From: Planctomycetota bacterium
GTDB taxonomy: Bacteria > Planctomycetota > UBA1135 > UBA2386
Reading direction: 5' to 3'
Length of the DNA stretch: 64,000 bases
NCBI GenBank assembly: GCA_965223545.1
Contig: OZ245006.1
Location: forward strand, 7,072,001 to 7,136,000
The notes under the pieces were generated by a model. That model saw nothing but the letters and a program-made list of their open reading frames with translations, was not told the DNA's origin and made no database searches. This document shows positions 1 through 64,000 of this stretch, one piece after another. Made by a program: the position numbers and the translations under genes. Each line of letters begins with the position of its first letter. Position 1 is the first letter of the stretch.

Positions 1-190
1 TCTCGCCGCAGCCTCTGCCTCGCGCGAAGGCCTTGCTGGAGGTCGTTCGCCATGCACTGAGCGGTCAACGGAAGCCAGCCTCGGCCGTAGGCTCCCGTCC
101 GTCTCTGGATCGGGTCGAGGAGTGGCTCGTTGCGCACTCGACTTCGCTGTCCTCACGCTGAGCGTCGCAGCGCCAAGAGCAGTACGGACA

Positions 191-1402
191 TCAGAAACTG
201 GCGTTGAAGTCGACGCGCAACCGCCACAACGCGGTGTCCCCTTGTGGCGCCTCGGCGTCGTGCTGCTGGCTGGCGAGTGCCCAGACGTGCAGGTTCGCGT
301 TGTCGAGGATTCGATAGACCACTCCGGCGATGTGGCTGCGGTGGTTCGTGGCCAGCGGAAGGTCGTCCTGCGCGAACGGGGAGAACACGGCGTCGCGCTC
401 GATGACCTGCCATTGGTAGTAGGCGCGCACGCCTCCGGGCTGGTTGGTCGACCCGAGGCCGATGCCGGCTGCCCAGCCGATGTCACCAACGCCGCGCGCG
501 CGTGCGTTGTAGATGACCTCGGCACCGAGCTGCCACGGCAGGCCGTTGCCGTCCCCGGTGAGGCCGACCACCCCGTGCCACAGGCCGAAGTCGGACTGAA
601 ACGCGTCTGGGGTGCCGTCGCCGTCGAGGTCGGCGGTTGCGTTGCCCGTGTTGTGGCGCAGCGCCGCGCGCGATGTCCCCGGCGTCGGGTTGCCGTAGTG
701 GTAGTAGGCCGCGGCGGCTTCGGCGCGCACCGGCGCGGTCGCAGCCGTCGCGGCGGCGAGCTGCGCGAAGCCCATGGCCACGTCGGCGCCGGCGCCGCGT
801 TCGGACAGCCGGTAGCCGCCGGCGACGAGCCGCACCCCTTCGTCGCCGGCGACCGGTAGGTGCAGCGCGCCGGCGATGCCCTCGGGCTGCACGTCGGCGT
901 CCCAGACGAGCTCGCCGTAGATCGGGTTGCGGGCCGCGGGGTGTGCGAACTTGCCGGCCGCGATCCAGCTGTCCGCCCAGCCCGGCCGGTAGCGGACGAA
1001 CGCGCGGTCGAGGCTGATCTCGAATGACTCGAAGAGCTCGCCGAACGTCACGTGGGGTGAGTTGGGATCCTCGGGGTCACCGGTCGTCAGGCGGGCACCG
1101 AGGTCGAGCTGTTCGTGCAATGCACAGCCAATCTCGATACGCAGCCGCAGCCGCTCGCGAAAGCGATCGGGTTGGCCGTGTGCGCCCCAGTTGCTCTCGT
1201 GCCGCAGGCGGACGTCTCCTCCGATCGTCCAGTCCGGCCCGGCGGGCTGCGCGCCGCGCGCGTCTCGCTCGGCCAGGGCGCGTTCGACGGCGCGGGCCAG
1301 CTGCTCGTCGGTCCATGGCGGGTCCTGGCCCGCAAGCGGGCCGCTCAGGGCGCCGGCGACCGCGGTCGCACCGGCGAGGAGGCGGAGGATGCGGGGGCGC
1401 AT
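191..1402 (-). CDS. Putative outer-membrane porin (beta-barrel)
   Basis: N-terminal signal peptide, then GDVRLRHE...RERLRLR...GARLTTGD..DPNS, amphipathic beta strands and a C-terminal Phe (VDFNASF) typical of BAM substrates. Confidence 0.75.
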   Translation of the reverse strand: MRPRILRLLAGATAVAGALSGPLAGQDPPWTDEQLARAVERALAERDARGAQPAGPDWTIGGDVRLRHESNWGAHGQPDRFRERLRLRIEIGCALHEQLDLGARLTTGDPEDPNSPHVTFGELFESFEISLDRAFVRYRPGWADSWIAAGKFAHPAARNPIYGELVWDADVQPEGIAGALHLPVAGDEGVRLVAGGYRLSERGAGADVAMGFAQLAAATAATAPVRAEAAAAYYHYGNPTPGTSRAALRHNTGNATADLDGDGTPDAFQSDFGLWHGVVGLTGDGNGLPWQLGAEVIYNARARGVGDIGWAAGIGLGSTNQPGGVRAYYQWQVIERDAVFSPFAQDDLPLATNHRSHIAGVVYRILDNANLHVWALASQQHDAEAPQGDTALWRLRVDFNASF

Positions 1403-1566
1403 GGGTGGATTGTGGGCGGCCCCCGGCGACCGACAAGTGGTGCGATGCGATCGTCGCTAACGGTGCCGCGGCGCCGAACGTCCAACCCCCCGTGTCGTTG
1501 GGCCGAAGTCTGGCGGTTGCGCCGCCGCGGCCGCCGGTGACGATGGGGCCGCCGGCGATGGCCATC

Positions 1567-2172
1567 ATGTCTTCCTCTCGCCGAACCGAGGGCGGCGCTG
1601 CCGGTGCCGGCGCGCGCCCCCCGCATTCCGACCCGGTGGAGGCGGACCGCGCCCTGCTGCAGGCCGCGGTGGCCGGCGATCGCGGCGCCTGGGCGGCGTT
1701 GTTCGAGCGCTATGCGGCGGTCGTGCACGGCATCGTGCTCTGCCACGCGGGGCCGGCGGAAGCCGAGGACACAACGCAGGACGTATTCGTCACCGCGTAT
1801 CGGCGGCGTGCATCGGTGCGCGACCCAAAGACGCTGCCGGCCTGGCTGTGCGCGATCGCGCGGCACCGCGCGATCGACAGCCGGCGGCGCCGCCGCCGCC
1901 GGCCCGCGCCGGTCTCCGCCGACGAGCTGGCGGCGGCGACGGCGTCGCCGCCGGCGCAGAGCGAAGCCCGGGAGCTCGCCGCGCGGGTGCTCGAGCTCGT
2001 CCGTGGCCTCCCTGAGGCCTACCGGGAAACGTTGGTGTTGCGGTTGGTCGAGGGCCTGGACGGACCGGCGATCGCGCGCTGCACCGGCCTGACGCCGGGG
2101 TCGGTGCGGGTCAACCTGTGCCGGGGAATGGCCTTGCTGCGTCCGCTGCTGCGGGCGGAGGGTTGGTCGTGA
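1567..2172 (+). CDS. ECF-family RNA polymerase sigma factor
   Basis: Region 2 (EAEDTTQDVF, AWLCAIARHRAID) and region 4 (LPEAYRETLVLRLVEGL...SVRVNLCRG). Start re-chosen at ATG 1567. Confidence 0.9.
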   Translation: MSSSRRTEGGAAGAGARPPHSDPVEADRALLQAAVAGDRGAWAALFERYAAVVHGIVLCHAGPAEAEDTTQDVFVTAYRRRASVRDPKTLPAWLCAIARHRAIDSRRRRRRRPAPVSADELAAATASPPAQSEARELAARVLELVRGLPEAYRETLVLRLVEGLDGPAIARCTGLTPGSVRVNLCRGMALLRPLLRAEGWS

Positions 2173-3146
2173 GCCGCGAGCGCGAACCGCGGCCGCCGGC
2201 CGATGACGGCTACCTGTGGCAGGGAAGCGAACCGGTCGATGCCGATGTCGAGACCTTCGAGCGGCTGCTCGCACCGCTGCGACACGCGGCCGGGGCGCGG
2301 CCGCCGGAGCTGGCTCGCGCGCGCGGGCCTGTCGGCGGCACCGGGGCCCGCTGGGCGCTGGCGGCGGTGCTGTGCATCTCGCTCGCCAGCGCGGCTGCGG
2401 GCTGGCTTTGGCTCACGAGTGGGCGCATCGCGGTGACAGTCGACGGCGAGCGGGTCGCGTGGCGGGTCGGTGAGCGGTGGGTGGCGGACGGTACCCGCAC
2501 CGTCGCGCTGGGCGGCGTCGGCCGCTTCGAGGTCGAGGCCGGGACGGAGCTGCGGCTCGAGCAGTGCGACCGCGCTCGCAGCAGCTTCTTCCTGGAGCGC
2601 GGAGCACTGACCGCATTCGTGTTCCCCTCGGTCGAGGCGCGCTACTTCCAGGTCGGCACGCCGGCCGTGCGCTGTGTCGATCTCGGCTGCCGCTACCGGC
2701 TCGAGGTCGACGACGAGGGTGCGGCCCGCGTGCACGTGACCCTCGGTGAGGTGGCCTTCGAGGAGGCGCGCCGCGCGGTGCGGGTTCCCCGCGGCAACGT
2801 CTGCCGGGCCTCGGTCGGCGACGGGGTGTGCACGCCGCGCGCCGCCGTCGATGCCGGGACGCGGTTCGCCGCGCTGGTCGACACCTACGACCGCGCCCTG
2901 GCGGCCGGTGGGGCGCGGGCGGGCGCGGCCGCGGCGCTGCTGTCGGCAGCGACCGAGGCCCGACACTCGCTGGTCGTCTGGCACCTGCTGCAGGATTCCG
3001 ATGCCGCGGTGCAAGCCGCGGGGTGGCGTTGGCTGGTCGCCCGCTACGGCATCGCGCCGGGCCAGCGACGCGAACCCCCGGCGTCAACGAGCCTTGCGCA
3101 GCGGGAGGCCTGGCGGCTGCGCATCCAGGGCGACTGGTATCTCTGA
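2169..3146 (+). CDS. FecR-domain membrane-anchored anti-sigma factor
   Basis: GTGA overlap with the ECF stop; one TM helix; FecR-like FFLERG...VGTPAVRCVDLGCRY...VHVTLGEV. Confidence 0.7.
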   Translation: MSREREPRPPADDGYLWQGSEPVDADVETFERLLAPLRHAAGARPPELARARGPVGGTGARWALAAVLCISLASAAAGWLWLTSGRIAVTVDGERVAWRVGERWVADGTRTVALGGVGRFEVEAGTELRLEQCDRARSSFFLERGALTAFVFPSVEARYFQVGTPAVRCVDLGCRYRLEVDDEGAARVHVTLGEVAFEEARRAVRVPRGNVCRASVGDGVCTPRAAVDAGTRFAALVDTYDRALAAGGARAGAAAALLSAATEARHSLVVWHLLQDSDAAVQAAGWRWLVARYGIAPGQRREPPASTSLAQREAWRLRIQGDWYL

Positions 3147-3248
3147 TCGGCGGCGCGGCGTCGGTGGGCGGGCGCGCGCGGCGCCATCCGGGGCACCGAT
3201 TTTCGTGGTCTCCGGCGTCCACTGGGGCCATGTTGCCGATAACAGTGG

Positions 3249-3263
3249 TGGCCTCTGCGTTGC
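3249..3263 (+). promoter_or_regulatory. Candidate sigma-54 (-24/-12) promoter for the ATPase/coiled-coil/actin operon
   Basis: TGGC-CTCTGCG-TTGC has exact GG-N10-GC spacing and lies about 78 nt upstream of ATG 3341. The match to TGGCAC is imperfect. Confidence 0.35.
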
Positions 3264-3340
3264 CTAGGCCCCGAGTCCGAGGCCGACCGCCGCCGTTACT
3301 GCCCGCAACACCGCCCCCGGGCTCCAATCCGTCCGTGTCC

Positions 3341-4096
3341 ATGTTCCGTTCCCGCAAGTCCGCGCCGCAAGAGCCCGAAGAGGGCGACGAGATGCTGGTG
3401 CTCGTCGACAAGGCGGTGCACCCGTTCATGGTGCTGCTGCACGACCCCGCCGGGTTCCGCGCCGAGCAGGTGCGTGGGTTGCGCAACAAGCTGATCGCCA
3501 TGAACCCCGACGGTGCGCCGAAGACGCTGGTCGTCACCTCGGCGATTCGCGGCGAGGGCAAGAGCGTCACGGCGATCAATCTGGCGATGGCGTTCGCCGA
3601 GATGGAGCGCATGCCGGTGCTGCTCGTCGATGGGGACCTGCGGGCGCCGTCGGTCGAGCGCTACCTCAACCTCAACGAGCAGGCGGGGTTGTCCGACATC
3701 CTCATGGGGCGCGCCGGCCTCGAGCACGTCGTGCGCGAGTCGGTGTACCGCAACCTCGCGGTGATGGGCGCCGGCACCCGGCTCACCGGCCCGTCGGAGC
3801 TGTTGACGGCACCGCGTTTCGAGGAGCTGCTGCTGCGCCTCAAGGAGCGCTACCAGTACGTGATCGTCGACACGCCACCCGTGCTGCCGTCGACCGACGC
3901 CAGCGTCATGGCGGCGCGGGCGGACGGCTGCCTTTTGGTCGTGCGCTTGGAACGTTCGTCGAAGGCGCTGACGCGCGAGGCCATCAAGAACCTGACCGAC
4001 CTAGGCGCCAACATGCTCGGCACGTTCGTCACCGAAGTCCGCGGTGCCGATCCCGAGGCCGATCCGAGGCTCGGCGACAGTCAGGAGGAGTACTGA
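3341..4096 (+). CDS. CpsD/CapB-family (BY-kinase/MinD-like) P-loop ATPase, cytoplasmic, lacking the C-terminal Tyr cluster
   Basis: Walker A GEGKS, Walker A' VLLVDGDLR and Walker B YVIVDTPP, plus AEQVRGLRNKL and PSELL. The tail has only one Tyr (..SQEEY). Confidence 0.85.
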   Translation: MFRSRKSAPQEPEEGDEMLVLVDKAVHPFMVLLHDPAGFRAEQVRGLRNKLIAMNPDGAPKTLVVTSAIRGEGKSVTAINLAMAFAEMERMPVLLVDGDLRAPSVERYLNLNEQAGLSDILMGRAGLEHVVRESVYRNLAVMGAGTRLTGPSELLTAPRFEELLLRLKERYQYVIVDTPPVLPSTDASVMAARADGCLLVVRLERSSKALTREAIKNLTDLGANMLGTFVTEVRGADPEADPRLGDSQEEY

Positions 4097-4891
4097 GTGG
4101 CATCGCTCGGTCAGAGCCTGAAGGAGTCGCTGCGCAAGCTTGCGTACAGCACGTCGGTCGACCAGTTGCGCAAGAAGGGCGTCAAGAACGTCAAGGTGGT
4201 TGGTCTCGACCGCATCGTCGGGCTGATCGAGGAGGCCGTGCACCGGAGCCTGCGCAACAAGCTCATGGGGCTCGAGCGCGAGCGCATCGTCGGCGACACC
4301 TCGGAGGAGTTCCTGCGGCTGCTGAAGAGCAACGAGGAGCTCGAGCGCTTGCGCAGCGAAGCGATGCGCGAGAAGCACCGCGCGGAGGAGGAGATCGACG
4401 AGCTGCGCCGGCAGATCGAGCAGGGACACCGCGAGCTCAGCGAGCGCCTCGAAGAGGGTGAGCGCGAGATGCAGGCCCAGTACGAGGGCCAAAACGCGGT
4501 CATCGCCGAGAAGCTCAACGTGGTGTTTCGCGAGCTGGTGCAGACGCCGGGCGGCGATCTCTCCGGCCTGCGCGAGCGCATGTTCGAGGTCGTCCTCAAC
4601 CTGGTCGATGAAGAGCGTCGGGCCACGGCGCACGCGCAGCAGGCGGCCCGCGACGGCGAGATCGACCGTTTGCAGCGGCGCTTGAGCAAGCTCAAGAGCT
4701 CGCTCGAGGAATCCGAAGCGCGGCTGCTGGATGCCAGCAGTACACCGACCGTCGACGCCGGCATCTCCAGCGTCTATCGGACCGTGCAGGGCATCGACCA
4801 GGGCGACTCGCAGTTCGATCGCAAGCGGGAGCTGATGGCCGACATCTTTCGGGCAAACGTTGCCCTGCAGAAGGGCGATGCGGGATCGTGA
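4097..4891 (+). CDS. Coiled-coil protein of unknown function
   Basis: GTG start immediately follows the upstream stop. Long E/R/L/Q-rich heptad helices, no TM segment, codon pattern like neighbouring genes. Confidence 0.75.
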   Translation: MASLGQSLKESLRKLAYSTSVDQLRKKGVKNVKVVGLDRIVGLIEEAVHRSLRNKLMGLERERIVGDTSEEFLRLLKSNEELERLRSEAMREKHRAEEEIDELRRQIEQGHRELSERLEEGEREMQAQYEGQNAVIAEKLNVVFRELVQTPGGDLSGLRERMFEVVLNLVDEERRATAHAQQAARDGEIDRLQRRLSKLKSSLEESEARLLDASSTPTVDAGISSVYRTVQGIDQGDSQFDRKRELMADIFRANVALQKGDAGS

Positions 4892-4989
4892 CGCGGAGCG
4901 TCTTTGGCCCGCGCATCGCGGCACGCGTGCCGCCGGCCCAGCGAACCAAACGACTGAACCACTACGCAACCGATTCGAGGAACTGAAGC

Positions 4990-6063
4990 ATGACCGAGGG
5001 TGAAGCCGCAGCGGCGGGTAAGGACGGAGCGAAGGATCACGGTGTCCTGTACATCGGCATGGACTTGGGGACGTCGCGGACGGCGATCTCTGCCAGCAAC
5101 GGCGTCCGCGAGTCGATGTTCTCCGCCGTGGGCTACCCCAAGGACGTGGTCAGCCAGAAGCTGCTGAAGAAGAGCGTGTTGTTCGGCAAGGAAGCGCTGG
5201 AGAAGCGGTTGTCGCTCAACCTCTACCAGCCGCTGCAGCACGGTGTCCTGAAGCACAGCGAGGGTGGCGGAGACGAGGCCGATGCCAATGTGCGCGCCGC
5301 GCGCGACCTGATCCGCGCCGCGACCGACATGGCGCAGGCGCGCAAGGACGAGCTGGTCTACTGCGTCATCGGCGCGCCGGCCCAGGCTTCCATCCGCAAC
5401 AAGGAGGCGATCATCGAAGCCGCGCGGGAGACCGTCGATTCGGTGATGCTGTGCAGCGAGCCGTTCGCCGTCGCGTACGGGCTCGACATGCTGGAGGATG
5501 TGCTCGTCGTCGACATCGGCGCGGGCACCACCGACTTGTGCCGGATGCACGGCACGATGCCGGAGGAGTCGGATCAGATCACGACGACTGCAGCGGGTGA
5601 TGCGGTGGATGCCGAGCTCGCCCGGCTGATCGGCGAAACCTGCCCGGGTGCGCAGTTCACCACCCAGATGATCAAGGACATCAAGGAGCGCTTCTCCTAC
5701 CTCGGCGATCCGCTCGGCCGCTGCACGGTGGACCTGCCGGTGAACGGCAAGCCGACCAGCTTCGACCTCACCGATCAGGTCAAGGCCGCGTGCTCGATCC
5801 TGATCCAGCCGATCGTCGATGGGATCAACAAGCTGATCTCGTCCTTCGATCCGGAGTTCCAGGAGCGGCTGCGCCGGCGCGTTCTGCTCGCCGGTGGCGG
5901 TTCGCTGATCAAGGGCTTGGACAACGCGATCGAAGAGGCGATGCAGCGCGACCTCGGCGGTGGCAAGGTGATGCGCATCGAAGAGCCCATCTACGGCGGC
6001 GCCAACGGTGCGCTGAAGATCGCGCACGACATGCCCGAGGAGTACTGGGAGAAGCTCAAGTAG
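4990..6063 (+). CDS. mamK: MamK-like bacterial actin
   Basis: Actin motifs GMDLGTS, SEPFAVAYG, VDIGAGTTD and LAGGGS. It also carries MamK-type segments VGYPKDV, PLQHGVL, IGAPAQAS, GTMPEESDQ, GKP, F.PEFQ and C-terminal MPEEYW, which I recall from Magnetospirillum MamK rather than MreB. Confidence 0.85.
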   Translation: MTEGEAAAAGKDGAKDHGVLYIGMDLGTSRTAISASNGVRESMFSAVGYPKDVVSQKLLKKSVLFGKEALEKRLSLNLYQPLQHGVLKHSEGGGDEADANVRAARDLIRAATDMAQARKDELVYCVIGAPAQASIRNKEAIIEAARETVDSVMLCSEPFAVAYGLDMLEDVLVVDIGAGTTDLCRMHGTMPEESDQITTTAAGDAVDAELARLIGETCPGAQFTTQMIKDIKERFSYLGDPLGRCTVDLPVNGKPTSFDLTDQVKAACSILIQPIVDGINKLISSFDPEFQERLRRRVLLAGGGSLIKGLDNAIEEAMQRDLGGGKVMRIEEPIYGGANGALKIAHDMPEEYWEKLK

Positions 6064-6087
6064 CGCGGGCCGGGGGTACAGACGGCT

Positions 6088-6112
6088 CGCCGGTCACGGC
6101 GGCCGACCGGCG
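6088..6112. terminator. GC-rich hairpin between convergent actin and HAD genes
   Basis: CGCCGGTC...GACCGGCG 8-bp inverted repeat; no clear U-tract. Confidence 0.3.
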
Positions 6113-6116
6113 CCCC

Positions 6117-6836
6117 CTATAGACCGAACTCGCCGCTCAGGATCTCGCGCAGCTCGTAGAAGTCGCGGATCACGTAGTTCGGCTCGGTCGCGCCCTGGTG
6201 CGAGGCGTAGCGCCCGGAGCGCTGGCTGCGCACCGTGATCAGACCCTCGGCGTTGGCGGGGTCGATGTCGTGCGTCGGGTTGTCGCCGACGTAGACGACT
6301 CTGGCCGGATCGAGCTCCAGGTCGGATACCACGCGCCGATACAGCTTGGGGTTGGGCTTGCTGATGCCGATCTGCTCGGTGAAGTAGATCGCGTTGGGGG
6401 TGAGGAAGTCGTAGATCTTCAGCCGGATCAGCTTCTCGGCCTGTTTGATGGTCCAGCCGGCGGAGACGATCCCGCGCAGCACGGGCTTGTCGGCCAGCCA
6501 GCTGAGGACCTCGTAGACGTCGTCGTAGACCTGCAGCTCGCGCCACTTGGTCTCGTGGTAGGCGACCACGCCGGCGGCGACGACCACCGCGGGGTTGACC
6601 CCCCGGCTGGCCTGCCCCGGCAGGCGCTGCACCACCTTGTCGAAGTGCGACGAGTGGTTGCTCGAGAACTCGGTGATGACCTCGGTCAGCTCCTTGAGGC
6701 ACGCCTCACGGCTGGCCTTGAGGCCGGCACGAATCATCGCGTCGACGGCGGCGCGGCGCGCCTTGTCCGCGAACACCGTCGTCGAAAACAGCGTGTCGTC
6801 GATGTCGAAGAAGACCGCTTGGATCTTGCGCGCCAT
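6117..6836 (-). CDS. HAD-superfamily hydrolase (subfamily IA)
   Basis: Motif I FFDIDDTL, motif III GISKPNP, motif IV YVGDNPTHDI. Confidence 0.9.
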   Translation of the reverse strand: MARKIQAVFFDIDDTLFSTTVFADKARRAAVDAMIRAGLKASREACLKELTEVITEFSSNHSSHFDKVVQRLPGQASRGVNPAVVVAAGVVAYHETKWRELQVYDDVYEVLSWLADKPVLRGIVSAGWTIKQAEKLIRLKIYDFLTPNAIYFTEQIGISKPNPKLYRRVVSDLELDPARVVYVGDNPTHDIDPANAEGLITVRSQRSGRYASHQGATEPNYVIRDFYELREILSGEFGL

Positions 6837-6859
6837 CGACGACTCGGGGGGGCTGCCGG

Positions 6860-9364
6860 TCAGCGCGACAGCTGGTCGGCGACCTCGGTCAGCTCGGTGA
6901 TGGTCGCGGTGACCAGCACGGACAGCGAGGTGTTCTCGTCCGAGACGCCCTCTTGCTTGAACAGGAAGGAGATCAGCGGAATCTTGCTGAGCAGCGGCAC
7001 CTCGGCGCGGCGCTCACGGCTGAGCACCTCGCGCAGGCCGCCGATCAGCACCGAGCCACCGTCCGGCACCGACGCGCTGGTGGCGAACGAGCGCACCGTC
7101 ATCGTCGGCAGCTGCAGGATGACCGGCAGGGTGGTGCCCGCCAGCGACGTGGTGAACGTCGGGATCGGGCGGGTGAGCTCGGCCACCGTGGGCTGCAGGC
7201 TCAACATGATGTTCTTGCGGTCGTGCGCGATGGTCGGGCGCACGTCGAGCACGATGCCGTCTTGGATCACGTCGACCTTGGGGTCGGCGATGAACGACGC
7301 CTGCGCCACCTCGACGTCGAAGTCGCGGATGTAGGAGGTCTGGTTGATCACCGCCATGTTCGCGCGCTCGTTGTTGAGCACGGTCAGCATCTGGCTGTTG
7401 ACCACCTGGATGTCCTCTTGCTTCTCGATCGCCTGGATCAGCGCCTGCAGCTCGAGGTCGTCGAGCAGCGAGAACGCCGCGGTGAAGCCGCCGTTGGCGG
7501 TCAGCGCTTGACCCAGGGGGGCACCGAAGAAGTTCTCGGTGCGCGCCCGCACGTCGCCGTCGCCACCGTCGTTGAAGAACGCACCGGCGCTCGGGTTGCT
7601 GGCGGCGTCGCCCGAGCCCTGGTTGTCGAGCCCGCGCGACGCGGAGTCGTCCAACGCGTTGGTCACGTCGTCCAGAGTGGCCTCGGTGCCCTTGTTGCCC
7701 GAGCCGCCGAGCCCGCGGAAGTCCACGCCGATCTCCTGCAGGTAGTTCTGCGTGATCGTCAGGAACTTGGTCTCGATGGTCACCACGCTGGTGGCGAACC
7801 GACGTTGGTCCTCGATGAAGCGCCGCACGCGCTCCTGCATCTCGGGCGAGGCGTGGCAGAGCAGGTAGCCGCTCTCCACGTAGTCCATCCGGCCGCCGCC
7901 GTCGGCTTCCCAGTAGGTGTCGCCGCCGGTCGCGCTCTCGATGTTGGTCTTCAGCACGTCGGCTTCGATGTAGGCGACCTTCTCGTCACCCTCGCTGCCG
8001 ATGCGCGGGCCCGACAGGCCGATGTCGCCACTGGGGATGTCACGGATGATCGGCGGCAAGAACGTGGTGCGGGGGAACACCAAGTCGCGCACGTCGTGGC
8101 TGATCATGATGTCGGCGCCACCGGACTTGGCCTTGGTGGTGATCTCGACCACGCCGTTGCGGACCGTCCAGGCCAGGGTCTCGCTCTTGTCGACCATCAG
8201 GTCGAGGAAGTTGGCCAGCGAGATCGGCGCGGCGATGTCGATCTCCATCACCAGACCTTCGCCGTCGACCGCGTCGCGCGCTTCCTGCGACATCATGATC
8301 GGCACGTTGGTCATGCTGCGCAGCAGCCGGATGACGTCGCCGTAGTCACCGGTCTCCTCGGTGAACTGTACCTTCGGCACCTGCTTGGAGCGCACCAGCT
8401 CGCGCACCGCGCGGTCGTCCGGGTCGGTGGCGTCGGCCGGCACCACTCCCTGGTCGCGCATGCTGGCGCGCTTCCAGGTCGCGCGGTCGACGCGCAGAAT
8501 GTCGGATTGGGGCACCCGCAGATCCTGGTCCTGTTCGAGCATCCGCTTGAACTGCTCGCGCTTGGAGCGGCGGTAGCGCTCGGTGCTCTCGGTGCGCTGC
8601 GCCTTGGTGGCGGTGTCGTGGATCTCGCGCGCGAGGTGGTTGGTCTGGTCGAGAGTCATGGCGTCGAACGCGAGGTCGCGCGCCAGCTCGTAGTGACCGC
8701 CGTCGAACGCGCGCACCGCCTTGTCGAGCAGGTTGTCCACCCGCGCGGTGAGCCGCGCAGCGCGGGCCTCTTCGGCCAGTCGCTGCTCGCGGTAGATCTC
8801 GTCCTCGATCGCCGCCTGCTTCTCGGCGGCGTGCCGGTCGTGCAGCTCCTGCGCGCGCGCCCGCATCTCGTTGGCGCGGTCGCCGATGTCTTGCCAGTCG
8901 ATGTCTGGGGCGACGTCGATGCGCAGCAGCACCGCGTCGAGGTCGGCGATCGCGGCTTCGTAGTCCTCGTTGGTGATGGAGCGCTCCGCGGCTTCCATGC
9001 GCTGCAGGGCGTCCTGGCGCGCGCGCTGCTCGCGGATCTGCCACAGCCGCTGCATCTGCTCGGCGAAGCTCTGCCCGGTTCCCGGGTGGCCGGGTTGCAA
9101 CGCGGACTGCACCTCGGCGAGCGCGCTCAACACGTCCTGATTGGCGGGCGACAGCTCCTTCGCGCGCAGCAGCAGGGACAGCGCCTCCTCGTTGCGTCCG
9201 GAGCTGCGCAGCTCGCGGGCGTCTTGGAGGTAGCGTTCGGTGAGGAACTTGGCGCGCTCGGCCTTGAGGCTCTGCCCCTGAGGAGCCGCGGTGAGCGCGG
9301 CGGTGGAGATCAGGAGCAGGGAGAGGGCCGATGCGAGGACGCGGCGCGTCAGGACTTCGAACAT
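6860..9364 (-). CDS. Secretin (GspD/PilQ superfamily) with N-terminal TPR/helical extension, paralog A
   Basis: Signal peptide, TPR-like helices and N-domains, then secretin core VTIETKF, LTVLNNERA, GIVLDVRPTI, VPDGGSVLIGGL and VPLLSKIPLISFLFK. Start taken at ATG 9364. Confidence 0.85.
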   Translation of the reverse strand: MFEVLTRRVLASALSLLLISTAALTAAPQGQSLKAERAKFLTERYLQDARELRSSGRNEEALSLLLRAKELSPANQDVLSALAEVQSALQPGHPGTGQSFAEQMQRLWQIREQRARQDALQRMEAAERSITNEDYEAAIADLDAVLLRIDVAPDIDWQDIGDRANEMRARAQELHDRHAAEKQAAIEDEIYREQRLAEEARAARLTARVDNLLDKAVRAFDGGHYELARDLAFDAMTLDQTNHLAREIHDTATKAQRTESTERYRRSKREQFKRMLEQDQDLRVPQSDILRVDRATWKRASMRDQGVVPADATDPDDRAVRELVRSKQVPKVQFTEETGDYGDVIRLLRSMTNVPIMMSQEARDAVDGEGLVMEIDIAAPISLANFLDLMVDKSETLAWTVRNGVVEITTKAKSGGADIMISHDVRDLVFPRTTFLPPIIRDIPSGDIGLSGPRIGSEGDEKVAYIEADVLKTNIESATGGDTYWEADGGGRMDYVESGYLLCHASPEMQERVRRFIEDQRRFATSVVTIETKFLTITQNYLQEIGVDFRGLGGSGNKGTEATLDDVTNALDDSASRGLDNQGSGDAASNPSAGAFFNDGGDGDVRARTENFFGAPLGQALTANGGFTAAFSLLDDLELQALIQAIEKQEDIQVVNSQMLTVLNNERANMAVINQTSYIRDFDVEVAQASFIADPKVDVIQDGIVLDVRPTIAHDRKNIMLSLQPTVAELTRPIPTFTTSLAGTTLPVILQLPTMTVRSFATSASVPDGGSVLIGGLREVLSRERRAEVPLLSKIPLISFLFKQEGVSDENTSLSVLVTATITELTEVADQLSR

Positions 9365-9742
9365 CTGGCTTCGGAGCTTGCTGTAGGGAATCGAGAGGGC
9401 ACCCCGCGGCCGGTACGTCACGCGGACGATCGGCCGCTGCGAGAGGGTGTCGCCGACAACTCGGGGGGACGGTCTCCGGCGATCCGGGAGGCGCAGAAAC
9501 TAGCTGTCATGGGGGGGATCCGCCACCACAATCTTCTTCGCTTTGGCGCCCCTCCACGCTGTGCGGCTGGCCGCGGAACGCGGGTTCCGCGAAGGACTTC
9601 GTGCGGTTCCCCGTAGCCGATCGGGCCGGTTCGGGGCGCGCACACGGCGGTCCGCACGGGCCGCCGGCGGAGGGGGGGCGAACCCCTGGCGCCGAGTCGA
9701 CAACGACTCGGCTGGCCGACGCGCCGGCGGCCGGCTCGTTGG

Positions 9743-10318
9743 CTACTCGCCGCTGCGGGCGCCTCGGGCGCCGCGGGCGCCGAGGCCGCCGCCGAAGCTG
9801 ATGTCTTCGAAGCCCGCCTCGCGGACCGCGTCCAGCGTGGTGGCGACGTCGCCGTAGGTCGTGTCCGGGCCGGGCTCGATGACCACGCTCATCGGCTTGA
9901 GCTCGCCGGTTTCCTTGTCTCGCTGGAAGCGGCTCGTGTCGGTGGCGATCTTGCGCAGCGCCTCGAGCAGCGCGTCCGAGCTCTGGAACGGCGTCGGTCC
10001 GATCTTCCACCGGACCTGGTGGCCCTCGAGCCGGTACGACGGTTCGATCCCGGCCTCCGCCTCCTGCGCGGTCGCCTGACGGCGCGGGATCTTGGTGCCG
10101 AAGTTGTCGCAGATGATCATGATGTTGAGCTTTTCCTGCGGCTCGACCTCGGTCGTGTGCGCGCCCACATCCTTCGGCAGGTAGGCCGGTAGCTTGGCTT
10201 CCAAGATGCGGAAGTCGATGCAGAGGAAGAAGATGATGAGCAGGAACACGACGTCGATCATCGGCGTCATGTCCATCTTGGCCTCTTCCTCGATGGTTTC
10301 TCGCAGTCGTTCCTTCAT
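9743..10318 (-). CDS. exbD: ExbD/TolR-family motor subunit
   Basis: MDMTPMIDVVFLLIIFF TM helix with the conserved Asp; C-terminal VVIEPG..TTYGDV...LDAVREAGFEDISF. Confidence 0.85.
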   Translation of the reverse strand: MKERLRETIEEEAKMDMTPMIDVVFLLIIFFLCIDFRILEAKLPAYLPKDVGAHTTEVEPQEKLNIMIICDNFGTKIPRRQATAQEAEAGIEPSYRLEGHQVRWKIGPTPFQSSDALLEALRKIATDTSRFQRDKETGELKPMSVVIEPGPDTTYGDVATTLDAVREAGFEDISFGGGLGARGARGARSGE

Positions 10319-10329
10319 CGCATCGCCCT

Positions 10330-10875
10330 CTACTGAGCCTGCCTGGCCAACATGCGCACTTCCTTGTCCTCTTCGCTGAGCGCGAGCTCCAGCTTCCAGA
10401 ACGCGGCCTCGGGGAAAGTGCAGGCCTCCATGAACTTGCCGACGTAGTGCCACTCGGTCCACTTGTCGGCGCGCACCAGGACGGGATCCTCGATCGTGGT
10501 CATCCGCATGCCGCCGCCGACGACTTCGCTCTTGATGCTGTCGGGGTCGGCGACGGTCTGCTTCCACAACAGGAGGAGCGGACGGATGTTCTCGATGATC
10601 TTCTTGGGATCGTGTCCGTCGACCAATGGGTCGTAGTAGGCGTTCTTCTTGTAGATCATCTCACCGGACTGGGTGATGTTGATCACCGGCCGGTTCTCCG
10701 GCGGCTTCTCGTCCGGCACCGCGAACTCCGCCTTCGGCAGGATCAGGTCCTCGAGCTCTTGCTGGCTCAAGTCGATCACGAGCACGAAGAAGATCATCAG
10801 CAGGAAGACGCAGTCGATCATCGGCGTCATGTCCATCTGAATCTCTTGCTGGGCGCGTTTGGTTTGTTTCGACAT
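10330..10875 (-). CDS. exbD: ExbD/TolR-family motor subunit (second copy)
   Basis: MDMTPMIDCVFLLMIFF with the conserved Asp; LILPKA; VLVRADKWTEWHYV. Confidence 0.85.
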   Translation of the reverse strand: MSKQTKRAQQEIQMDMTPMIDCVFLLMIFFVLVIDLSQQELEDLILPKAEFAVPDEKPPENRPVINITQSGEMIYKKNAYYDPLVDGHDPKKIIENIRPLLLLWKQTVADPDSIKSEVVGGGMRMTTIEDPVLVRADKWTEWHYVGKFMEACTFPEAAFWKLELALSEEDKEVRMLARQAQ

Positions 10876-10943
10876 CGGTTGCTCCCGGTCTGCGGTCGGC
10901 TTGCCGCACTCCAACGAGCGCGGCGGGGGGCCGGATCAGTCGG

Positions 10944-11666
10944 TCACTCGCCCGCGCTCTTCGGACGGAAGCGCTCGAACATGTCCTCGGCGAGGGCGTT
11001 GACCTCGATGGTCGCGCGCACCACGCGGTTGCGGAACACGAAGAAGAACGCGCCGACCGGGATCGCCACGACCAGGCCGAAGATGGTGGTCGTCAGCGCC
11101 AGCTTGATGCCGCCCGCCAGCTGCGCCGGGCTGACCGAGCCGCCGGCCGCCGCGATCTCGCCGAACGTGACGAACATGCCCGTCACCGTGCCGAGCAGGC
11201 CCATCATCGGCGCCGTGGCACTGATCAGGGACAGCCAGCCGATCTTCTGGAACAGCTTGACCGACTCCTCGTCCTCCATCTCGCGGACCGCGGTCTGGAT
11301 GGTTTCGAACGGGTGCCCGAGCTTGGACAGCCCCGCGGCGACCACGTTGGTGAGGTAGGTGCGCTCGTTCTCGCAGAGCTCCAGGGCGTCCTGGAAGTTC
11401 TCTTCGTCGAACAGGGCCTCGAGCTCGTCGACCAGGTCGGGCGGCGCGAGCTTGTCGCGCTTGATCGTCATGAAGTTCTCGATGATCAGCGCCAGCGAGA
11501 TCACCGAGATGATGACGATCACCCAGCCGACGATGCCCGCGTTCTCGAACATGTCGGCGAGCGCGCTCTTCTGCTCGGTGGCTTCTTGCGCGAGCAACGA
11601 GCTGGTCAGCAGCAGAGTGGACAGGGCCGGGAGGCAGGGGAAGCGGTTCAGAAAAGTCAGCTTCAT
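10944..11666 (-). CDS. exbB: MotA/TolQ/ExbB proton-channel protein
   Basis: APMMGLLGTVTGM and LAGGIKLALTTTIFGLVVAIP signatures; signal-peptide-like N-terminus. Confidence 0.9.
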   Translation of the reverse strand: MKLTFLNRFPCLPALSTLLLTSSLLAQEATEQKSALADMFENAGIVGWVIVIISVISLALIIENFMTIKRDKLAPPDLVDELEALFDEENFQDALELCENERTYLTNVVAAGLSKLGHPFETIQTAVREMEDEESVKLFQKIGWLSLISATAPMMGLLGTVTGMFVTFGEIAAAGGSVSPAQLAGGIKLALTTTIFGLVVAIPVGAFFFVFRNRVVRATIEVNALAEDMFERFRPKSAGE

Positions 11667-11864
11667 CGATCTAAGCCGTCGGCGCGACGGCGCGAGAGTG
11701 GAGGGACCGAGGGCTGGTCCACGAGAGTGCGAATGCCGCCGCGGCGGAGGCAAAGGCCACGGCAGCGCCAGAGTGTGCGTGAGGGGGGGCGGAGACGAAA
11801 GCCCCTGCCGCGCCCACAGGCGAGAAAATCGTCCGGGGTTGCCCGGTCGTGACCACCGGTCGCG

Positions 11865-13019
11865 TCACCGCTGGGTCTCGCCGCGGGCCTGCTCGGCCCA
11901 ATCGGTGGTGGGGTATTGATCCGTGACCAGGTCGAAATAGGTCAGCGCGCGGTTGCGCGCGTCGCGCTCGCGCTCCTCGCCGAGGGCGAGCAGCACCTTG
12001 CCGAAGAAGTACAGCGACTTGGCCGAAGTCTCGGCGTTGCTGGTGTCGCGCGCCATCGCGCGCGCCAACGCCATCTGCGCCTCGCGCAGGGTGGCGGCCT
12101 CGCCACTGCCTTCGGTCGACAGAAACAGGGCCTGCCCCACCCCGGCCAGGGCGGCGGCCTGCACGCTGCGGGTACCGCTGTCCGCGTGCCGGCGGAAGTA
12201 CTGCAGCGCCTGCTGCCAATCCTTCTCGACGATGTAGGTCTCGCCCTGCGCGATCAGCGCGCGTTCCTTGAGCTCGCCCAGCTCCGCATCGGCGCCCTCG
12301 GTGCTGATGGCGCCGTCGACGGCGGTCGCGACCGACTGGAACGCGCTGCGCGCCTGGCCGGCTTCGCCGGCGGCGGCGAGGGCGACGCCGCGGTGGTACT
12401 TGGCGTGCGCGGCCCAGGTCATGCCCCAGCCGTCGGTGACGGTGCGCGACTCCAAGCTCTGCAGCGCGGAGGCGGCTTCGGTCGGCTGACCCTGCAGCAG
12501 CAGCGCGCGGGCGAGCAGCAGGTTGGCCTCGGCGACGCGCAGCCCGTCGGGGTGGTCGTTGATGTACTCCTGCAGGCGGTCGGCCGCCGCCTCGGCGGTG
12601 GCCGCGTCGGTGTCGGCCGCGCGCAGCGCGGCGCGCGCTCCGCGGAAGGTCGCCTCCGCCTTGGTCAGGTCGCGCAGCGCCTCCTTGGCGGCCTCGAGGT
12701 ATTGCGTCGCAGCCTCGCCGAACTGCCCGTTCTCGGCCAGGTTCTCGGCCAGCCGGAACGTCTCGGGCATACTGTGCCACTCGATGGCGCGCACCGTGGC
12801 CGACGGGACCTTCTTGTCGCCGTCCGGCGAGGTGTAGGTCACCTCGGCGGCGGTTGCGGCGGTCACCTCACCGCCGCGCAGGGTGGCGCCGTCGCGCAGG
12901 TGCACGACGTCGGTCTGCGCGTGGGAGGTCGCGGCGCCGGTGAGCGCGACGGCGGTCACCGCCAGTGCGCGCCACGCGGAGAGGGCGGCCGGCAGGATGG
13001 TGGTCGTGGGAGCGCTCAT
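11865..13019 (-). CDS. Exported TPR-repeat protein
   Basis: Signal peptide (..SHA-Q), small N-terminal beta module (DVVHLRDGATLRG), TPR helices, and C-terminal YFDLVTDQYPTTDWAEQA resembling BamD/CpoB-type TPRs. Confidence 0.75.
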   Translation of the reverse strand: MSAPTTTILPAALSAWRALAVTAVALTGAATSHAQTDVVHLRDGATLRGGEVTAATAAEVTYTSPDGDKKVPSATVRAIEWHSMPETFRLAENLAENGQFGEAATQYLEAAKEALRDLTKAEATFRGARAALRAADTDAATAEAAADRLQEYINDHPDGLRVAEANLLLARALLLQGQPTEAASALQSLESRTVTDGWGMTWAAHAKYHRGVALAAAGEAGQARSAFQSVATAVDGAISTEGADAELGELKERALIAQGETYIVEKDWQQALQYFRRHADSGTRSVQAAALAGVGQALFLSTEGSGEAATLREAQMALARAMARDTSNAETSAKSLYFFGKVLLALGEERERDARNRALTYFDLVTDQYPTTDWAEQARGETQR

Positions 13020-15916
13020 CGCGGGTCGTTCTCCAGGAACATGTCTCTCAGGTTGCGGCCCTCGAGGCCGAACTTCTCCAGCTGGGCGAACTCGTCGAAC
13101 GAGCGCGCCTTGTTGAACAGCGTCACGGCGTACTGCTGGTACTTGCTGTCCTTCTTCGCCGCCTCGCGCGCGAAGTGCAGCAGCTCGAAGTGGAACCGGT
13201 ACCAGTCGAGCGAGTGGTCTTCGAACGCCTTGGTCGAGTCCAGGGCGTAGGTCTTGTACTCGCCCCAGTACTTCTCGTAGGCCTCCACCGGCTTCTCGAG
13301 GCCCAAGAAGGACACGATGCGGCCGGTGCGCTCATCGACCTCTTGCCAGCCGCCGAGAGCCAGCGCGACCAGGCGCTTGAGCGGGTAGTCGTTGGGCCGG
13401 GCCGCCTCGGCCGCGGTCAGCATCTCGTGGGCCTCGCGGTACTTGTGCTGGCGCAGGACGGCGTCGCCGATCACCGGCCGGATCTGCCGGTCGAGGTTGG
13501 TGGCGAGCTCGGCGTCCTCGCCGAAGCGCTCCAGCGTGTCGTTGCCGAGCTTCTCGACCAGCGGCCAGTCGCGCAGATCCTGGGCGTGCTTGATGGTGTG
13601 GTAGGCGATCGTGTACTGCGGGTCGCCGGAGTCCCGCAAGTACGCCTGGCCGATGGCCACCGTCTTGCGCCGCAGGGTGTCGAGGGCCTCGCGGGCCGCC
13701 TCGGCGTCCTCGCCACGGGTCTCGATGGCGGCGACCTCGGTCTCCTGGGCGCCGACCTTGTCGTGGTAGGCGCCGAAGATCGCGCTGGCCAGAATCGGCA
13801 CCGTGGTGTCGCGCGGCGCCAGCTCGATCAGCTGGCGCTGCTTCTCTTCGGCCTTGTCGAGGTTGCCGAGTGCGATGTAGCAACGCCCCTGGTAGTAGAT
13901 CGCGCGCGGCACCATCGCCGGCACCGCCTCGCCGTGGGACGCCTCGAACTCACCCAGAGCGCGGATCGCCTCGGGGATCTTGGTGGCGTCGGCCTCGCGG
14001 TTGTCGCCGCCGGTGCCCTCCTCGTAGAGCATCGCTCCCTCGGCGAAGGCGATCTCGCCCTCGGCGATGCGCCGCACCTGCTCCGCCGCGTTGTCGTCGT
14101 CGGGCAGATTGGCGTCCTTGGTCTGGCGATAGGCGCGGTAGTCCGCGATCGCCTTGCGCGCCGCGTCGAAGTCCCCCATCCGGTGGTGGCACATCGCGAT
14201 GCGCGCCTGCGCCCACTCGTAGTAGAGCTCGCCCTTGGGGATCGAGCGCAGCTGGCGCAGCGCCCCCTCGTAGTTGCGCTTGCCGAACTCGCGCAGCGCT
14301 TCGTTCCAGATCCGCTTGGTGGCGTCCTCGGCCGAGCCGAAGCGGACGACCAGTCCGTTGACGTCGTCACCCAGGCTGTTGAAGAACGCGTCGTTCTTGG
14401 CGTTGCTGCGCACCTGGTTGAGGGTCTTCTGGATCATGTCCGCGGCGCGGCTGACGTGGTTCTTGTCCTCGCCGTCGCCAAAGCGCTCGAGTCCTTCCTT
14501 GAGCGCCATGGTGGCCTCCAGCACGCGGCCCTGCAGGGCCATGCTATGGCCGATGACGAAGTGCGCCTCCATGCCGTGCTCGGCGAGCTCGGCGTCGGTC
14601 ATCATCGACAGCGCGTGGTGGATGCCGGTGATCGCGCGCTCGTAGTTCTTGGCGATGTAGTCGCCCTTGGCGACCTCGAGCAGCAGGCCGCCGCTGACGC
14701 GCTGCGACTGCGCTTCGAGAATGTCCTTCAACGCCGATTTGGCGCGCAGGCCGACGAAGTCATTGCCGTGCCAATCGTTGATCGCCTGCACGATGGTCAA
14801 CGCGCGGTTGAGCTCTTCGTCGCTGCCGCCGTCGGCGAGCGCCTGGGCGTAGGCGAGGTACATGCCGTGACCGAAGCGCTCGTCCTCTTTGCCCTCGTCC
14901 TCGACCGGCTGCTCGAGATTGGTGAGCGGGACGCCGTAGCCGCCGAGGCGGTTGCGGTAGTCGTCGACCAGCGTCATCACCTCGGCGCGCTTGCCCTGCT
15001 GGAGCAGCACCAGCGCAGCGCGCTCGTAGGCTTCTTCCATGGTGACGACCATGAGCTCGCGGACGTCCGAGGACAGCTGCAGGGACTCGTCGGTGAGCAC
15101 GGTGTCGGCGGACTGGATCACGCCCTGGTAATTGGCGACGGCGTCGTCGAGCTCGCCGACCACCTCGTCGTTCTGCGCGTATTCGAACAGGGCGCGCTGG
15201 CCGAGGGCGGTCTCTTCACCGACCTCGAAGATCAGCTCCTCCAGCTCCGAGCGCGAGCGCTCGGCGAGATAGCTGCGGTCCTTGGCCACCGCGCGGGCGT
15301 GCTCGCGCAGCAGGATGCCCTTGCGCATCCACGCCAGGTGGTAGTCGGTCCACAGCCGCGGGTTGTCGTCCTTGCGCGACTCGAGCGCCTGCTTCACCGC
15401 GTCGCACGCGTCCTCACCGGCGCGGAAAACGGCGGCGGCATCTTCCTCGAGCTCCGGCACCTTCGCCGGCTCGTCGGCGCGGGCCAGCTCGAGCTCCTCG
15501 GCGAGAAACCGGCCGAACTCGAGCGACGCGTTGGCGAGCGTCATGCGCGCCGCATCGGCGGCTTGGCCGTCCGAGTAGCGGCTCAGGAAGTCGCGGACCT
15601 TGTCGAGCGCCTCTTTGTAGAGCGTGCGGCGCTCGGCCCGGTTGCCCTCCAGCTGGGCGCCGATCAGCGAGATCTCGATGCCGAGCTGCGCGACGCTCTG
15701 GAAGTCCTCGCCGTCCTTGTAGCGCAGCTTCAGCCGGTCGACCTCCGACTGCGCCAACGAGATGAAGCGCAGCTTGGTCGCCAGATCGCGGACGAACGTC
15801 AGATCGCGTTCGAGGCGGCTCTGTTGGGCGACGAGGGGCACCGAAACGGTGCCCGCCGCGAGGATTGCGAGGGCCGCGGGGTACGCGCTGCGCCGGAGGA
15901 AAAAGCGTGCCGTCAT
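13016..15916 (-). CDS. Large exported TPR/alpha-solenoid protein
   Basis: Signal peptide after ATG 15916; all-helical TPR-like repeats; ATGA overlap with the downstream TPR gene. Confidence 0.75.
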   Translation of the reverse strand: MTARFFLRRSAYPAALAILAAGTVSVPLVAQQSRLERDLTFVRDLATKLRFISLAQSEVDRLKLRYKDGEDFQSVAQLGIEISLIGAQLEGNRAERRTLYKEALDKVRDFLSRYSDGQAADAARMTLANASLEFGRFLAEELELARADEPAKVPELEEDAAAVFRAGEDACDAVKQALESRKDDNPRLWTDYHLAWMRKGILLREHARAVAKDRSYLAERSRSELEELIFEVGEETALGQRALFEYAQNDEVVGELDDAVANYQGVIQSADTVLTDESLQLSSDVRELMVVTMEEAYERAALVLLQQGKRAEVMTLVDDYRNRLGGYGVPLTNLEQPVEDEGKEDERFGHGMYLAYAQALADGGSDEELNRALTIVQAINDWHGNDFVGLRAKSALKDILEAQSQRVSGGLLLEVAKGDYIAKNYERAITGIHHALSMMTDAELAEHGMEAHFVIGHSMALQGRVLEATMALKEGLERFGDGEDKNHVSRAADMIQKTLNQVRSNAKNDAFFNSLGDDVNGLVVRFGSAEDATKRIWNEALREFGKRNYEGALRQLRSIPKGELYYEWAQARIAMCHHRMGDFDAARKAIADYRAYRQTKDANLPDDDNAAEQVRRIAEGEIAFAEGAMLYEEGTGGDNREADATKIPEAIRALGEFEASHGEAVPAMVPRAIYYQGRCYIALGNLDKAEEKQRQLIELAPRDTTVPILASAIFGAYHDKVGAQETEVAAIETRGEDAEAAREALDTLRRKTVAIGQAYLRDSGDPQYTIAYHTIKHAQDLRDWPLVEKLGNDTLERFGEDAELATNLDRQIRPVIGDAVLRQHKYREAHEMLTAAEAARPNDYPLKRLVALALGGWQEVDERTGRIVSFLGLEKPVEAYEKYWGEYKTYALDSTKAFEDHSLDWYRFHFELLHFAREAAKKDSKYQQYAVTLFNKARSFDEFAQLEKFGLEGRNLRDMFLENDPR

Positions 15917-16261
15917 TGTCTTCAGTGGGATGTCCTGGGCCGTGCCACCCGTGGTCGCTAGAGCCGGTGTGATCGCCGGTTCGGCTGCCGGGATGAGGTC
16001 GTGGCCGGGGTTTGAAACTGAAATGGCGAGCAAACCTCGGAGAGGGCGGCCGAGGTTCTTTGGGGAGGAGGAACGGGGAGTATAGCGAGGGGTTCAGCGG
16101 CTGCACGCATCGCCTTGACGCGGCGGTGCGCGGCTGGCGAACGGCCCGGACCGGCCAAGACGCTCGGTGCCGCAGGGCCGCGGCGCCCGGGCGGCGCTCA
16201 CCGCCGCGGGGGGCGGGGGGGGACGGCGCGCGCCTCGGGGCGTGGGCGCGCCGCCGGCGGC

Positions 16262-18901
16262 TCAGCCGTTGCCCTCACCCATGAGGGTGAGGGTGAGATC
16301 GTCGGGACCGATCTCCGGCAGGTTCTCGTCCGGCATCACCACCTTGGCCCGGATCAGGATGACGATCTTCTTGTTCTGCACGAACGTGCCCTTGCGGCTG
16401 AAGAAGAACGACAGGCCGGGCAGATTGCCGAGCAACGGCACGCGCGACTCTTGGTACTGCTTTTGGGCGAGCTTCATTCCGCCCAGCATCAGCGTGCCGC
16501 CGTCGGGCATCGTCACCGTGGTGCGCACGCGCTGCAGAGTGACGCTGGGCAGCTGGATCGACACCGGCTGACCGACGCCGAGAGTGGTGGTGAACGTCGG
16601 GATCGGCAGATCCAGGGTCATCACGGTCGGGCGCAGCTCCATGGTGATGAAGCGACGGTCGGCGGAGACCACAGGCCGCACGTCCAGCACCACGCCGTCG
16701 CGCACGACGTCGACGACCGGGTTGGCCACCGCCGCCGCCTGCGCGATCTCGACGTCGAAGTCGCGGATGTACGACGTGTGCCGCAGCACCGACATGCTGG
16801 CGCGCGTGTTGTTGTAGATCACCAGGCGCGGCGCCGTGATCAGCTGGCTGCGCTCCTGCTTGTCGACCGCGCGGAGCACGATCTCCAGCTCGGCGTCGCC
16901 GAGGAACGCGTACTGCAGCGCCAAACCGCCGCTGCCTTCCAGCGTGCCGTCGCCGCCCAGGGCGCGGTCGAACAGGTTCTCCGACCGGGCCATGATGTCG
17001 CCATCACCGCCGTCGTCGTAGAAGAAGCCGGGCTCGGTGCCGGTGCCGATCGACCCCGGCGTCGCCGGGTTGATGACGCTGCGCTGGCCGAAGTCGTCGA
17101 AGCCGGCGTTCTGCCGGTTGTTCCGCTCCAAGCCGCGGCCGGGCACGCCGCTCGCCGCTTGGTTGCCCAGGCCGCGGATGTCGACGCCGATGTCCTCGAG
17201 GAACTGGTCCTCGACCTGCAGGAAGCGCGACTCGACGTCCACCTGGATGCCGACCGCTTGGCGGAGGTCGGCCAGGAGGCTCTCGATCTGCTCGTGGACC
17301 AGGCGGTTGTGCCGCACCAGCAGTACGCCGCGCTGCGGGTTGATGCTGGTGCCGTTCACGTCCCAGGAGTCGGGCTCGATGTTCACCTGGATGATGTCCA
17401 TCAGCTTGTCGGCGTCCACGACGGTGGGGGCCGGCTCCTCGTCCTCCTCGAGGGCGAACTCGTCCTCGTCACCGGGCGCACGCAGCTTCAGCTCGACGCC
17501 CGGGCGGTCGGGAACGCCCTGCACGATGTCGCGCACGTCGTACTGGACCAGGTAGATGCGGCCGCCCGCGTTCTCCTCGGTGACCAGCTGGACGATGCCG
17601 TTCTCGACCTTCCACTTGACGTTGGTCAAGTTGCCGATGACGTCCAGTGCCTGCGACACCGAGGTCGGCGGCAGGCTGAAGTCGGTCAGCGTGGTCTGGT
17701 CGGGATCCATCTCCTTGACCGGCGTGGTGACCAGGAACGTGACGTCGGTCACGCGGGAGTAGTAGTCGGCCCAATCCTGCACCGCGGCGCTGGAGAAGTT
17801 GTGCTCGACCTTGGTCGACTCGAGCTTGGCGTAGATCGCCTTCTCTTCCGGGGTCTCGAGATCGCCGTCCGGCGTGAACTGCAGCGGTTCGCGCGACTGG
17901 ATCTTCGCCCAGTGCTCCACGTCGTACTGGACGACGTCGAGCTGCGGCAGGTCGAGCGAGTTCAGGTCGTCGAACGTCTTCGCCCACTCGCCGTTCCAAT
18001 CGTTGCGCAGCACGTCGAGGCGGTTCTCGTGGCGCGCCCGCTCGGCGAGGTCGCGCAAGGCCAGCGCGTTGCCGTTGTTGGGCTCCTGCGTCAGCGCCTC
18101 GTCCAGAGTCGTCACCGCGCTCTCGTAGTTGCCGTTCTGGAAGTCGAAGTTGGCCTGCTCGAGCAGTCGCTTGACGCGCTCGCCGCGCCGGATGCGTGCC
18201 GCGCGCTCGGCCCGCGCCAGCTCGGCGCGCGACGCCGCTTCGGCCTCGGCGGTCTCGGCTTCGTCGGCCTGCATCTTGGCCTGCCGCGCGTCGTCGAGCT
18301 TCTGCGCCAGCGTGCGCTCGGTCTGCGAACCGGGCATCGCGTAGGGCGACGATTGCAGCAACAACAAGCCGCGTTCGTAGGCGTCGATGGCGTCGCCGTA
18401 GCGTCCCTCGGCGTAGTGGGCGTCGCCGACGGACAGCGCGGTGCGCACGTCGAAGTCGAGCTTTTGACGGGCGGCCTCGGACTCGCGCACCATCTCGACG
18501 AACTGGCGCTCGACATTGGCGCCGGTGTTGCCGAGGGCTGCTTGCGCGTCGTTCAAGATGCTGCGCGCCGCCTGATTGGTCGGGTCGATCTCGAGGACCT
18601 CGGCCGCGATCTGGGCGGCGTCCTGGAACAAGCGCAGCTCCAGCGATCGGCGCGCCTCGTTGATCGAGTTGGTGATCAAGAACTGTCGCCGCTGAGCGGC
18701 GGGGTCCTGGGCCGGGTCTTGGCTGGGCGCGGCGGCAGCGGGGGTCTCGGCCGCGGCAGCGGCCGTCGGCGCGCTCTCGGCCGGCTCCGCCGCGGCGGGC
18801 GCCGAGGAGTCGTCCGCGGGCGCGCCGGTGCTGCAGGCTGCGACCCACGCGAGCGCGACCACACCCAGGCTGCGCAGAAGGAACGTCGGGACCATCTTCA
18901 T
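16262..18901 (-). CDS. Lipoprotein secretin with N-terminal TPR extension, paralog B
   Basis: Lipobox VAA-C, Ala/Pro linker and TPRs, then secretin core QVDVESRF, APRLVIYNN, GVVLDVRPVVS, MPDGGTLMLGG and VPLLGNLPGLSFFF. Confidence 0.85.
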   Translation of the reverse strand: MKMVPTFLLRSLGVVALAWVAACSTGAPADDSSAPAAAEPAESAPTAAAAAETPAAAAPSQDPAQDPAAQRRQFLITNSINEARRSLELRLFQDAAQIAAEVLEIDPTNQAARSILNDAQAALGNTGANVERQFVEMVRESEAARQKLDFDVRTALSVGDAHYAEGRYGDAIDAYERGLLLLQSSPYAMPGSQTERTLAQKLDDARQAKMQADEAETAEAEAASRAELARAERAARIRRGERVKRLLEQANFDFQNGNYESAVTTLDEALTQEPNNGNALALRDLAERARHENRLDVLRNDWNGEWAKTFDDLNSLDLPQLDVVQYDVEHWAKIQSREPLQFTPDGDLETPEEKAIYAKLESTKVEHNFSSAAVQDWADYYSRVTDVTFLVTTPVKEMDPDQTTLTDFSLPPTSVSQALDVIGNLTNVKWKVENGIVQLVTEENAGGRIYLVQYDVRDIVQGVPDRPGVELKLRAPGDEDEFALEEDEEPAPTVVDADKLMDIIQVNIEPDSWDVNGTSINPQRGVLLVRHNRLVHEQIESLLADLRQAVGIQVDVESRFLQVEDQFLEDIGVDIRGLGNQAASGVPGRGLERNNRQNAGFDDFGQRSVINPATPGSIGTGTEPGFFYDDGGDGDIMARSENLFDRALGGDGTLEGSGGLALQYAFLGDAELEIVLRAVDKQERSQLITAPRLVIYNNTRASMSVLRHTSYIRDFDVEIAQAAAVANPVVDVVRDGVVLDVRPVVSADRRFITMELRPTVMTLDLPIPTFTTTLGVGQPVSIQLPSVTLQRVRTTVTMPDGGTLMLGGMKLAQKQYQESRVPLLGNLPGLSFFFSRKGTFVQNKKIVILIRAKVVMPDENLPEIGPDDLTLTLMGEGNG

Positions 18902-19151
18902 GAGTCTTTGCGATCCTGATGAGGTGTCAGGAGATGGGGCGAGCGTCGTGGCGGGGCGACCGAAAGGGGGACGTGCTCTTCAGTGCGGGAGGGACGAACC
19001 GCCGACGTGGCGGGCGGACGGTAGCCGTCGTCCCGGCGAGGGTCAAGCGCGGAGGAGCATTGCTCTGAAGCCCGCCTGCTTCGGGCTAACGACGCCGGGG
19101 CAGGGAGGTTTCGACGACGGTCGCCGGCGGACGGCGACCGCGCGCGCGGGT

Positions 19152-19988
19152 TCAACGGCCGGGAACTTCCGGTGCGCCGAGCAGGCGGTTGACCCGCTTG
19201 ATGTCTTCCCACGTGTCGGCCTTCGCCGATGGTTGGCGCAGCAGATAGGCGGGGTGCCAGGTCGCCACCACCGGGATGCCCTCGTAGCGCAGGTCTTGGC
19301 CGCGGAGGCGCCGCATCGGTGCGGTGCTCGCCAGCAAGTTGTGGGCGGCGATTCGCCCGAGCGTGACGATCACCTCGGGCTGCAGAATGCGGACCTGTGC
19401 GCGCAGATTGGGCAGGCAGGCCGCCACCTCGTCCGGCTGCGGGTCGCGGTTGTCGGGCGGCCGGCACTTGTTGACGTTGGCGATGTACACGTCGGCGCGG
19501 CGCAGCCCCATCGCGTTCTCGATGATGCGATCGAGCAACTGGCCGGCCTTGCCCACGAAGGGCCGCCCCTTGCGGTCCTCGTGGAAGCCGGGTGCTTCGC
19601 CGATGAACATCACCCTGGGGCGTGGGTTGCCCTCGCCGAACACCACCTGGGTGCGGCCCTGCGCCAGCTTGCACGCGCCGCAGTCGGCGAGCTCGGCCGC
19701 CAGGCGTTCGAGCGCCACCTCGGGCTCGGTGGTCTCGGGAGCGGTCTCGGGAGCAGGCGTTTCGGGTGTGCGCGTCTCGGCCGTGGTCCCGCCCGCGGCC
19801 CGCCCCGACGGTGCGTCGGAAGTGGGGCCGGGCAGAGGAGATGCGACCGAGCCGGTGGAGGCGGCGGGCGCCGGTTTCGCGAGCGCGCGGTCGACGCCGA
19901 CCGGCAGATCGGCGCCGTACGCCTCGATGGCCTGGTCGAGCCAGAACCGCGCCGCCCTGCCGCAGTGGCGCCCGTTTAGAAGGCCCAT
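19152..19988 (-). CDS. Uracil-DNA glycosylase family 4
   Basis: Cxx[25 protein letters not shown] and TWHPAYLLR. Pro/Ala-rich N-terminal linker; start uncertain. Confidence 0.9.
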
Positions 19989-21028
19989 CCTGCGGTCAAC
20001 AGCCAGCGGTTGTCGATCCGGTCGCGGCCGGGGGCCGGCGTGTTGTCGTAGTCCATGACCCACTGCAGCTGGGCGAACATCGCCTCGGTCAAGGAGGTGC
20101 GCAGGCGCGAGTCCTTGATCAGGAAGATGTCGTCGGAGTGCTCGAGGCTGGGAAACGCCTGCACGTCCTGCAGGAAGATCGTGGTCTCGGTGATCGCCCA
20201 GCGCAGGCTGTACGCCACCCGCGCCGCCAGCGTGTCGGTGTCCGGCGTCGTGTCCCGGTAGGACTCCGAGATGTAGCTCACGCCGGCCTCGCCCGACAGC
20301 GCGAACTCCTCGGTGTCGTAAAACTGGTAGCCGAGGCCGGAGCCGACGGTGTAGCGCAGGTCGATGTTGGCGAGGGTGTCGCCGAGCGCGGTGGTGTTGG
20401 CGTAGACGTACAACCGCTCCGAAATGAAGTAGTCGTATTGCAGTTCGCCGTAAGTGCGCCGCTGACTCAGGTTCCAGGTGCGGGTCGCGTCTCTCTCTTC
20501 GGAGTAGTCCCACGTGGCCTTCAGGCTCATGCGGTCGAGGTCGGTGCGACGCTCGGCGTCGAACGCGGCGAACGCGCTGCGCCGGTTCGTGTTGCCCTCG
20601 GTGAGCGCCAGCCCGAGGTTCAGGGATCCGGTCCACCGTACTGGATCTTCGGGTGGGTTGATCGCATCGAGGTCGTCGATGGTGATCGACAGCCCGCTGG
20701 GACCGGCGGCCGGGTCGGCGAGCACCAGCTGACCATCATCGATGCCCGTCACGGTGCGCTCGTAGGTTTCACCCGCGGTCGTCCGCAGGCGCAGCGGCCG
20801 CGCGCTGACCAGATTCGCGATGTCGGCCAGCTTGATCTCGACGGTGCCCAAGGGACCGGTTTCGACGGTGACGACCCCCTCGGCCATGGTTTGGATCGTG
20901 CCGGTAATGCGGTCGCCATTGGTCAGCACGATCTCGTCCGGACTCGCAGCCTGCGCGGCCAACGGCGGTGAGACGAGGGAGAGAGCGGCCAGCAACGCCG
21001 CTGACAGGGGGATCTTGCGATCGATCAT
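19976..21028 (-). CDS. DUF481/YdiY-family outer-membrane beta-barrel protein
   Basis: Signal peptide, [13 protein letters not shown] module, [30 protein letters not shown] and C-terminal GWAF. Confidence 0.8.
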
Positions 21029-21162
21029 GAATGGTATGAGGACAGGCGGGAGCCACCCAGGTCTTAGCGAGCCCCACGCCGGGGGGCGAGCGAAACTCGC
21101 CGGGCAGCGCGCGCGGAGCGGCGCAACTCGTGCGGCCCGGCGCGGTATATTCCGCCGCCCTC

Positions 21163-23910
21163 ATGGACTCCCGACCGCAGCTCGCCGGGGTGCCCGCCTT
21201 GCTCGCCCTGTTCGCTCTGGTCGCCTGTGTGTACGGGGGGCGCGCGTGGCAGGCAGAGTTCGCCAATTTCGACGACAACCTCTTCTTCGGCGCCGAAGCG
21301 CAGGCGTTTCGGGCGGCCGACCGCGGCGACGCGGGCGCCCTGCTCGATCCCGGCCGACCGATCGCCAACGCATTCCTTCCCGTCAGCCACGTGTCGCTCT
21401 ACCTCGACCACTGGCTGGGGCGCGGCACCGGCCACACCAGCCGGTGGGCGCATTTGCACTCCGTGCTGTTGCACGGGCTGGCGGTCTTCGCCTTGGCGCG
21501 GCTGCTCGGTCGGCTGGGGGCCCGCCGCCGGGTCGCGGTCGCGGCGGCCGCCGTGTTTGCCGTCCACCCGGCGCTGGCGGAGTCCGTCGCCTGGGTGGCC
21601 AGCCGCAAGGACGTGCTGTCGGGGCTGTTCTCCTTCCTGTGTCTGAGCGCGGTCGCCGAGGCGGCGGCCGTGGGGCGTTCGCGGGCGGTGTTGGCGGCGG
21701 TGCTGTTCGCCGTCCTCGCCCTGTACTCGAAGGGCACTGCCGTCGTGTTGGGCTTGTTGGCCCCGGTGGTCTTCGCGCTGTGCCGGCGCACCCGGGGTGC
21801 CGCCGGCATCGCTGCCGTGGGGGGAGTGCTGCTGGCCGTCTTGCTCGTCGGGTGGCAGCACGCCGGGATCGCGGCCGCGCAGGGCACGATGGTGGCGGGC
21901 GGCGGGCGGCTGGCGCAGGCGCCCGGGGCGCTTTGGCACTACGCGGCGACGCTGTTCTGGCCGACGGGGCTCAACGTCCTCTATCCCGAAGTGGACACGT
22001 TGGCGCGATTTGCCGCGCAATGGTGGCGGGGTGCGCTGGTGGCCCTGGCCGGCGGCGCGTTGGCCGTTTGGCTGTGGCGCCGCGGCGATCGGTTGGCGGT
22101 GGCCGGCCTGGTCATGGCGGCGGCGGCCTGGCTGCCGTTCAACACGGTCTGGCCGGCGTCGTCGATCGCGGCGGCGGATCGCTACCTCTACCTCGTCACT
22201 CCGTGGGTCGCGTTGGCCATCATCGCGGCGCTGCGGCGGTGGGGACCCGTGGTCGCGCTGCCAGTGGTCGCCGGGCTGGCGGCGATGGCGTTCGCGCGGG
22301 CCGGCGACTTCCGCGACAGCGAGGCCCTGTGGACCGCCAGCCTGCGGGTCGACCCCGGCAACGCCGTGGCGCGGATCAACCTGGCCGTCGACACCCTGCC
22401 GCGCGATGCCGCCGCGGCGCGCACGCTGGTCGAGGAGGCGCTGGGGGACGCGCGCTATCCACAGCACCGGCTGCGCGCGCACGCGTTCCTCCGCGACTTG
22501 GCGTGGAGTGCCGGCCGCGGCGAGGAGGCCGGCCGGCACGCGCGTGGAGTGATCGACGCCGCCGCGGCCCTGCCCCCCTCTCCGGCGGCGGCAGCCGCGA
22601 TGCTGCAAGCGCAGCTCACCGCCGCGACCATCCTGCGCAGCAGTGGCGATCTCGATGGCGCGCGCGCAGCGCTGGCCGCCGCGCAGGGTCTGGCACCCGA
22701 CGACCCCGGAGTGCTGGCCTACGCGGCCGACGCCCTGCGCGTCGACCACATGGCGGCCGACGGCAGTGTCGATGCGGACAGCGAGGCCTCGCGCCAAGCG
22801 CGCGAGTGGCTGGACCGCGCCATGCGCATCGCCGGCGAGCCACCGCCCTACGACGTGCTGCTGGCGCGCGCTCGGTGGCAGCAGGCGCGCGGCGAGCTGA
22901 TGTCGGCGATGGCGCATTTTCGCCGCGCACGGGAGCTGCAGCCCGGACGCGCCGATGCGCATCTCGGCCTGGCGGACTTGTTCTTGGCGACCGAGGACTA
23001 CGCGGCGGCCGAGGAGACCGCGCGCGCCGGCATCGCCGCCGACGTGCGGGACCCCAACTTGCTGTTGCGGTTGGGGCTGGCGATGACCGGCCGCGGCCGA
23101 TTGCAGGATGCGCGGCAGTACTACGAGAGCTACCTGCGCAACCGACCGCGCGACGCGGCGGTGCGGCGCGCGCTGGCCGCGGTGATCGCCGCCGACACCA
23201 CCCGGCAGCTGTACCAGCTGTCACCGGACGAGCTGCAGACCGCCGCCGCGCGCATCGTCGAGCTCGACCCCGACAACCCCAAGGCGTTGCTGCTGCGTGG
23301 ATTGGCCGCTCGCCTGCAACGGCGCTTGCCGGCCGCCATCGTCCACCTCGAGCAGGCGCGCGAGCGGTTGCCCGACAGCGAGGACGCCTGGAAGCTCTTG
23401 GCCGAGTGTCTGCGCGACCGTGGCTACGAGCTGTTGCGCGACGGTGAGCAGCGCGCCGCGTTGGACCACTTCCGCCGCTTCGTCGATCAAGCCGCTCCCG
23501 GCATCGACACCGTCAGCGCGCTGGGCATCCTGCGCACGCACTGGGAGCAGATCGAGAAGCGCGGCGTGGAGGCGTTCTCCGCCGAGGATTTCGCCGCCGC
23601 CGAAGCCGCCTTCCGCCGCTGCCTCGCGCTGGTCCCCAGCGAGACCAGCGCGTGCCTGCAGCTCGGTTTGGCGATCCTGCAGCAGGCCGACGACCGCGCG
23701 GAAGAGGCGTTGGCCCTGTTCGAGCGCGCCGAGCGCGGCCAGGTGCAAGCCCAGCGCGACGCGTCGCTGCCCGTACTCTGGCAGCTGCACGCGCTGATGC
23801 GCCTGGGCCGCGCGGACGAGGCGCGCGCTCGCGGTGAGCGCTACCTCGCCGAGGTGAGGGTGGCGCGGCCATCGGTGCTCGAGCGCATCCGTGCGCTGAT
23901 CGAGGGCTGA
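21163..23910 (+). CDS. TMTC-like GT-C membrane glycosyltransferase with C-terminal TPR repeats
   Basis: FANFDD loop after TM1, FAVHPALAESVAWVASRKDVL, ALYSK, ADRYLY and FRDSEALW, followed by many TPRs. Confidence 0.75.
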   Translation: MDSRPQLAGVPALLALFALVACVYGGRAWQAEFANFDDNLFFGAEAQAFRAADRGDAGALLDPGRPIANAFLPVSHVSLYLDHWLGRGTGHTSRWAHLHSVLLHGLAVFALARLLGRLGARRRVAVAAAAVFAVHPALAESVAWVASRKDVLSGLFSFLCLSAVAEAAAVGRSRAVLAAVLFAVLALYSKGTAVVLGLLAPVVFALCRRTRGAAGIAAVGGVLLAVLLVGWQHAGIAAAQGTMVAGGGRLAQAPGALWHYAATLFWPTGLNVLYPEVDTLARFAAQWWRGALVALAGGALAVWLWRRGDRLAVAGLVMAAAAWLPFNTVWPASSIAAADRYLYLVTPWVALAIIAALRRWGPVVALPVVAGLAAMAFARAGDFRDSEALWTASLRVDPGNAVARINLAVDTLPRDAAAARTLVEEALGDARYPQHRLRAHAFLRDLAWSAGRGEEAGRHARGVIDAAAALPPSPAAAAAMLQAQLTAATILRSSGDLDGARAALAAAQGLAPDDPGVLAYAADALRVDHMAADGSVDADSEASRQAREWLDRAMRIAGEPPPYDVLLARARWQQARGELMSAMAHFRRARELQPGRADAHLGLADLFLATEDYAAAEETARAGIAADVRDPNLLLRLGLAMTGRGRLQDARQYYESYLRNRPRDAAVRRALAAVIAADTTRQLYQLSPDELQTAAARIVELDPDNPKALLLRGLAARLQRRLPAAIVHLEQARERLPDSEDAWKLLAECLRDRGYELLRDGEQRAALDHFRRFVDQAAPGIDTVSALGILRTHWEQIEKRGVEAFSAEDFAAAEAAFRRCLALVPSETSACLQLGLAILQQADDRAEEALALFERAERGQVQAQRDASLPVLWQLHALMRLGRADEARARGERYLAEVRVARPSVLERIRALIEG

Positions 23911-24067
23911 CCGGGGGAGGCCATGGTGGGCCGGAGCGCGACTTCGTGGTGATGCATGCTCTCGTCGCGCCGGATGCGCTGGTGAGCGCGGTGCGGGTTG
24001 GATCGCAACCACCACGAGTGCACGAAGGACACGAAGACGCGGGCGTCCTGCACGGCAGCGAGTCGGT

Positions 24068-25221
24068 CTAGAAGAACTCGGTCACCGGTACGGTCTGGCT
24101 GACGGTGCCGGTGGGCGAGTTGTTGTCGCTGCCGTGGGCGATGCGCACCGCGGCGATCGGCACCGCGCCCAGCGGCGGTGGCGTGACCACGCTGCCGTCG
24201 GAGAGCGTGACGCCGTTGACCGGGTGGCCGGAGGCCACCTGGACGTAGAAGCGCGCGCCGATCGGCAGCGTGGTCGCGGCGGTCAGCGTGCCGCTCCAAT
24301 GGCCGGTCTGGTTGTTGCTGCCCGGCAGCGGGTAGACCTCGGTCGGCTGCACCAGGAGCTGGCAGCTCGGCGTGATCGAGATCGGCTGGCTGCTGGCTTG
24401 CAGGCCGACCAGCAGCGCGCTCAGGCCCGCGCCGGACGGATCGGTCGGCATTCCGTAGCGGGCGTCGACGTCCAGCTCCATCGCCACCGGCGTGTGCCGC
24501 AGGGTCAGGTTGGCGTACGCCTCGGTCGAGGTTCCGGGCGCGGCACAGCCCTGTCCGAACCGGTAGCCCGGCTGCTCGCAAGTGCCGTCGTCGAACAGCT
24601 CGTGCGCGTCCTGGTAGGCGGTGAAGTTGGCGTTGATGCCGTTCGGCCCGTCGTTGCCGTAGACGGTCGTGTCGAGGCAGATCGTGGTGCCGTTGCCGGG
24701 GTAGGCGAACGGCGTCGTGTACGGAACGCGCAGCTCGAACTGCGGCGCGGGCGCGCCGCCCGGCCGCGTGGTCGCCGGCATGCTGACCCAGGTGCGCGGC
24801 AGTACCACCACCGGGGTGCCGGCGTTGTTGGCAAAGGTCCGCGACGCCTGATCGGGCGTGACCGCGGCCAGCGAGATCGCGACCGACATCTCGACGCGAT
24901 AGCCGTTGAGGTTGCCGCGCTGCGAGATGGCGTCGCGGCGGTAGGAATGGCCGGCGAGGGTGGCCGGGGCGTCGCCCAGATCGGCGTGCAGCTGCTGCAG
25001 CCGGCAGTTGTGCCGGCCGAGGGGGTAGCTGGTGCTGCTGCTGCCCTCGAGTGCCTTGCGATCGGCGGGCGACACCGCGACGTTCTGCGCGGTTGCCGGT
25101 CCGGCGATGCCGAGGGCGGCCGCGGTGGCGATCAGCGCCGCGCGCGCGCCGAGCGCGGCGGTCTGGGCGGCGGGTCGGGTGACGGGACGGGGGGACGAAC
25201 GAGAGTCTGCGTGGTCTGCAA
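24068..25221 (-). CDS. Secreted beta-rich protein of unknown function; 5' end probably frameshifted
   Basis: The main ORF has a signal-peptide H-region (LIATAAALGIAGPATA-Q). The best start (AAGGAGG-6nt-TTG at 25221) is out of frame by one base across a G6/C6 run at 25189-25194. Confidence 0.6.
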
Positions 25222-25328
25222 AGTGATCCTCCTTGGTTGTGGTCGCCGGCGGCGTGATCCGCCGGCACTCCTGCAGGAGCGGGCGCTCGCGTTTCGATCG
25301 CAAAAAGCGCGCTTGCCGCGACGCACGG

Positions 25329-25357
25329 TTGATCGCCCCACCCCGTTTCACTATGGT
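25329..25357 (+). promoter_or_regulatory. Candidate sigma-70 promoter of the atp operon
   Basis: TTGATC-17 nt-TATGGT. Confidence 0.45.
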
Positions 25358-25445
25358 CCCCCGCCACCTCTCGAGGAGGTGGCGTTTGGAACGGTTCTTT
25401 GTCTCGGACGAATCGCGCGACGGCACCCGTCCCGCGCCCACGTAG

Positions 25446-25718
25446 ATGGTTTCGGCAGGGCCTGTTGCCCACGCCGGCGGGGCGGCGTTGACCTGGGTGG
25501 CGTCGGTGGCTCTGTTCGCCTACGCCGGGCATTGGCTCGACCAGTCGTGGGCCACCTCTCCGTGGCTGCTCGTGGTCGGTGCCGTCTTGGGCACGGTGGG
25601 CGGGTTCATCCACTTCTTGAGCGCGGTGGCTCCGGACATGTTGCCGTTCGGTCGTGACGGCCGAGCGCAATCCGACGACGCCCCGCCGAGCGACGCCGAT
25701 CAAGATGACTCCCGCTGA
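25446..25718 (+). CDS. AtpZ/AtpI-family ATP synthase accessory protein
   Basis: Two TM helices with GHWLDQSWATSPWLLVVG..LG..GG; first gene of the atp operon. Confidence 0.75.
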   Translation: MVSAGPVAHAGGAALTWVASVALFAYAGHWLDQSWATSPWLLVVGAVLGTVGGFIHFLSAVAPDMLPFGRDGRAQSDDAPPSDADQDDSR

Positions 25719-26205
25719 CTCCCCTGCGCCCGCTGCATCCGACCGTGCCATGGTGCGCGCGGCGACGGGGTGCGCGCTGCTGCGGGGCATGGCCGCCGGC
25801 GCCGCCCTCTGGTCGGTCGCCGCTGGCGCGATGTGGATCGCCGGCCTGCCCAGCGATCCGGCGTTGGCGCGCTGGATCGGAATCGGCGCCGCCGCAGGCG
25901 CGCTGACCACCGCGGTGGGAACCGTGGTGCAAGGCGTCTTGACGCTGTCGCCGACCGACCCCGCGTTGGCTGCCGGGCGCATGCTGGCCGGCGTATTGGC
26001 ACACTTCGCGCTGCTGGCCGGTGGCGTGTTGGCCGCGGTGCTGATCATGGCCGCCGCGGAAGTGAAATTCGCCGCCGTGGCAGCGTTTTGCCTGGCCTTC
26101 GCGGCGACGGCAACGGTCATTCACTTGGTTTCGGTTTGGTCGATGTCGCGCAGCCTGCAACGAAGAAGCAAACCGGCCGCACCACACGACGAGAAGGCAC
26201 GATGA
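25705..26205 (+). CDS. Four-TM membrane protein, probable AtpI-like
   Basis: Hydrophobic, Ala-rich; overlaps both neighbours; position just before atpB. Confidence 0.55.
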   Translation: MTPADSPAPAASDRAMVRAATGCALLRGMAAGAALWSVAAGAMWIAGLPSDPALARWIGIGAAAGALTTAVGTVVQGVLTLSPTDPALAAGRMLAGVLAHFALLAGGVLAAVLIMAAAEVKFAAVAAFCLAFAATATVIHLVSVWSMSRSLQRRSKPAAPHDEKAR

Positions 26206-27149
26206 CACACGCGCGCGTTGTTCTGGCGATGGTGGTGCTGCTCGCCGGCCTGTTGGCCGCACCGGTCGGTGCGCAGGGTAGTCAGGCTGGGGGTAGTGCG
26301 GCTCCGGCAAGCGAACCGGGCCATGCCCCGGCGCAGTCGACGATGGAGATGGACAACGGCGCCTTCTTCATCGAGCAATTCAAGCACCTGCACCCGCACG
26401 CCAAGGCGCACCCCGAGCTCAGCACCGACCCCGCGACCAACGCGTGGTTGGTGTTCTACGACGTCAACCTCTACCAGCTCGGCGCCGTGCTCTTCCTCGC
26501 CGTGCTGTTCACGCTGGTGCTGACCAGCTTCAACTCGGGGAGAGCCCCGTGGCTGTTCCGCGTGCTGCGCGGCTGGTGCCACTGGTTGCGCGACGAGGTC
26601 GTGATCGCGGTGATGGGCAAGGAGGAGGGCGAGCGCTGGGCGCCGTTCTTCATCTACCTGTTCTTCTTCATCGCCGCGCTCAACCTGGTCGGCCTGGTGC
26701 CGCACCAAGTCACCGCGACCGCCTGCGTGTTCGTCACCGGCGGTCTCGCGGTGGTGATCCTGGCCATCATGATCGGCGGTGGCATGCTGCGGCAGGGCCC
26801 GCTGGCCTTCTGGAAGAACCTGCTACCGCACGGGCTGCCGCCGGCGCTGATCCCGCTGATGGCGGTGGTCGAGGTGGTCGGCCTGTTCGTCAAGCCGTTC
26901 GCGTTGATGATTCGTCTGTTCGCGAACATGCTCGCCGGCCACCTCCTCATCTACTCGTTCATCGGCCTGATGTTCGTGTTCGCCAAGATGCTCGAGCTGA
27001 GCGCGGCGAGCTACCTGACGGCGCTGCCGGTCTACGGCATGGCGCTGTTCATCAACATCATCGAGGCGCTGGTGGTCCTGCTCCAGGCCTACATCTTCAC
27101 CTATCTGAGCGTGCTGTTCGTGCAGGCATCCCTGCACCCGGAACACTGA
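26202..27149 (+). CDS. atpB: ATP synthase Fo subunit a
   Basis: KPFALMIRLFANMLAGH (essential Arg) and LQAYIFTYL; N-terminal signal-like extension. Confidence 0.95.
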   Translation: MTHARVVLAMVVLLAGLLAAPVGAQGSQAGGSAAPASEPGHAPAQSTMEMDNGAFFIEQFKHLHPHAKAHPELSTDPATNAWLVFYDVNLYQLGAVLFLAVLFTLVLTSFNSGRAPWLFRVLRGWCHWLRDEVVIAVMGKEEGERWAPFFIYLFFFIAALNLVGLVPHQVTATACVFVTGGLAVVILAIMIGGGMLRQGPLAFWKNLLPHGLPPALIPLMAVVEVVGLFVKPFALMIRLFANMLAGHLLIYSFIGLMFVFAKMLELSAASYLTALPVYGMALFINIIEALVVLLQAYIFTYLSVLFVQASLHPEH

Positions 27150-27210
27150 TCCACGGGCCGCACGCAAGCCAAAAGCGACGCAAAACTCTCTCCACGAAAA
27201 GGAACGAATC

Positions 27211-27462
27211 ATGCTCAGTCTGATCCAGGAAACCGCGACCAACTTCGGGGCCGGCATCGGCGCCGGCATCGCGGTGTTGGGTGCGGCCCTCGGCGCCGGC
27301 CTCGGCATTGGCCAGATCGGCGGCGGCGCCGCGCAAGGCATCGCGCGCCAGCCGGACGCGGTCGACAAGATCCGCGGCGCGGGCATCATCTTCGCCGCGC
27401 TGATCGAGGGCGTCGCCCTGTTCGGCCTGGTCATCGGCCTGCTGCTCTGGCTCAACAGCTGA
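27211..27462 (+). CDS. atpE: ATP synthase Fo subunit c
   Basis: GxGxGxG helix, ARQP loop, ALIEGVALF carboxylate. Confidence 0.97.
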   Translation: MLSLIQETATNFGAGIGAGIAVLGAALGAGLGIGQIGGGAAQGIARQPDAVDKIRGAGIIFAALIEGVALFGLVIGLLLWLNS

Positions 27463-27473
27463 AGGCCTGAGCG

Positions 27474-28049
27474 ATGGCATCCATCAGCGGCTCGCTGGCC
27501 CTGCTCACCACCGCGATCGCGGACGAGGGCGGTGACTTCAATCCGTTCGAGTTCGCGCCGGGCGCGACGTTTTGGACTTGGGTGATCTTCCTCGGCTCGC
27601 TGCCGCTGATGTGGAAGTTCGTCTTCGGCCCGATCACCCGAGCGCTCGCCGATCGGGATCAGGCGGTGGTCGACGCGGCTCGGGCCGCCGACGACGCACG
27701 GCTGAAGGCCGAGGAGGCGGTCGCCCAGGCGCGCGAGGAGCGCGAGCAGGCGCGCGCCGAAGCGCGCAAGATGGTGGCCGAGGCCACCGCCCGCGCCGAG
27801 CGGCAGGCGCAGGAAGCGCAGAAGACCGCGCAGGCCGAGGCCGATCGGATGCTGCAGAAGGCGCGTGAGGACATCGATGGCGAGAAGCGCCGCGCGTTGG
27901 TCGAGATCCGGCGCGAAGTGGTCGAGTTGACCATCGCCTCGACGGGACGCCTCCTGCAAAAGGAGGTCGACGACGACGCCCACCGCGAGCTGGTCAACCG
28001 GTTCTTGGGTGAGCTCGGCGGCAACCGCGGCACCGGCGGGAGCAACTGA
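27474..28049 (+). CDS. atpF: ATP synthase Fo subunit b
   Basis: FWTWVIF...KFVFGPI..AL..R followed by an Ala/Glu coiled coil; operon position. Confidence 0.93.
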   Translation: MASISGSLALLTTAIADEGGDFNPFEFAPGATFWTWVIFLGSLPLMWKFVFGPITRALADRDQAVVDAARAADDARLKAEEAVAQAREEREQARAEARKMVAEATARAERQAQEAQKTAQAEADRMLQKAREDIDGEKRRALVEIRREVVELTIASTGRLLQKEVDDDAHRELVNRFLGELGGNRGTGGSN

Positions 28050-28585
28050 TGATTGCGCTCGCCCGTCGCTACGCGCGCGCCTTGTTCGAGGTCGCCGAGG
28101 AGCAGGGGGCGACCGATGCGGTCGCCGCCGACCTCGAGGCGCTCGCCCAGGGGTTCGCGGACGGCGCGGCGCGCGACGTGCTGTCTGATCCGACCGTGCC
28201 GCGCAACGCTCTGGCGGAAGCGCTGAGCAAGCTCGCCGCCGACGCGCACCCGCTGACCCGCAACACCCTGGGCGTCGTGCTCGAGCGGCGGCGCGAGGCC
28301 TTGCTGCCGGAGTTGCACGGCGCCTTCGCCGCGCTGGTGCGTGCCGCGCGGGGCCAGATGGTCGGCGTCTTGGAGAGCGCACAGCCGCTCGACCCGGCTG
28401 CCGTCGCCGAGATCGAGAAGAAGACCGGCGCTGCCCTCGGCGCGGCGGTATCGCTGACCTTGCGCGTGGCGCCCGAGTTGATCGGTGGCGTGCGCGTGCG
28501 CGTCGGCAACACGCTCTACGACGGCTCGGTGAAGACCGCGCTCGAAGAGCTCGAGCGCAAGCTGATGGAAGCTCCGCTTCCCTAG
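28049..28585 (+). CDS. atpH: ATP synthase F1 subunit delta
   Basis: ARRYARALFEVA and PELIGGVRVRVGNTLYDGSVK. Confidence 0.95.
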   Translation: MIALARRYARALFEVAEEQGATDAVAADLEALAQGFADGAARDVLSDPTVPRNALAEALSKLAADAHPLTRNTLGVVLERRREALLPELHGAFAALVRAARGQMVGVLESAQPLDPAAVAEIEKKTGAALGAAVSLTLRVAPELIGGVRVRVGNTLYDGSVKTALEELERKLMEAPLP

Positions 28586-28657
28586 AGAAGGACGGTGGCG
28601 CGCAAGGCGTCCCCGCCCTCTGAAAACGAACACTTTGTCACAGCCAAACTGATCGCC

Positions 28658-30199
<1,542 letters not shown>

Positions 30200-30252
30200 G
30201 GCAGAAGCCTCCTCCGCGGTAGCTACGACGACCACCGAACAGCAAACGACCC

Positions 30253-31131
30253 ATGGCAAACGTCAAGGAACTGCGCGGCCGCATCAAGTCGGTGTCCAAC
30301 ATCGCCCAGATCACCAAGGCGATGGAGATGGTGGCGTCGATGAAGCTGCGCAAGGTGCAGGCCAAGGCGCTCGCCAGCCGTCCCTACGCGGAGGAGATCC
30401 GCGCGTTGGGGCGCCACCTGTCGGACTGTGTCGGCAACGACGCGGAGTTGCCGTTGTTCACCAAGCGCGAAGTGAAGACCACCGGCGTCTTTCTGGTGAC
30501 TTCCGACCGCGGGTTGTGCGGTGCCTACAACGCCAACATGCTGGCGCGCACCCACAAGGCGATCGACGCGATGCGCGCCGAGGGCCGCAACGTGCTGTTG
30601 TTCGTCTACGGCCGGAAGGGCTACACCTACTTCTACCGCCGCAACTACGAGGTCGAGAAGTTCTTCGTCGAGCCGCCGCTCGACAAGATGGACTTCTCCT
30701 CCGCACGGTTGGTGGTGAAGGAGCTGGTCGAGGCCTTCGAGAGCGGGCGGGTCGACGAGGTGCGGGTGTTCCACACGCAGTTCTTGTCGCCGGCCAAGTT
30801 CGCGCCGACCGACATTCCGTTCTTGCCGGTGCCGACCACCGAGTTCGAGGACGACATCGATCACAGTCTGGAGTTCGACTACTTGCTGGAGCCGAACCCC
30901 GAGACCCTGCTCAACCATCTGGTGCCGCGCTATCTCGAGGTCGTGGTCTACGACGCCATGCTGCAGTCGCTGGCGGCCGAGCACGCTTCGCGCCGCATGG
31001 CGATGAAGGGCGCGACCGATGCCGCCAGCCGGATGAGCAAGGAGCTGCGCCGGATCTACAACCGCGCGCGGCAAGAGAGCATTACCAAGGAGCTGCTCGA
31101 CATCGTCGGTGGCTCGGCCGCCGTGTCTTGA
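30253..31131 (+). CDS. atpG: ATP synthase F1 subunit gamma
   Basis: ITKAMEMVA, SDRGLCGAYN and YNRARQESITKELLDI. Confidence 0.98.
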   Translation: MANVKELRGRIKSVSNIAQITKAMEMVASMKLRKVQAKALASRPYAEEIRALGRHLSDCVGNDAELPLFTKREVKTTGVFLVTSDRGLCGAYNANMLARTHKAIDAMRAEGRNVLLFVYGRKGYTYFYRRNYEVEKFFVEPPLDKMDFSSARLVVKELVEAFESGRVDEVRVFHTQFLSPAKFAPTDIPFLPVPTTEFEDDIDHSLEFDYLLEPNPETLLNHLVPRYLEVVVYDAMLQSLAAEHASRRMAMKGATDAASRMSKELRRIYNRARQESITKELLDIVGGSAAVS

Positions 31132-31193
31132 GCCAACGAGTCTCGAGCCATCGTCCGCACTCCGCATTCAATTGAATCCGACCCACGAATTGA

Positions 31194-32672
<1,479 letters not shown>

Positions 32673-32679
32673 GGCGGCC

Positions 32680-33108
32680 ATGGCCAACGAACTCCATCTC
32701 CGCGTCGTCACTCCCGAGCGCACGGTCATCGACCGCAAGGTCGCCGAGGTGCAGTTCGTCGGCATCGACGGCTCCTACGGCATCTTGCCGAACCACGCGC
32801 CGTTGATGACCAGCACGGTGCCGGGCATCGTCACCATCCGCCACACCGACGGCTCGACCGAGCTGATGCTGGTGACCGACGGTTTCGCCGAGATGCGCGA
32901 CAACGTGCTGTCGCTGATCTGCGAGGCCGGCGAGCGGGCCGAAGAGATCGATCTCGAGCGCGCGGCCGCCGCCGAAGAGCGTGCCCGTGAGAAGATCGCC
33001 GACACCACCAGCCGCGGCGGCGATTTGCCGAGCGCGCAGGACGCGCTGCGCCGCGCGCAGTTGCGCCAGCTGATGGCCCGGCGAGGCGGCACCGGCGATC
33101 TGCGCTGA
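32680..33108 (+). CDS. atpC: ATP synthase F1 subunit epsilon
   Basis: VVTPER, GILPNHAP and EEIDLERA. Confidence 0.96.
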   Translation: MANELHLRVVTPERTVIDRKVAEVQFVGIDGSYGILPNHAPLMTSTVPGIVTIRHTDGSTELMLVTDGFAEMRDNVLSLICEAGERAEEIDLERAAAAEERAREKIADTTSRGGDLPSAQDALRRAQLRQLMARRGGTGDLR

Positions 33109-33158
33109 GCCCGCCGGTTGCGCGGGCCGCATGGGCGCGAGCCCGCGCCCGGAAGACG

Positions 33159-33587
33159 CTACTGGCCGCTCTCTTCGGCGGCGTCGGGATCCGCCGTCCC
33201 GGCCCAGACCGCGTGTTCGCTGCCGAGCATGGCGTCGGACGGTTCGTACTCCGCGATGGTCGAGCTGACCACCGGGGTGATGATCCAGGTCAGCGGCGGC
33301 CAGCCGTACCAGTAGTTCTCGGTGCCGGTCTGCACGATGCGGATGTTGTCGCCGTCGTCCTGCGCGATCGCTTGCGTCACCTCGTTGATCATGGTGGGGA
33401 CGTTGGTGTTGCCGACCACCGGGATGAACACGAACAGGTTCATGCCGACGTGGGTCGTGGTCATCACGTAGACCGGCTTGCCATTGGGGCCGACCCGGCC
33501 GTGCCAGGATTTGGCGGTCGAGTGTAGGGCGCAGCTTCCGAGCAGAACCAGTGCGAGGGGCGCGAGGAGGCGGGCGGACCGATGCAT
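33159..33587 (-). CDS. Lipoprotein of unknown function
   Basis: AAGGAG SD, ATG 33587, lipobox LGS-C. Confidence 0.7.
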   Translation of the reverse strand: MHRSARLLAPLALVLLGSCALHSTAKSWHGRVGPNGKPVYVMTTTHVGMNLFVFIPVVGNTNVPTMINEVTQAIAQDDGDNIRIVQTGTENYWYGWPPLTWIITPVVSSTIAEYEPSDAMLGSEHAVWAGTADPDAAEESGQ

Positions 33588-33778
33588 GGAGACTCCTTGT
33601 TCGATGGTGTCCTTGGGAGCGGAGATGTCCGGGAGACGGCAGTCGGTCATATCCGACCGCCGTTCAGAATCACGCTCTTTGCCGGCGCCACGGCTTCGCT
33701 CAAGAACCCGGTGCGTTATCCGCTGTCGGCCGCGCACTACACTGTTCGTTGGCGACTGCCGCCGCCTTGGTTCGACTG

Positions 33779-35122
33779 ATGCCCGAGCTTCCTGTCTTCC
33801 TGGCCGATCGCGTCGATGAGATCCTGGCCCAGCCGGATCCGTTCCGGCGTCAGGCCTTGCAGGAGCTGTGCCGAGGCCAACCGACCGACGCCGAGGCCAT
33901 CGTCGACCGCGTGCGGACCGCGATGCCGCACCGCCCGGATCTGCTGCCGACCTTGACCGCGATCGCTGGCGAGGAGGAGGCCGCGCGGCCCATGCCGCAG
34001 CAGATCGGTCCCTACAAGGTGCTCGAGCTGATCGGCGAGGGTGGCATGGGCTTGGTCTACCTGGCCGAGCAGGTCGAGGAGTTGCGCCGGCGGGTGGCGC
34101 TCAAGCTGGTGCGCAGCGGCATCGACACGCGCGAGGTGATCGCCCGTTTCGAAGCCGAACGGCAGGCGTTGGCGCTGATGAACCACGCCAACATCGCGCG
34201 CGTCTACGAGGCCGGGACCACCACGCTCGGCGAGCCGTACTTCGCCATGGAGTACGTGCCTGGCGTTCCGATCACCCAGTACTGCGACGCCCACCGCCTG
34301 ACCAACGCGGAGCGTCTGGACTTGATGATCGACGTCTGCAGCGGCATCCACCACGCACACGAGAACGGCATCGTGCACCGCGACATCAAGCCGTCCAACG
34401 TCCTGGTGATGCGGCTCGACGGCCGGGCGGTGCCGAAGATCATCGACTTCGGTGTCGCCAAAGCGATCAATCAGCGGCTCACCGAGAAGACCATCTTCAC
34501 CCAGCGCGGCCTGATCGTCGGCACGCCCGAGTACATGAGCCCCGAGCAGGCGGAGAGCTCGACCACCGACGTGGACGCGCGCTCCGACGTGTACTCGCTG
34601 GGCGTCCTGCTCTACGAGCTGCTCGTCGGCGAGCTGCCGTTCGACGTCACCGCGCTGCGCGAGCGCGGTCTGCTCGAGATCCAGCGCAAGATCGTCGAGG
34701 ACTCGCCGCCGCGGCCCAGCACGCGGTTGCGGCAGCTCGGCACCCGCCTCGAGTTCGTCGCGCATCGGCGGCGCACCAGCTCGCGCGCGCTGGCGCGAGG
34801 GCTGCGTGGGCCGCTCGATTGGATCCTGCTCAAGGCCTTGGAGAAGAGCCCGCAGCGGCGCTACCCGTCGGCGATGGCGTTGGCCAACGACATTGCCCGG
34901 TTTCGCCAGCGGCAGGCGGTCACCGCGGGGCCGCGCAGCACTTGGTATCGGCTGCGCGCGCTCGCCCAGCGGCACCAGGTGGCGCTGTGGATCGGCGTCT
35001 CGTTGGCGATCGCGCTGCTGGCGATCGTCGCCTTGATCTGGTGGCAGGCCGAGCAGACCCGCGACCTGCGCAGGCTGCTGGAGGAGCGGGAAGCCGAGAT
35101 CCGCCGGTTGCGGGGCAGCTGA
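33779..35122 (+). CDS. Hanks-type Ser/Thr protein kinase with one C-terminal TM helix
   Basis: GEGGMGLVY, VALK, HRDIKPSN, DFG and GTPEYMSPEQ. Confidence 0.95.
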   Translation: MPELPVFLADRVDEILAQPDPFRRQALQELCRGQPTDAEAIVDRVRTAMPHRPDLLPTLTAIAGEEEAARPMPQQIGPYKVLELIGEGGMGLVYLAEQVEELRRRVALKLVRSGIDTREVIARFEAERQALALMNHANIARVYEAGTTTLGEPYFAMEYVPGVPITQYCDAHRLTNAERLDLMIDVCSGIHHAHENGIVHRDIKPSNVLVMRLDGRAVPKIIDFGVAKAINQRLTEKTIFTQRGLIVGTPEYMSPEQAESSTTDVDARSDVYSLGVLLYELLVGELPFDVTALRERGLLEIQRKIVEDSPPRPSTRLRQLGTRLEFVAHRRRTSSRALARGLRGPLDWILLKALEKSPQRRYPSAMALANDIARFRQRQAVTAGPRSTWYRLRALAQRHQVALWIGVSLAIALLAIVALIWWQAEQTRDLRRLLEEREAEIRRLRGS

Positions 35123-35217
35123 GCGTCGCGCGAAGCGCTTGTTTCTGATTGCGGTCCGGCAGCGCGGACACGAGCCGCGGCTTGCCGCCGCGCCGCGCGT
35201 GCCGTTCGATGGCGGCC

Positions 35218-36432
35218 ATGGTCTCGCCCAGGCCCGGTGTCGCTCTCGGCGACCGCTCCTTGTTTCCCGCGCTGGGGGACCGCGCCTACCTGGCGCACGC
35301 AGCCATCGCGCCGCCGTCGGAGAACGTCCGGACGGCGGCCGAGGCGGTGTTGGCCGACTACGCCTCGCACGGTGCCGCGGCGTGGGTGCGCTACCGCGAC
35401 CAGCGCGACCAGCTGCGGGTGTCGCTGGCGCAGTTGATCGGCGCCACGGCCGACGAGATCGCGTTGGTGGCCAGCACCAGCATGGGGGTGCTCGACATCG
35501 CGCTGTGCTTGGACTGGCGGGCGGGCGAGCGGGTCTTGCTGTTCGACGGCGAGTTTCCCGCCAACGTCACCGCCTGGCAGCAGGCCGCCCAGCACCACGG
35601 CCTCGAGGTCGTGCGCCTGCCGGTGGCGGACTTCGCCGCCGCCGACGACCGCGGTCTGCGACGCCTCGAGGAGGTGCTCGCGGGCGGCGTCCGCCTGGTC
35701 GCGGTCAGTGCCGTCCAGTTCCAGAGCGGCTTGGCAATGCCGTTGGCGGCGATCGCCGAGCGATGCCGCCGTTGGGGCGCCGAGCTGTTCGTCGACGCGA
35801 TCCAGGCGGTCGGCGTCCTGCCCATCGACGTGCACGCGCTTGGGCTCGACTATCTCGCCGCTGGCAGTCACAAGTGGTTGATGGGGCTCGAGGGCGCGGG
35901 GTTGCTGTACGTGCGGCGCGAGCGGCAGCCCGGCCTGCGCCCGGTGGTCGCGGGGTGGCTGAGCCACGAGGATCCGGCGGCGTTCCTGTTCGAGGGCGCC
36001 GGCCATCTGCGCTACGACCGGCCGATCCGGCGCGGCGTCGACTTCCTCGAGTTCGGGGCGTTGAACACCGTCGGTTTCGCGGCCCTCGGCGCGGCGGTGG
36101 AGGACTTGCTCGCGCTCGGAGTCGACTCCATTCACGCGCATGTGCAGCGCATCCTCGACGCGCTCGAGCCGCGCTTGGTCGCCCTCGGTTTCACCAGCTG
36201 CAGGCCCGCCGACGCGGCGCGGCGCGCCGGCATCCTGGCCGTGCAGCCGCCGGCCGACAGCGCGCCGGTCGCCGAGCTCGGCGCCCGCTTGGCGGAGCTC
36301 GGCGTCGACGTCTCGACGCCGGATGGTCTGCTGCGCCTCGCGCCCCATTGGCCCAACGGCCTCGACCAAGTGGACGCCGTCGTCGACGCCTTCGCCCGTT
36401 GTCGGCACCCGGTGGACGGGGGGGCACGGTGA
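35218..36432 (+). CDS. PLP-dependent aminotransferase class V (cysteine desulfurase/selenocysteine lyase-like)
   Basis: YLAHAA, EFPAN, FVDAIQAVG and GSHKWLMG (PLP Lys). Confidence 0.88.
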   Translation: MVSPRPGVALGDRSLFPALGDRAYLAHAAIAPPSENVRTAAEAVLADYASHGAAAWVRYRDQRDQLRVSLAQLIGATADEIALVASTSMGVLDIALCLDWRAGERVLLFDGEFPANVTAWQQAAQHHGLEVVRLPVADFAAADDRGLRRLEEVLAGGVRLVAVSAVQFQSGLAMPLAAIAERCRRWGAELFVDAIQAVGVLPIDVHALGLDYLAAGSHKWLMGLEGAGLLYVRRERQPGLRPVVAGWLSHEDPAAFLFEGAGHLRYDRPIRRGVDFLEFGALNTVGFAALGAAVEDLLALGVDSIHAHVQRILDALEPRLVALGFTSCRPADAARRAGILAVQPPADSAPVAELGARLAELGVDVSTPDGLLRLAPHWPNGLDQVDAVVDAFARCRHPVDGGAR

Positions 36433-37061
36433 CCGACTCCGTAGTGCCGCTTCTCGTCGACGGTCCGGCGCGGGACGCGCCGCGCCTCGTGTTGGCGCAC
36501 GGCGCCGGTGCGCCGATGGACTCGGACTTCATGCAGCAAACCGCCGAGGCCATCGCCGGCCACGGCATCACGGTGGTTCGCTTCGAGTTCCCCTACATGG
36601 CCAAACGACGGGGCGACGATCGACGGCGGCCACCTGATCGCGCCGCAGTCCTCGCGGCCCACTACCGCGCAGTGGTCGAGCAGCTCGGCGGTGCCGAGTC
36701 GCTGGTGATCGGCGGCAAGTCGATGGGGGGCCGGATCGCGACCCAGATCGCGGACCGCGCCGGCGTCGCCGGAGTGGTGTGCTTCGGCTACCCGTTCCAT
36801 CCCCCCGGCAAGCCGGAGACCCTGCGCACCGCGCACCTGCGCGGGCTGCGCACCCCGGCGTTGATCGTCCAGGGCGAGCGCGACCCCTTTGGGCGGCCCG
36901 ACGAGGTGGCGGGCTACGATCTGGCGACCGGCATCGAGCTGCTCTGGTTGCCGGACGGCGACCACTCACTGGTGCCTCGGGTTCGTTCGGGGCACCGTAA
37001 GGAGGGGCACTGGCGCGATGCCGCGCGCGCCGCGGCGGAGTTCGTGGAACGGCGCTGCTGA
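36429..37061 (+). CDS. Alpha/beta hydrolase
   Basis: AHGAGAPMDS, GGKSMGGR nucleophile, QGERDPFG and DGDHSL; GTGA overlap. Confidence 0.88.
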   Translation: MTDSVVPLLVDGPARDAPRLVLAHGAGAPMDSDFMQQTAEAIAGHGITVVRFEFPYMAKRRGDDRRRPPDRAAVLAAHYRAVVEQLGGAESLVIGGKSMGGRIATQIADRAGVAGVVCFGYPFHPPGKPETLRTAHLRGLRTPALIVQGERDPFGRPDEVAGYDLATGIELLWLPDGDHSLVPRVRSGHRKEGHWRDAARAAAEFVERRC

Positions 37062-37123
37062 GGCGCCTTTGGACTTTCTCCGTTTTCTTCTGCACCCCGG
37101 CTTCGGCTTTCGCGCTTTGGTGG

Positions 37124-37516
37124 GTGGAGCGCCGTTGGGAAGTGGCGCTCGAACGACGTCCCTGCCAGGTCGATCTCGTGCCCCGCCACAGCCTTCACGC
37201 TCTGTTGAACCTGCCGCCCTCGCTGCGCGGCTCGGCGCGGGGCGCGGAGCCGGCGGGCGGCTTCGCCACCGAGAGCGTCCGCCCGGGCGCGACCGCCTCC
37301 GGTCCGGCGGCGCAAGATGCAGAGGGCGAAGCCTGGCAGCGCCGTTACGCCGCTGCGCGCGGAGCGCTGGCACCGGAGGACCGTTGGCTGCTCGAGGAGA
37401 TCGAGCTGCGGGGCACGAGCTACGCGCGGCTGTCGCGCGAGCTCGGCTGCTCGCGGGACGTCATTGCCCGGCGGGTGTTCGAGTCGCGCGCGCAGCTGGT
37501 GCGCCGGATGGCCTGA
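37124..37516 (+). CDS. Small protein with a sigma-70 region-4-like HTH only
   Basis: C-terminal LAPEDRWLLEEIELRGTSYARLSRELGCSRDVIARRVFESRAQL; no region 2; start uncertain. Confidence 0.5.
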   Translation: MERRWEVALERRPCQVDLVPRHSLHALLNLPPSLRGSARGAEPAGGFATESVRPGATASGPAAQDAEGEAWQRRYAAARGALAPEDRWLLEEIELRGTSYARLSRELGCSRDVIARRVFESRAQLVRRMA

Positions 37517-37519
37517 CGA

Positions 37520-39769
37520 CTATCGGCCGGCTGGTTGACGCGAACGCGACCGGCCGAGGCCGTCATTGACCTTGGCGGAGGTCGGGTGGGCAGCGTTGTC
37601 TTCGGTGGTGGCGGGGGTCGCGGCCTCCGATCCCGCGCTGCCTTGGATCTCGGCGCGCAGCGCGGCGGCCTCGGCCTGCGCCCTTCGCGTGGGGGGCGCG
37701 TCGTCGCCGTATTGCTGGCGCAGCGCGTTGGCGACCTGCTGCAGGGCGGCCTGGGCGTCCGCGGGCTGGTCGAGCTTGCGGTAGACCCGCGCGGCGTCGC
37801 GCAAGGCGGTGAGGCGCTCGGTGGCGAGCGGACCAGCCCGGTCGCGGTGGTGGCGCGCGATGGCGCTGAACAGCTGGACCGCCCGGGTCCACTGGCCGCC
37901 GGCCTCGAGGGCGATGGCCAGCTCGCGCTGTGTCGTCAGCGCAAGCCGGCTCTCCGCGCCGAGCTCGCGGTCGCAAATCGCCAGCGCCGCCTGCAGCTCG
38001 CGCTCGGCGGCGGTGTGTTGCCCGATCGCCGTCATCACCTTGGCCAACGTCGTCGAGGCGCCGATCGCGATCGGGTTCTGTGGTGACAGCGCCCGCCGCG
38101 CGCGCGCCAGCGTCTCGCGGGCGAGCGGCCTGGCTTCCGCCGCGCGGTCCTGCTCGACCAACAGTCGGGCCAAGAAGTTGCGAGACATCAGCGTGTCCGC
38201 GTGGTGGTCGCCGAGCGCCGCGGTCCGCAGGCGGATCGCGCGCCGCAGGTGCCACTCCTCGTCGGCCGGCCGATCGAGCGTGCGGAACAGATAGGCCAGC
38301 CAGCCCGAGATCCGGCCACCGTGCTGCGGCTGGTCGGCGAAGGTGTCGTCCTCGCGGATCCGCTCGTCGACGGAGCGCAGGGCGACCAGGTCGACCCGTT
38401 CTTCCGGTGGCATGCCCGCGCTGGCGTTGGTGAACGACTCGCCGAGCAGCTGGATGACGGTCGCCGCGACGTCGGCCTCGCTCTCCGCTTGGGCGCGTTG
38501 CCACAGGACCGCGCCCAAGCCGCCGATCACGGTGGCGAACACCAGCACTCCGGCGGCGACGGCGACGCGGTGGCGTCGCACCAGGCGGCCGAGCCGGTAC
38601 ACCGCGCTCGGCGGTCCGGCGAGCACCGGCTCCAGCGCCAGATGGCGCTCGATGTCGGCGGCCAGCTCGCGCACCGTCGGGTAGCGCCGGGCGCGGTCCT
38701 TGGAGATCGCCTTGAGCACGATCCAGTCCAGGTCGCCGCGTAGCTCGCGGTGTGGGGTCGCGGGTTGGGGCGCCTCGCCGTCGGGGTCGGCGGCGAGCGC
38801 GGCGGCCCGAGCGCTCGGCCGCGGGGGCTCTTCTTCGCGCAGCGTGCGCTGGATCTCGGTGAAGCTCTTGCCGCGCAGCACGACCGGATCGAACAGCGGG
38901 GTGCCGACCAAGAGCTCGTAGAGCAGCGCACCGAGAGAGTAGATGTCGCTGCGCGTGTCGATGTCGAGGCGCCCGAGCTCGGCCTGCTCGGGGCTCATGT
39001 AGGCGGGTGTGCCGACCAGCTGTCCTTGCTCGGTGAAGCTCGTCCGCGCGCCGAGCTGTGGGCGCGTCGCCTTGGCGATGCCGAAGTCGATGATCTTGGG
39101 CACCGGGCGCTGGCCCTGCATCGTCACCAGGACGTTGGAAGGCTTGATGTCGCGGTGGATGATGCCCTTCTGGTGGGCGTGCTCGATCGCCTCGCAGACT
39201 TGGAGGAACAGGCGCAGCCGCGCCGTCGCGTCGAGGCCGCGCTGCTCGCAAAACCGCGTGATCGGCACCCCGGGCACGTACTCCATGACGAAGTACGGCC
39301 GGCCACCGGGGGTCGCGCCGGCGTCGAAGACCTTGGCGATGAAGCGGTGCTCCATCATCGCGATCGCCTGCCGTTCGGCCTCGAAGCGTTCGATGATCTG
39401 CCGCGTGTCCATCCCCGCCTTGAGCACCTTGAGGGCGACGACACGGCGGACGGGTTCGCTCTGCTCGGCCTCGCAGACCGCGCCGAAGCCGCCCTCGCCG
39501 AGCAGCCGGCGGACGGTGTAGGGGCCGAGGCGATCGCCCTTGGTCGGCAGTAGCCCGCGGTCGCCGTGTGCGCCGGCCGGCCGGCGCGGCGCGGAGCTGG
39601 GGTCCAAGAACTCGGTGATGTTGTCGTGCTCCGCCAGCAGCTCCTCGACTTCGGCGCGGACCTCGGGGCTCTCGGCGTGGGCGTCGAGGTAGGCGGCGCG
39701 CTCCTCGGGGGAGGAGTCGTAGATCTCGTGGAACAGCGCCCGTGCGCGATCGTGCTGTTCGGCGTTCAC
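37520..39769 (-). CDS. Ser/Thr protein kinase with TM helix and TPR sensor domain
   Basis: GEGGFG, HRDIKPSN, DFG and GTPAYMSPEQ, then TM and TPRs (LGDHHADTL). GTG start overlaps the ECF stop. Confidence 0.95.
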   Translation of the reverse strand: MNAEQHDRARALFHEIYDSSPEERAAYLDAHAESPEVRAEVEELLAEHDNITEFLDPSSAPRRPAGAHGDRGLLPTKGDRLGPYTVRRLLGEGGFGAVCEAEQSEPVRRVVALKVLKAGMDTRQIIERFEAERQAIAMMEHRFIAKVFDAGATPGGRPYFVMEYVPGVPITRFCEQRGLDATARLRLFLQVCEAIEHAHQKGIIHRDIKPSNVLVTMQGQRPVPKIIDFGIAKATRPQLGARTSFTEQGQLVGTPAYMSPEQAELGRLDIDTRSDIYSLGALLYELLVGTPLFDPVVLRGKSFTEIQRTLREEEPPRPSARAAALAADPDGEAPQPATPHRELRGDLDWIVLKAISKDRARRYPTVRELAADIERHLALEPVLAGPPSAVYRLGRLVRRHRVAVAAGVLVFATVIGGLGAVLWQRAQAESEADVAATVIQLLGESFTNASAGMPPEERVDLVALRSVDERIREDDTFADQPQHGGRISGWLAYLFRTLDRPADEEWHLRRAIRLRTAALGDHHADTLMSRNFLARLLVEQDRAAEARPLARETLARARRALSPQNPIAIGASTTLAKVMTAIGQHTAAERELQAALAICDRELGAESRLALTTQRELAIALEAGGQWTRAVQLFSAIARHHRDRAGPLATERLTALRDAARVYRKLDQPADAQAALQQVANALRQQYGDDAPPTRRAQAEAAALRAEIQGSAGSEAATPATTEDNAAHPTSAKVNDGLGRSRSRQPAGR

Positions 39770-40293
39770 GCCGGCCCCCGGCTCAGCTCGCGCTTGAGCC
39801 AAGCGCGGGCCATGCTCCAGTCGGCGAGCACGGTACGTCGCGACACGTGCAGCACCAGCGCGCAGTCTTCCACCGAGAGACCGCCGAAAAAGCGCAGCTC
39901 GACGACCTCGGCCTGGCGCGCGTTCAAGCTGGCCAACCGATGCAGGGCCTCGTCGAGCGCCAGGACGTCCACCGGGCGTCCCGCGTCGGGCGCGACCGCT
40001 TCGTGCAGGGTCACCGGCTGGCAGCCACCGCCGCGCCGGTCGGTGTTGCGCCGGCGGGCTTCGTCGACCAGGATGTGGCGCATCGCGCGCGCCGAAACCG
40101 CGAAGAAGTGGGTGCGGCCGGCCCACTCGCGGTCGCCCGGGCCGAGGCGCAGATAGACCTCGTGCACCACCTCGGTCGGAGCCATCGCGCCCCGCTCCTT
40201 CGGGTGGCCCAGCCGCTGGGCGGCAACCTGCCGCAGCTCGTCATAGACGAGCGGCATCCAATCGGCGGCGCGGCTGGCAGGTCCGGAGTCCAC
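39766..40293 (-). CDS. ECF sigma factor, TIGR02999-like kinase-associated type
   Basis: PLVYDELRQVA, PTEVVHEVYLRL, HFFAVSARAMRHILVDEAR, VVELRFFGGL and DWSMARAWL. Confidence 0.92.
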   Translation of the reverse strand: MDSGPASRAADWMPLVYDELRQVAAQRLGHPKERGAMAPTEVVHEVYLRLGPGDREWAGRTHFFAVSARAMRHILVDEARRRNTDRRGGGCQPVTLHEAVAPDAGRPVDVLALDEALHRLASLNARQAEVVELRFFGGLSVEDCALVLHVSRRTVLADWSMARAWLKRELSRGPA

Positions 40294-40383
40294 GGGATCG
40301 ATGCCAAGTGTAATGCAATCGCACTATCCGGTTCTGGTGGATTGCCGCTCCTTGCGCCGCGTCCTTGGCGTCGTTTTGGGGGA

Positions 40384-41592
40384 TTACCCTCGATTTGGCG
40401 CCAGGGCCGCGCTGGTGCCGAGCTGTCGTCGCAGCGCGCTCACCGCCTGCATGTGCACGGCGAACGCCTGCTGTGGCCGCGCGAACGGACTGAAGTCGCG
40501 GTGCGGGTAGCCCTCCGACCACGAGCGGGCGGTCATGTAGTACAGGTGGTCCGACGTGCCCAGCCGTCGCCAGGTCTCGAGCAGCTCGGGATCGCCGGCA
40601 GTCTGCACCGCGGGGTACAGCGCGTACAGCTGGCGGTGTGCCTCGCGCTGCATCGGATTGCCGAGCCACGCGCTCAGATCGCGGGGAGCGTCGGCCCACG
40701 AGGTCGGCTCGCGGCAGTCGAGGATGCGGCGGGCACCCGGTGCGCGGCCGGCCTCGCCAGGCGTCGCGAAGGCGAGGCCGCCGTGCGCCAGCACCGCCGC
40801 GGGGAGAGCGGCGAAGAACTCGAGGATGCCGGTGCCGGCGTCGAGGTGCTCACCCAGCGCCTCGCAGTCGAAGAACAAGCCGACGACGCCGTCGGGTGCG
40901 GCCGAGCGGGCCAACCACGTGGCGAAGGTGGGTGCGCGCAGCGGGTGCGGCGGCCAGCGCGGGTCGGCGAAGCGGAAGCCGATGTCGTCGGACAGGCGGT
41001 AGTGGCGCAGCAGCACGGTCAGCGCCCCCGCGCCGGGCGAGCGATAGCGCCCGTCCGGCGGTTGGCCCCGCAGCAACCGGTCGGCGCCCTCGGCGAGCGC
41101 GACGCGGAAGCCGGCGCCGGCGGCGGCGCGGCCGATGGCGTTGCTGTAGATCAGCTCGGTGTTGCGGAAGGTGGTCGGCCGCGCGCCGCACCAGCGGCGC
41201 AGCAGGCTGCGGTGGATGTCGAGCTGCCGCGCGAACTCCACCGGCGCCGCGACCGACGCCAGCGAATGATGCGAGGTCTCGCCGATGAGCTCGATGGCGC
41301 CGCGCTGGCACAGCGCTGCGATCGCGTCGAGGACGTCCGGTGCCCAAGCGCGCAGCTGCACGAGCGCGGTGCCGCTGATCGCCATTCCGCAGCGGAACCG
41401 GCCGTCGGTGTGCTCGAAGGCCTCGGTCAGCCGGGCGACCACCGGCCGGTAGCAGCGCTCCGCCACGCGCCGCAGGACCTCCTCGTCGGCGGCGGCGTCG
41501 AAGCAATCGACCACCGCCCCCGCGCCGGCGTGCCGCAGGCGGTGCGGTTGGTGCAACTGCAAGTAGAGAACGACGCTGGTCTCTTCGGCCAC
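40384..41592 (-). CDS. Glycoside hydrolase family 57 (alpha-amylase-like)
   Basis: LHQPHRL, ETSHHSL, FRNTEL (nucleophile Glu), LSDDIGFRF, DCEALGEH, SWAD and SDHLYYM. Confidence 0.88.
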   Translation of the reverse strand: MAEETSVVLYLQLHQPHRLRHAGAGAVVDCFDAAADEEVLRRVAERCYRPVVARLTEAFEHTDGRFRCGMAISGTALVQLRAWAPDVLDAIAALCQRGAIELIGETSHHSLASVAAPVEFARQLDIHRSLLRRWCGARPTTFRNTELIYSNAIGRAAAGAGFRVALAEGADRLLRGQPPDGRYRSPGAGALTVLLRHYRLSDDIGFRFADPRWPPHPLRAPTFATWLARSAAPDGVVGLFFDCEALGEHLDAGTGILEFFAALPAAVLAHGGLAFATPGEAGRAPGARRILDCREPTSWADAPRDLSAWLGNPMQREAHRQLYALYPAVQTAGDPELLETWRRLGTSDHLYYMTARSWSEGYPHRDFSPFARPQQAFAVHMQAVSALRRQLGTSAALAPNRG

Positions 41593-41648
41593 AGAAAGCA
41601 AGAAGGGCTGTCGCGAGGCGCGGGATCAGGCCATTCTATGAGGGCGGC

Positions 41649-42875
41649 ATGCTACCCCAAGCGCTGAAGAACACGCTGACCTTCATCCTCGCGGGCGGAC
41701 AAGGCGAGCGATTGAAGCCGCTGACCGCGCGTCGGGCAAAGCCGGCGGTGCCGTTTGGCGGTGCCTATCGCATCATCGACTTCACCCTCAGCAACTGCAT
41801 CCACTCGGGGTTGCGGCGCATCTACGTGCTCACCCAGTACCAGGCGCGCTCCCTCGAGGAGCACATCCGCTTCGGCTGGAACTTCTTGCCGCGCCGTCTG
41901 GAGCAGTTCATCAGCGTGCGGCCCCCGCACCACCTGTCCAACGACCGCTGGTACTTGGGCACTGCCGACGCCATCCACCACAACATCGACGCCATCCAAG
42001 CGGATCGACCCGAGCAGGTGCTGGTGCTCTCGGGCGATCACATCTACCGGATGAACTACGGCGCGATGCTGTCCGAGCATCTGCTGCACGGCGCGGCGCT
42101 CACGATCGGAGCCGTGGTGATCCCGGTCGAGGAGAGCCGGCGCTTCGGCGTGCTCGAGGTCGACGACGAGGGGCGCGTGGTGTCGTTCGTCGAGAAGCCC
42201 GAGCGCGGCCCGGAGATTCCGGGCAAGCCCGGCTACTGCCTGGGGTCGATGGGCATCTACATCTTCGATGCCGACGAGCTGGTGCGGCGCCTGCGCGAGG
42301 ATGCGGCGCTGGGCAGTGAGAGCAGCCACGACTTCGGCAAGGACATCATCCCGCGGATGATCCCCGAGGTCGGCGTGCGGGCGCACTTCTTCGAGGACCC
42401 TTCCGGCGGCGACGCCTACTGGCGCGACGTCGGCACCATCGACGCGTACTACGAGGCCAACCTCGACCTGTGCAGCGTCGAGCCGCTGTTCAACCTGTAC
42501 GACGCGGATTGGCCGATCTACACGCAGTGGCAGAACGACCCGCCGGCCAAGACCGTGTTCGACGAGGACGGCCGCCGGGCTTCCGTCGTCGACTCGATGC
42601 TGTGCCAGGGCGCCGTGGTGTCGGGATCGTCCGTGCGCCGCTCGATCCTGTCGCACCGAGTGTTCGTCGACGAGAGCGCAGCGGTCGAGGACTCGATCCT
42701 GTTCAAGGGTGTCGTCGTTGGCAAGGGCGCCAAGGTGCGGCGCGCGATCGTCGACAAGTGGGTGCAGATCCCCGACGGCTTCGAGATCGGCTACGACGAC
42801 GAGGCCGACCGCTCGCGCTTCGTGGTTACCGAATCGGGGATCGTCGTCGTGCCGCGCAAGTACGGCTTCGACTGA
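41649..42875 (+). CDS. glgC: Glucose-1-phosphate adenylyltransferase
   Basis: LAGGQGERLKPLT..RAKPAVPFGG, WYLGTADA, GDHIY, FVEKP, SMGIY, DFGKD and YWRDVGT. Confidence 0.96.
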   Translation: MLPQALKNTLTFILAGGQGERLKPLTARRAKPAVPFGGAYRIIDFTLSNCIHSGLRRIYVLTQYQARSLEEHIRFGWNFLPRRLEQFISVRPPHHLSNDRWYLGTADAIHHNIDAIQADRPEQVLVLSGDHIYRMNYGAMLSEHLLHGAALTIGAVVIPVEESRRFGVLEVDDEGRVVSFVEKPERGPEIPGKPGYCLGSMGIYIFDADELVRRLREDAALGSESSHDFGKDIIPRMIPEVGVRAHFFEDPSGGDAYWRDVGTIDAYYEANLDLCSVEPLFNLYDADWPIYTQWQNDPPAKTVFDEDGRRASVVDSMLCQGAVVSGSSVRRSILSHRVFVDESAAVEDSILFKGVVVGKGAKVRRAIVDKWVQIPDGFEIGYDDEADRSRFVVTESGIVVVPRKYGFD

Positions 42876-42932
42876 GGTACACTTCCTCCGCCTTCCGTCT
42901 CCGTTTGCCCGCCCCCGCCGCCTGCTTTGCCC

Positions 42933-43574
42933 ATGCCCGAACCGTCGAGCTCCGGATTCCGCGTCCAGACCGTAGTCGCTGTCGGCGCGCATCCCGACGA
43001 CGTCGAGATCGGGTGTCTGGGCACGCTCTTGAAGATGGGCCCGGACGTCGACGTGCACGTGTTCGTCGGCTGTCTCGGCACCCCGGGGGACCCGACGACC
43101 AGCGTGGCCCGCGCCGATGAGACGGTCGCCGCGTTCGAGTGCTTGTCGCCGGCGACGCTGCACGTGCGCCAGCGGCCCGGCATCACCCCCGCCGACTTCG
43201 AGAACGTGCTGCAGGAGCTGCAGGCGCTGATCGATCGCGTCAAGCCGGACCTCGTCCTGTGCCACGGTCCCAAGGACACGCATCAGGAGCACCGCCTGAT
43301 GTGGGAGATCTGCTTGGCGGCGGCGCGCCGGTGCAAGGCCAGCATCCTCCACTACGGCACGGCGAGCAGCACGGCCGACTTCAGCCCGCACGTGTTCGTC
43401 GACATCTCGGCGCACTACGAGACCAAGAAGCGCGCGCTGAAAGAGCACGTGACGCAGGCGGACAAGGACTACATGAACCCGCCACACCTCGACATCTGCC
43501 ACTCGAACACCTACGCCTCGCTGCACGGTGTGCGGTGCTCGGAGGCGTTCGAGCTGTTTCGAGCATTCCTCTGA
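42933..43574 (+). CDS. PIG-L/LmbE-family deacetylase
   Basis: AHPDDVEIG and DTHQEH metal-binding motifs; FVDIS. Confidence 0.88.
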   Translation: MPEPSSSGFRVQTVVAVGAHPDDVEIGCLGTLLKMGPDVDVHVFVGCLGTPGDPTTSVARADETVAAFECLSPATLHVRQRPGITPADFENVLQELQALIDRVKPDLVLCHGPKDTHQEHRLMWEICLAAARRCKASILHYGTASSTADFSPHVFVDISAHYETKKRALKEHVTQADKDYMNPPHLDICHSNTYASLHGVRCSEAFELFRAFL

Positions 43575-43595
43575 GAAAGCCCCCTTCTGACAATC

Positions 43596-44405
43596 ATGGC
43601 CAGAACCGATTCATCGGACACTCCCGACCGCAAGACGGTCGCCGATCATCTCTACAAGGAGCGCGGCGCGAAGGAAGCCAGCGACCGCTGCGATGCGAAC
43701 TCGAAGTACGGCGCGGTCGACCTGTGCGAAGAGATGCTGCGGCATTCGGGTATGGGCCCGGGCAGCGTGGTCTTCGACGTCGGCTGCGGCAGCGGCCAGC
43801 ACCTCGTGCGCTACGCCGAGGTGGTCGGCGCCGGCGGTAGCGCGCGCGGCTTCGATTTCTCGCCGGAGGCGGTGGAGAACACGCGCAAGCGCGGCATCGA
43901 TGCCGAGGTCGCCAGCTCGGACAAGCTGCCGGTTGGCGACGCGTCCGCCGACGTGATCACCTGCGCCTACTCGATCTACTACATGCCCGACCTCGACGCG
44001 ACCATCTCGGAGTGGGCGCGGGTGCTGCGCCCCGGCGGGAAGACGGTGATCTCGGGCCCGGCCGACGACACCAACAAGGATCTCTACGACTTCCACCGCG
44101 AAGTCACCGGTCGCGGACCGGCGGACGTCGACGTGCTCTCGCTGGGCTACGTGCAGAACCGCGTGCCCGACGCCCTGCAGAAGCACGGCTTCGCCGAGTC
44201 GCGCATCGAGATCATGACCAACCCGATCGCGTTTCCGACGGTCGACGAGTTCGTCCACTACTGGACGTCGACCAGCCTTTTCGCGCGCGGCGTCGAAGAA
44301 GACCAGCGGCAAGCGACGATCGACAAGGGGCGGCAGCTGCTGGCTACGCGCCCGGGACCGTACACCGTGACCAAGCGGGTGGCGATCGCGGTCGGCGTGC
44401 GCTGA
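43596..44405 (+). CDS. Class I SAM-dependent methyltransferase
   Basis: VFDVGCGSG, GFDFS and RVLRPGG. Confidence 0.9.
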   Translation: MARTDSSDTPDRKTVADHLYKERGAKEASDRCDANSKYGAVDLCEEMLRHSGMGPGSVVFDVGCGSGQHLVRYAEVVGAGGSARGFDFSPEAVENTRKRGIDAEVASSDKLPVGDASADVITCAYSIYYMPDLDATISEWARVLRPGGKTVISGPADDTNKDLYDFHREVTGRGPADVDVLSLGYVQNRVPDALQKHGFAESRIEIMTNPIAFPTVDEFVHYWTSTSLFARGVEEDQRQATIDKGRQLLATRPGPYTVTKRVAIAVGVR

Positions 44406-44450
44406 GCGCAAGATGCTGGCGCGGTCGTCTCGAGCGGGGCCGGGGGGCGC

Positions 44451-45629
44451 GTGCGCTTGTTGATGACCTTTCCGCTCGCGCTCGGCACGCCGGGCGGCGG
44501 CACGGTCGGCTGCCTGCGCATCGCGCGCGCGCTGGCGGCCCGCGGCGTCTCGGTTTGCGTGCTGCCGCTCACCACCCACGCCGGACTCGGCGCGCACCGG
44601 CCGCGGTGCCCCGATGATCTCGTCGGTCGCGACCGATGGGAGGAGCTGCGCGACGCCGGCGTCGAGGTGACGCCGGTCGAGCCGGCGGCGAGCTACCGCC
44701 ACGATCACCGTGTGATGCGGGTCGCGGTGGCGGCTGCCCTGCAGCGCCGTCCGGCGGCGGCGGTGGTGGGGTGGCACCACGAGTTCGCCTCGTTGCCGGC
44801 CTGGCTGCGGCGGCGCGGGGTGGCGTCCGGGGTGATCGCCGCCGGTCAGTACGAGCACCTCGCCGCCGAGCCCGTGCCGCTCCTGCCCGGCCCGGGGTGG
44901 TGGCGCCGGCGGCGCCAGCGCGCCTTGATCGCGGGGGCGATGAGCGCCGATGTCGTGCTGTCGATCTCGGCGTTCTTGGGCGGTGTGGTGCGGGCGGTGT
45001 TCGCGCTCGATCCGGCGCGGATCGCGGTCGTGCCGTGGGGGGTGGAGCCGATCTTCCAACGGCCTTCGCGCCCGGCGTCGGCGTCGGTCGAGCGGCTGTT
45101 GTTCTACGGCTCCGCGGCGCCGCGCAAGGGCATTCCCGACACGCTGGCGGCTCTCGGCGCGATCGCCGCCGCGGGCGGACCGCCGTGGCGGCTGCGGCTG
45201 GTCGCTTGGGACCGCGAGCAAACCGCCAGGTTGGCGGCCGAGCATGGAATCACCGAGCGCGTCGAGCTGCTCGAGCCGATGCCGCACGAGGCCCTGGTGC
45301 GCCAGCTCGAGTGGGCGCAGCTGGCGATCCTGCCCTCGACCTACGAGTCCTTCGGTCTGGCCTGCGCCGAGTGCCAGGCGGCGGGCTTGCCGGTGATCGC
45401 CTACGACGTCGGCGGCGTCGGCGAGGTGGTCGCCGACGGAGAGTCCGGCTGGCTGGTGCCGGTGGGCGATCGCGCCGCGCTGCGCGGCGCGATCGAAGCC
45501 GCGCTGGCGGATCCCGGCGAAGTCGCGCGGCGCGGCGCCGCGGGTGCGGCGCGCGCGCGTGCGTTCACTTGGGAGCGGACCGCGGAGTTGATCGTCGAGC
45601 GGCTCGACGCCGTTCGCGGTCGTGGCTGA
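44451..45629 (+). CDS. Glycosyltransferase family 4
   Basis: RKG, PSTYESFGLACAECQAAGLPVI and FTWERTA. Confidence 0.9.
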   Translation: MRLLMTFPLALGTPGGGTVGCLRIARALAARGVSVCVLPLTTHAGLGAHRPRCPDDLVGRDRWEELRDAGVEVTPVEPAASYRHDHRVMRVAVAAALQRRPAAAVVGWHHEFASLPAWLRRRGVASGVIAAGQYEHLAAEPVPLLPGPGWWRRRRQRALIAGAMSADVVLSISAFLGGVVRAVFALDPARIAVVPWGVEPIFQRPSRPASASVERLLFYGSAAPRKGIPDTLAALGAIAAAGGPPWRLRLVAWDREQTARLAAEHGITERVELLEPMPHEALVRQLEWAQLAILPSTYESFGLACAECQAAGLPVIAYDVGGVGEVVADGESGWLVPVGDRAALRGAIEAALADPGEVARRGAAGAARARAFTWERTAELIVERLDAVRGRG

Positions 45630-45665
45630 CGGACTCTACCCTCGCGAAACCCGGAGGCTTTGCCA

Positions 45666-46007
45666 GTGATCAACGGTGCCCACATCATCCTCTACAGCAA
45701 GGACCCCGAGGCCGACCGCGCGTTCGTGCGCGATGTGTTGGGGCTCGACCACGTCGACGTCGGCGGCGGTTGGCTGATCTTCGCCTTGCCCCCGTCCGAA
45801 GTCGCGGTGCACCCGTCCGAGAAGAACGACGTGCACGAGCTCTACTTCATGTGTGCATCGGTGACCGAGTTCATCGCGAAGATGGGCGAGAAGGGCGTCG
45901 CCTGCGGCCCGATCCAGCAGCAGCCGTGGGGCGCGCTCACCACGATCACCCTGCCGGGCGGCGGCGAGATCGGTGTGTACGAGCCGCGCCACGAACGACC
46001 GTCTTGA
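45666..46007 (+). CDS. VOC/glyoxalase-family protein
   Basis: GAHIILYS.D.EADRAFVRDVLG and QPWG...LPGGGEIGVYEPRH; GGAGG SD. Confidence 0.85.
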   Translation: MINGAHIILYSKDPEADRAFVRDVLGLDHVDVGGGWLIFALPPSEVAVHPSEKNDVHELYFMCASVTEFIAKMGEKGVACGPIQQQPWGALTTITLPGGGEIGVYEPRHERPS

Positions 46008-46037
46008 CGAGGGACGATCGGGTCACCCGACGTTTCG

Positions 46038-48890
46038 CTACTCCACGAACAGGGCGCGGGCGAAGGCCTCGGTGCGCGCGCCGAGCTCCGCCGCGGTCAG
46101 GCCGAAGGCGGCCTCGAGTTCGGGTGGCCGGCCGGCGTCTTGCGCCAGCGCGAACGCGAGCAACGCGGGCCGGTGGCGGCCATCGTCGGCGTGGAAGAGG
46201 TAGTGGCAGGCGGCGGCGGACTGGGCGTAGAACCGGTCGACCTCGCTCAGCAGGGCGCGACCGCGGGCGTAGGTCGTCAACGACACACCGGGACCGTCGG
46301 GGGCCTCGATCTGCAGGTCGCCGAGCCCGCGGTGTGAGATCGAGAACAGCCGGTCCCACGGCAGCAGGGCGCCGACCGCGGCGGCGTGGGCGACGGTGTC
46401 CAGCTGTCGGCTGGCGTTGGGCGCGGGCGTGCACGTGCGGGTCGACAGATCGAAGTCCAGCTCCTGCACCATGCCGGCGAGGCCCTCGACGATCCAATGG
46501 CCGCCGTGCCGGGTGGCGCGCGCCGGCCGCCGCACCGTCGACGCCGAGGCGCGCTCGGCGAGCCACTGGTGGGTGAGCTCGTGGGCGAGCACGTCCATCA
46601 CCTTCTCGAACTCGGTGGCGTCCGGTGGCAAGAACACGCGCGAGAGCCGCTCGGCCGGCGAGTAGTGGCCCGCGGTCCAGCTCAGATGGCCGCGCGCGCC
46701 GGCGCGCCGGGACTCGCGCAGATACTCCTCCTTGCTGCCGTAGAGCAAGACGTGCAGGCGCCGGTCGGCGGGCTGCTCGCCGGCGAACCAGGTCTCCAGC
46801 TGCCGGCACAGCAGCTCGCCGAGCGACAGGCAGCGCGCGATGCTCTTCGGTGTGTCGGCCGCCGTGAAGACCGTGAGCGAGGCGCTGCGCAGCGCCACCA
46901 GGTCGGTGCGCCACTCCTCGCGCCAACGCGCCAGCGCGCGCTGGTCGCGGTCGCCGCGCTGTCGCGGGCCCGCTGCGCGCACGAGCTCGATCTCGGTCTG
47001 CGCGCGTGCCTCGACCAGGTCGAGCCAGGCCAGTGGATTGCCGACCGCGGTCGCGCGCAGGCCGTCCGGCAGCCGCCGCCAGACGGCGGCGCGCGCGGCC
47101 GGATCGTGGGGTGCGAGGGTGAGCATGGCGCGGATCAACTCGAGGGTTCCCGGATCCGTCGCGCGCCCGGCGACGGCCTGCTCGACACGCCGCGACACCA
47201 AGCGCAGGGCGTCTCGCTGCAGCGTTTGCTCCCGCTGTCGCAGCTGGTGCGCCGCCGCGTTGTCGGTAGGCGCGTCGTCGGTGGGCGCAGTGCCGGCCAG
47301 CCGCGCGCGCAGCGCACGCTCGTGCCGCGCGGGCAGGTCGAGCCGGCGGACGGTGGCCAGCAGCCGCCGCCAGAGCTGCACGTCGCCACTTTCGAGCGCG
47401 GCGCGCAGGTAGGCGGGATAGGCACTGCGCAGACTGGCGTCGCGCAGCGCCGCGAGGGCGGTCGACACGGGCCGTCCGAAGTGCCGTGGCGTGCCCTCGC
47501 TGTCCTCGACGTACAGCACTTCGGCCAGCGCGATGCGGCGCGCACTGCGCGCTTCGGTGAGCGCCGCCGTATCCGGGGACAGGGTGAGGAGGCCGGCGAC
47601 GCGGCTGCCGCCGCGCAAGAGCGCGAAGCCGCGGCCCTGCCAGGGCCGCGCCGCCGTCGCCGCCGCCGGTGCCGGTGGCCGCCACCACTGAAGCGTGCGC
47701 CCGCCCGCCACCAGCAGGCCACCGTCGAGCGGAATCACGGTTGCGTTTTCGGGGAAGTCGACGCTCCAGAGCACCGGGGCATGGTCGGCGGCCAGGTCGA
47801 TGGCGGTGCCGCCCAGGTACGCCACGTCGCCGGCGATCGCCAGCCGGGCGCCGGTGCGCAGTGGCCGTTCGAGCCGCGGGGTTTGCAGCTCGTGGCCGAA
47901 GATCCCGCTGCTGGTGTCGGTGTCGGCGGGAGCGGGAACGTGCTCATACAGGACGGCTCCGCTGGCGCGGTCGAGGCGTCCGAGCCACCGGTCTTGCCAC
48001 AGCGCGACGTCGAGGATCGAGAACACACCGATCGCCGGGCGGTCGGCGGCGCGTTCCCAGTAGGCGGCCCAAGCCGGCGGGCCGCCGGGAAACGCGAGCG
48101 CGTGGGCCGGGCCGGCGGCGACGCGGGCGTCGGTGCCGAGCGGTTCGGTGCCGTTCGGCGGGGCGTTCCAGCGCATGCGCGGCGCGCCATCCGTGCGTTG
48201 CAGCCAATGCAGGCGCGCGCGGTGGTCCAGCACCGCGACCGCATCGCCGAGCAGAGCCGGTGCGCCGGTGAGACCGCGGTCGCCGGTAGCCCACGCGACC
48301 TGCAGGGTGTCCGCGTCGAGCCGATAGAGGGAGCCACCCGCGGTGACGTAGACTTCGCTGCCGAAGCGCACCGGTGGACCCACGCCCGGCAGGCGCCGTC
48401 GTTGCAAGAGCGCGGGCCCGCCGCGGCCGAGTGCGTACGACGACAGCTCGTGCGGGGCGGTGCGCAGCAGCAGAGTCTGCTGCCATAGAGTGGGGGCCAG
48501 GGGGTTGCGCGCCTCGACCGTCAACGGCGCGCCGGCGGGCTTGCCATCGAGGGCGCGCAGCACGTGTACCGCCGCGCGGTCGGCGCCGCGGCGCTCGACT
48601 GCGACGATCCGGTCCCCCCATGCCAGTGGCTCGCCCTCCAACTCGCTCGCGAACTCGACTTGCCACACCCGGTGCGGCGTCTTGCGCACCGGAGCGGCGG
48701 CGCTGCGCCGCCCGTGTGAAGCGCTGCCGCCCTCGCAGTACCAGGCGTGCGCTGGGGCGATCGCACCGTCGGTCGGCGGTTGGGCGAGAGCCCCCGGCGC
48801 AAGCAGCGCGGCGGTGGCCACGCCGCGCAGTCTTCGCAGCCGCCGTGGCGGGGGATCGTCGGGTCGGCGCCGGCGGTCGAAACGGGGCAC
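46038..48890 (-). CDS. Exported protein with a PQQ-type beta-propeller and a C-terminal zincin (HExxH) domain
   Basis: Signal peptide; Trp-docking propeller repeats; AHELTHQW...WIVEGLA...FYAQS (DUF1570-like). Confidence 0.65.
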   Translation of the reverse strand: MPRFDRRRRPDDPPPRRLRRLRGVATAALLAPGALAQPPTDGAIAPAHAWYCEGGSASHGRRSAAAPVRKTPHRVWQVEFASELEGEPLAWGDRIVAVERRGADRAAVHVLRALDGKPAGAPLTVEARNPLAPTLWQQTLLLRTAPHELSSYALGRGGPALLQRRRLPGVGPPVRFGSEVYVTAGGSLYRLDADTLQVAWATGDRGLTGAPALLGDAVAVLDHRARLHWLQRTDGAPRMRWNAPPNGTEPLGTDARVAAGPAHALAFPGGPPAWAAYWERAADRPAIGVFSILDVALWQDRWLGRLDRASGAVLYEHVPAPADTDTSSGIFGHELQTPRLERPLRTGARLAIAGDVAYLGGTAIDLAADHAPVLWSVDFPENATVIPLDGGLLVAGGRTLQWWRPPAPAAATAARPWQGRGFALLRGGSRVAGLLTLSPDTAALTEARSARRIALAEVLYVEDSEGTPRHFGRPVSTALAALRDASLRSAYPAYLRAALESGDVQLWRRLLATVRRLDLPARHERALRARLAGTAPTDDAPTDNAAAHQLRQREQTLQRDALRLVSRRVEQAVAGRATDPGTLELIRAMLTLAPHDPAARAAVWRRLPDGLRATAVGNPLAWLDLVEARAQTEIELVRAAGPRQRGDRDQRALARWREEWRTDLVALRSASLTVFTAADTPKSIARCLSLGELLCRQLETWFAGEQPADRRLHVLLYGSKEEYLRESRRAGARGHLSWTAGHYSPAERLSRVFLPPDATEFEKVMDVLAHELTHQWLAERASASTVRRPARATRHGGHWIVEGLAGMVQELDFDLSTRTCTPAPNASRQLDTVAHAAAVGALLPWDRLFSISHRGLGDLQIEAPDGPGVSLTTYARGRALLSEVDRFYAQSAAACHYLFHADDGRHRPALLAFALAQDAGRPPELEAAFGLTAAELGARTEAFARALFVE

Positions 48891-49016
48891 GGTCGGGATG
48901 TTAGCGGCCGAACCGTCCGCGGGAATGACCCTCGCGGGGCGGAGGCAAGCGCGTCTTGTTCCGCGCCGCATGCTCGCGGCGTATGGTCAGGGGCTGGTTT
49001 CGACCCCTCCCCTCGC

Positions 49017-52000
49017 ATGGCGCATTCCATCTCTCGCCGTCTCGTTCCGCTCGCCGTGGCCCTTGCTGCAGTCTTGCCCGGGCAAGACTCCGGCGCGCAG
49101 CGGCTGACGCCGGAGCTGCTGTGGCAGCTGCGGCGGGTCAGCGATCCCAAGCCCGACCCGACCGGGCAGTACCTCCTGTACGCGGTGCGCACCTACGACA
49201 TCGACGAGAACAGCGGCACCACCCAGCTCTATCTGCTCGATCTGCGCAAGAACGAGCGGCGGCAGCTGACGACCCAGGGGAGCAACTTCAGCGCGTGCTG
49301 GTCGCCGTCCGGCGACGCGGTCGCGTTCTTGTCGACCCGCGGTGGCGCGCCGCAGATCTACCGGATGCGCATCGACGGCGGTGAACCGACCCAGGTCACC
49401 AGCGTCGAGGGCGGCGTCGCCAACTTGGCGTGGTCGCCGGACGGTGCGCACTTCTCGTTCACCGCCGACGTCTCGCTCGATCCGGACGTGCACGACCGGT
49501 ATCCCGACCTGCCCGAGGCGGAGGTCAAGATCTACGACTCGCTGCTGTTCCGGCACTGGGATCAGTGGAAGGACGGCACCTACAGCCACCTGTTCGTCGT
49601 GCCCGTCGATGGTGGCGAGCCGCGAGATCTGATGCCGGGCGAGCGCTTCGACACGCCGGTCAAGCCGTTTGGCGGCGGCGAGCAGATCGCCTGGTCGCCC
49701 GACGGCAAGGAGCTGTGCTACACGGCGAAGAAGGTCGAGGGCACGGCCTGGGTGTCGAGTACCGACAACGACCTGTACGTGGTGCCGGTCGACGGTGGCC
49801 CGGCGGTCGTGCTGACCGATGCCAACCCGGGCTACGACCAGGAGCCGGTGTACTCACCGGATGGCAAGTGGATCGCCTACCACAGTATGGAGCGCGCCGG
49901 CTTCGAGTCGGATCGCAACCGCATCATGCTGTACGAGCGGGCCACGGGCGCCATCACCGAGCTGACGCGCGGTCACGACATGAGCACGCACGGCGTCGCT
50001 TGGGCGCCGGACAGCGCGGCGGTGTACTTCTCGGCCGACGTGAAGGGGACGACGCAGGTGTTTCGGCTGGCGCTGCCGGGCAGCGGTGGGCTCGCCGGCG
50101 CGCGCGCGCTGTCGCGCGGGCGGGCTCAGGTGACCGGTCCGGTGCCGAGCGCCGATGGCGCGTGGGTGTACTGCACCGCGCAGAGCACCGAGCGGCCGTA
50201 CGAGATTGTGCGCCTGCCGGTCGGCGCCGAGTCGCCGACCGAGCCGCGGACCGCGGTCCTGACGCACGAGAACGACGCGCTGTACGCGAGCCTCGAGCTG
50301 CCGGTCGTCGAGGAGCGTTGGTTTCCGGCGACCGACGGCAAGCAGATCCACTCGTGGGTGATCAAGCCGCCCGGCTTCGACCCGGCGCGCCGCTACCCCA
50401 TGCTGCTGTACTGCCAGGGGGGACCCCAGTCGCAGGTCGGGCAGTGGTTCAGCTATCGCTGGAACTTCCACCTGATGGCAGCGCAGGGCTACGTCGTGCT
50501 CGCCGTCAACCGCCGCGGTTTGCCGGGCTTCGGCCAGGAGTGGAACGACCAGATCAGCCGTGACTGGGGCGGGCAGGCGATGCAGGACTTGCTGACCGCG
50601 ACCGACGCGATGCAGCAGGAGCCCTACATCGACGCCGAGCGCACGGCGGCGGTCGGCGCCAGCTTCGGCGGCTACACGGTCTTCTGGCTGATGGGCAACG
50701 ACGACCGCGACCGTTTCTGCACGATGATCGCGCACTGCGGCGTGTTCAACCTGGAGTCGATGTACCTGTCGACGGAGGAGCTCTTCTTCGTCAACTGGGA
50801 CCTGGGCGGGCCGTTCTGGCAGGATCCCGAGGTGTGGGAGGACTACGAGCGCTTCTCGCCGCACCGCAAGGTCGCCAACTGGACCACGCCGCTGCTGGTG
50901 ATCCACGGGGCGCGCGACTACCGGGTGCCCGACGCGCAGGGGCTGCAGGCGTTCACCGCCGCGCAGGTGCAGGGTGTGCCCTCGCGGCTGCTGTACTTCC
51001 CCGACGAAGGGCACTGGGTTTTGAGTCCGCAGAACGGCTTGGTCTGGCACCGCGAGTTCTTCGCCTGGCTGGACCGGTTCTGCAAGCCGGAGGGCGCGGT
51101 GCCGGCGAGCGGCGGTGGTGCCGCCGCGGCGCGCGCCGTCGATGCGGATGCGAGTGGCGATGCCGGTGTGGGCGACCGGCGCTATCTGCTGGAGCGCGTC
51201 GACGACACCGCCGTGGTCCAGCTCTACGCCGACGGCTTCGAGCAGCTGTCGCTGCGCGACAAGCAGCTGTGCTACCACCTGGCGCAGGCGGCGATCGCCG
51301 GCCGCGACATCTTCATCGACCAGAAGTTCGAAGAGAACCTGCCGATCCGCGACCTGCTGGAGGAGCTGTACCTGCACCGGGGCGTGTTGGGCGCCGAGCT
51401 CGGTGCCGAGATCGAGCGCTACACCAAGCTGTTCTGGGTGCACAACGGCGTGCACAACGCGATCACCACCAAGAAGGAGCGCCTGAACGCGACGCCGGAG
51501 CAGCTGCGGGCGGCGGTCGCGGCGGCGCGCGCCGACGGCGCGCAGATCGCCTTCGACGATGCCCGCTTGGCGGCGCTGTTTGCGGTGTTGACGGACCCGT
51601 CGAGCTTCGCGTCGTGCACCAACAAGTCGCCCGAGCACGGCGACGTGTTGGCCGAGAGTGCCAACAATCTGTACGCCGGCGTCACCTCGGCCGATCTCGA
51701 GGGGTTCGACGAGCGGTATCCGCTCAACAGCCGGCTGTGGAAGCGGCCCGACGGCGGCTTGGTCGAGCAGGTCTACCGCGCCGGCGACGGTGCCACCGTG
51801 CCGCCGGGGCTGTATGCGCGCGAGCTCAACGCGGTGATCGGCCATCTGCGGGCGGCGTTGCCGTTTGCACCGCCGCCGACACAGAAGGCGTTGCGCCACC
51901 TGATCCGCTACTACGAGACCGGCGATCCGGAGGACTGGCGCCGCTTCAACATCGCCTGGGTGCAGGACACCGACTCCGTGGTGGACCAGATCAACGGGTT

Positions 52001-53084
52001 CGTCGAGGTGTATCTCGACGCCCGCGGGCAGAAGGGGGCGTGGGAGGCCGTGGTCAGCTTCCTCAACGTGCCGAAGACCGCGGCGATCGAGAAGCTCGCC
52101 GCCGAGGCGCAGTGGTTCGAGGAGCGGATGCCGTGGGATGACGAGTTCAAGAAGGAGAACGTCGTCGGCATCAGTGCGCGCTCGATCTCGGTGATCACCG
52201 AGACCGGCGACTCGGGGCCGATCACTCCGATCGGGATCAATCTGCCCAACGAGACCGACATCCGCGAGCAGTACGGCAGCAAGTCCGTCAACCTGAGCAA
52301 CGTCGTCGAGGCCTACGAGGAGTCGCGCGCCGGCGGCAGTGCGGCGGAGTTCGCGTGGTCGCAAGCCGAGGTCGAGCGCGCCGCCAAGTGGGGGGCGATC
52401 AGCGGCGACATCCACACCAACCTGCACGAGGTCGTCGGCCACGCATCGGGCAAGCTGCGGCCGGAGATCCGCAACCCGGCGTCCAAGCTGGGTATGTACT
52501 CCTCGACTTTGGAGGAGGCGCGCGCCGATCTGGTCGGCCTCTACTGGATCCCCGACGACAAGCTGCGCGAAATGGGCATCGTGCCGGACCCCGACGCCGC
52601 GCTCGCCGAGTACGAGGCCTACGCCCGCAACGCGCTGGTGCAGCTGCGCCGCGTCGCGCTGGGCGATCGCCTCGAAGACGACCACATGCGCAACCGCCAG
52701 CTGGTGGTGCACTGGTTGATCGACAACAGCGATGCGATCGCCGTCGAGCGGCGCGACGGCAAGACCTACTACCGGGTGACCGCGGTGGATGCCTTCCGCG
52801 AGGCGTCTGGGCGCCTGCTCGGCGAGATCATGCGGATCAAGGCGACCGGGGACTTCGCCGCCGGCAAGGCGCTGGTCGAGCGCTACGGCACGCGCATCGA
52901 CGAGACCCTGCACCGCGAGGTGCTGGCGCGCATCGAGGCCCTCGGCCTGCCGTCCGCCACCGGCTTCGTGCAGCCCGAGCTGCGGCTGGTGCACGGTGAG
53001 GACGGGCAGGTCGTCGACGTCGTGGTCCACTACCCGATGAGCCTGGCGGCGCAGATGCTCCGCTTCAGCGGGCGCGCGCGGTGA
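49017..53084 (+). CDS. Fusion of an S9 serine peptidase (WD40/PD40 propeller + hydrolase) and an M49 dipeptidyl-peptidase III
   Basis: S9 motifs GGPQ, GASFGG, DYRV and DEGHWV; M49 motifs LHEVVGH and LEEARAD; one uninterrupted ORF with a signal peptide. Confidence 0.88.
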   Translation: MAHSISRRLVPLAVALAAVLPGQDSGAQRLTPELLWQLRRVSDPKPDPTGQYLLYAVRTYDIDENSGTTQLYLLDLRKNERRQLTTQGSNFSACWSPSGDAVAFLSTRGGAPQIYRMRIDGGEPTQVTSVEGGVANLAWSPDGAHFSFTADVSLDPDVHDRYPDLPEAEVKIYDSLLFRHWDQWKDGTYSHLFVVPVDGGEPRDLMPGERFDTPVKPFGGGEQIAWSPDGKELCYTAKKVEGTAWVSSTDNDLYVVPVDGGPAVVLTDANPGYDQEPVYSPDGKWIAYHSMERAGFESDRNRIMLYERATGAITELTRGHDMSTHGVAWAPDSAAVYFSADVKGTTQVFRLALPGSGGLAGARALSRGRAQVTGPVPSADGAWVYCTAQSTERPYEIVRLPVGAESPTEPRTAVLTHENDALYASLELPVVEERWFPATDGKQIHSWVIKPPGFDPARRYPMLLYCQGGPQSQVGQWFSYRWNFHLMAAQGYVVLAVNRRGLPGFGQEWNDQISRDWGGQAMQDLLTATDAMQQEPYIDAERTAAVGASFGGYTVFWLMGNDDRDRFCTMIAHCGVFNLESMYLSTEELFFVNWDLGGPFWQDPEVWEDYERFSPHRKVANWTTPLLVIHGARDYRVPDAQGLQAFTAAQVQGVPSRLLYFPDEGHWVLSPQNGLVWHREFFAWLDRFCKPEGAVPASGGGAAAARAVDADASGDAGVGDRRYLLERVDDTAVVQLYADGFEQLSLRDKQLCYHLAQAAIAGRDIFIDQKFEENLPIRDLLEELYLHRGVLGAELGAEIERYTKLFWVHNGVHNAITTKKERLNATPEQLRAAVAAARADGAQIAFDDARLAALFAVLTDPSSFASCTNKSPEHGDVLAESANNLYAGVTSADLEGFDERYPLNSRLWKRPDGGLVEQVYRAGDGATVPPGLYARELNAVIGHLRAALPFAPPPTQKALRHLIRYYETGDPEDWRRFNIAWVQDTDSVVDQINGFVEVYLDARGQKGAWEAVVSFLNVPKTAAIEKLAAEAQWFEERMPWDDEFKKENVVGISARSISVITETGDSGPITPIGINLPNETDIREQYGSKSVNLSNVVEAYEESRAGGSAAEFAWSQAEVERAAKWGAISGDIHTNLHEVVGHASGKLRPEIRNPASKLGMYSSTLEEARADLVGLYWIPDDKLREMGIVPDPDAALAEYEAYARNALVQLRRVALGDRLEDDHMRNRQLVVHWLIDNSDAIAVERRDGKTYYRVTAVDAFREASGRLLGEIMRIKATGDFAAGKALVERYGTRIDETLHREVLARIEALGLPSATGFVQPELRLVHGEDGQVVDVVVHYPMSLAAQMLRFSGRAR

Positions 53085-53470
53085 GCCGCCCCGGCCTGGT
53101 CGACCGAGTGGGCGGCCCCGACGGCCTGCGCCGCATCCTGACGCGCTTCTACGACCGCCTCGCGCTCGACCCGATGGTCTGTCACCACTTCGCCGGCCGC
53201 GATCTGCAGACCATCATCGATGGCCAGCACGCGTTTCTGAGCAAGGCCCTCGGCGCCACCACCCGCTACACAGGCCGCCACCCCAAGGACGCCCACCGCG
53301 CGCTGGCCCCGATCCTCACCGGCCAGTTCGACCGCCGCCTCGTCCTCCTCGAGCAAGAGCTCCGCGCCGCCGGCCTCGACGACGACGACCGCGAGCAGTG
53401 GCTCGCCGTCGAGCGCAGCATGCGCCGCCTCATCGTCCACGAACGCCCCTGCAACAAGTACGGAGTCTGA
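53081..53470 (+). CDS. Group I truncated hemoglobin
   Basis: VGG..G, FYDRLALDP...FAG, Q..FL..ALG...YTGR...AH (proximal His). Confidence 0.85.
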   Translation: MSRPGLVDRVGGPDGLRRILTRFYDRLALDPMVCHHFAGRDLQTIIDGQHAFLSKALGATTRYTGRHPKDAHRALAPILTGQFDRRLVLLEQELRAAGLDDDDREQWLAVERSMRRLIVHERPCNKYGV

Positions 53471-53540
53471 CTCGATTTTCTCGCTTGGCGGGGCGGCTTC
53501 GCCGCCCCGCCAAGCGAGAAAATCGAGTCAGACTCCGTAC
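53458..53540. repeat. Perfect inverted repeat, 40-bp arms with a 3-nt loop (MITE/REP-like; may act as a bidirectional terminator)
   Basis: GTACGGAGTCTGACTCGATTTTCTCGCTTGGCGGGGCGGC-TTC-exact reverse complement, checked base by base. Confidence 0.95.
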
Positions 53541-53541
53541 G

Positions 53542-54447
53542 CTACGCGATCGGCGCGCGGAAGTGTGGGGCGCGCAGGCGGACGAGGAGGTCGCCGGCGG
53601 CGCGGCCGCGGACCCAACGGGCCAGCGTGCGCGCGCCGGTGAACAGCAGGTCGGCGAGCTCGGCGCCCACCGCCTTGCCGGCGCCGAAGTGTTTGCGCAG
53701 GTAGTAGTAGCGGCTCTGGAAGTAGTGCTCGGCGATGCAGCCGTGGTAGAGCGCGGCGTTGGTCGAACGCGCGCTGTGGTGGGTCTGGTGGTGGGCGGTG
53801 GCGTTCGGCACCACGCACACCTTGTGGCCCGCCTGGTGCAGCCGGTAGCAGAGGTCGGTTTCCTCGAAGTAGAGGAAGAAGCGCGGATCGAACCCCTCGA
53901 GCTCGCGCAGCACTTCGGTGCGCGCCAGCAGCGCGGCGCCGCAGAGCCAGTCGACCTTGTACGGCGCACTCGCGGTCACCATCGGCCGCGGCCGCTCTTC
54001 TGCGCGCGGTCGGCCGAGCGCGTCGCGCACCACCATCCCCGGCGTGGGGAACGCGTGCAGCAGCTGCGGTGGGCCGTCACCGTTGTCGATCACCGGACCG
54101 CAGACGGCGGTCTTCTGATCGTGCTGCAGGAAGCCGACGAGCTTCTGCAGGTCGTCGTAGCCGAGCGCGGCGTCGGGGTTGAGCAGCAGCACGTACGGCG
54201 TGTCGACGTGCTCGAGCCCGAGGTTGTTGGCGCGGCCGAAGCCGAGGTTGTCGCCGGCCTCGACGACGCGCACCCAGGGGTGCTCGCACTGCACCAGCTC
54301 TTTGGTGTTGTCGTCGGAATCGTTGTCGACGACGACGCAGTCGAGCTGGCCGCGCTCGTGCGCCGTGCGCAGCGACTCGAGCGCCGCGCCGACGGTGCGC
54401 GCCGAGTGGTAGGTGACGATGATGGCGGTGACGCGCGGCACGCTCAT
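53542..54447 (-). CDS. Glycosyltransferase family 2
   Basis: IIVTYHS, VVDNDSDD, NLGFGRANN, LLNPDA and GFDPRFFLYFEETDLC. Confidence 0.92.
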   Translation of the reverse strand: MSVPRVTAIIVTYHSARTVGAALESLRTAHERGQLDCVVVDNDSDDNTKELVQCEHPWVRVVEAGDNLGFGRANNLGLEHVDTPYVLLLNPDAALGYDDLQKLVGFLQHDQKTAVCGPVIDNGDGPPQLLHAFPTPGMVVRDALGRPRAEERPRPMVTASAPYKVDWLCGAALLARTEVLRELEGFDPRFFLYFEETDLCYRLHQAGHKVCVVPNATAHHQTHHSARSTNAALYHGCIAEHYFQSRYYYLRKHFGAGKAVGAELADLLFTGARTLARWVRGRAAGDLLVRLRAPHFRAPIA

Positions 54448-54488
54448 GAGCTGTCGATTCTATCGGCGCGCCGCCGCCCTCGCCTTCG

Positions 54489-55904
54489 CTATGGCTCTCT
54501 GTGCCCGGCCCGGTCGGAAGTTCCCGCCATGGCGATGGCGCCGGCGACCGCGAACGGCACCACGCGCTGCCAGAACCCACTCAGGGACAGCTCGTAGGCG
54601 GCGACGCTGAGGCCGAAACCGGCCAGCATCGCCGCCAGGGTGGCGCCGGGCCGCAGCGGACCGCGCCAGCAGCGCACCAGCAGCAGCGGGCCGAAGGCGG
54701 CACCCATCGCGGTCCAGGCGAACAGCACGCCCTGGAAGATCGATGCCGACAGCAGGATCGCCGCCGCGGTCGCGGCCGCCGTCAAGCCGAGAACGACCAG
54801 CCGCGAGCGGTGCGGGCTGTCGTGCGCTCGGCCGCCGCCGAGGTCGTGACTCGCCGACGACGCGGCGACCAGCAGCTGGCTGTCGGCGGTCGACATCACG
54901 GCCGAAAGCACCGCGGCGATCACCACGCCGGCGACCACCGGCGGGCAGAGAGAATCGGCGAGGCTGAGGAAGACGGTCTCGGCGTCGTCGAGGCCGGCGA
55001 CGAGCACGCGGCCGGCGAGTCCCAGCACCAGCATGCCGGTGTAGACCAGGAACGCCCAGGCCAGCGCGACCCGGCGTCCGGTGACGACGGCCCGCTCGTC
55101 GCGCAGCGCCATGAAGCGGTTGACGACGTGCGGCTGCCCGGGGTAGCCCAGGCCGATGCCGAGGAGGCCGGCGACGGCGCCGATGCCGGCGGCCGTTCCG
55201 GCGCCGCCGAGGAGATTGGTGTAGCCGGTCTGCTCGACCGCGGCGATGCCGTCGATGAGGGCCGTGGGGCCGCCCGCCGCGACGACGGCCCACACCGGCA
55301 GCACCACTGCGGTCGCCGCCATCACCATCCCCTGCAGTGTGTCGGTGAGACTGACGGCCCAGAAGCCGCCGAGCAGCGTGTAGGCGAGGACGATGCCGCT
55401 GCCGATCAACACCGCCTGCACCGGCGGCACGCCGAACGTGGTCGCGAAGGTCGTGCCGGCGCCTTGGAACTGATAGGCGACGTAGGTGCCGAGCGAGAGC
55501 AGGATGATCAACGACGCCGTCCAGTTGATCGCCCCGCGCAACGGCGTCCCCGCGGGCCCGGCGAGCACCTCGGTGACCGTGATCGCGCCGGTGTCGGCGG
55601 CGAGTCGGCGCAGCCGCGGCGCCAGCAGGAACCAGTTGAGGGCGAAACCGCCGACACAGCCGGGAAACAGCCACAGCGCCGACAGGCCGTTGGTGTAGGC
55701 GTAGCCGCTGACCCCGAACAGGGTCCACACCGACGACGAGCTCGCCGACGCGCTCACCGCCGCGACCACCGGGCCGAGCCGCCGGCCGCCGAGGAAGAAG
55801 TCGCGCGCGTCCACGGTGCGGCGGTGCGCCCACAGCCCCAGCCCCAGCAGACCGATCTTGTAGGCGATCAGGGTGACGAGGATGGCGATCGCGCGGTCGT
55901 CCAC
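54489..55904 (-). CDS. putP: Sodium/proline symporter (SSS family)
   Basis: FFLGGRRLGP, SASASSSSVW, GGFWAVSLTDTLQG, GYPGQPH...RFMA and AVMSTADSQLL. Confidence 0.88.
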   Translation of the reverse strand: MDDRAIAILVTLIAYKIGLLGLGLWAHRRTVDARDFFLGGRRLGPVVAAVSASASSSSVWTLFGVSGYAYTNGLSALWLFPGCVGGFALNWFLLAPRLRRLAADTGAITVTEVLAGPAGTPLRGAINWTASLIILLSLGTYVAYQFQGAGTTFATTFGVPPVQAVLIGSGIVLAYTLLGGFWAVSLTDTLQGMVMAATAVVLPVWAVVAAGGPTALIDGIAAVEQTGYTNLLGGAGTAAGIGAVAGLLGIGLGYPGQPHVVNRFMALRDERAVVTGRRVALAWAFLVYTGMLVLGLAGRVLVAGLDDAETVFLSLADSLCPPVVAGVVIAAVLSAVMSTADSQLLVAASSASHDLGGGRAHDSPHRSRLVVLGLTAAATAAAILLSASIFQGVLFAWTAMGAAFGPLLLVRCWRGPLRPGATLAAMLAGFGLSVAAYELSLSGFWQRVVPFAVAGAIAMAGTSDRAGHREP

Positions 55905-55990
55905 CACCAAAGCGTAGCGGGCGCGCGGAGCGCGGCCAGCGTGCGGACGACGGCTTGACAGCGCGGTCGCCGGCGCCAATGGTCGCGGCC

Positions 55991-57580
55991 ATGAGTGCGT
56001 CGCCCGCCACCGACCCGTCCGACTTCGCGCGTTTCCTGCACTGGCGGCGCGCCCTCGCACAGCCCGCGATGACGCTCGACTTCGGCCGCGCCGGTTTGCG
56101 GGACGAGGACCTCGACGCGCACGGCGACGCGCTCGGGCGCGCGCTCGAGGCGATGCACGCGCTCGAAGGCGGCGCGATCGCCAACCCCGACGAGCAGCGG
56201 CAGGTCGGCCACTACTGGCTCCGCGCCCCCGAGCTGGCGCCGGAGCCGGCGATCGCCGATTCGATCCGCGGCGGCGTCGACGCGGTGTGTGCGTTCGCCG
56301 CGTCCGTCGCCGCCGGCGACGTGGCGCCGCCCGAGGGCGGGCGCTTCCGCGCGCTGTTGGTGGTCGGCATCGGCGGCTCGGCGCTCGGGCCGATGCTGAT
56401 CGCCGACGCGTTCGGCGGTGGCGGTGCCGGCATGCCGGTGACCGTGCTCGACAACACCGATCCCGACGGCATCGACCGCACCCTGGCGTCCCTCGCGCCG
56501 CTGCAGGACGTGTTGGTGTGCGTGATCAGCAAGTCGGGCGGCACGCCGGAGACCCGCAACGGCATGCTCGAGGTCGAGCACGCGCTGCGCACCGACGGGC
56601 TCGCGCTGGCGCCGCGCGCCGTGGCGATCACCCAGGTCGGCAGCGCGCTGCACCAACGCGCGGTCGACGGCGGCTGGCTCGCCACCTTCGAGATGTGGGA
56701 CTGGGTCGGCGGGCGCACCAGCCAGCTGTCGGCGGTCGGGCTGTTGCCGGCAGCCCTCGGCGGCGTGGACGTGCGCGCACTGCTGCGCGGCGCGGCCGCG
56801 GTCGACCGCTGGACGCGGGCGCCCGCGGCCGACAACCCCGCCGCGCTGATGGCGCTGTGGTGGTGGCTCGAGGGCTGTGGCCGCGGCGAGCGGGCGATGG
56901 TGGTGCTGCCCTACAAGGACCGGCTGCAGCTGTTCGGCCGCTACCTGCAGCAGCTGGTGATGGAATCCCTCGGCAAGCGCCTCGACCGCGCCGGAGCCGA
57001 GGTGCACCAGGGGCTGACCGTGTACGGCAACAAGGGCTCGACCGACCAGCACGCCTACGTGCAGCAGCTGCGGGACGGGCGGCACGACTTCTTCGCGGTG
57101 TTCGTCCGCGTGCTCGAAGACCGCGCCGGGGAGTCGATCGAGGTCGAACCCGGGGTCACCGCCGGCGACTACCTCGATGGCTTTCTCTTGGGCACCCGCA
57201 GTGCGCTCGACGAGGCGGGGCGCCGCTCCCTGACCATCACCCTGCGGCGCGTGGACGCGGAATCGATCGGTGGACTGATCGCGCTGTTCGAGCGGGCGGT
57301 CGGCCTCTACGCCGAGCTCATCGACATCAACGCCTACCACCAGCCCGGAGTGGAGGCGGGCAAGCGGGCAGCGGCGCAGGTGCTCGACCTGCAGCGGCGC
57401 GCGCTGGCCGCCATCGACGCCACCCCGCGCACGTGTGTGGAACTCGCCGCTGCGCTCGATGTCGATCCCGCCGACCTGTGGCCGGTGCTCGAACACCTGG
57501 CGCACAACCGGTCGTCGGTGGCGGTCGACGACGACGGCGCACCGGAGGCGGCGCGCTTTCACGGCCCCAAGATCCGGTAG
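55991..57580 (+). CDS. pgi: Glucose-6-phosphate isomerase
   Basis: GIGGSALG, SKSGGTPET, WVGGRTS, QQLVMESLGK, GSTDQHAY and QPGVEAGK. Confidence 0.96.
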   Translation: MSASPATDPSDFARFLHWRRALAQPAMTLDFGRAGLRDEDLDAHGDALGRALEAMHALEGGAIANPDEQRQVGHYWLRAPELAPEPAIADSIRGGVDAVCAFAASVAAGDVAPPEGGRFRALLVVGIGGSALGPMLIADAFGGGGAGMPVTVLDNTDPDGIDRTLASLAPLQDVLVCVISKSGGTPETRNGMLEVEHALRTDGLALAPRAVAITQVGSALHQRAVDGGWLATFEMWDWVGGRTSQLSAVGLLPAALGGVDVRALLRGAAAVDRWTRAPAADNPAALMALWWWLEGCGRGERAMVVLPYKDRLQLFGRYLQQLVMESLGKRLDRAGAEVHQGLTVYGNKGSTDQHAYVQQLRDGRHDFFAVFVRVLEDRAGESIEVEPGVTAGDYLDGFLLGTRSALDEAGRRSLTITLRRVDAESIGGLIALFERAVGLYAELIDINAYHQPGVEAGKRAAAQVLDLQRRALAAIDATPRTCVELAAALDVDPADLWPVLEHLAHNRSSVAVDDDGAPEAARFHGPKIR

Positions 57581-57605
57581 GTGCGGCGATTTCATGCCCC
57601 AACAT

Positions 57606-57634
57606 TTGAGGTTGGGGCGCGTGGCGGGTATAAA
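57606..57634 (+). promoter_or_regulatory. Candidate sigma-70 promoter of guaBA
   Basis: TTGAGG-17 nt-TATAAA, 30 nt before the GTG start. Confidence 0.45.
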
Positions 57635-57664
57635 CCTGGGGCTTTCTCCCACGAGAAGGCGCCC

Positions 57665-59121
57665 GTGCAGAAGATCCAAGGCGTTGGCCTCACCTACGAC
57701 GACGTCCTGCTGATTCCGCGCCAGGCTTCGGCGCTGCCGCGCGACGTCGTCACCGACAGCTGGTTCTGCCGCGGGGTTCCTCTGCGCGTGCCGATCGCCA
57801 GCGCGGCCATGGACACGGTCACCGAGGCGCGGCTGGCGATCGCCCTGGCGCTCGAGGGCGGCATCGGCGTGGTGCACAAGAATCTGTCGGTGCAGGCGCA
57901 GGTGCACGAGGTCGATCGGGTCAAGCGCAGCAGCAACGGCGTGATCCCGGACCCGGTGACGCTGCGGCCGTCGCAGACGGTGGGGGAGGCGCGCGACATG
58001 ATGCGCGACCAGCGCATCAGCGGTCTGCCGGTGGTCGACGACGCGATGCGGGTGCTCGGCATTCTGACGCGGCGCGACCTGCGCTTCGTCGAGAGCCGCG
58101 AGCTGCGGGTCGAGGAGGTGATGACCAAGTCGCCGCTGGTGACCGCACCGCCCGAGACCACGCTCGAGGAGGCGCGCGCCATCCTGCAGCGCAACAAGGT
58201 GGAGAAGCTGCTGCTGGTCGAGCAGGACGGCACCCTGGCCGGCCTGATCACGATCCGCGACATCGACATGACCGAGGAGTTTCCGTACGCGGCCAAGGAC
58301 GCGCGGGGGCGACTGCTGGTCGGTGCGGCGGTCGGCGTGCACGACACCGAGCGGGTCGATCAGCTGGTGGCGGCCGGCTGCGACGTGATCGTGGTGGACA
58401 CGGCGCACGGCCACTCCGACAACGTGCTCAACACGGTGGCGGCGATCAAGCAGCGCCACGACGTGCCCGTGGTCGCCGGCAACGTCGCCACCGCCGACGG
58501 CGCGCGCGCGCTGCTCGAAGTCGGCGCCGACGGCATCAAGGTGGGCATCGGTCCGGGCAGCATCTGCACCACGCGCATCGTCACCGGCGTCGGCGTGCCG
58601 CAGCTCACCGCGGTGATGGAATGCGTGGGCGTGGCCCGCGCGGCGTCGGTGCCGGTCATCGCCGACGGCGGCATTCGCACTTCCGGCGACATGGTCAAGG
58701 CGCTGGCGGCCGGCGCGTCGTCGGTGATGCTGGGCAGCTTGCTCGCCGGCCTCGACGAGGCGCCGGGCGAGACCATTCTGTATCGCGGTCGCACCTTCAA
58801 GGCGGTGCGCGGCATGGGGTCGCTGGGCGCGATGGAGGCCGGCAGCGCCGACCGCTACGCGCAGGGCGAAATCGTCAACACGCCGAAGTTCGTGCCCGAG
58901 GGCATCGAGGGCATGGTGCCGACGCGCGGACCGCTGTCCTCCTACGTCTATCAGCTCGTCGGCGGCATTCGCTCGGGCATGGGATACCTCGGCACGCGCA
59001 CCCTCGACGAGTTGTACGAGCACAGCCGCTTCGTGCAGATCACCGCGGCGGGCGTGCGCGAGTCGCATCCGCACGACGTGCGCATCACCAAGGAGGCGCC
59101 GAACTACAGCGGCGAGGACCA

Positions 59122-59125
<4 letters not shown>
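57665..59125 (+). CDS. guaB: IMP dehydrogenase
   Basis: [18 protein letters not shown] pair, [11 protein letters not shown] and VPEGIEG. Confidence 0.97.
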
Positions 59126-60716
<1,591 letters not shown>

Positions 60717-60720
<4 letters not shown>

Positions 60721-60745
60721 GGGGCGAACCGCCGACCCCCTCACG
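60717..60745. terminator. Hairpin between convergent guaA and ABC permease genes
   Basis: GTGAGGGG...CCCCTCAC inverted repeat spanning the guaA stop. Confidence 0.35.
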
Positions 60746-60750
60746 CCTCA

Positions 60751-62314
60751 TCAAGGATCGCGCCGCACCGCGACCGCGCCCACTGGCGCCCGCAGCCACG
60801 AGAAGATCTCGCGCACCGACGGCCGTTTCCCCGTCATCAGGATCCCGATGCGGAACACCTTGGCCGCGCCCCAGAACGCGATCACGATCGACACCAGGAT
60901 CAGCGCCGTCGTCGCCGCGTACTCCCACGCCGGCGGCGGGCCGGCGGCGCGGTTCATCATCAAGAACGGCGTGAACGGGGGGATGTAGGTCAGCACCTTG
61001 GCGAGGGTGCCGTTGGGGTCGTTGACCACGGGCACCATGGCGGCGATCGGCACGATCAGCAGGACGAAGACGGGTTGCTGCAGGTTTTGCGCCTCCTTGA
61101 GGCTGTTGCAGACGGCGCCGATGCCGACCAGGATCGCGGCGAAGAAGAAGTAGCCGCCCAGGAAGTAGCCGATGAACGAGCCGAGGTAGCGCGGGTCGCC
61201 GATGATGAGCTCGAGCTGGAGGCCGGCGATGCCGGGGGCGAAGTGGGGTGCGACCTCGACGGCGACGACCGCGCAGAGCGCCCAGAACACGACCAGGGTG
61301 AGGCCGGTGGCGGCGATGCCGAAGATCTTGCCGGCCATCAGCTGGAACGGTGAGACCGACGAGAGCAGCACCTCGATGATGCGGTTGGACTTCTCCTCGA
61401 TGGTGTTGGTCAACAGCATCTGCGTGACCATCATGATCGAGATCCACAGCAGGTAGACGAAGACCACCGGCGCGAACTGGTGCGCCTGCTCCTCCTTCTT
61501 GACCTCCTCGATCTCGCCGGTCTCGGCCGAGACCTTCTTGGCCGAGAACTCGAAGCGGTTGCGGATCGAGGCGGCCTGCTCCTTGGACAGCGACAGCGAC
61601 TCGATGCGGCGGGCGCGCACGATCTCGGTGGCGTGGTTGGAGAACCAGCGCCGCAGCTCGCTGTCGGTCAGGTTGTTGGAGACGTAGCGGCTGTCGTCGT
61701 CGCTGCCGACCGGATCCTCTGGAATCACGAAGTAGGCGAACAGCGAGCCGTCCTGCAGCTGCTGCTTGAGTTCGTCTTCGATCGCGTCCGGGTCGCCGTC
61801 TTCGTAGACCCGGATGTAGCGCTCGCGGTCGAGGTTGGTGTCGAGCTGCGCGATCTCCTCGGGCGTCTTGCTCGCCATCCACTGAGTCAGCTGCTCGAGG
61901 AGCATGCTCTGCAGCTCCTCCATGTCGGGCGGTGCGGCGGGATCGGCCTGCGCGACGGCGTCGATGACCAGGCCGAACAGCTCGCGCTGCACCTCGGGGC
62001 CCGCCATCTCCTCTTGCTTCTGGCGCATCAGCGCCAGCACCTCGTCGCGGTCGCCCTCGAGGCTGGCGGCGTCGATGACTTCGTCGAGCAGGCGCTTGAA
62101 GTCGCTCTCGTTGGCGCGGTCCTCGATCGCCTTCGACAGCCACTGCCCCTCGCTGTGGTCGACGACGCCGTAGCGGCGCGCGTCCTTGGCGTCGCGCATC
62201 ACCACCATGATGGCGATGGTGCCGATCAGGATGACCGGGACCGCGAGGATGCCGATCCAAAACGTCTTGGTGCGCAGGTTCTCGAGATACTCGCGCAGCG
62301 CGACCAGCACGGTC

Positions 62315-62322
<8 letters not shown>
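60751..62322 (-). CDS. ABC-2 type exporter permease (NatB-like)
   Basis: REYLENLRTKTF, large extracytoplasmic loop, IEEKSNRIIEVLLSS, LMAGKIFG and six TMs. Confidence 0.9.
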
Positions 62323-63223
<901 letters not shown>

Positions 63224-63309
63224 GGGGCGCTTGGTCTAATTGAGCGGTGGGAGCCAGGCAAGCACGGCGGCGGCTTGTCGGTGGCGGACGGCGCCGGGAC
63301 AATCGGGCT

Positions 63310-64000
63310 TTGCGCCTCCTCCGTCCGTCGTCCTCGCCCGCCGCCCGCAGTCCGCGGCAGCGGCCCTGGCTGGTCCTCGCCGCCGCCCTGCTCGTCGCGG
63401 CAGGGGCCGGCGCGGCCGCGGCGTTCGCGCTGTGCGTGCGCATCGAGCCGGAGCTGGGCGCGGCTGCGCAGCGGCTGGTCGGTCGAGTGTTCGGCACGGC
63501 CGCTGCGGAGCCCGCGCCGACGGCCTCCGGCCTGCCGCGGCTCGCGTTGCACCTGGCGTCGGGCGGCTGGCAGCAGATCCAGGCGGACCGCGCTGCTGCT
63601 CTGCAAGAAGGGTTTCGCAACGCTGACGACAACACCTGGGTGGAGGGGCGCGCGGAGTTCACCGGCGGAACGATGGACGTGCGGGTGCGGCTGAAGGGAG
63701 TGCTCAGCGACCACTGGCAGGATGCGGATCGGTGTTCCTTGCGCATCGACGTGCGCGGCGAGGGCGACCTCGCCGGCGCGCGGCGCTGCTCGATCCAGCG
63801 CCCGGCGACGCGTTCGTTCGTGCACGAGTGGCTGTTTCTGGCGGCGCTCGCCGACGAGGGTGCCATCGCGCTGCACTTCGAGTTCGTCGAGGTCGAGATC
63901 GACGGCCGCGCGCGCGGCATCTACGCCCTGCAGGAGCAGACCGGTCCGCGCCTGCTCGCGCGGCACGGGCTGCCGCCGGCCCCGGTGGTCGGCTTCGACA
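63310..64000 (+). CDS. CotH-family kinase-like protein, truncated by the window end
   Basis: Not in the ORF track because no stop is reached. Manual translation gives an N-terminal TM, then VRVRLKGVLSDHW..SLRI...SIQRP..RSFVHEWL...FVEVEIDGRARGIYALQE. Confidence 0.65.
   Translation, partial: MRLLRPSSSPAARSPRQRPWLVLAAALLVAAGAGAAAAFALCVRIEPELGAAAQRLVGRVFGTAAAEPAPTASGLPRLALHLASGGWQQIQADRAAALQEGFRNADDNTWVEGRAEFTGGTMDVRVRLKGVLSDHWQDADRCSLRIDVRGEGDLAGARRCSIQRPATRSFVHEWLFLAALADEGAIALHFEFVEVEIDGRARGIYALQEQTGPRLLARHGLPPAPVVGFD

Follow-up and report, generated by a model that had tools for sequence, protein, structure and literature searches.

The window, the whole 64,000-nucleotide stretch of planctomycete DNA that was analyzed, carries the gene for an actin-like ATPase of 357 amino acids at positions 4990 to 6063 of the forward strand. 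The reading frame is intact, begins with ATG, and has GAGGA 8 nt upstream. Two genes in the same orientation lie directly upstream of it. The first (3341 to 4096, forward strand) encodes a stand-alone BY-kinase-type P-loop ATPase of 251 amino acids, its start being inferred from orthologs. The second (4097 to 4891, forward strand, GTG start) encodes a coiled-coil protein of 264 amino acids, here called the partner, that matches no family above cut-off and is a putative filament adaptor. The two genes are likely to be translationally coupled: as read from positions 4083 to 4099 of the forward strand, an AGGAGG motif lies within the 3' end of the kinase-like gene, and the TGA of that gene abuts the partner GTG. 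A convergent gene for a HAD hydrolase (6117 to 6836, reverse strand, Pfam HAD_2) bounds the locus downstream and probably lies outside the system; a HAD gene also adjoins actin in loci L122, L125, and L128 and was not seen in L119. A short-read contig that may come from the source sample covers positions 3200 to 6200 with 0 differences. Neither a sigma-70 promoter nor a terminator match was found, and a plasmid search returned nothing.

The arrangement was examined in 41 genomes of the same order, 36 of which contain the actin. All 36 have the partner immediately upstream of actin (38 of 40 loci; one genome is included on the strength of a partial gene at the edge of a contig), and the full triad of ATPase, partner, and actin is found in 33 of the 36; the sampled genomes are kin, and these counts, not being independent, describe a pattern without a P value. 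Elsewhere in the window, genes for an ECF sigma factor and a FecR-like anti-sigma factor (1546 to 3146) stand directly upstream of the triad, a position in which they were not seen in the relatives inspected. Downstream, at 6860 to 18904, genes for an ExbB/TolQ homolog, for two large helical proteins, and for two ExbD-like proteins (assigned by eye) are enclosed by a pair of secretin-family genes; a secretin also flanks actin in L122, L125, and L128. An ordinary F-type ATP synthase operon occupies 25446 to 33108.

Identity of the actin

The actin passes the NCBIfam cut-off for MamK (NF040964, 407 bits against a cut-off of 400) and falls short of those for BeeR (204 against 530) and MreB (62 against 293). 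A sequence-only reading of the locus had reported intact actin ATPase motifs together with MamK-like segments, and every motif that it named is present in the frame: DLGTS at residue 25, VGYPKDV at 47, PLQHGVL at 81, IGAPAQAS at 127, SEPF at 156, YGLD at 163, DIGAGTTD at 175, LAGGGS at 300, and YW at 352. The two upstream genes had been passed over in that reading. The closest solved structure is 5ljw, an "Actin-like ATPase" that we take to be Magnetospirillum MamK (E value of 4e-77), while MreB structures match with 6e-12 at best. By a manual count on the alignment, Glu157 and Asp175 correspond to Glu143 and Asp161 of the 5ljw chain, presumably the catalytic residues of MamK. DIGAG and SEPF are instances of the motif types DxGxG and xEPx, which are given for MamK in the part of PMC10653835 that was available, as SxGxG and xExx are for Mad28.

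The same reading had referred to MamK-like actins in nonmagnetotactic, shape-shifting Planctomycetota, and the literature bears this out. The MamK-like actin of Saltatorellus ferox was named saltatorellin in a 2019 preprint (Wiegand et al., bioRxiv 10.1101/817700). According to the portion of that preprint available, its mCherry fusions form filaments in Escherichia coli and Magnetospirillum gryphiswaldense, and a role in shape shifting is put forward as a hypothesis only. The name is mentioned once in the available part of PMC11032199. We identified the S. ferox Poly30 record with the forward cloning primer of the preprint (1 of 10 matches); its product is identical to the actin at 230 of 343 residues (67% over 343 amino acids). 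In a careful tree of 41 rows, from which MreB was omitted as a long branch and volactin was omitted as well, the two proteins share one clade of 6 rows (support of 99/93), the labeled magnetosome MamKs form a separate clade of 8 rows (99/98), and BeeR-like rows stand apart (100/100), these values coming from a bootstrap that was not fully settled and a model without mixtures. The groups were named after inspection of a quick tree of 146 rows, likewise without volactin, which agrees with the careful one, and a union of the saltatorellin and magnetosome MamK groups is rejected by an AU test (P = 0.0014). By family score, identity, and clade, the actin is a saltatorellin, an already named bacterial actin of nonmagnetic planctomycetes, and is not new. 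With its ATPase motifs intact, it is likely to form dynamic filaments. A further well-supported MamK-like clade (P0243, P0247 to P0257, P0261, P0266, and P0268) carries N-terminal extensions of 150 to 900 residues, mostly of low complexity.

Two other identities were rejected. BeeR of Verrucomicrobiota (PMC11929497, available in part; PDB 8r2n), which forms a three-stranded tubular filament, is likewise a MamK-related actin of nonmagnetic bacteria, and the actin matches 8r2n with an E value of 7e-38, but BeeR scores and branches separately and has 30 to 50 residues before the actin fold, compared with about 18 here. MreB is excluded by its low score and by the quick tree, in which the actin does not branch with MreB. 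The mreCD-pbp2-rodA context of MreB is missing from the window and present at another locus of the host genome, an assembly of 8.1 Mb in 2 contigs that is 91% complete. This genome has one MamK-like gene and one MreB gene (TIGR00904, 444 against 366), the latter followed by PBP and RodA/FtsW genes. A separate canonical MreB is a trait that this host has in common with S. ferox.

Magnetosome MamK, with its MamJ/McaAB or Mad partners, resembles the present actin in family model, in ATPase motifs, and in working beside coiled-coil proteins, but it belongs to another clade, and no mam genes were found beside or with the actin here. No family match to mam, mreC/D, pbp2, or rodA was obtained among the 8 and 37 window ORFs scanned (the 37 at an E value of ≤1e-12 only), in agreement with the sequence-only reading that no such genes are nearby; kinases were among the other families matched. 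Could the actin still be a true magnetosome MamK whose gene cluster was lost or is missing from the assembly? Its score does exceed the MamK cut-off, and genome completeness stands at 91%. MamI and the magnetochrome domain gave no match in it, in searches that both lacked a positive control, and MamE, MamO, and MamP were covered through that domain only. Against this, the actin lies outside the magnetosome MamK clade, and the other mam models fall far under their cut-offs and on generic proteins: MamA at best 68 against 200 (long TPR proteins), MamB 119 and MamM 95 against 350 (two CDF transporters), and MamQ 84 against 250 (two LemA proteins). These weak loci are scattered at 1.75, 4.09, 6.57, and 7.90 Mb, and the genome-wide search did not find a core magnetosome cluster in the 91%-complete genome.

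The distribution in the phylum points the same way. In an even sample of 301 genomes, a MamK-like gene (E value of ≤1e-40) is present in 111, a few of the weakest being BeeR-like or more distant. The MamK cut-off is passed in 75 of the 301 and the MamB cut-off in 0 of the 301; a MamK-family match is therefore no marker of magnetotaxis in this phylum. A magnetosome MamK is very improbable at this locus and already largely refuted, and the claim of the first reading that a MamK-type actin acts here outside a magnetosome stands.

Two observations were made alongside these searches. A metagenome scan for the magnetosome cluster gave five loci, one of them long (L046). The MamK-like gene of this locus (L046:9965-11017, 490 bits) falls inside the magnetosome MamK clade; the ORF list, inspected by eye, has no mam-like ORFs within 10 kb, and a small membrane-anchored, probably coiled-coil gene follows the actin. 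In genome G053, which has no MamK-like match, three CDF transporters with MamB-model scores of 199 to 231 bits lie on one contig (G053:C8:1776-15271).

The coiled-coil partner and its head

The partner consists of three parts: a head (residues 6 to 61; 4112 to 4279, forward strand), a coiled coil, and a tail (residues 180 to 260; 4634 to 4876, forward strand). Head and tail were delimited by sequence models of our own and have no convincing Pfam family or natural PDB match; the PDB matches obtained, designed repeat proteins for the head and generic coiled coils for the tail, were rejected. The ESM Atlas gave no usable lead. In the literature searched, we found no description of the partner or of the shared head, and "tyrosine kinase" and "coiled-coil" are absent from the main text of the saltatorellin preprint (10.1101/817700), whose supplements (Fig. 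S6 and Table S4), like subscription papers, could bear on the point. The partner is an undescribed coiled-coil protein in a well-conserved module of which the actin itself is known.

The tail tracks the actin closely. It occurs in 65 of the 301 phylum genomes. All 65 belong to the 111 that have a MamK-like gene, none of the 190 other genomes gave a match, and 63 of 77 tail matches lie within 800 bp upstream of actin. One tyrosine of the tail, Tyr227, is conserved in 100 of 121 aligned rows. In the 40 loci where head and tail both occur, the partner mostly measures about 250 to 280 residues (range, 206 to 387). Under the first model, 46 of the 111 MamK-like genomes lack a tail match; in loci sampled from part of these 46, an iterated model recovered several tails, and other proteins end in a shorter last tail helix. 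No partner was found upstream of the MamK-like gene in the loci of family f60 inspected (L067, L069 to L071, and L073). A search of 150 representatives found no partner-actin fusion, the extra length of the long forms being unrelated sequence; a further search found no longer protein with the tail, a weak negative. In one upstream partner (L061:4694-5374), the terminal helix motif occurs twice in tandem.

S. ferox offers the closest comparison. Its saltatorellin also belongs to a nonmagnetic host with a separate MreB and also follows directly on a tail-bearing gene; however, that upstream protein lacks the head, whereas the partner here is full length with head, coil, and tail, and the kinase-like gene of S. 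ferox is about 1 Mb from actin, whereas here it is linked. Four S. ferox proteins carry the tail: the short headless one adjoining saltatorellin, a GGDEF fusion 6 kb away, one whose front part has no family match, and a full-length one elsewhere. The head is replaceable, given that the tail is borne there by a headless protein and by a GGDEF protein. The fusion of the tail to a GGDEF domain lies at L056:964-2001, and a fusion to another domain, without assigned family, lies at L058:1480-2631. These fusions suggest signal input into the filament.

The N-terminus of the partner matched the gene upstream of a third actin-fold gene in the host genome. This gene (G000:C1:1460051-1461127, reverse strand) encodes a volactin-family actin (Pfam Volactin, 284 bits against a cut-off of 35). 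Directly upstream of it lies the gene for a head-bearing coiled-coil partner of about 550 amino acids (G000:C1:1461154-1462986, reverse strand), the pair spanning G000:C1:1460051-1462986 (L140:5051-7986). The actin shares its Pfam family with volactin of Haloferax volcanii, but it is bacterial and has the head-bearing partner upstream. It carries SFGGG and NEAH, which agree with the motif types SxGxG and xExx of Mad28, so that a possible kinship with Mad28 is traced by two short motifs only; in the literature searched, no paper covering both Mad28 and volactin was found.

A volactin-family gene is present in 93 of the 301 phylum genomes. A head model built from MamK-like loci alone recognizes the gene preceding volactin at 25 of 30 loci held out of its training (E values of 3e-15 to 4e-7). 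At four of the five missed loci, a head match lies 1.8 to 2.0 kb upstream, beyond the fetched flank; the remaining one is close to the start of a contig. Of the 301 genomes, 126 have the head, and all of these are among the 142 with either actin: all 62 that have both actins, 36 of the 49 in which only the MamK-like gene occurs, and 28 of the 31 in which only volactin occurs. None of the 159 genomes that lack both actins has it. The conserved tail of volactin partners is another one, and its model matches nothing in saltatorellin loci; conversely, the saltatorellin tail model gives one weak match in volactin loci, confined to the coiled coil. Twenty head proteins encoded apart from actin genes were compared: 7 score for the saltatorellin tail (2 only in part), 4 score for the volactin tail, 4 have an end that by inspection resembles the latter, and 5 show neither tail. 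By these models, each actin family has a partner tail of its own, and tail type follows actin type. Volactin was not found in S. ferox, though a head-bearing protein is retained there. In family f60 (L176 to L178), the volactin sequence is part of a long open frame, and the single head protein, which has a volactin-like tail, is encoded elsewhere.

These distributions bear on a reading in which the neighbors are conserved by descent only, with an actin that acts unaided and upstream genes of unrelated function. The kinase-like gene is indeed often unlinked or absent, and the partner is missing at some actin loci. Descent only does not account easily for a tail that occurs without actin in 0 of 190 genomes and stays beside actin even where the rest of the protein has been replaced, or for one head that precedes two actin families, each with its matching tail. 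We regard this reading as improbable. Actin-specific tails joined to a shared head instead lead us to read the partners as a family of adaptors.

The BY-kinase-type ATPase

The upstream ATPase scores 133 against a cut-off of 108 for TIGR01007, measured on the longer frame from position 3146, and has the Walker A, A', and B motifs GEGKS, DGDLR, and DTPP. BY-kinases are defined by these three motifs together with a tyrosine cluster and a transmembrane activator (PMC4007543, in the part available). The protein shares GK, DxDxR, DxxP, and ExxRxxR with BY-kinases of the CapB/CpsD type but differs from them in having no tyrosine cluster, no adjacent activator, and no neighboring polysaccharide genes. 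Its last 30 residues contain 1 tyrosine, and the same region contains 0 to 2 in 30 of 31 homologs and 4 in one. No transmembrane activator is fused or adjacent to it, its neighbors being the FecR-like gene and the soluble partner.

A kinase-like gene lies at most 2.5 kb upstream of actin in 28 of the 111 MamK-like genomes, from 9 families, with 7 arrangements codirectional and 21 divergent. S. ferox, G033, and G040 have it unlinked to actin, no such gene was found in G032, and G029 has it without actin or partner. Because it can be unlinked and can occur without actin, we treat this ATPase as a frequent, optional partner of the actin module.

A candidate role for the tethered filament

On balance, we favor a module in which a saltatorellin-type actin forms likely dynamic filaments and the coiled-coil protein encoded upstream serves as its adaptor. 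The tail would bind its own actin filament, and the coiled coil would space the filament from the head. The head, in turn, would dock on a cellular site common to saltatorellin and volactin partners, so that related linkers would tether both filaments; the split between actin-specific tails and a common head makes this division of labor probable. Precedents come from related systems. In deep-branching magnetotactic bacteria, MamK and Mad28 have coiled-coil Mad proteins as interaction partners (PMC12748827), and the tips of volactin filaments attach to the membrane via unknown factors (PMC10869688), both as given in the available parts of these papers. These precedents support the adaptor idea without proving it. 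The BY-kinase-type ATPase might regulate or localize the actin-partner pair, for instance by phosphorylating Tyr227, a step that we propose only tentatively. The tethered filament may push or hold membrane domains as cells change shape and divide without FtsZ, which is possible and rather less secure than the adaptor assignment. FtsZ/tubulin was not found in the host genome in a search whose positive control was detected in 13 of 14 genomes. Against a role in shape, the actin is spread over many families of uncharacterized cell biology, and the preprint itself offers that role as no more than a hypothesis.

The same adaptor anatomy would fit a filament that positions internal cargo (granules, vesicles, or membrane compartments) in the manner of MamK, with the partner as a MamJ- or Mad-like cargo linker and no part in cell shape. 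MamK is the closest studied relative, and the coiled-coil Mad partners of MamK and Mad28 mentioned above (PMC12748827, in the available part) count for this reading as well. However, no cargo genes accompany the module in the loci inspected, and no mam genes were found in the genome, which leaves cargo positioning rather unlikely.

Chromosome segregation in the manner of ParM/ParR or salactin would have the head bind DNA and the tail bind the filament, with the ATPase assisting in a ParA-like way. In ParR/ParM, too, the adaptor gene is next to the actin gene and the actin-binding helix is at the C-terminus of the adaptor, and the head of the present partner is rich in Lys and Arg. The BY-kinase CpsD binds ParB, according to the available part of PMC4574921. 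However, the head has no consistent DNA-binding family match and is lost or swapped for a GGDEF domain in some proteins, and no centromere-like repeat array was found in noncoding DNA at either actin locus. Segregation is accordingly the less likely of these two alternatives. We rank shape change and division narrowly above both cargo positioning and DNA segregation.

A wider reading, which we offer as speculation, is that many FtsZ-less planctomycetes have a general cytoskeleton of two filaments, one made of a MamK-type saltatorellin and the other of an actin of the volactin/Mad28 type. Each would have an adaptor bearing its own tail, with a common head set on one landmark and with tyrosine-kinase or c-di-GMP input. 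The magnetosome skeleton of MamK, Mad28, and coiled-coil proteins in deep-branching magnetotactic bacteria would then be a specialized offshoot. Saltatorellin is the main candidate for shape change and division in FtsZ-less planctomycetes and was previously without a known partner. A candidate adaptor can now be named and split into a 56-residue head, an 80-residue tail, and one conserved tyrosine, and the same partner head appears to serve a second actin family.
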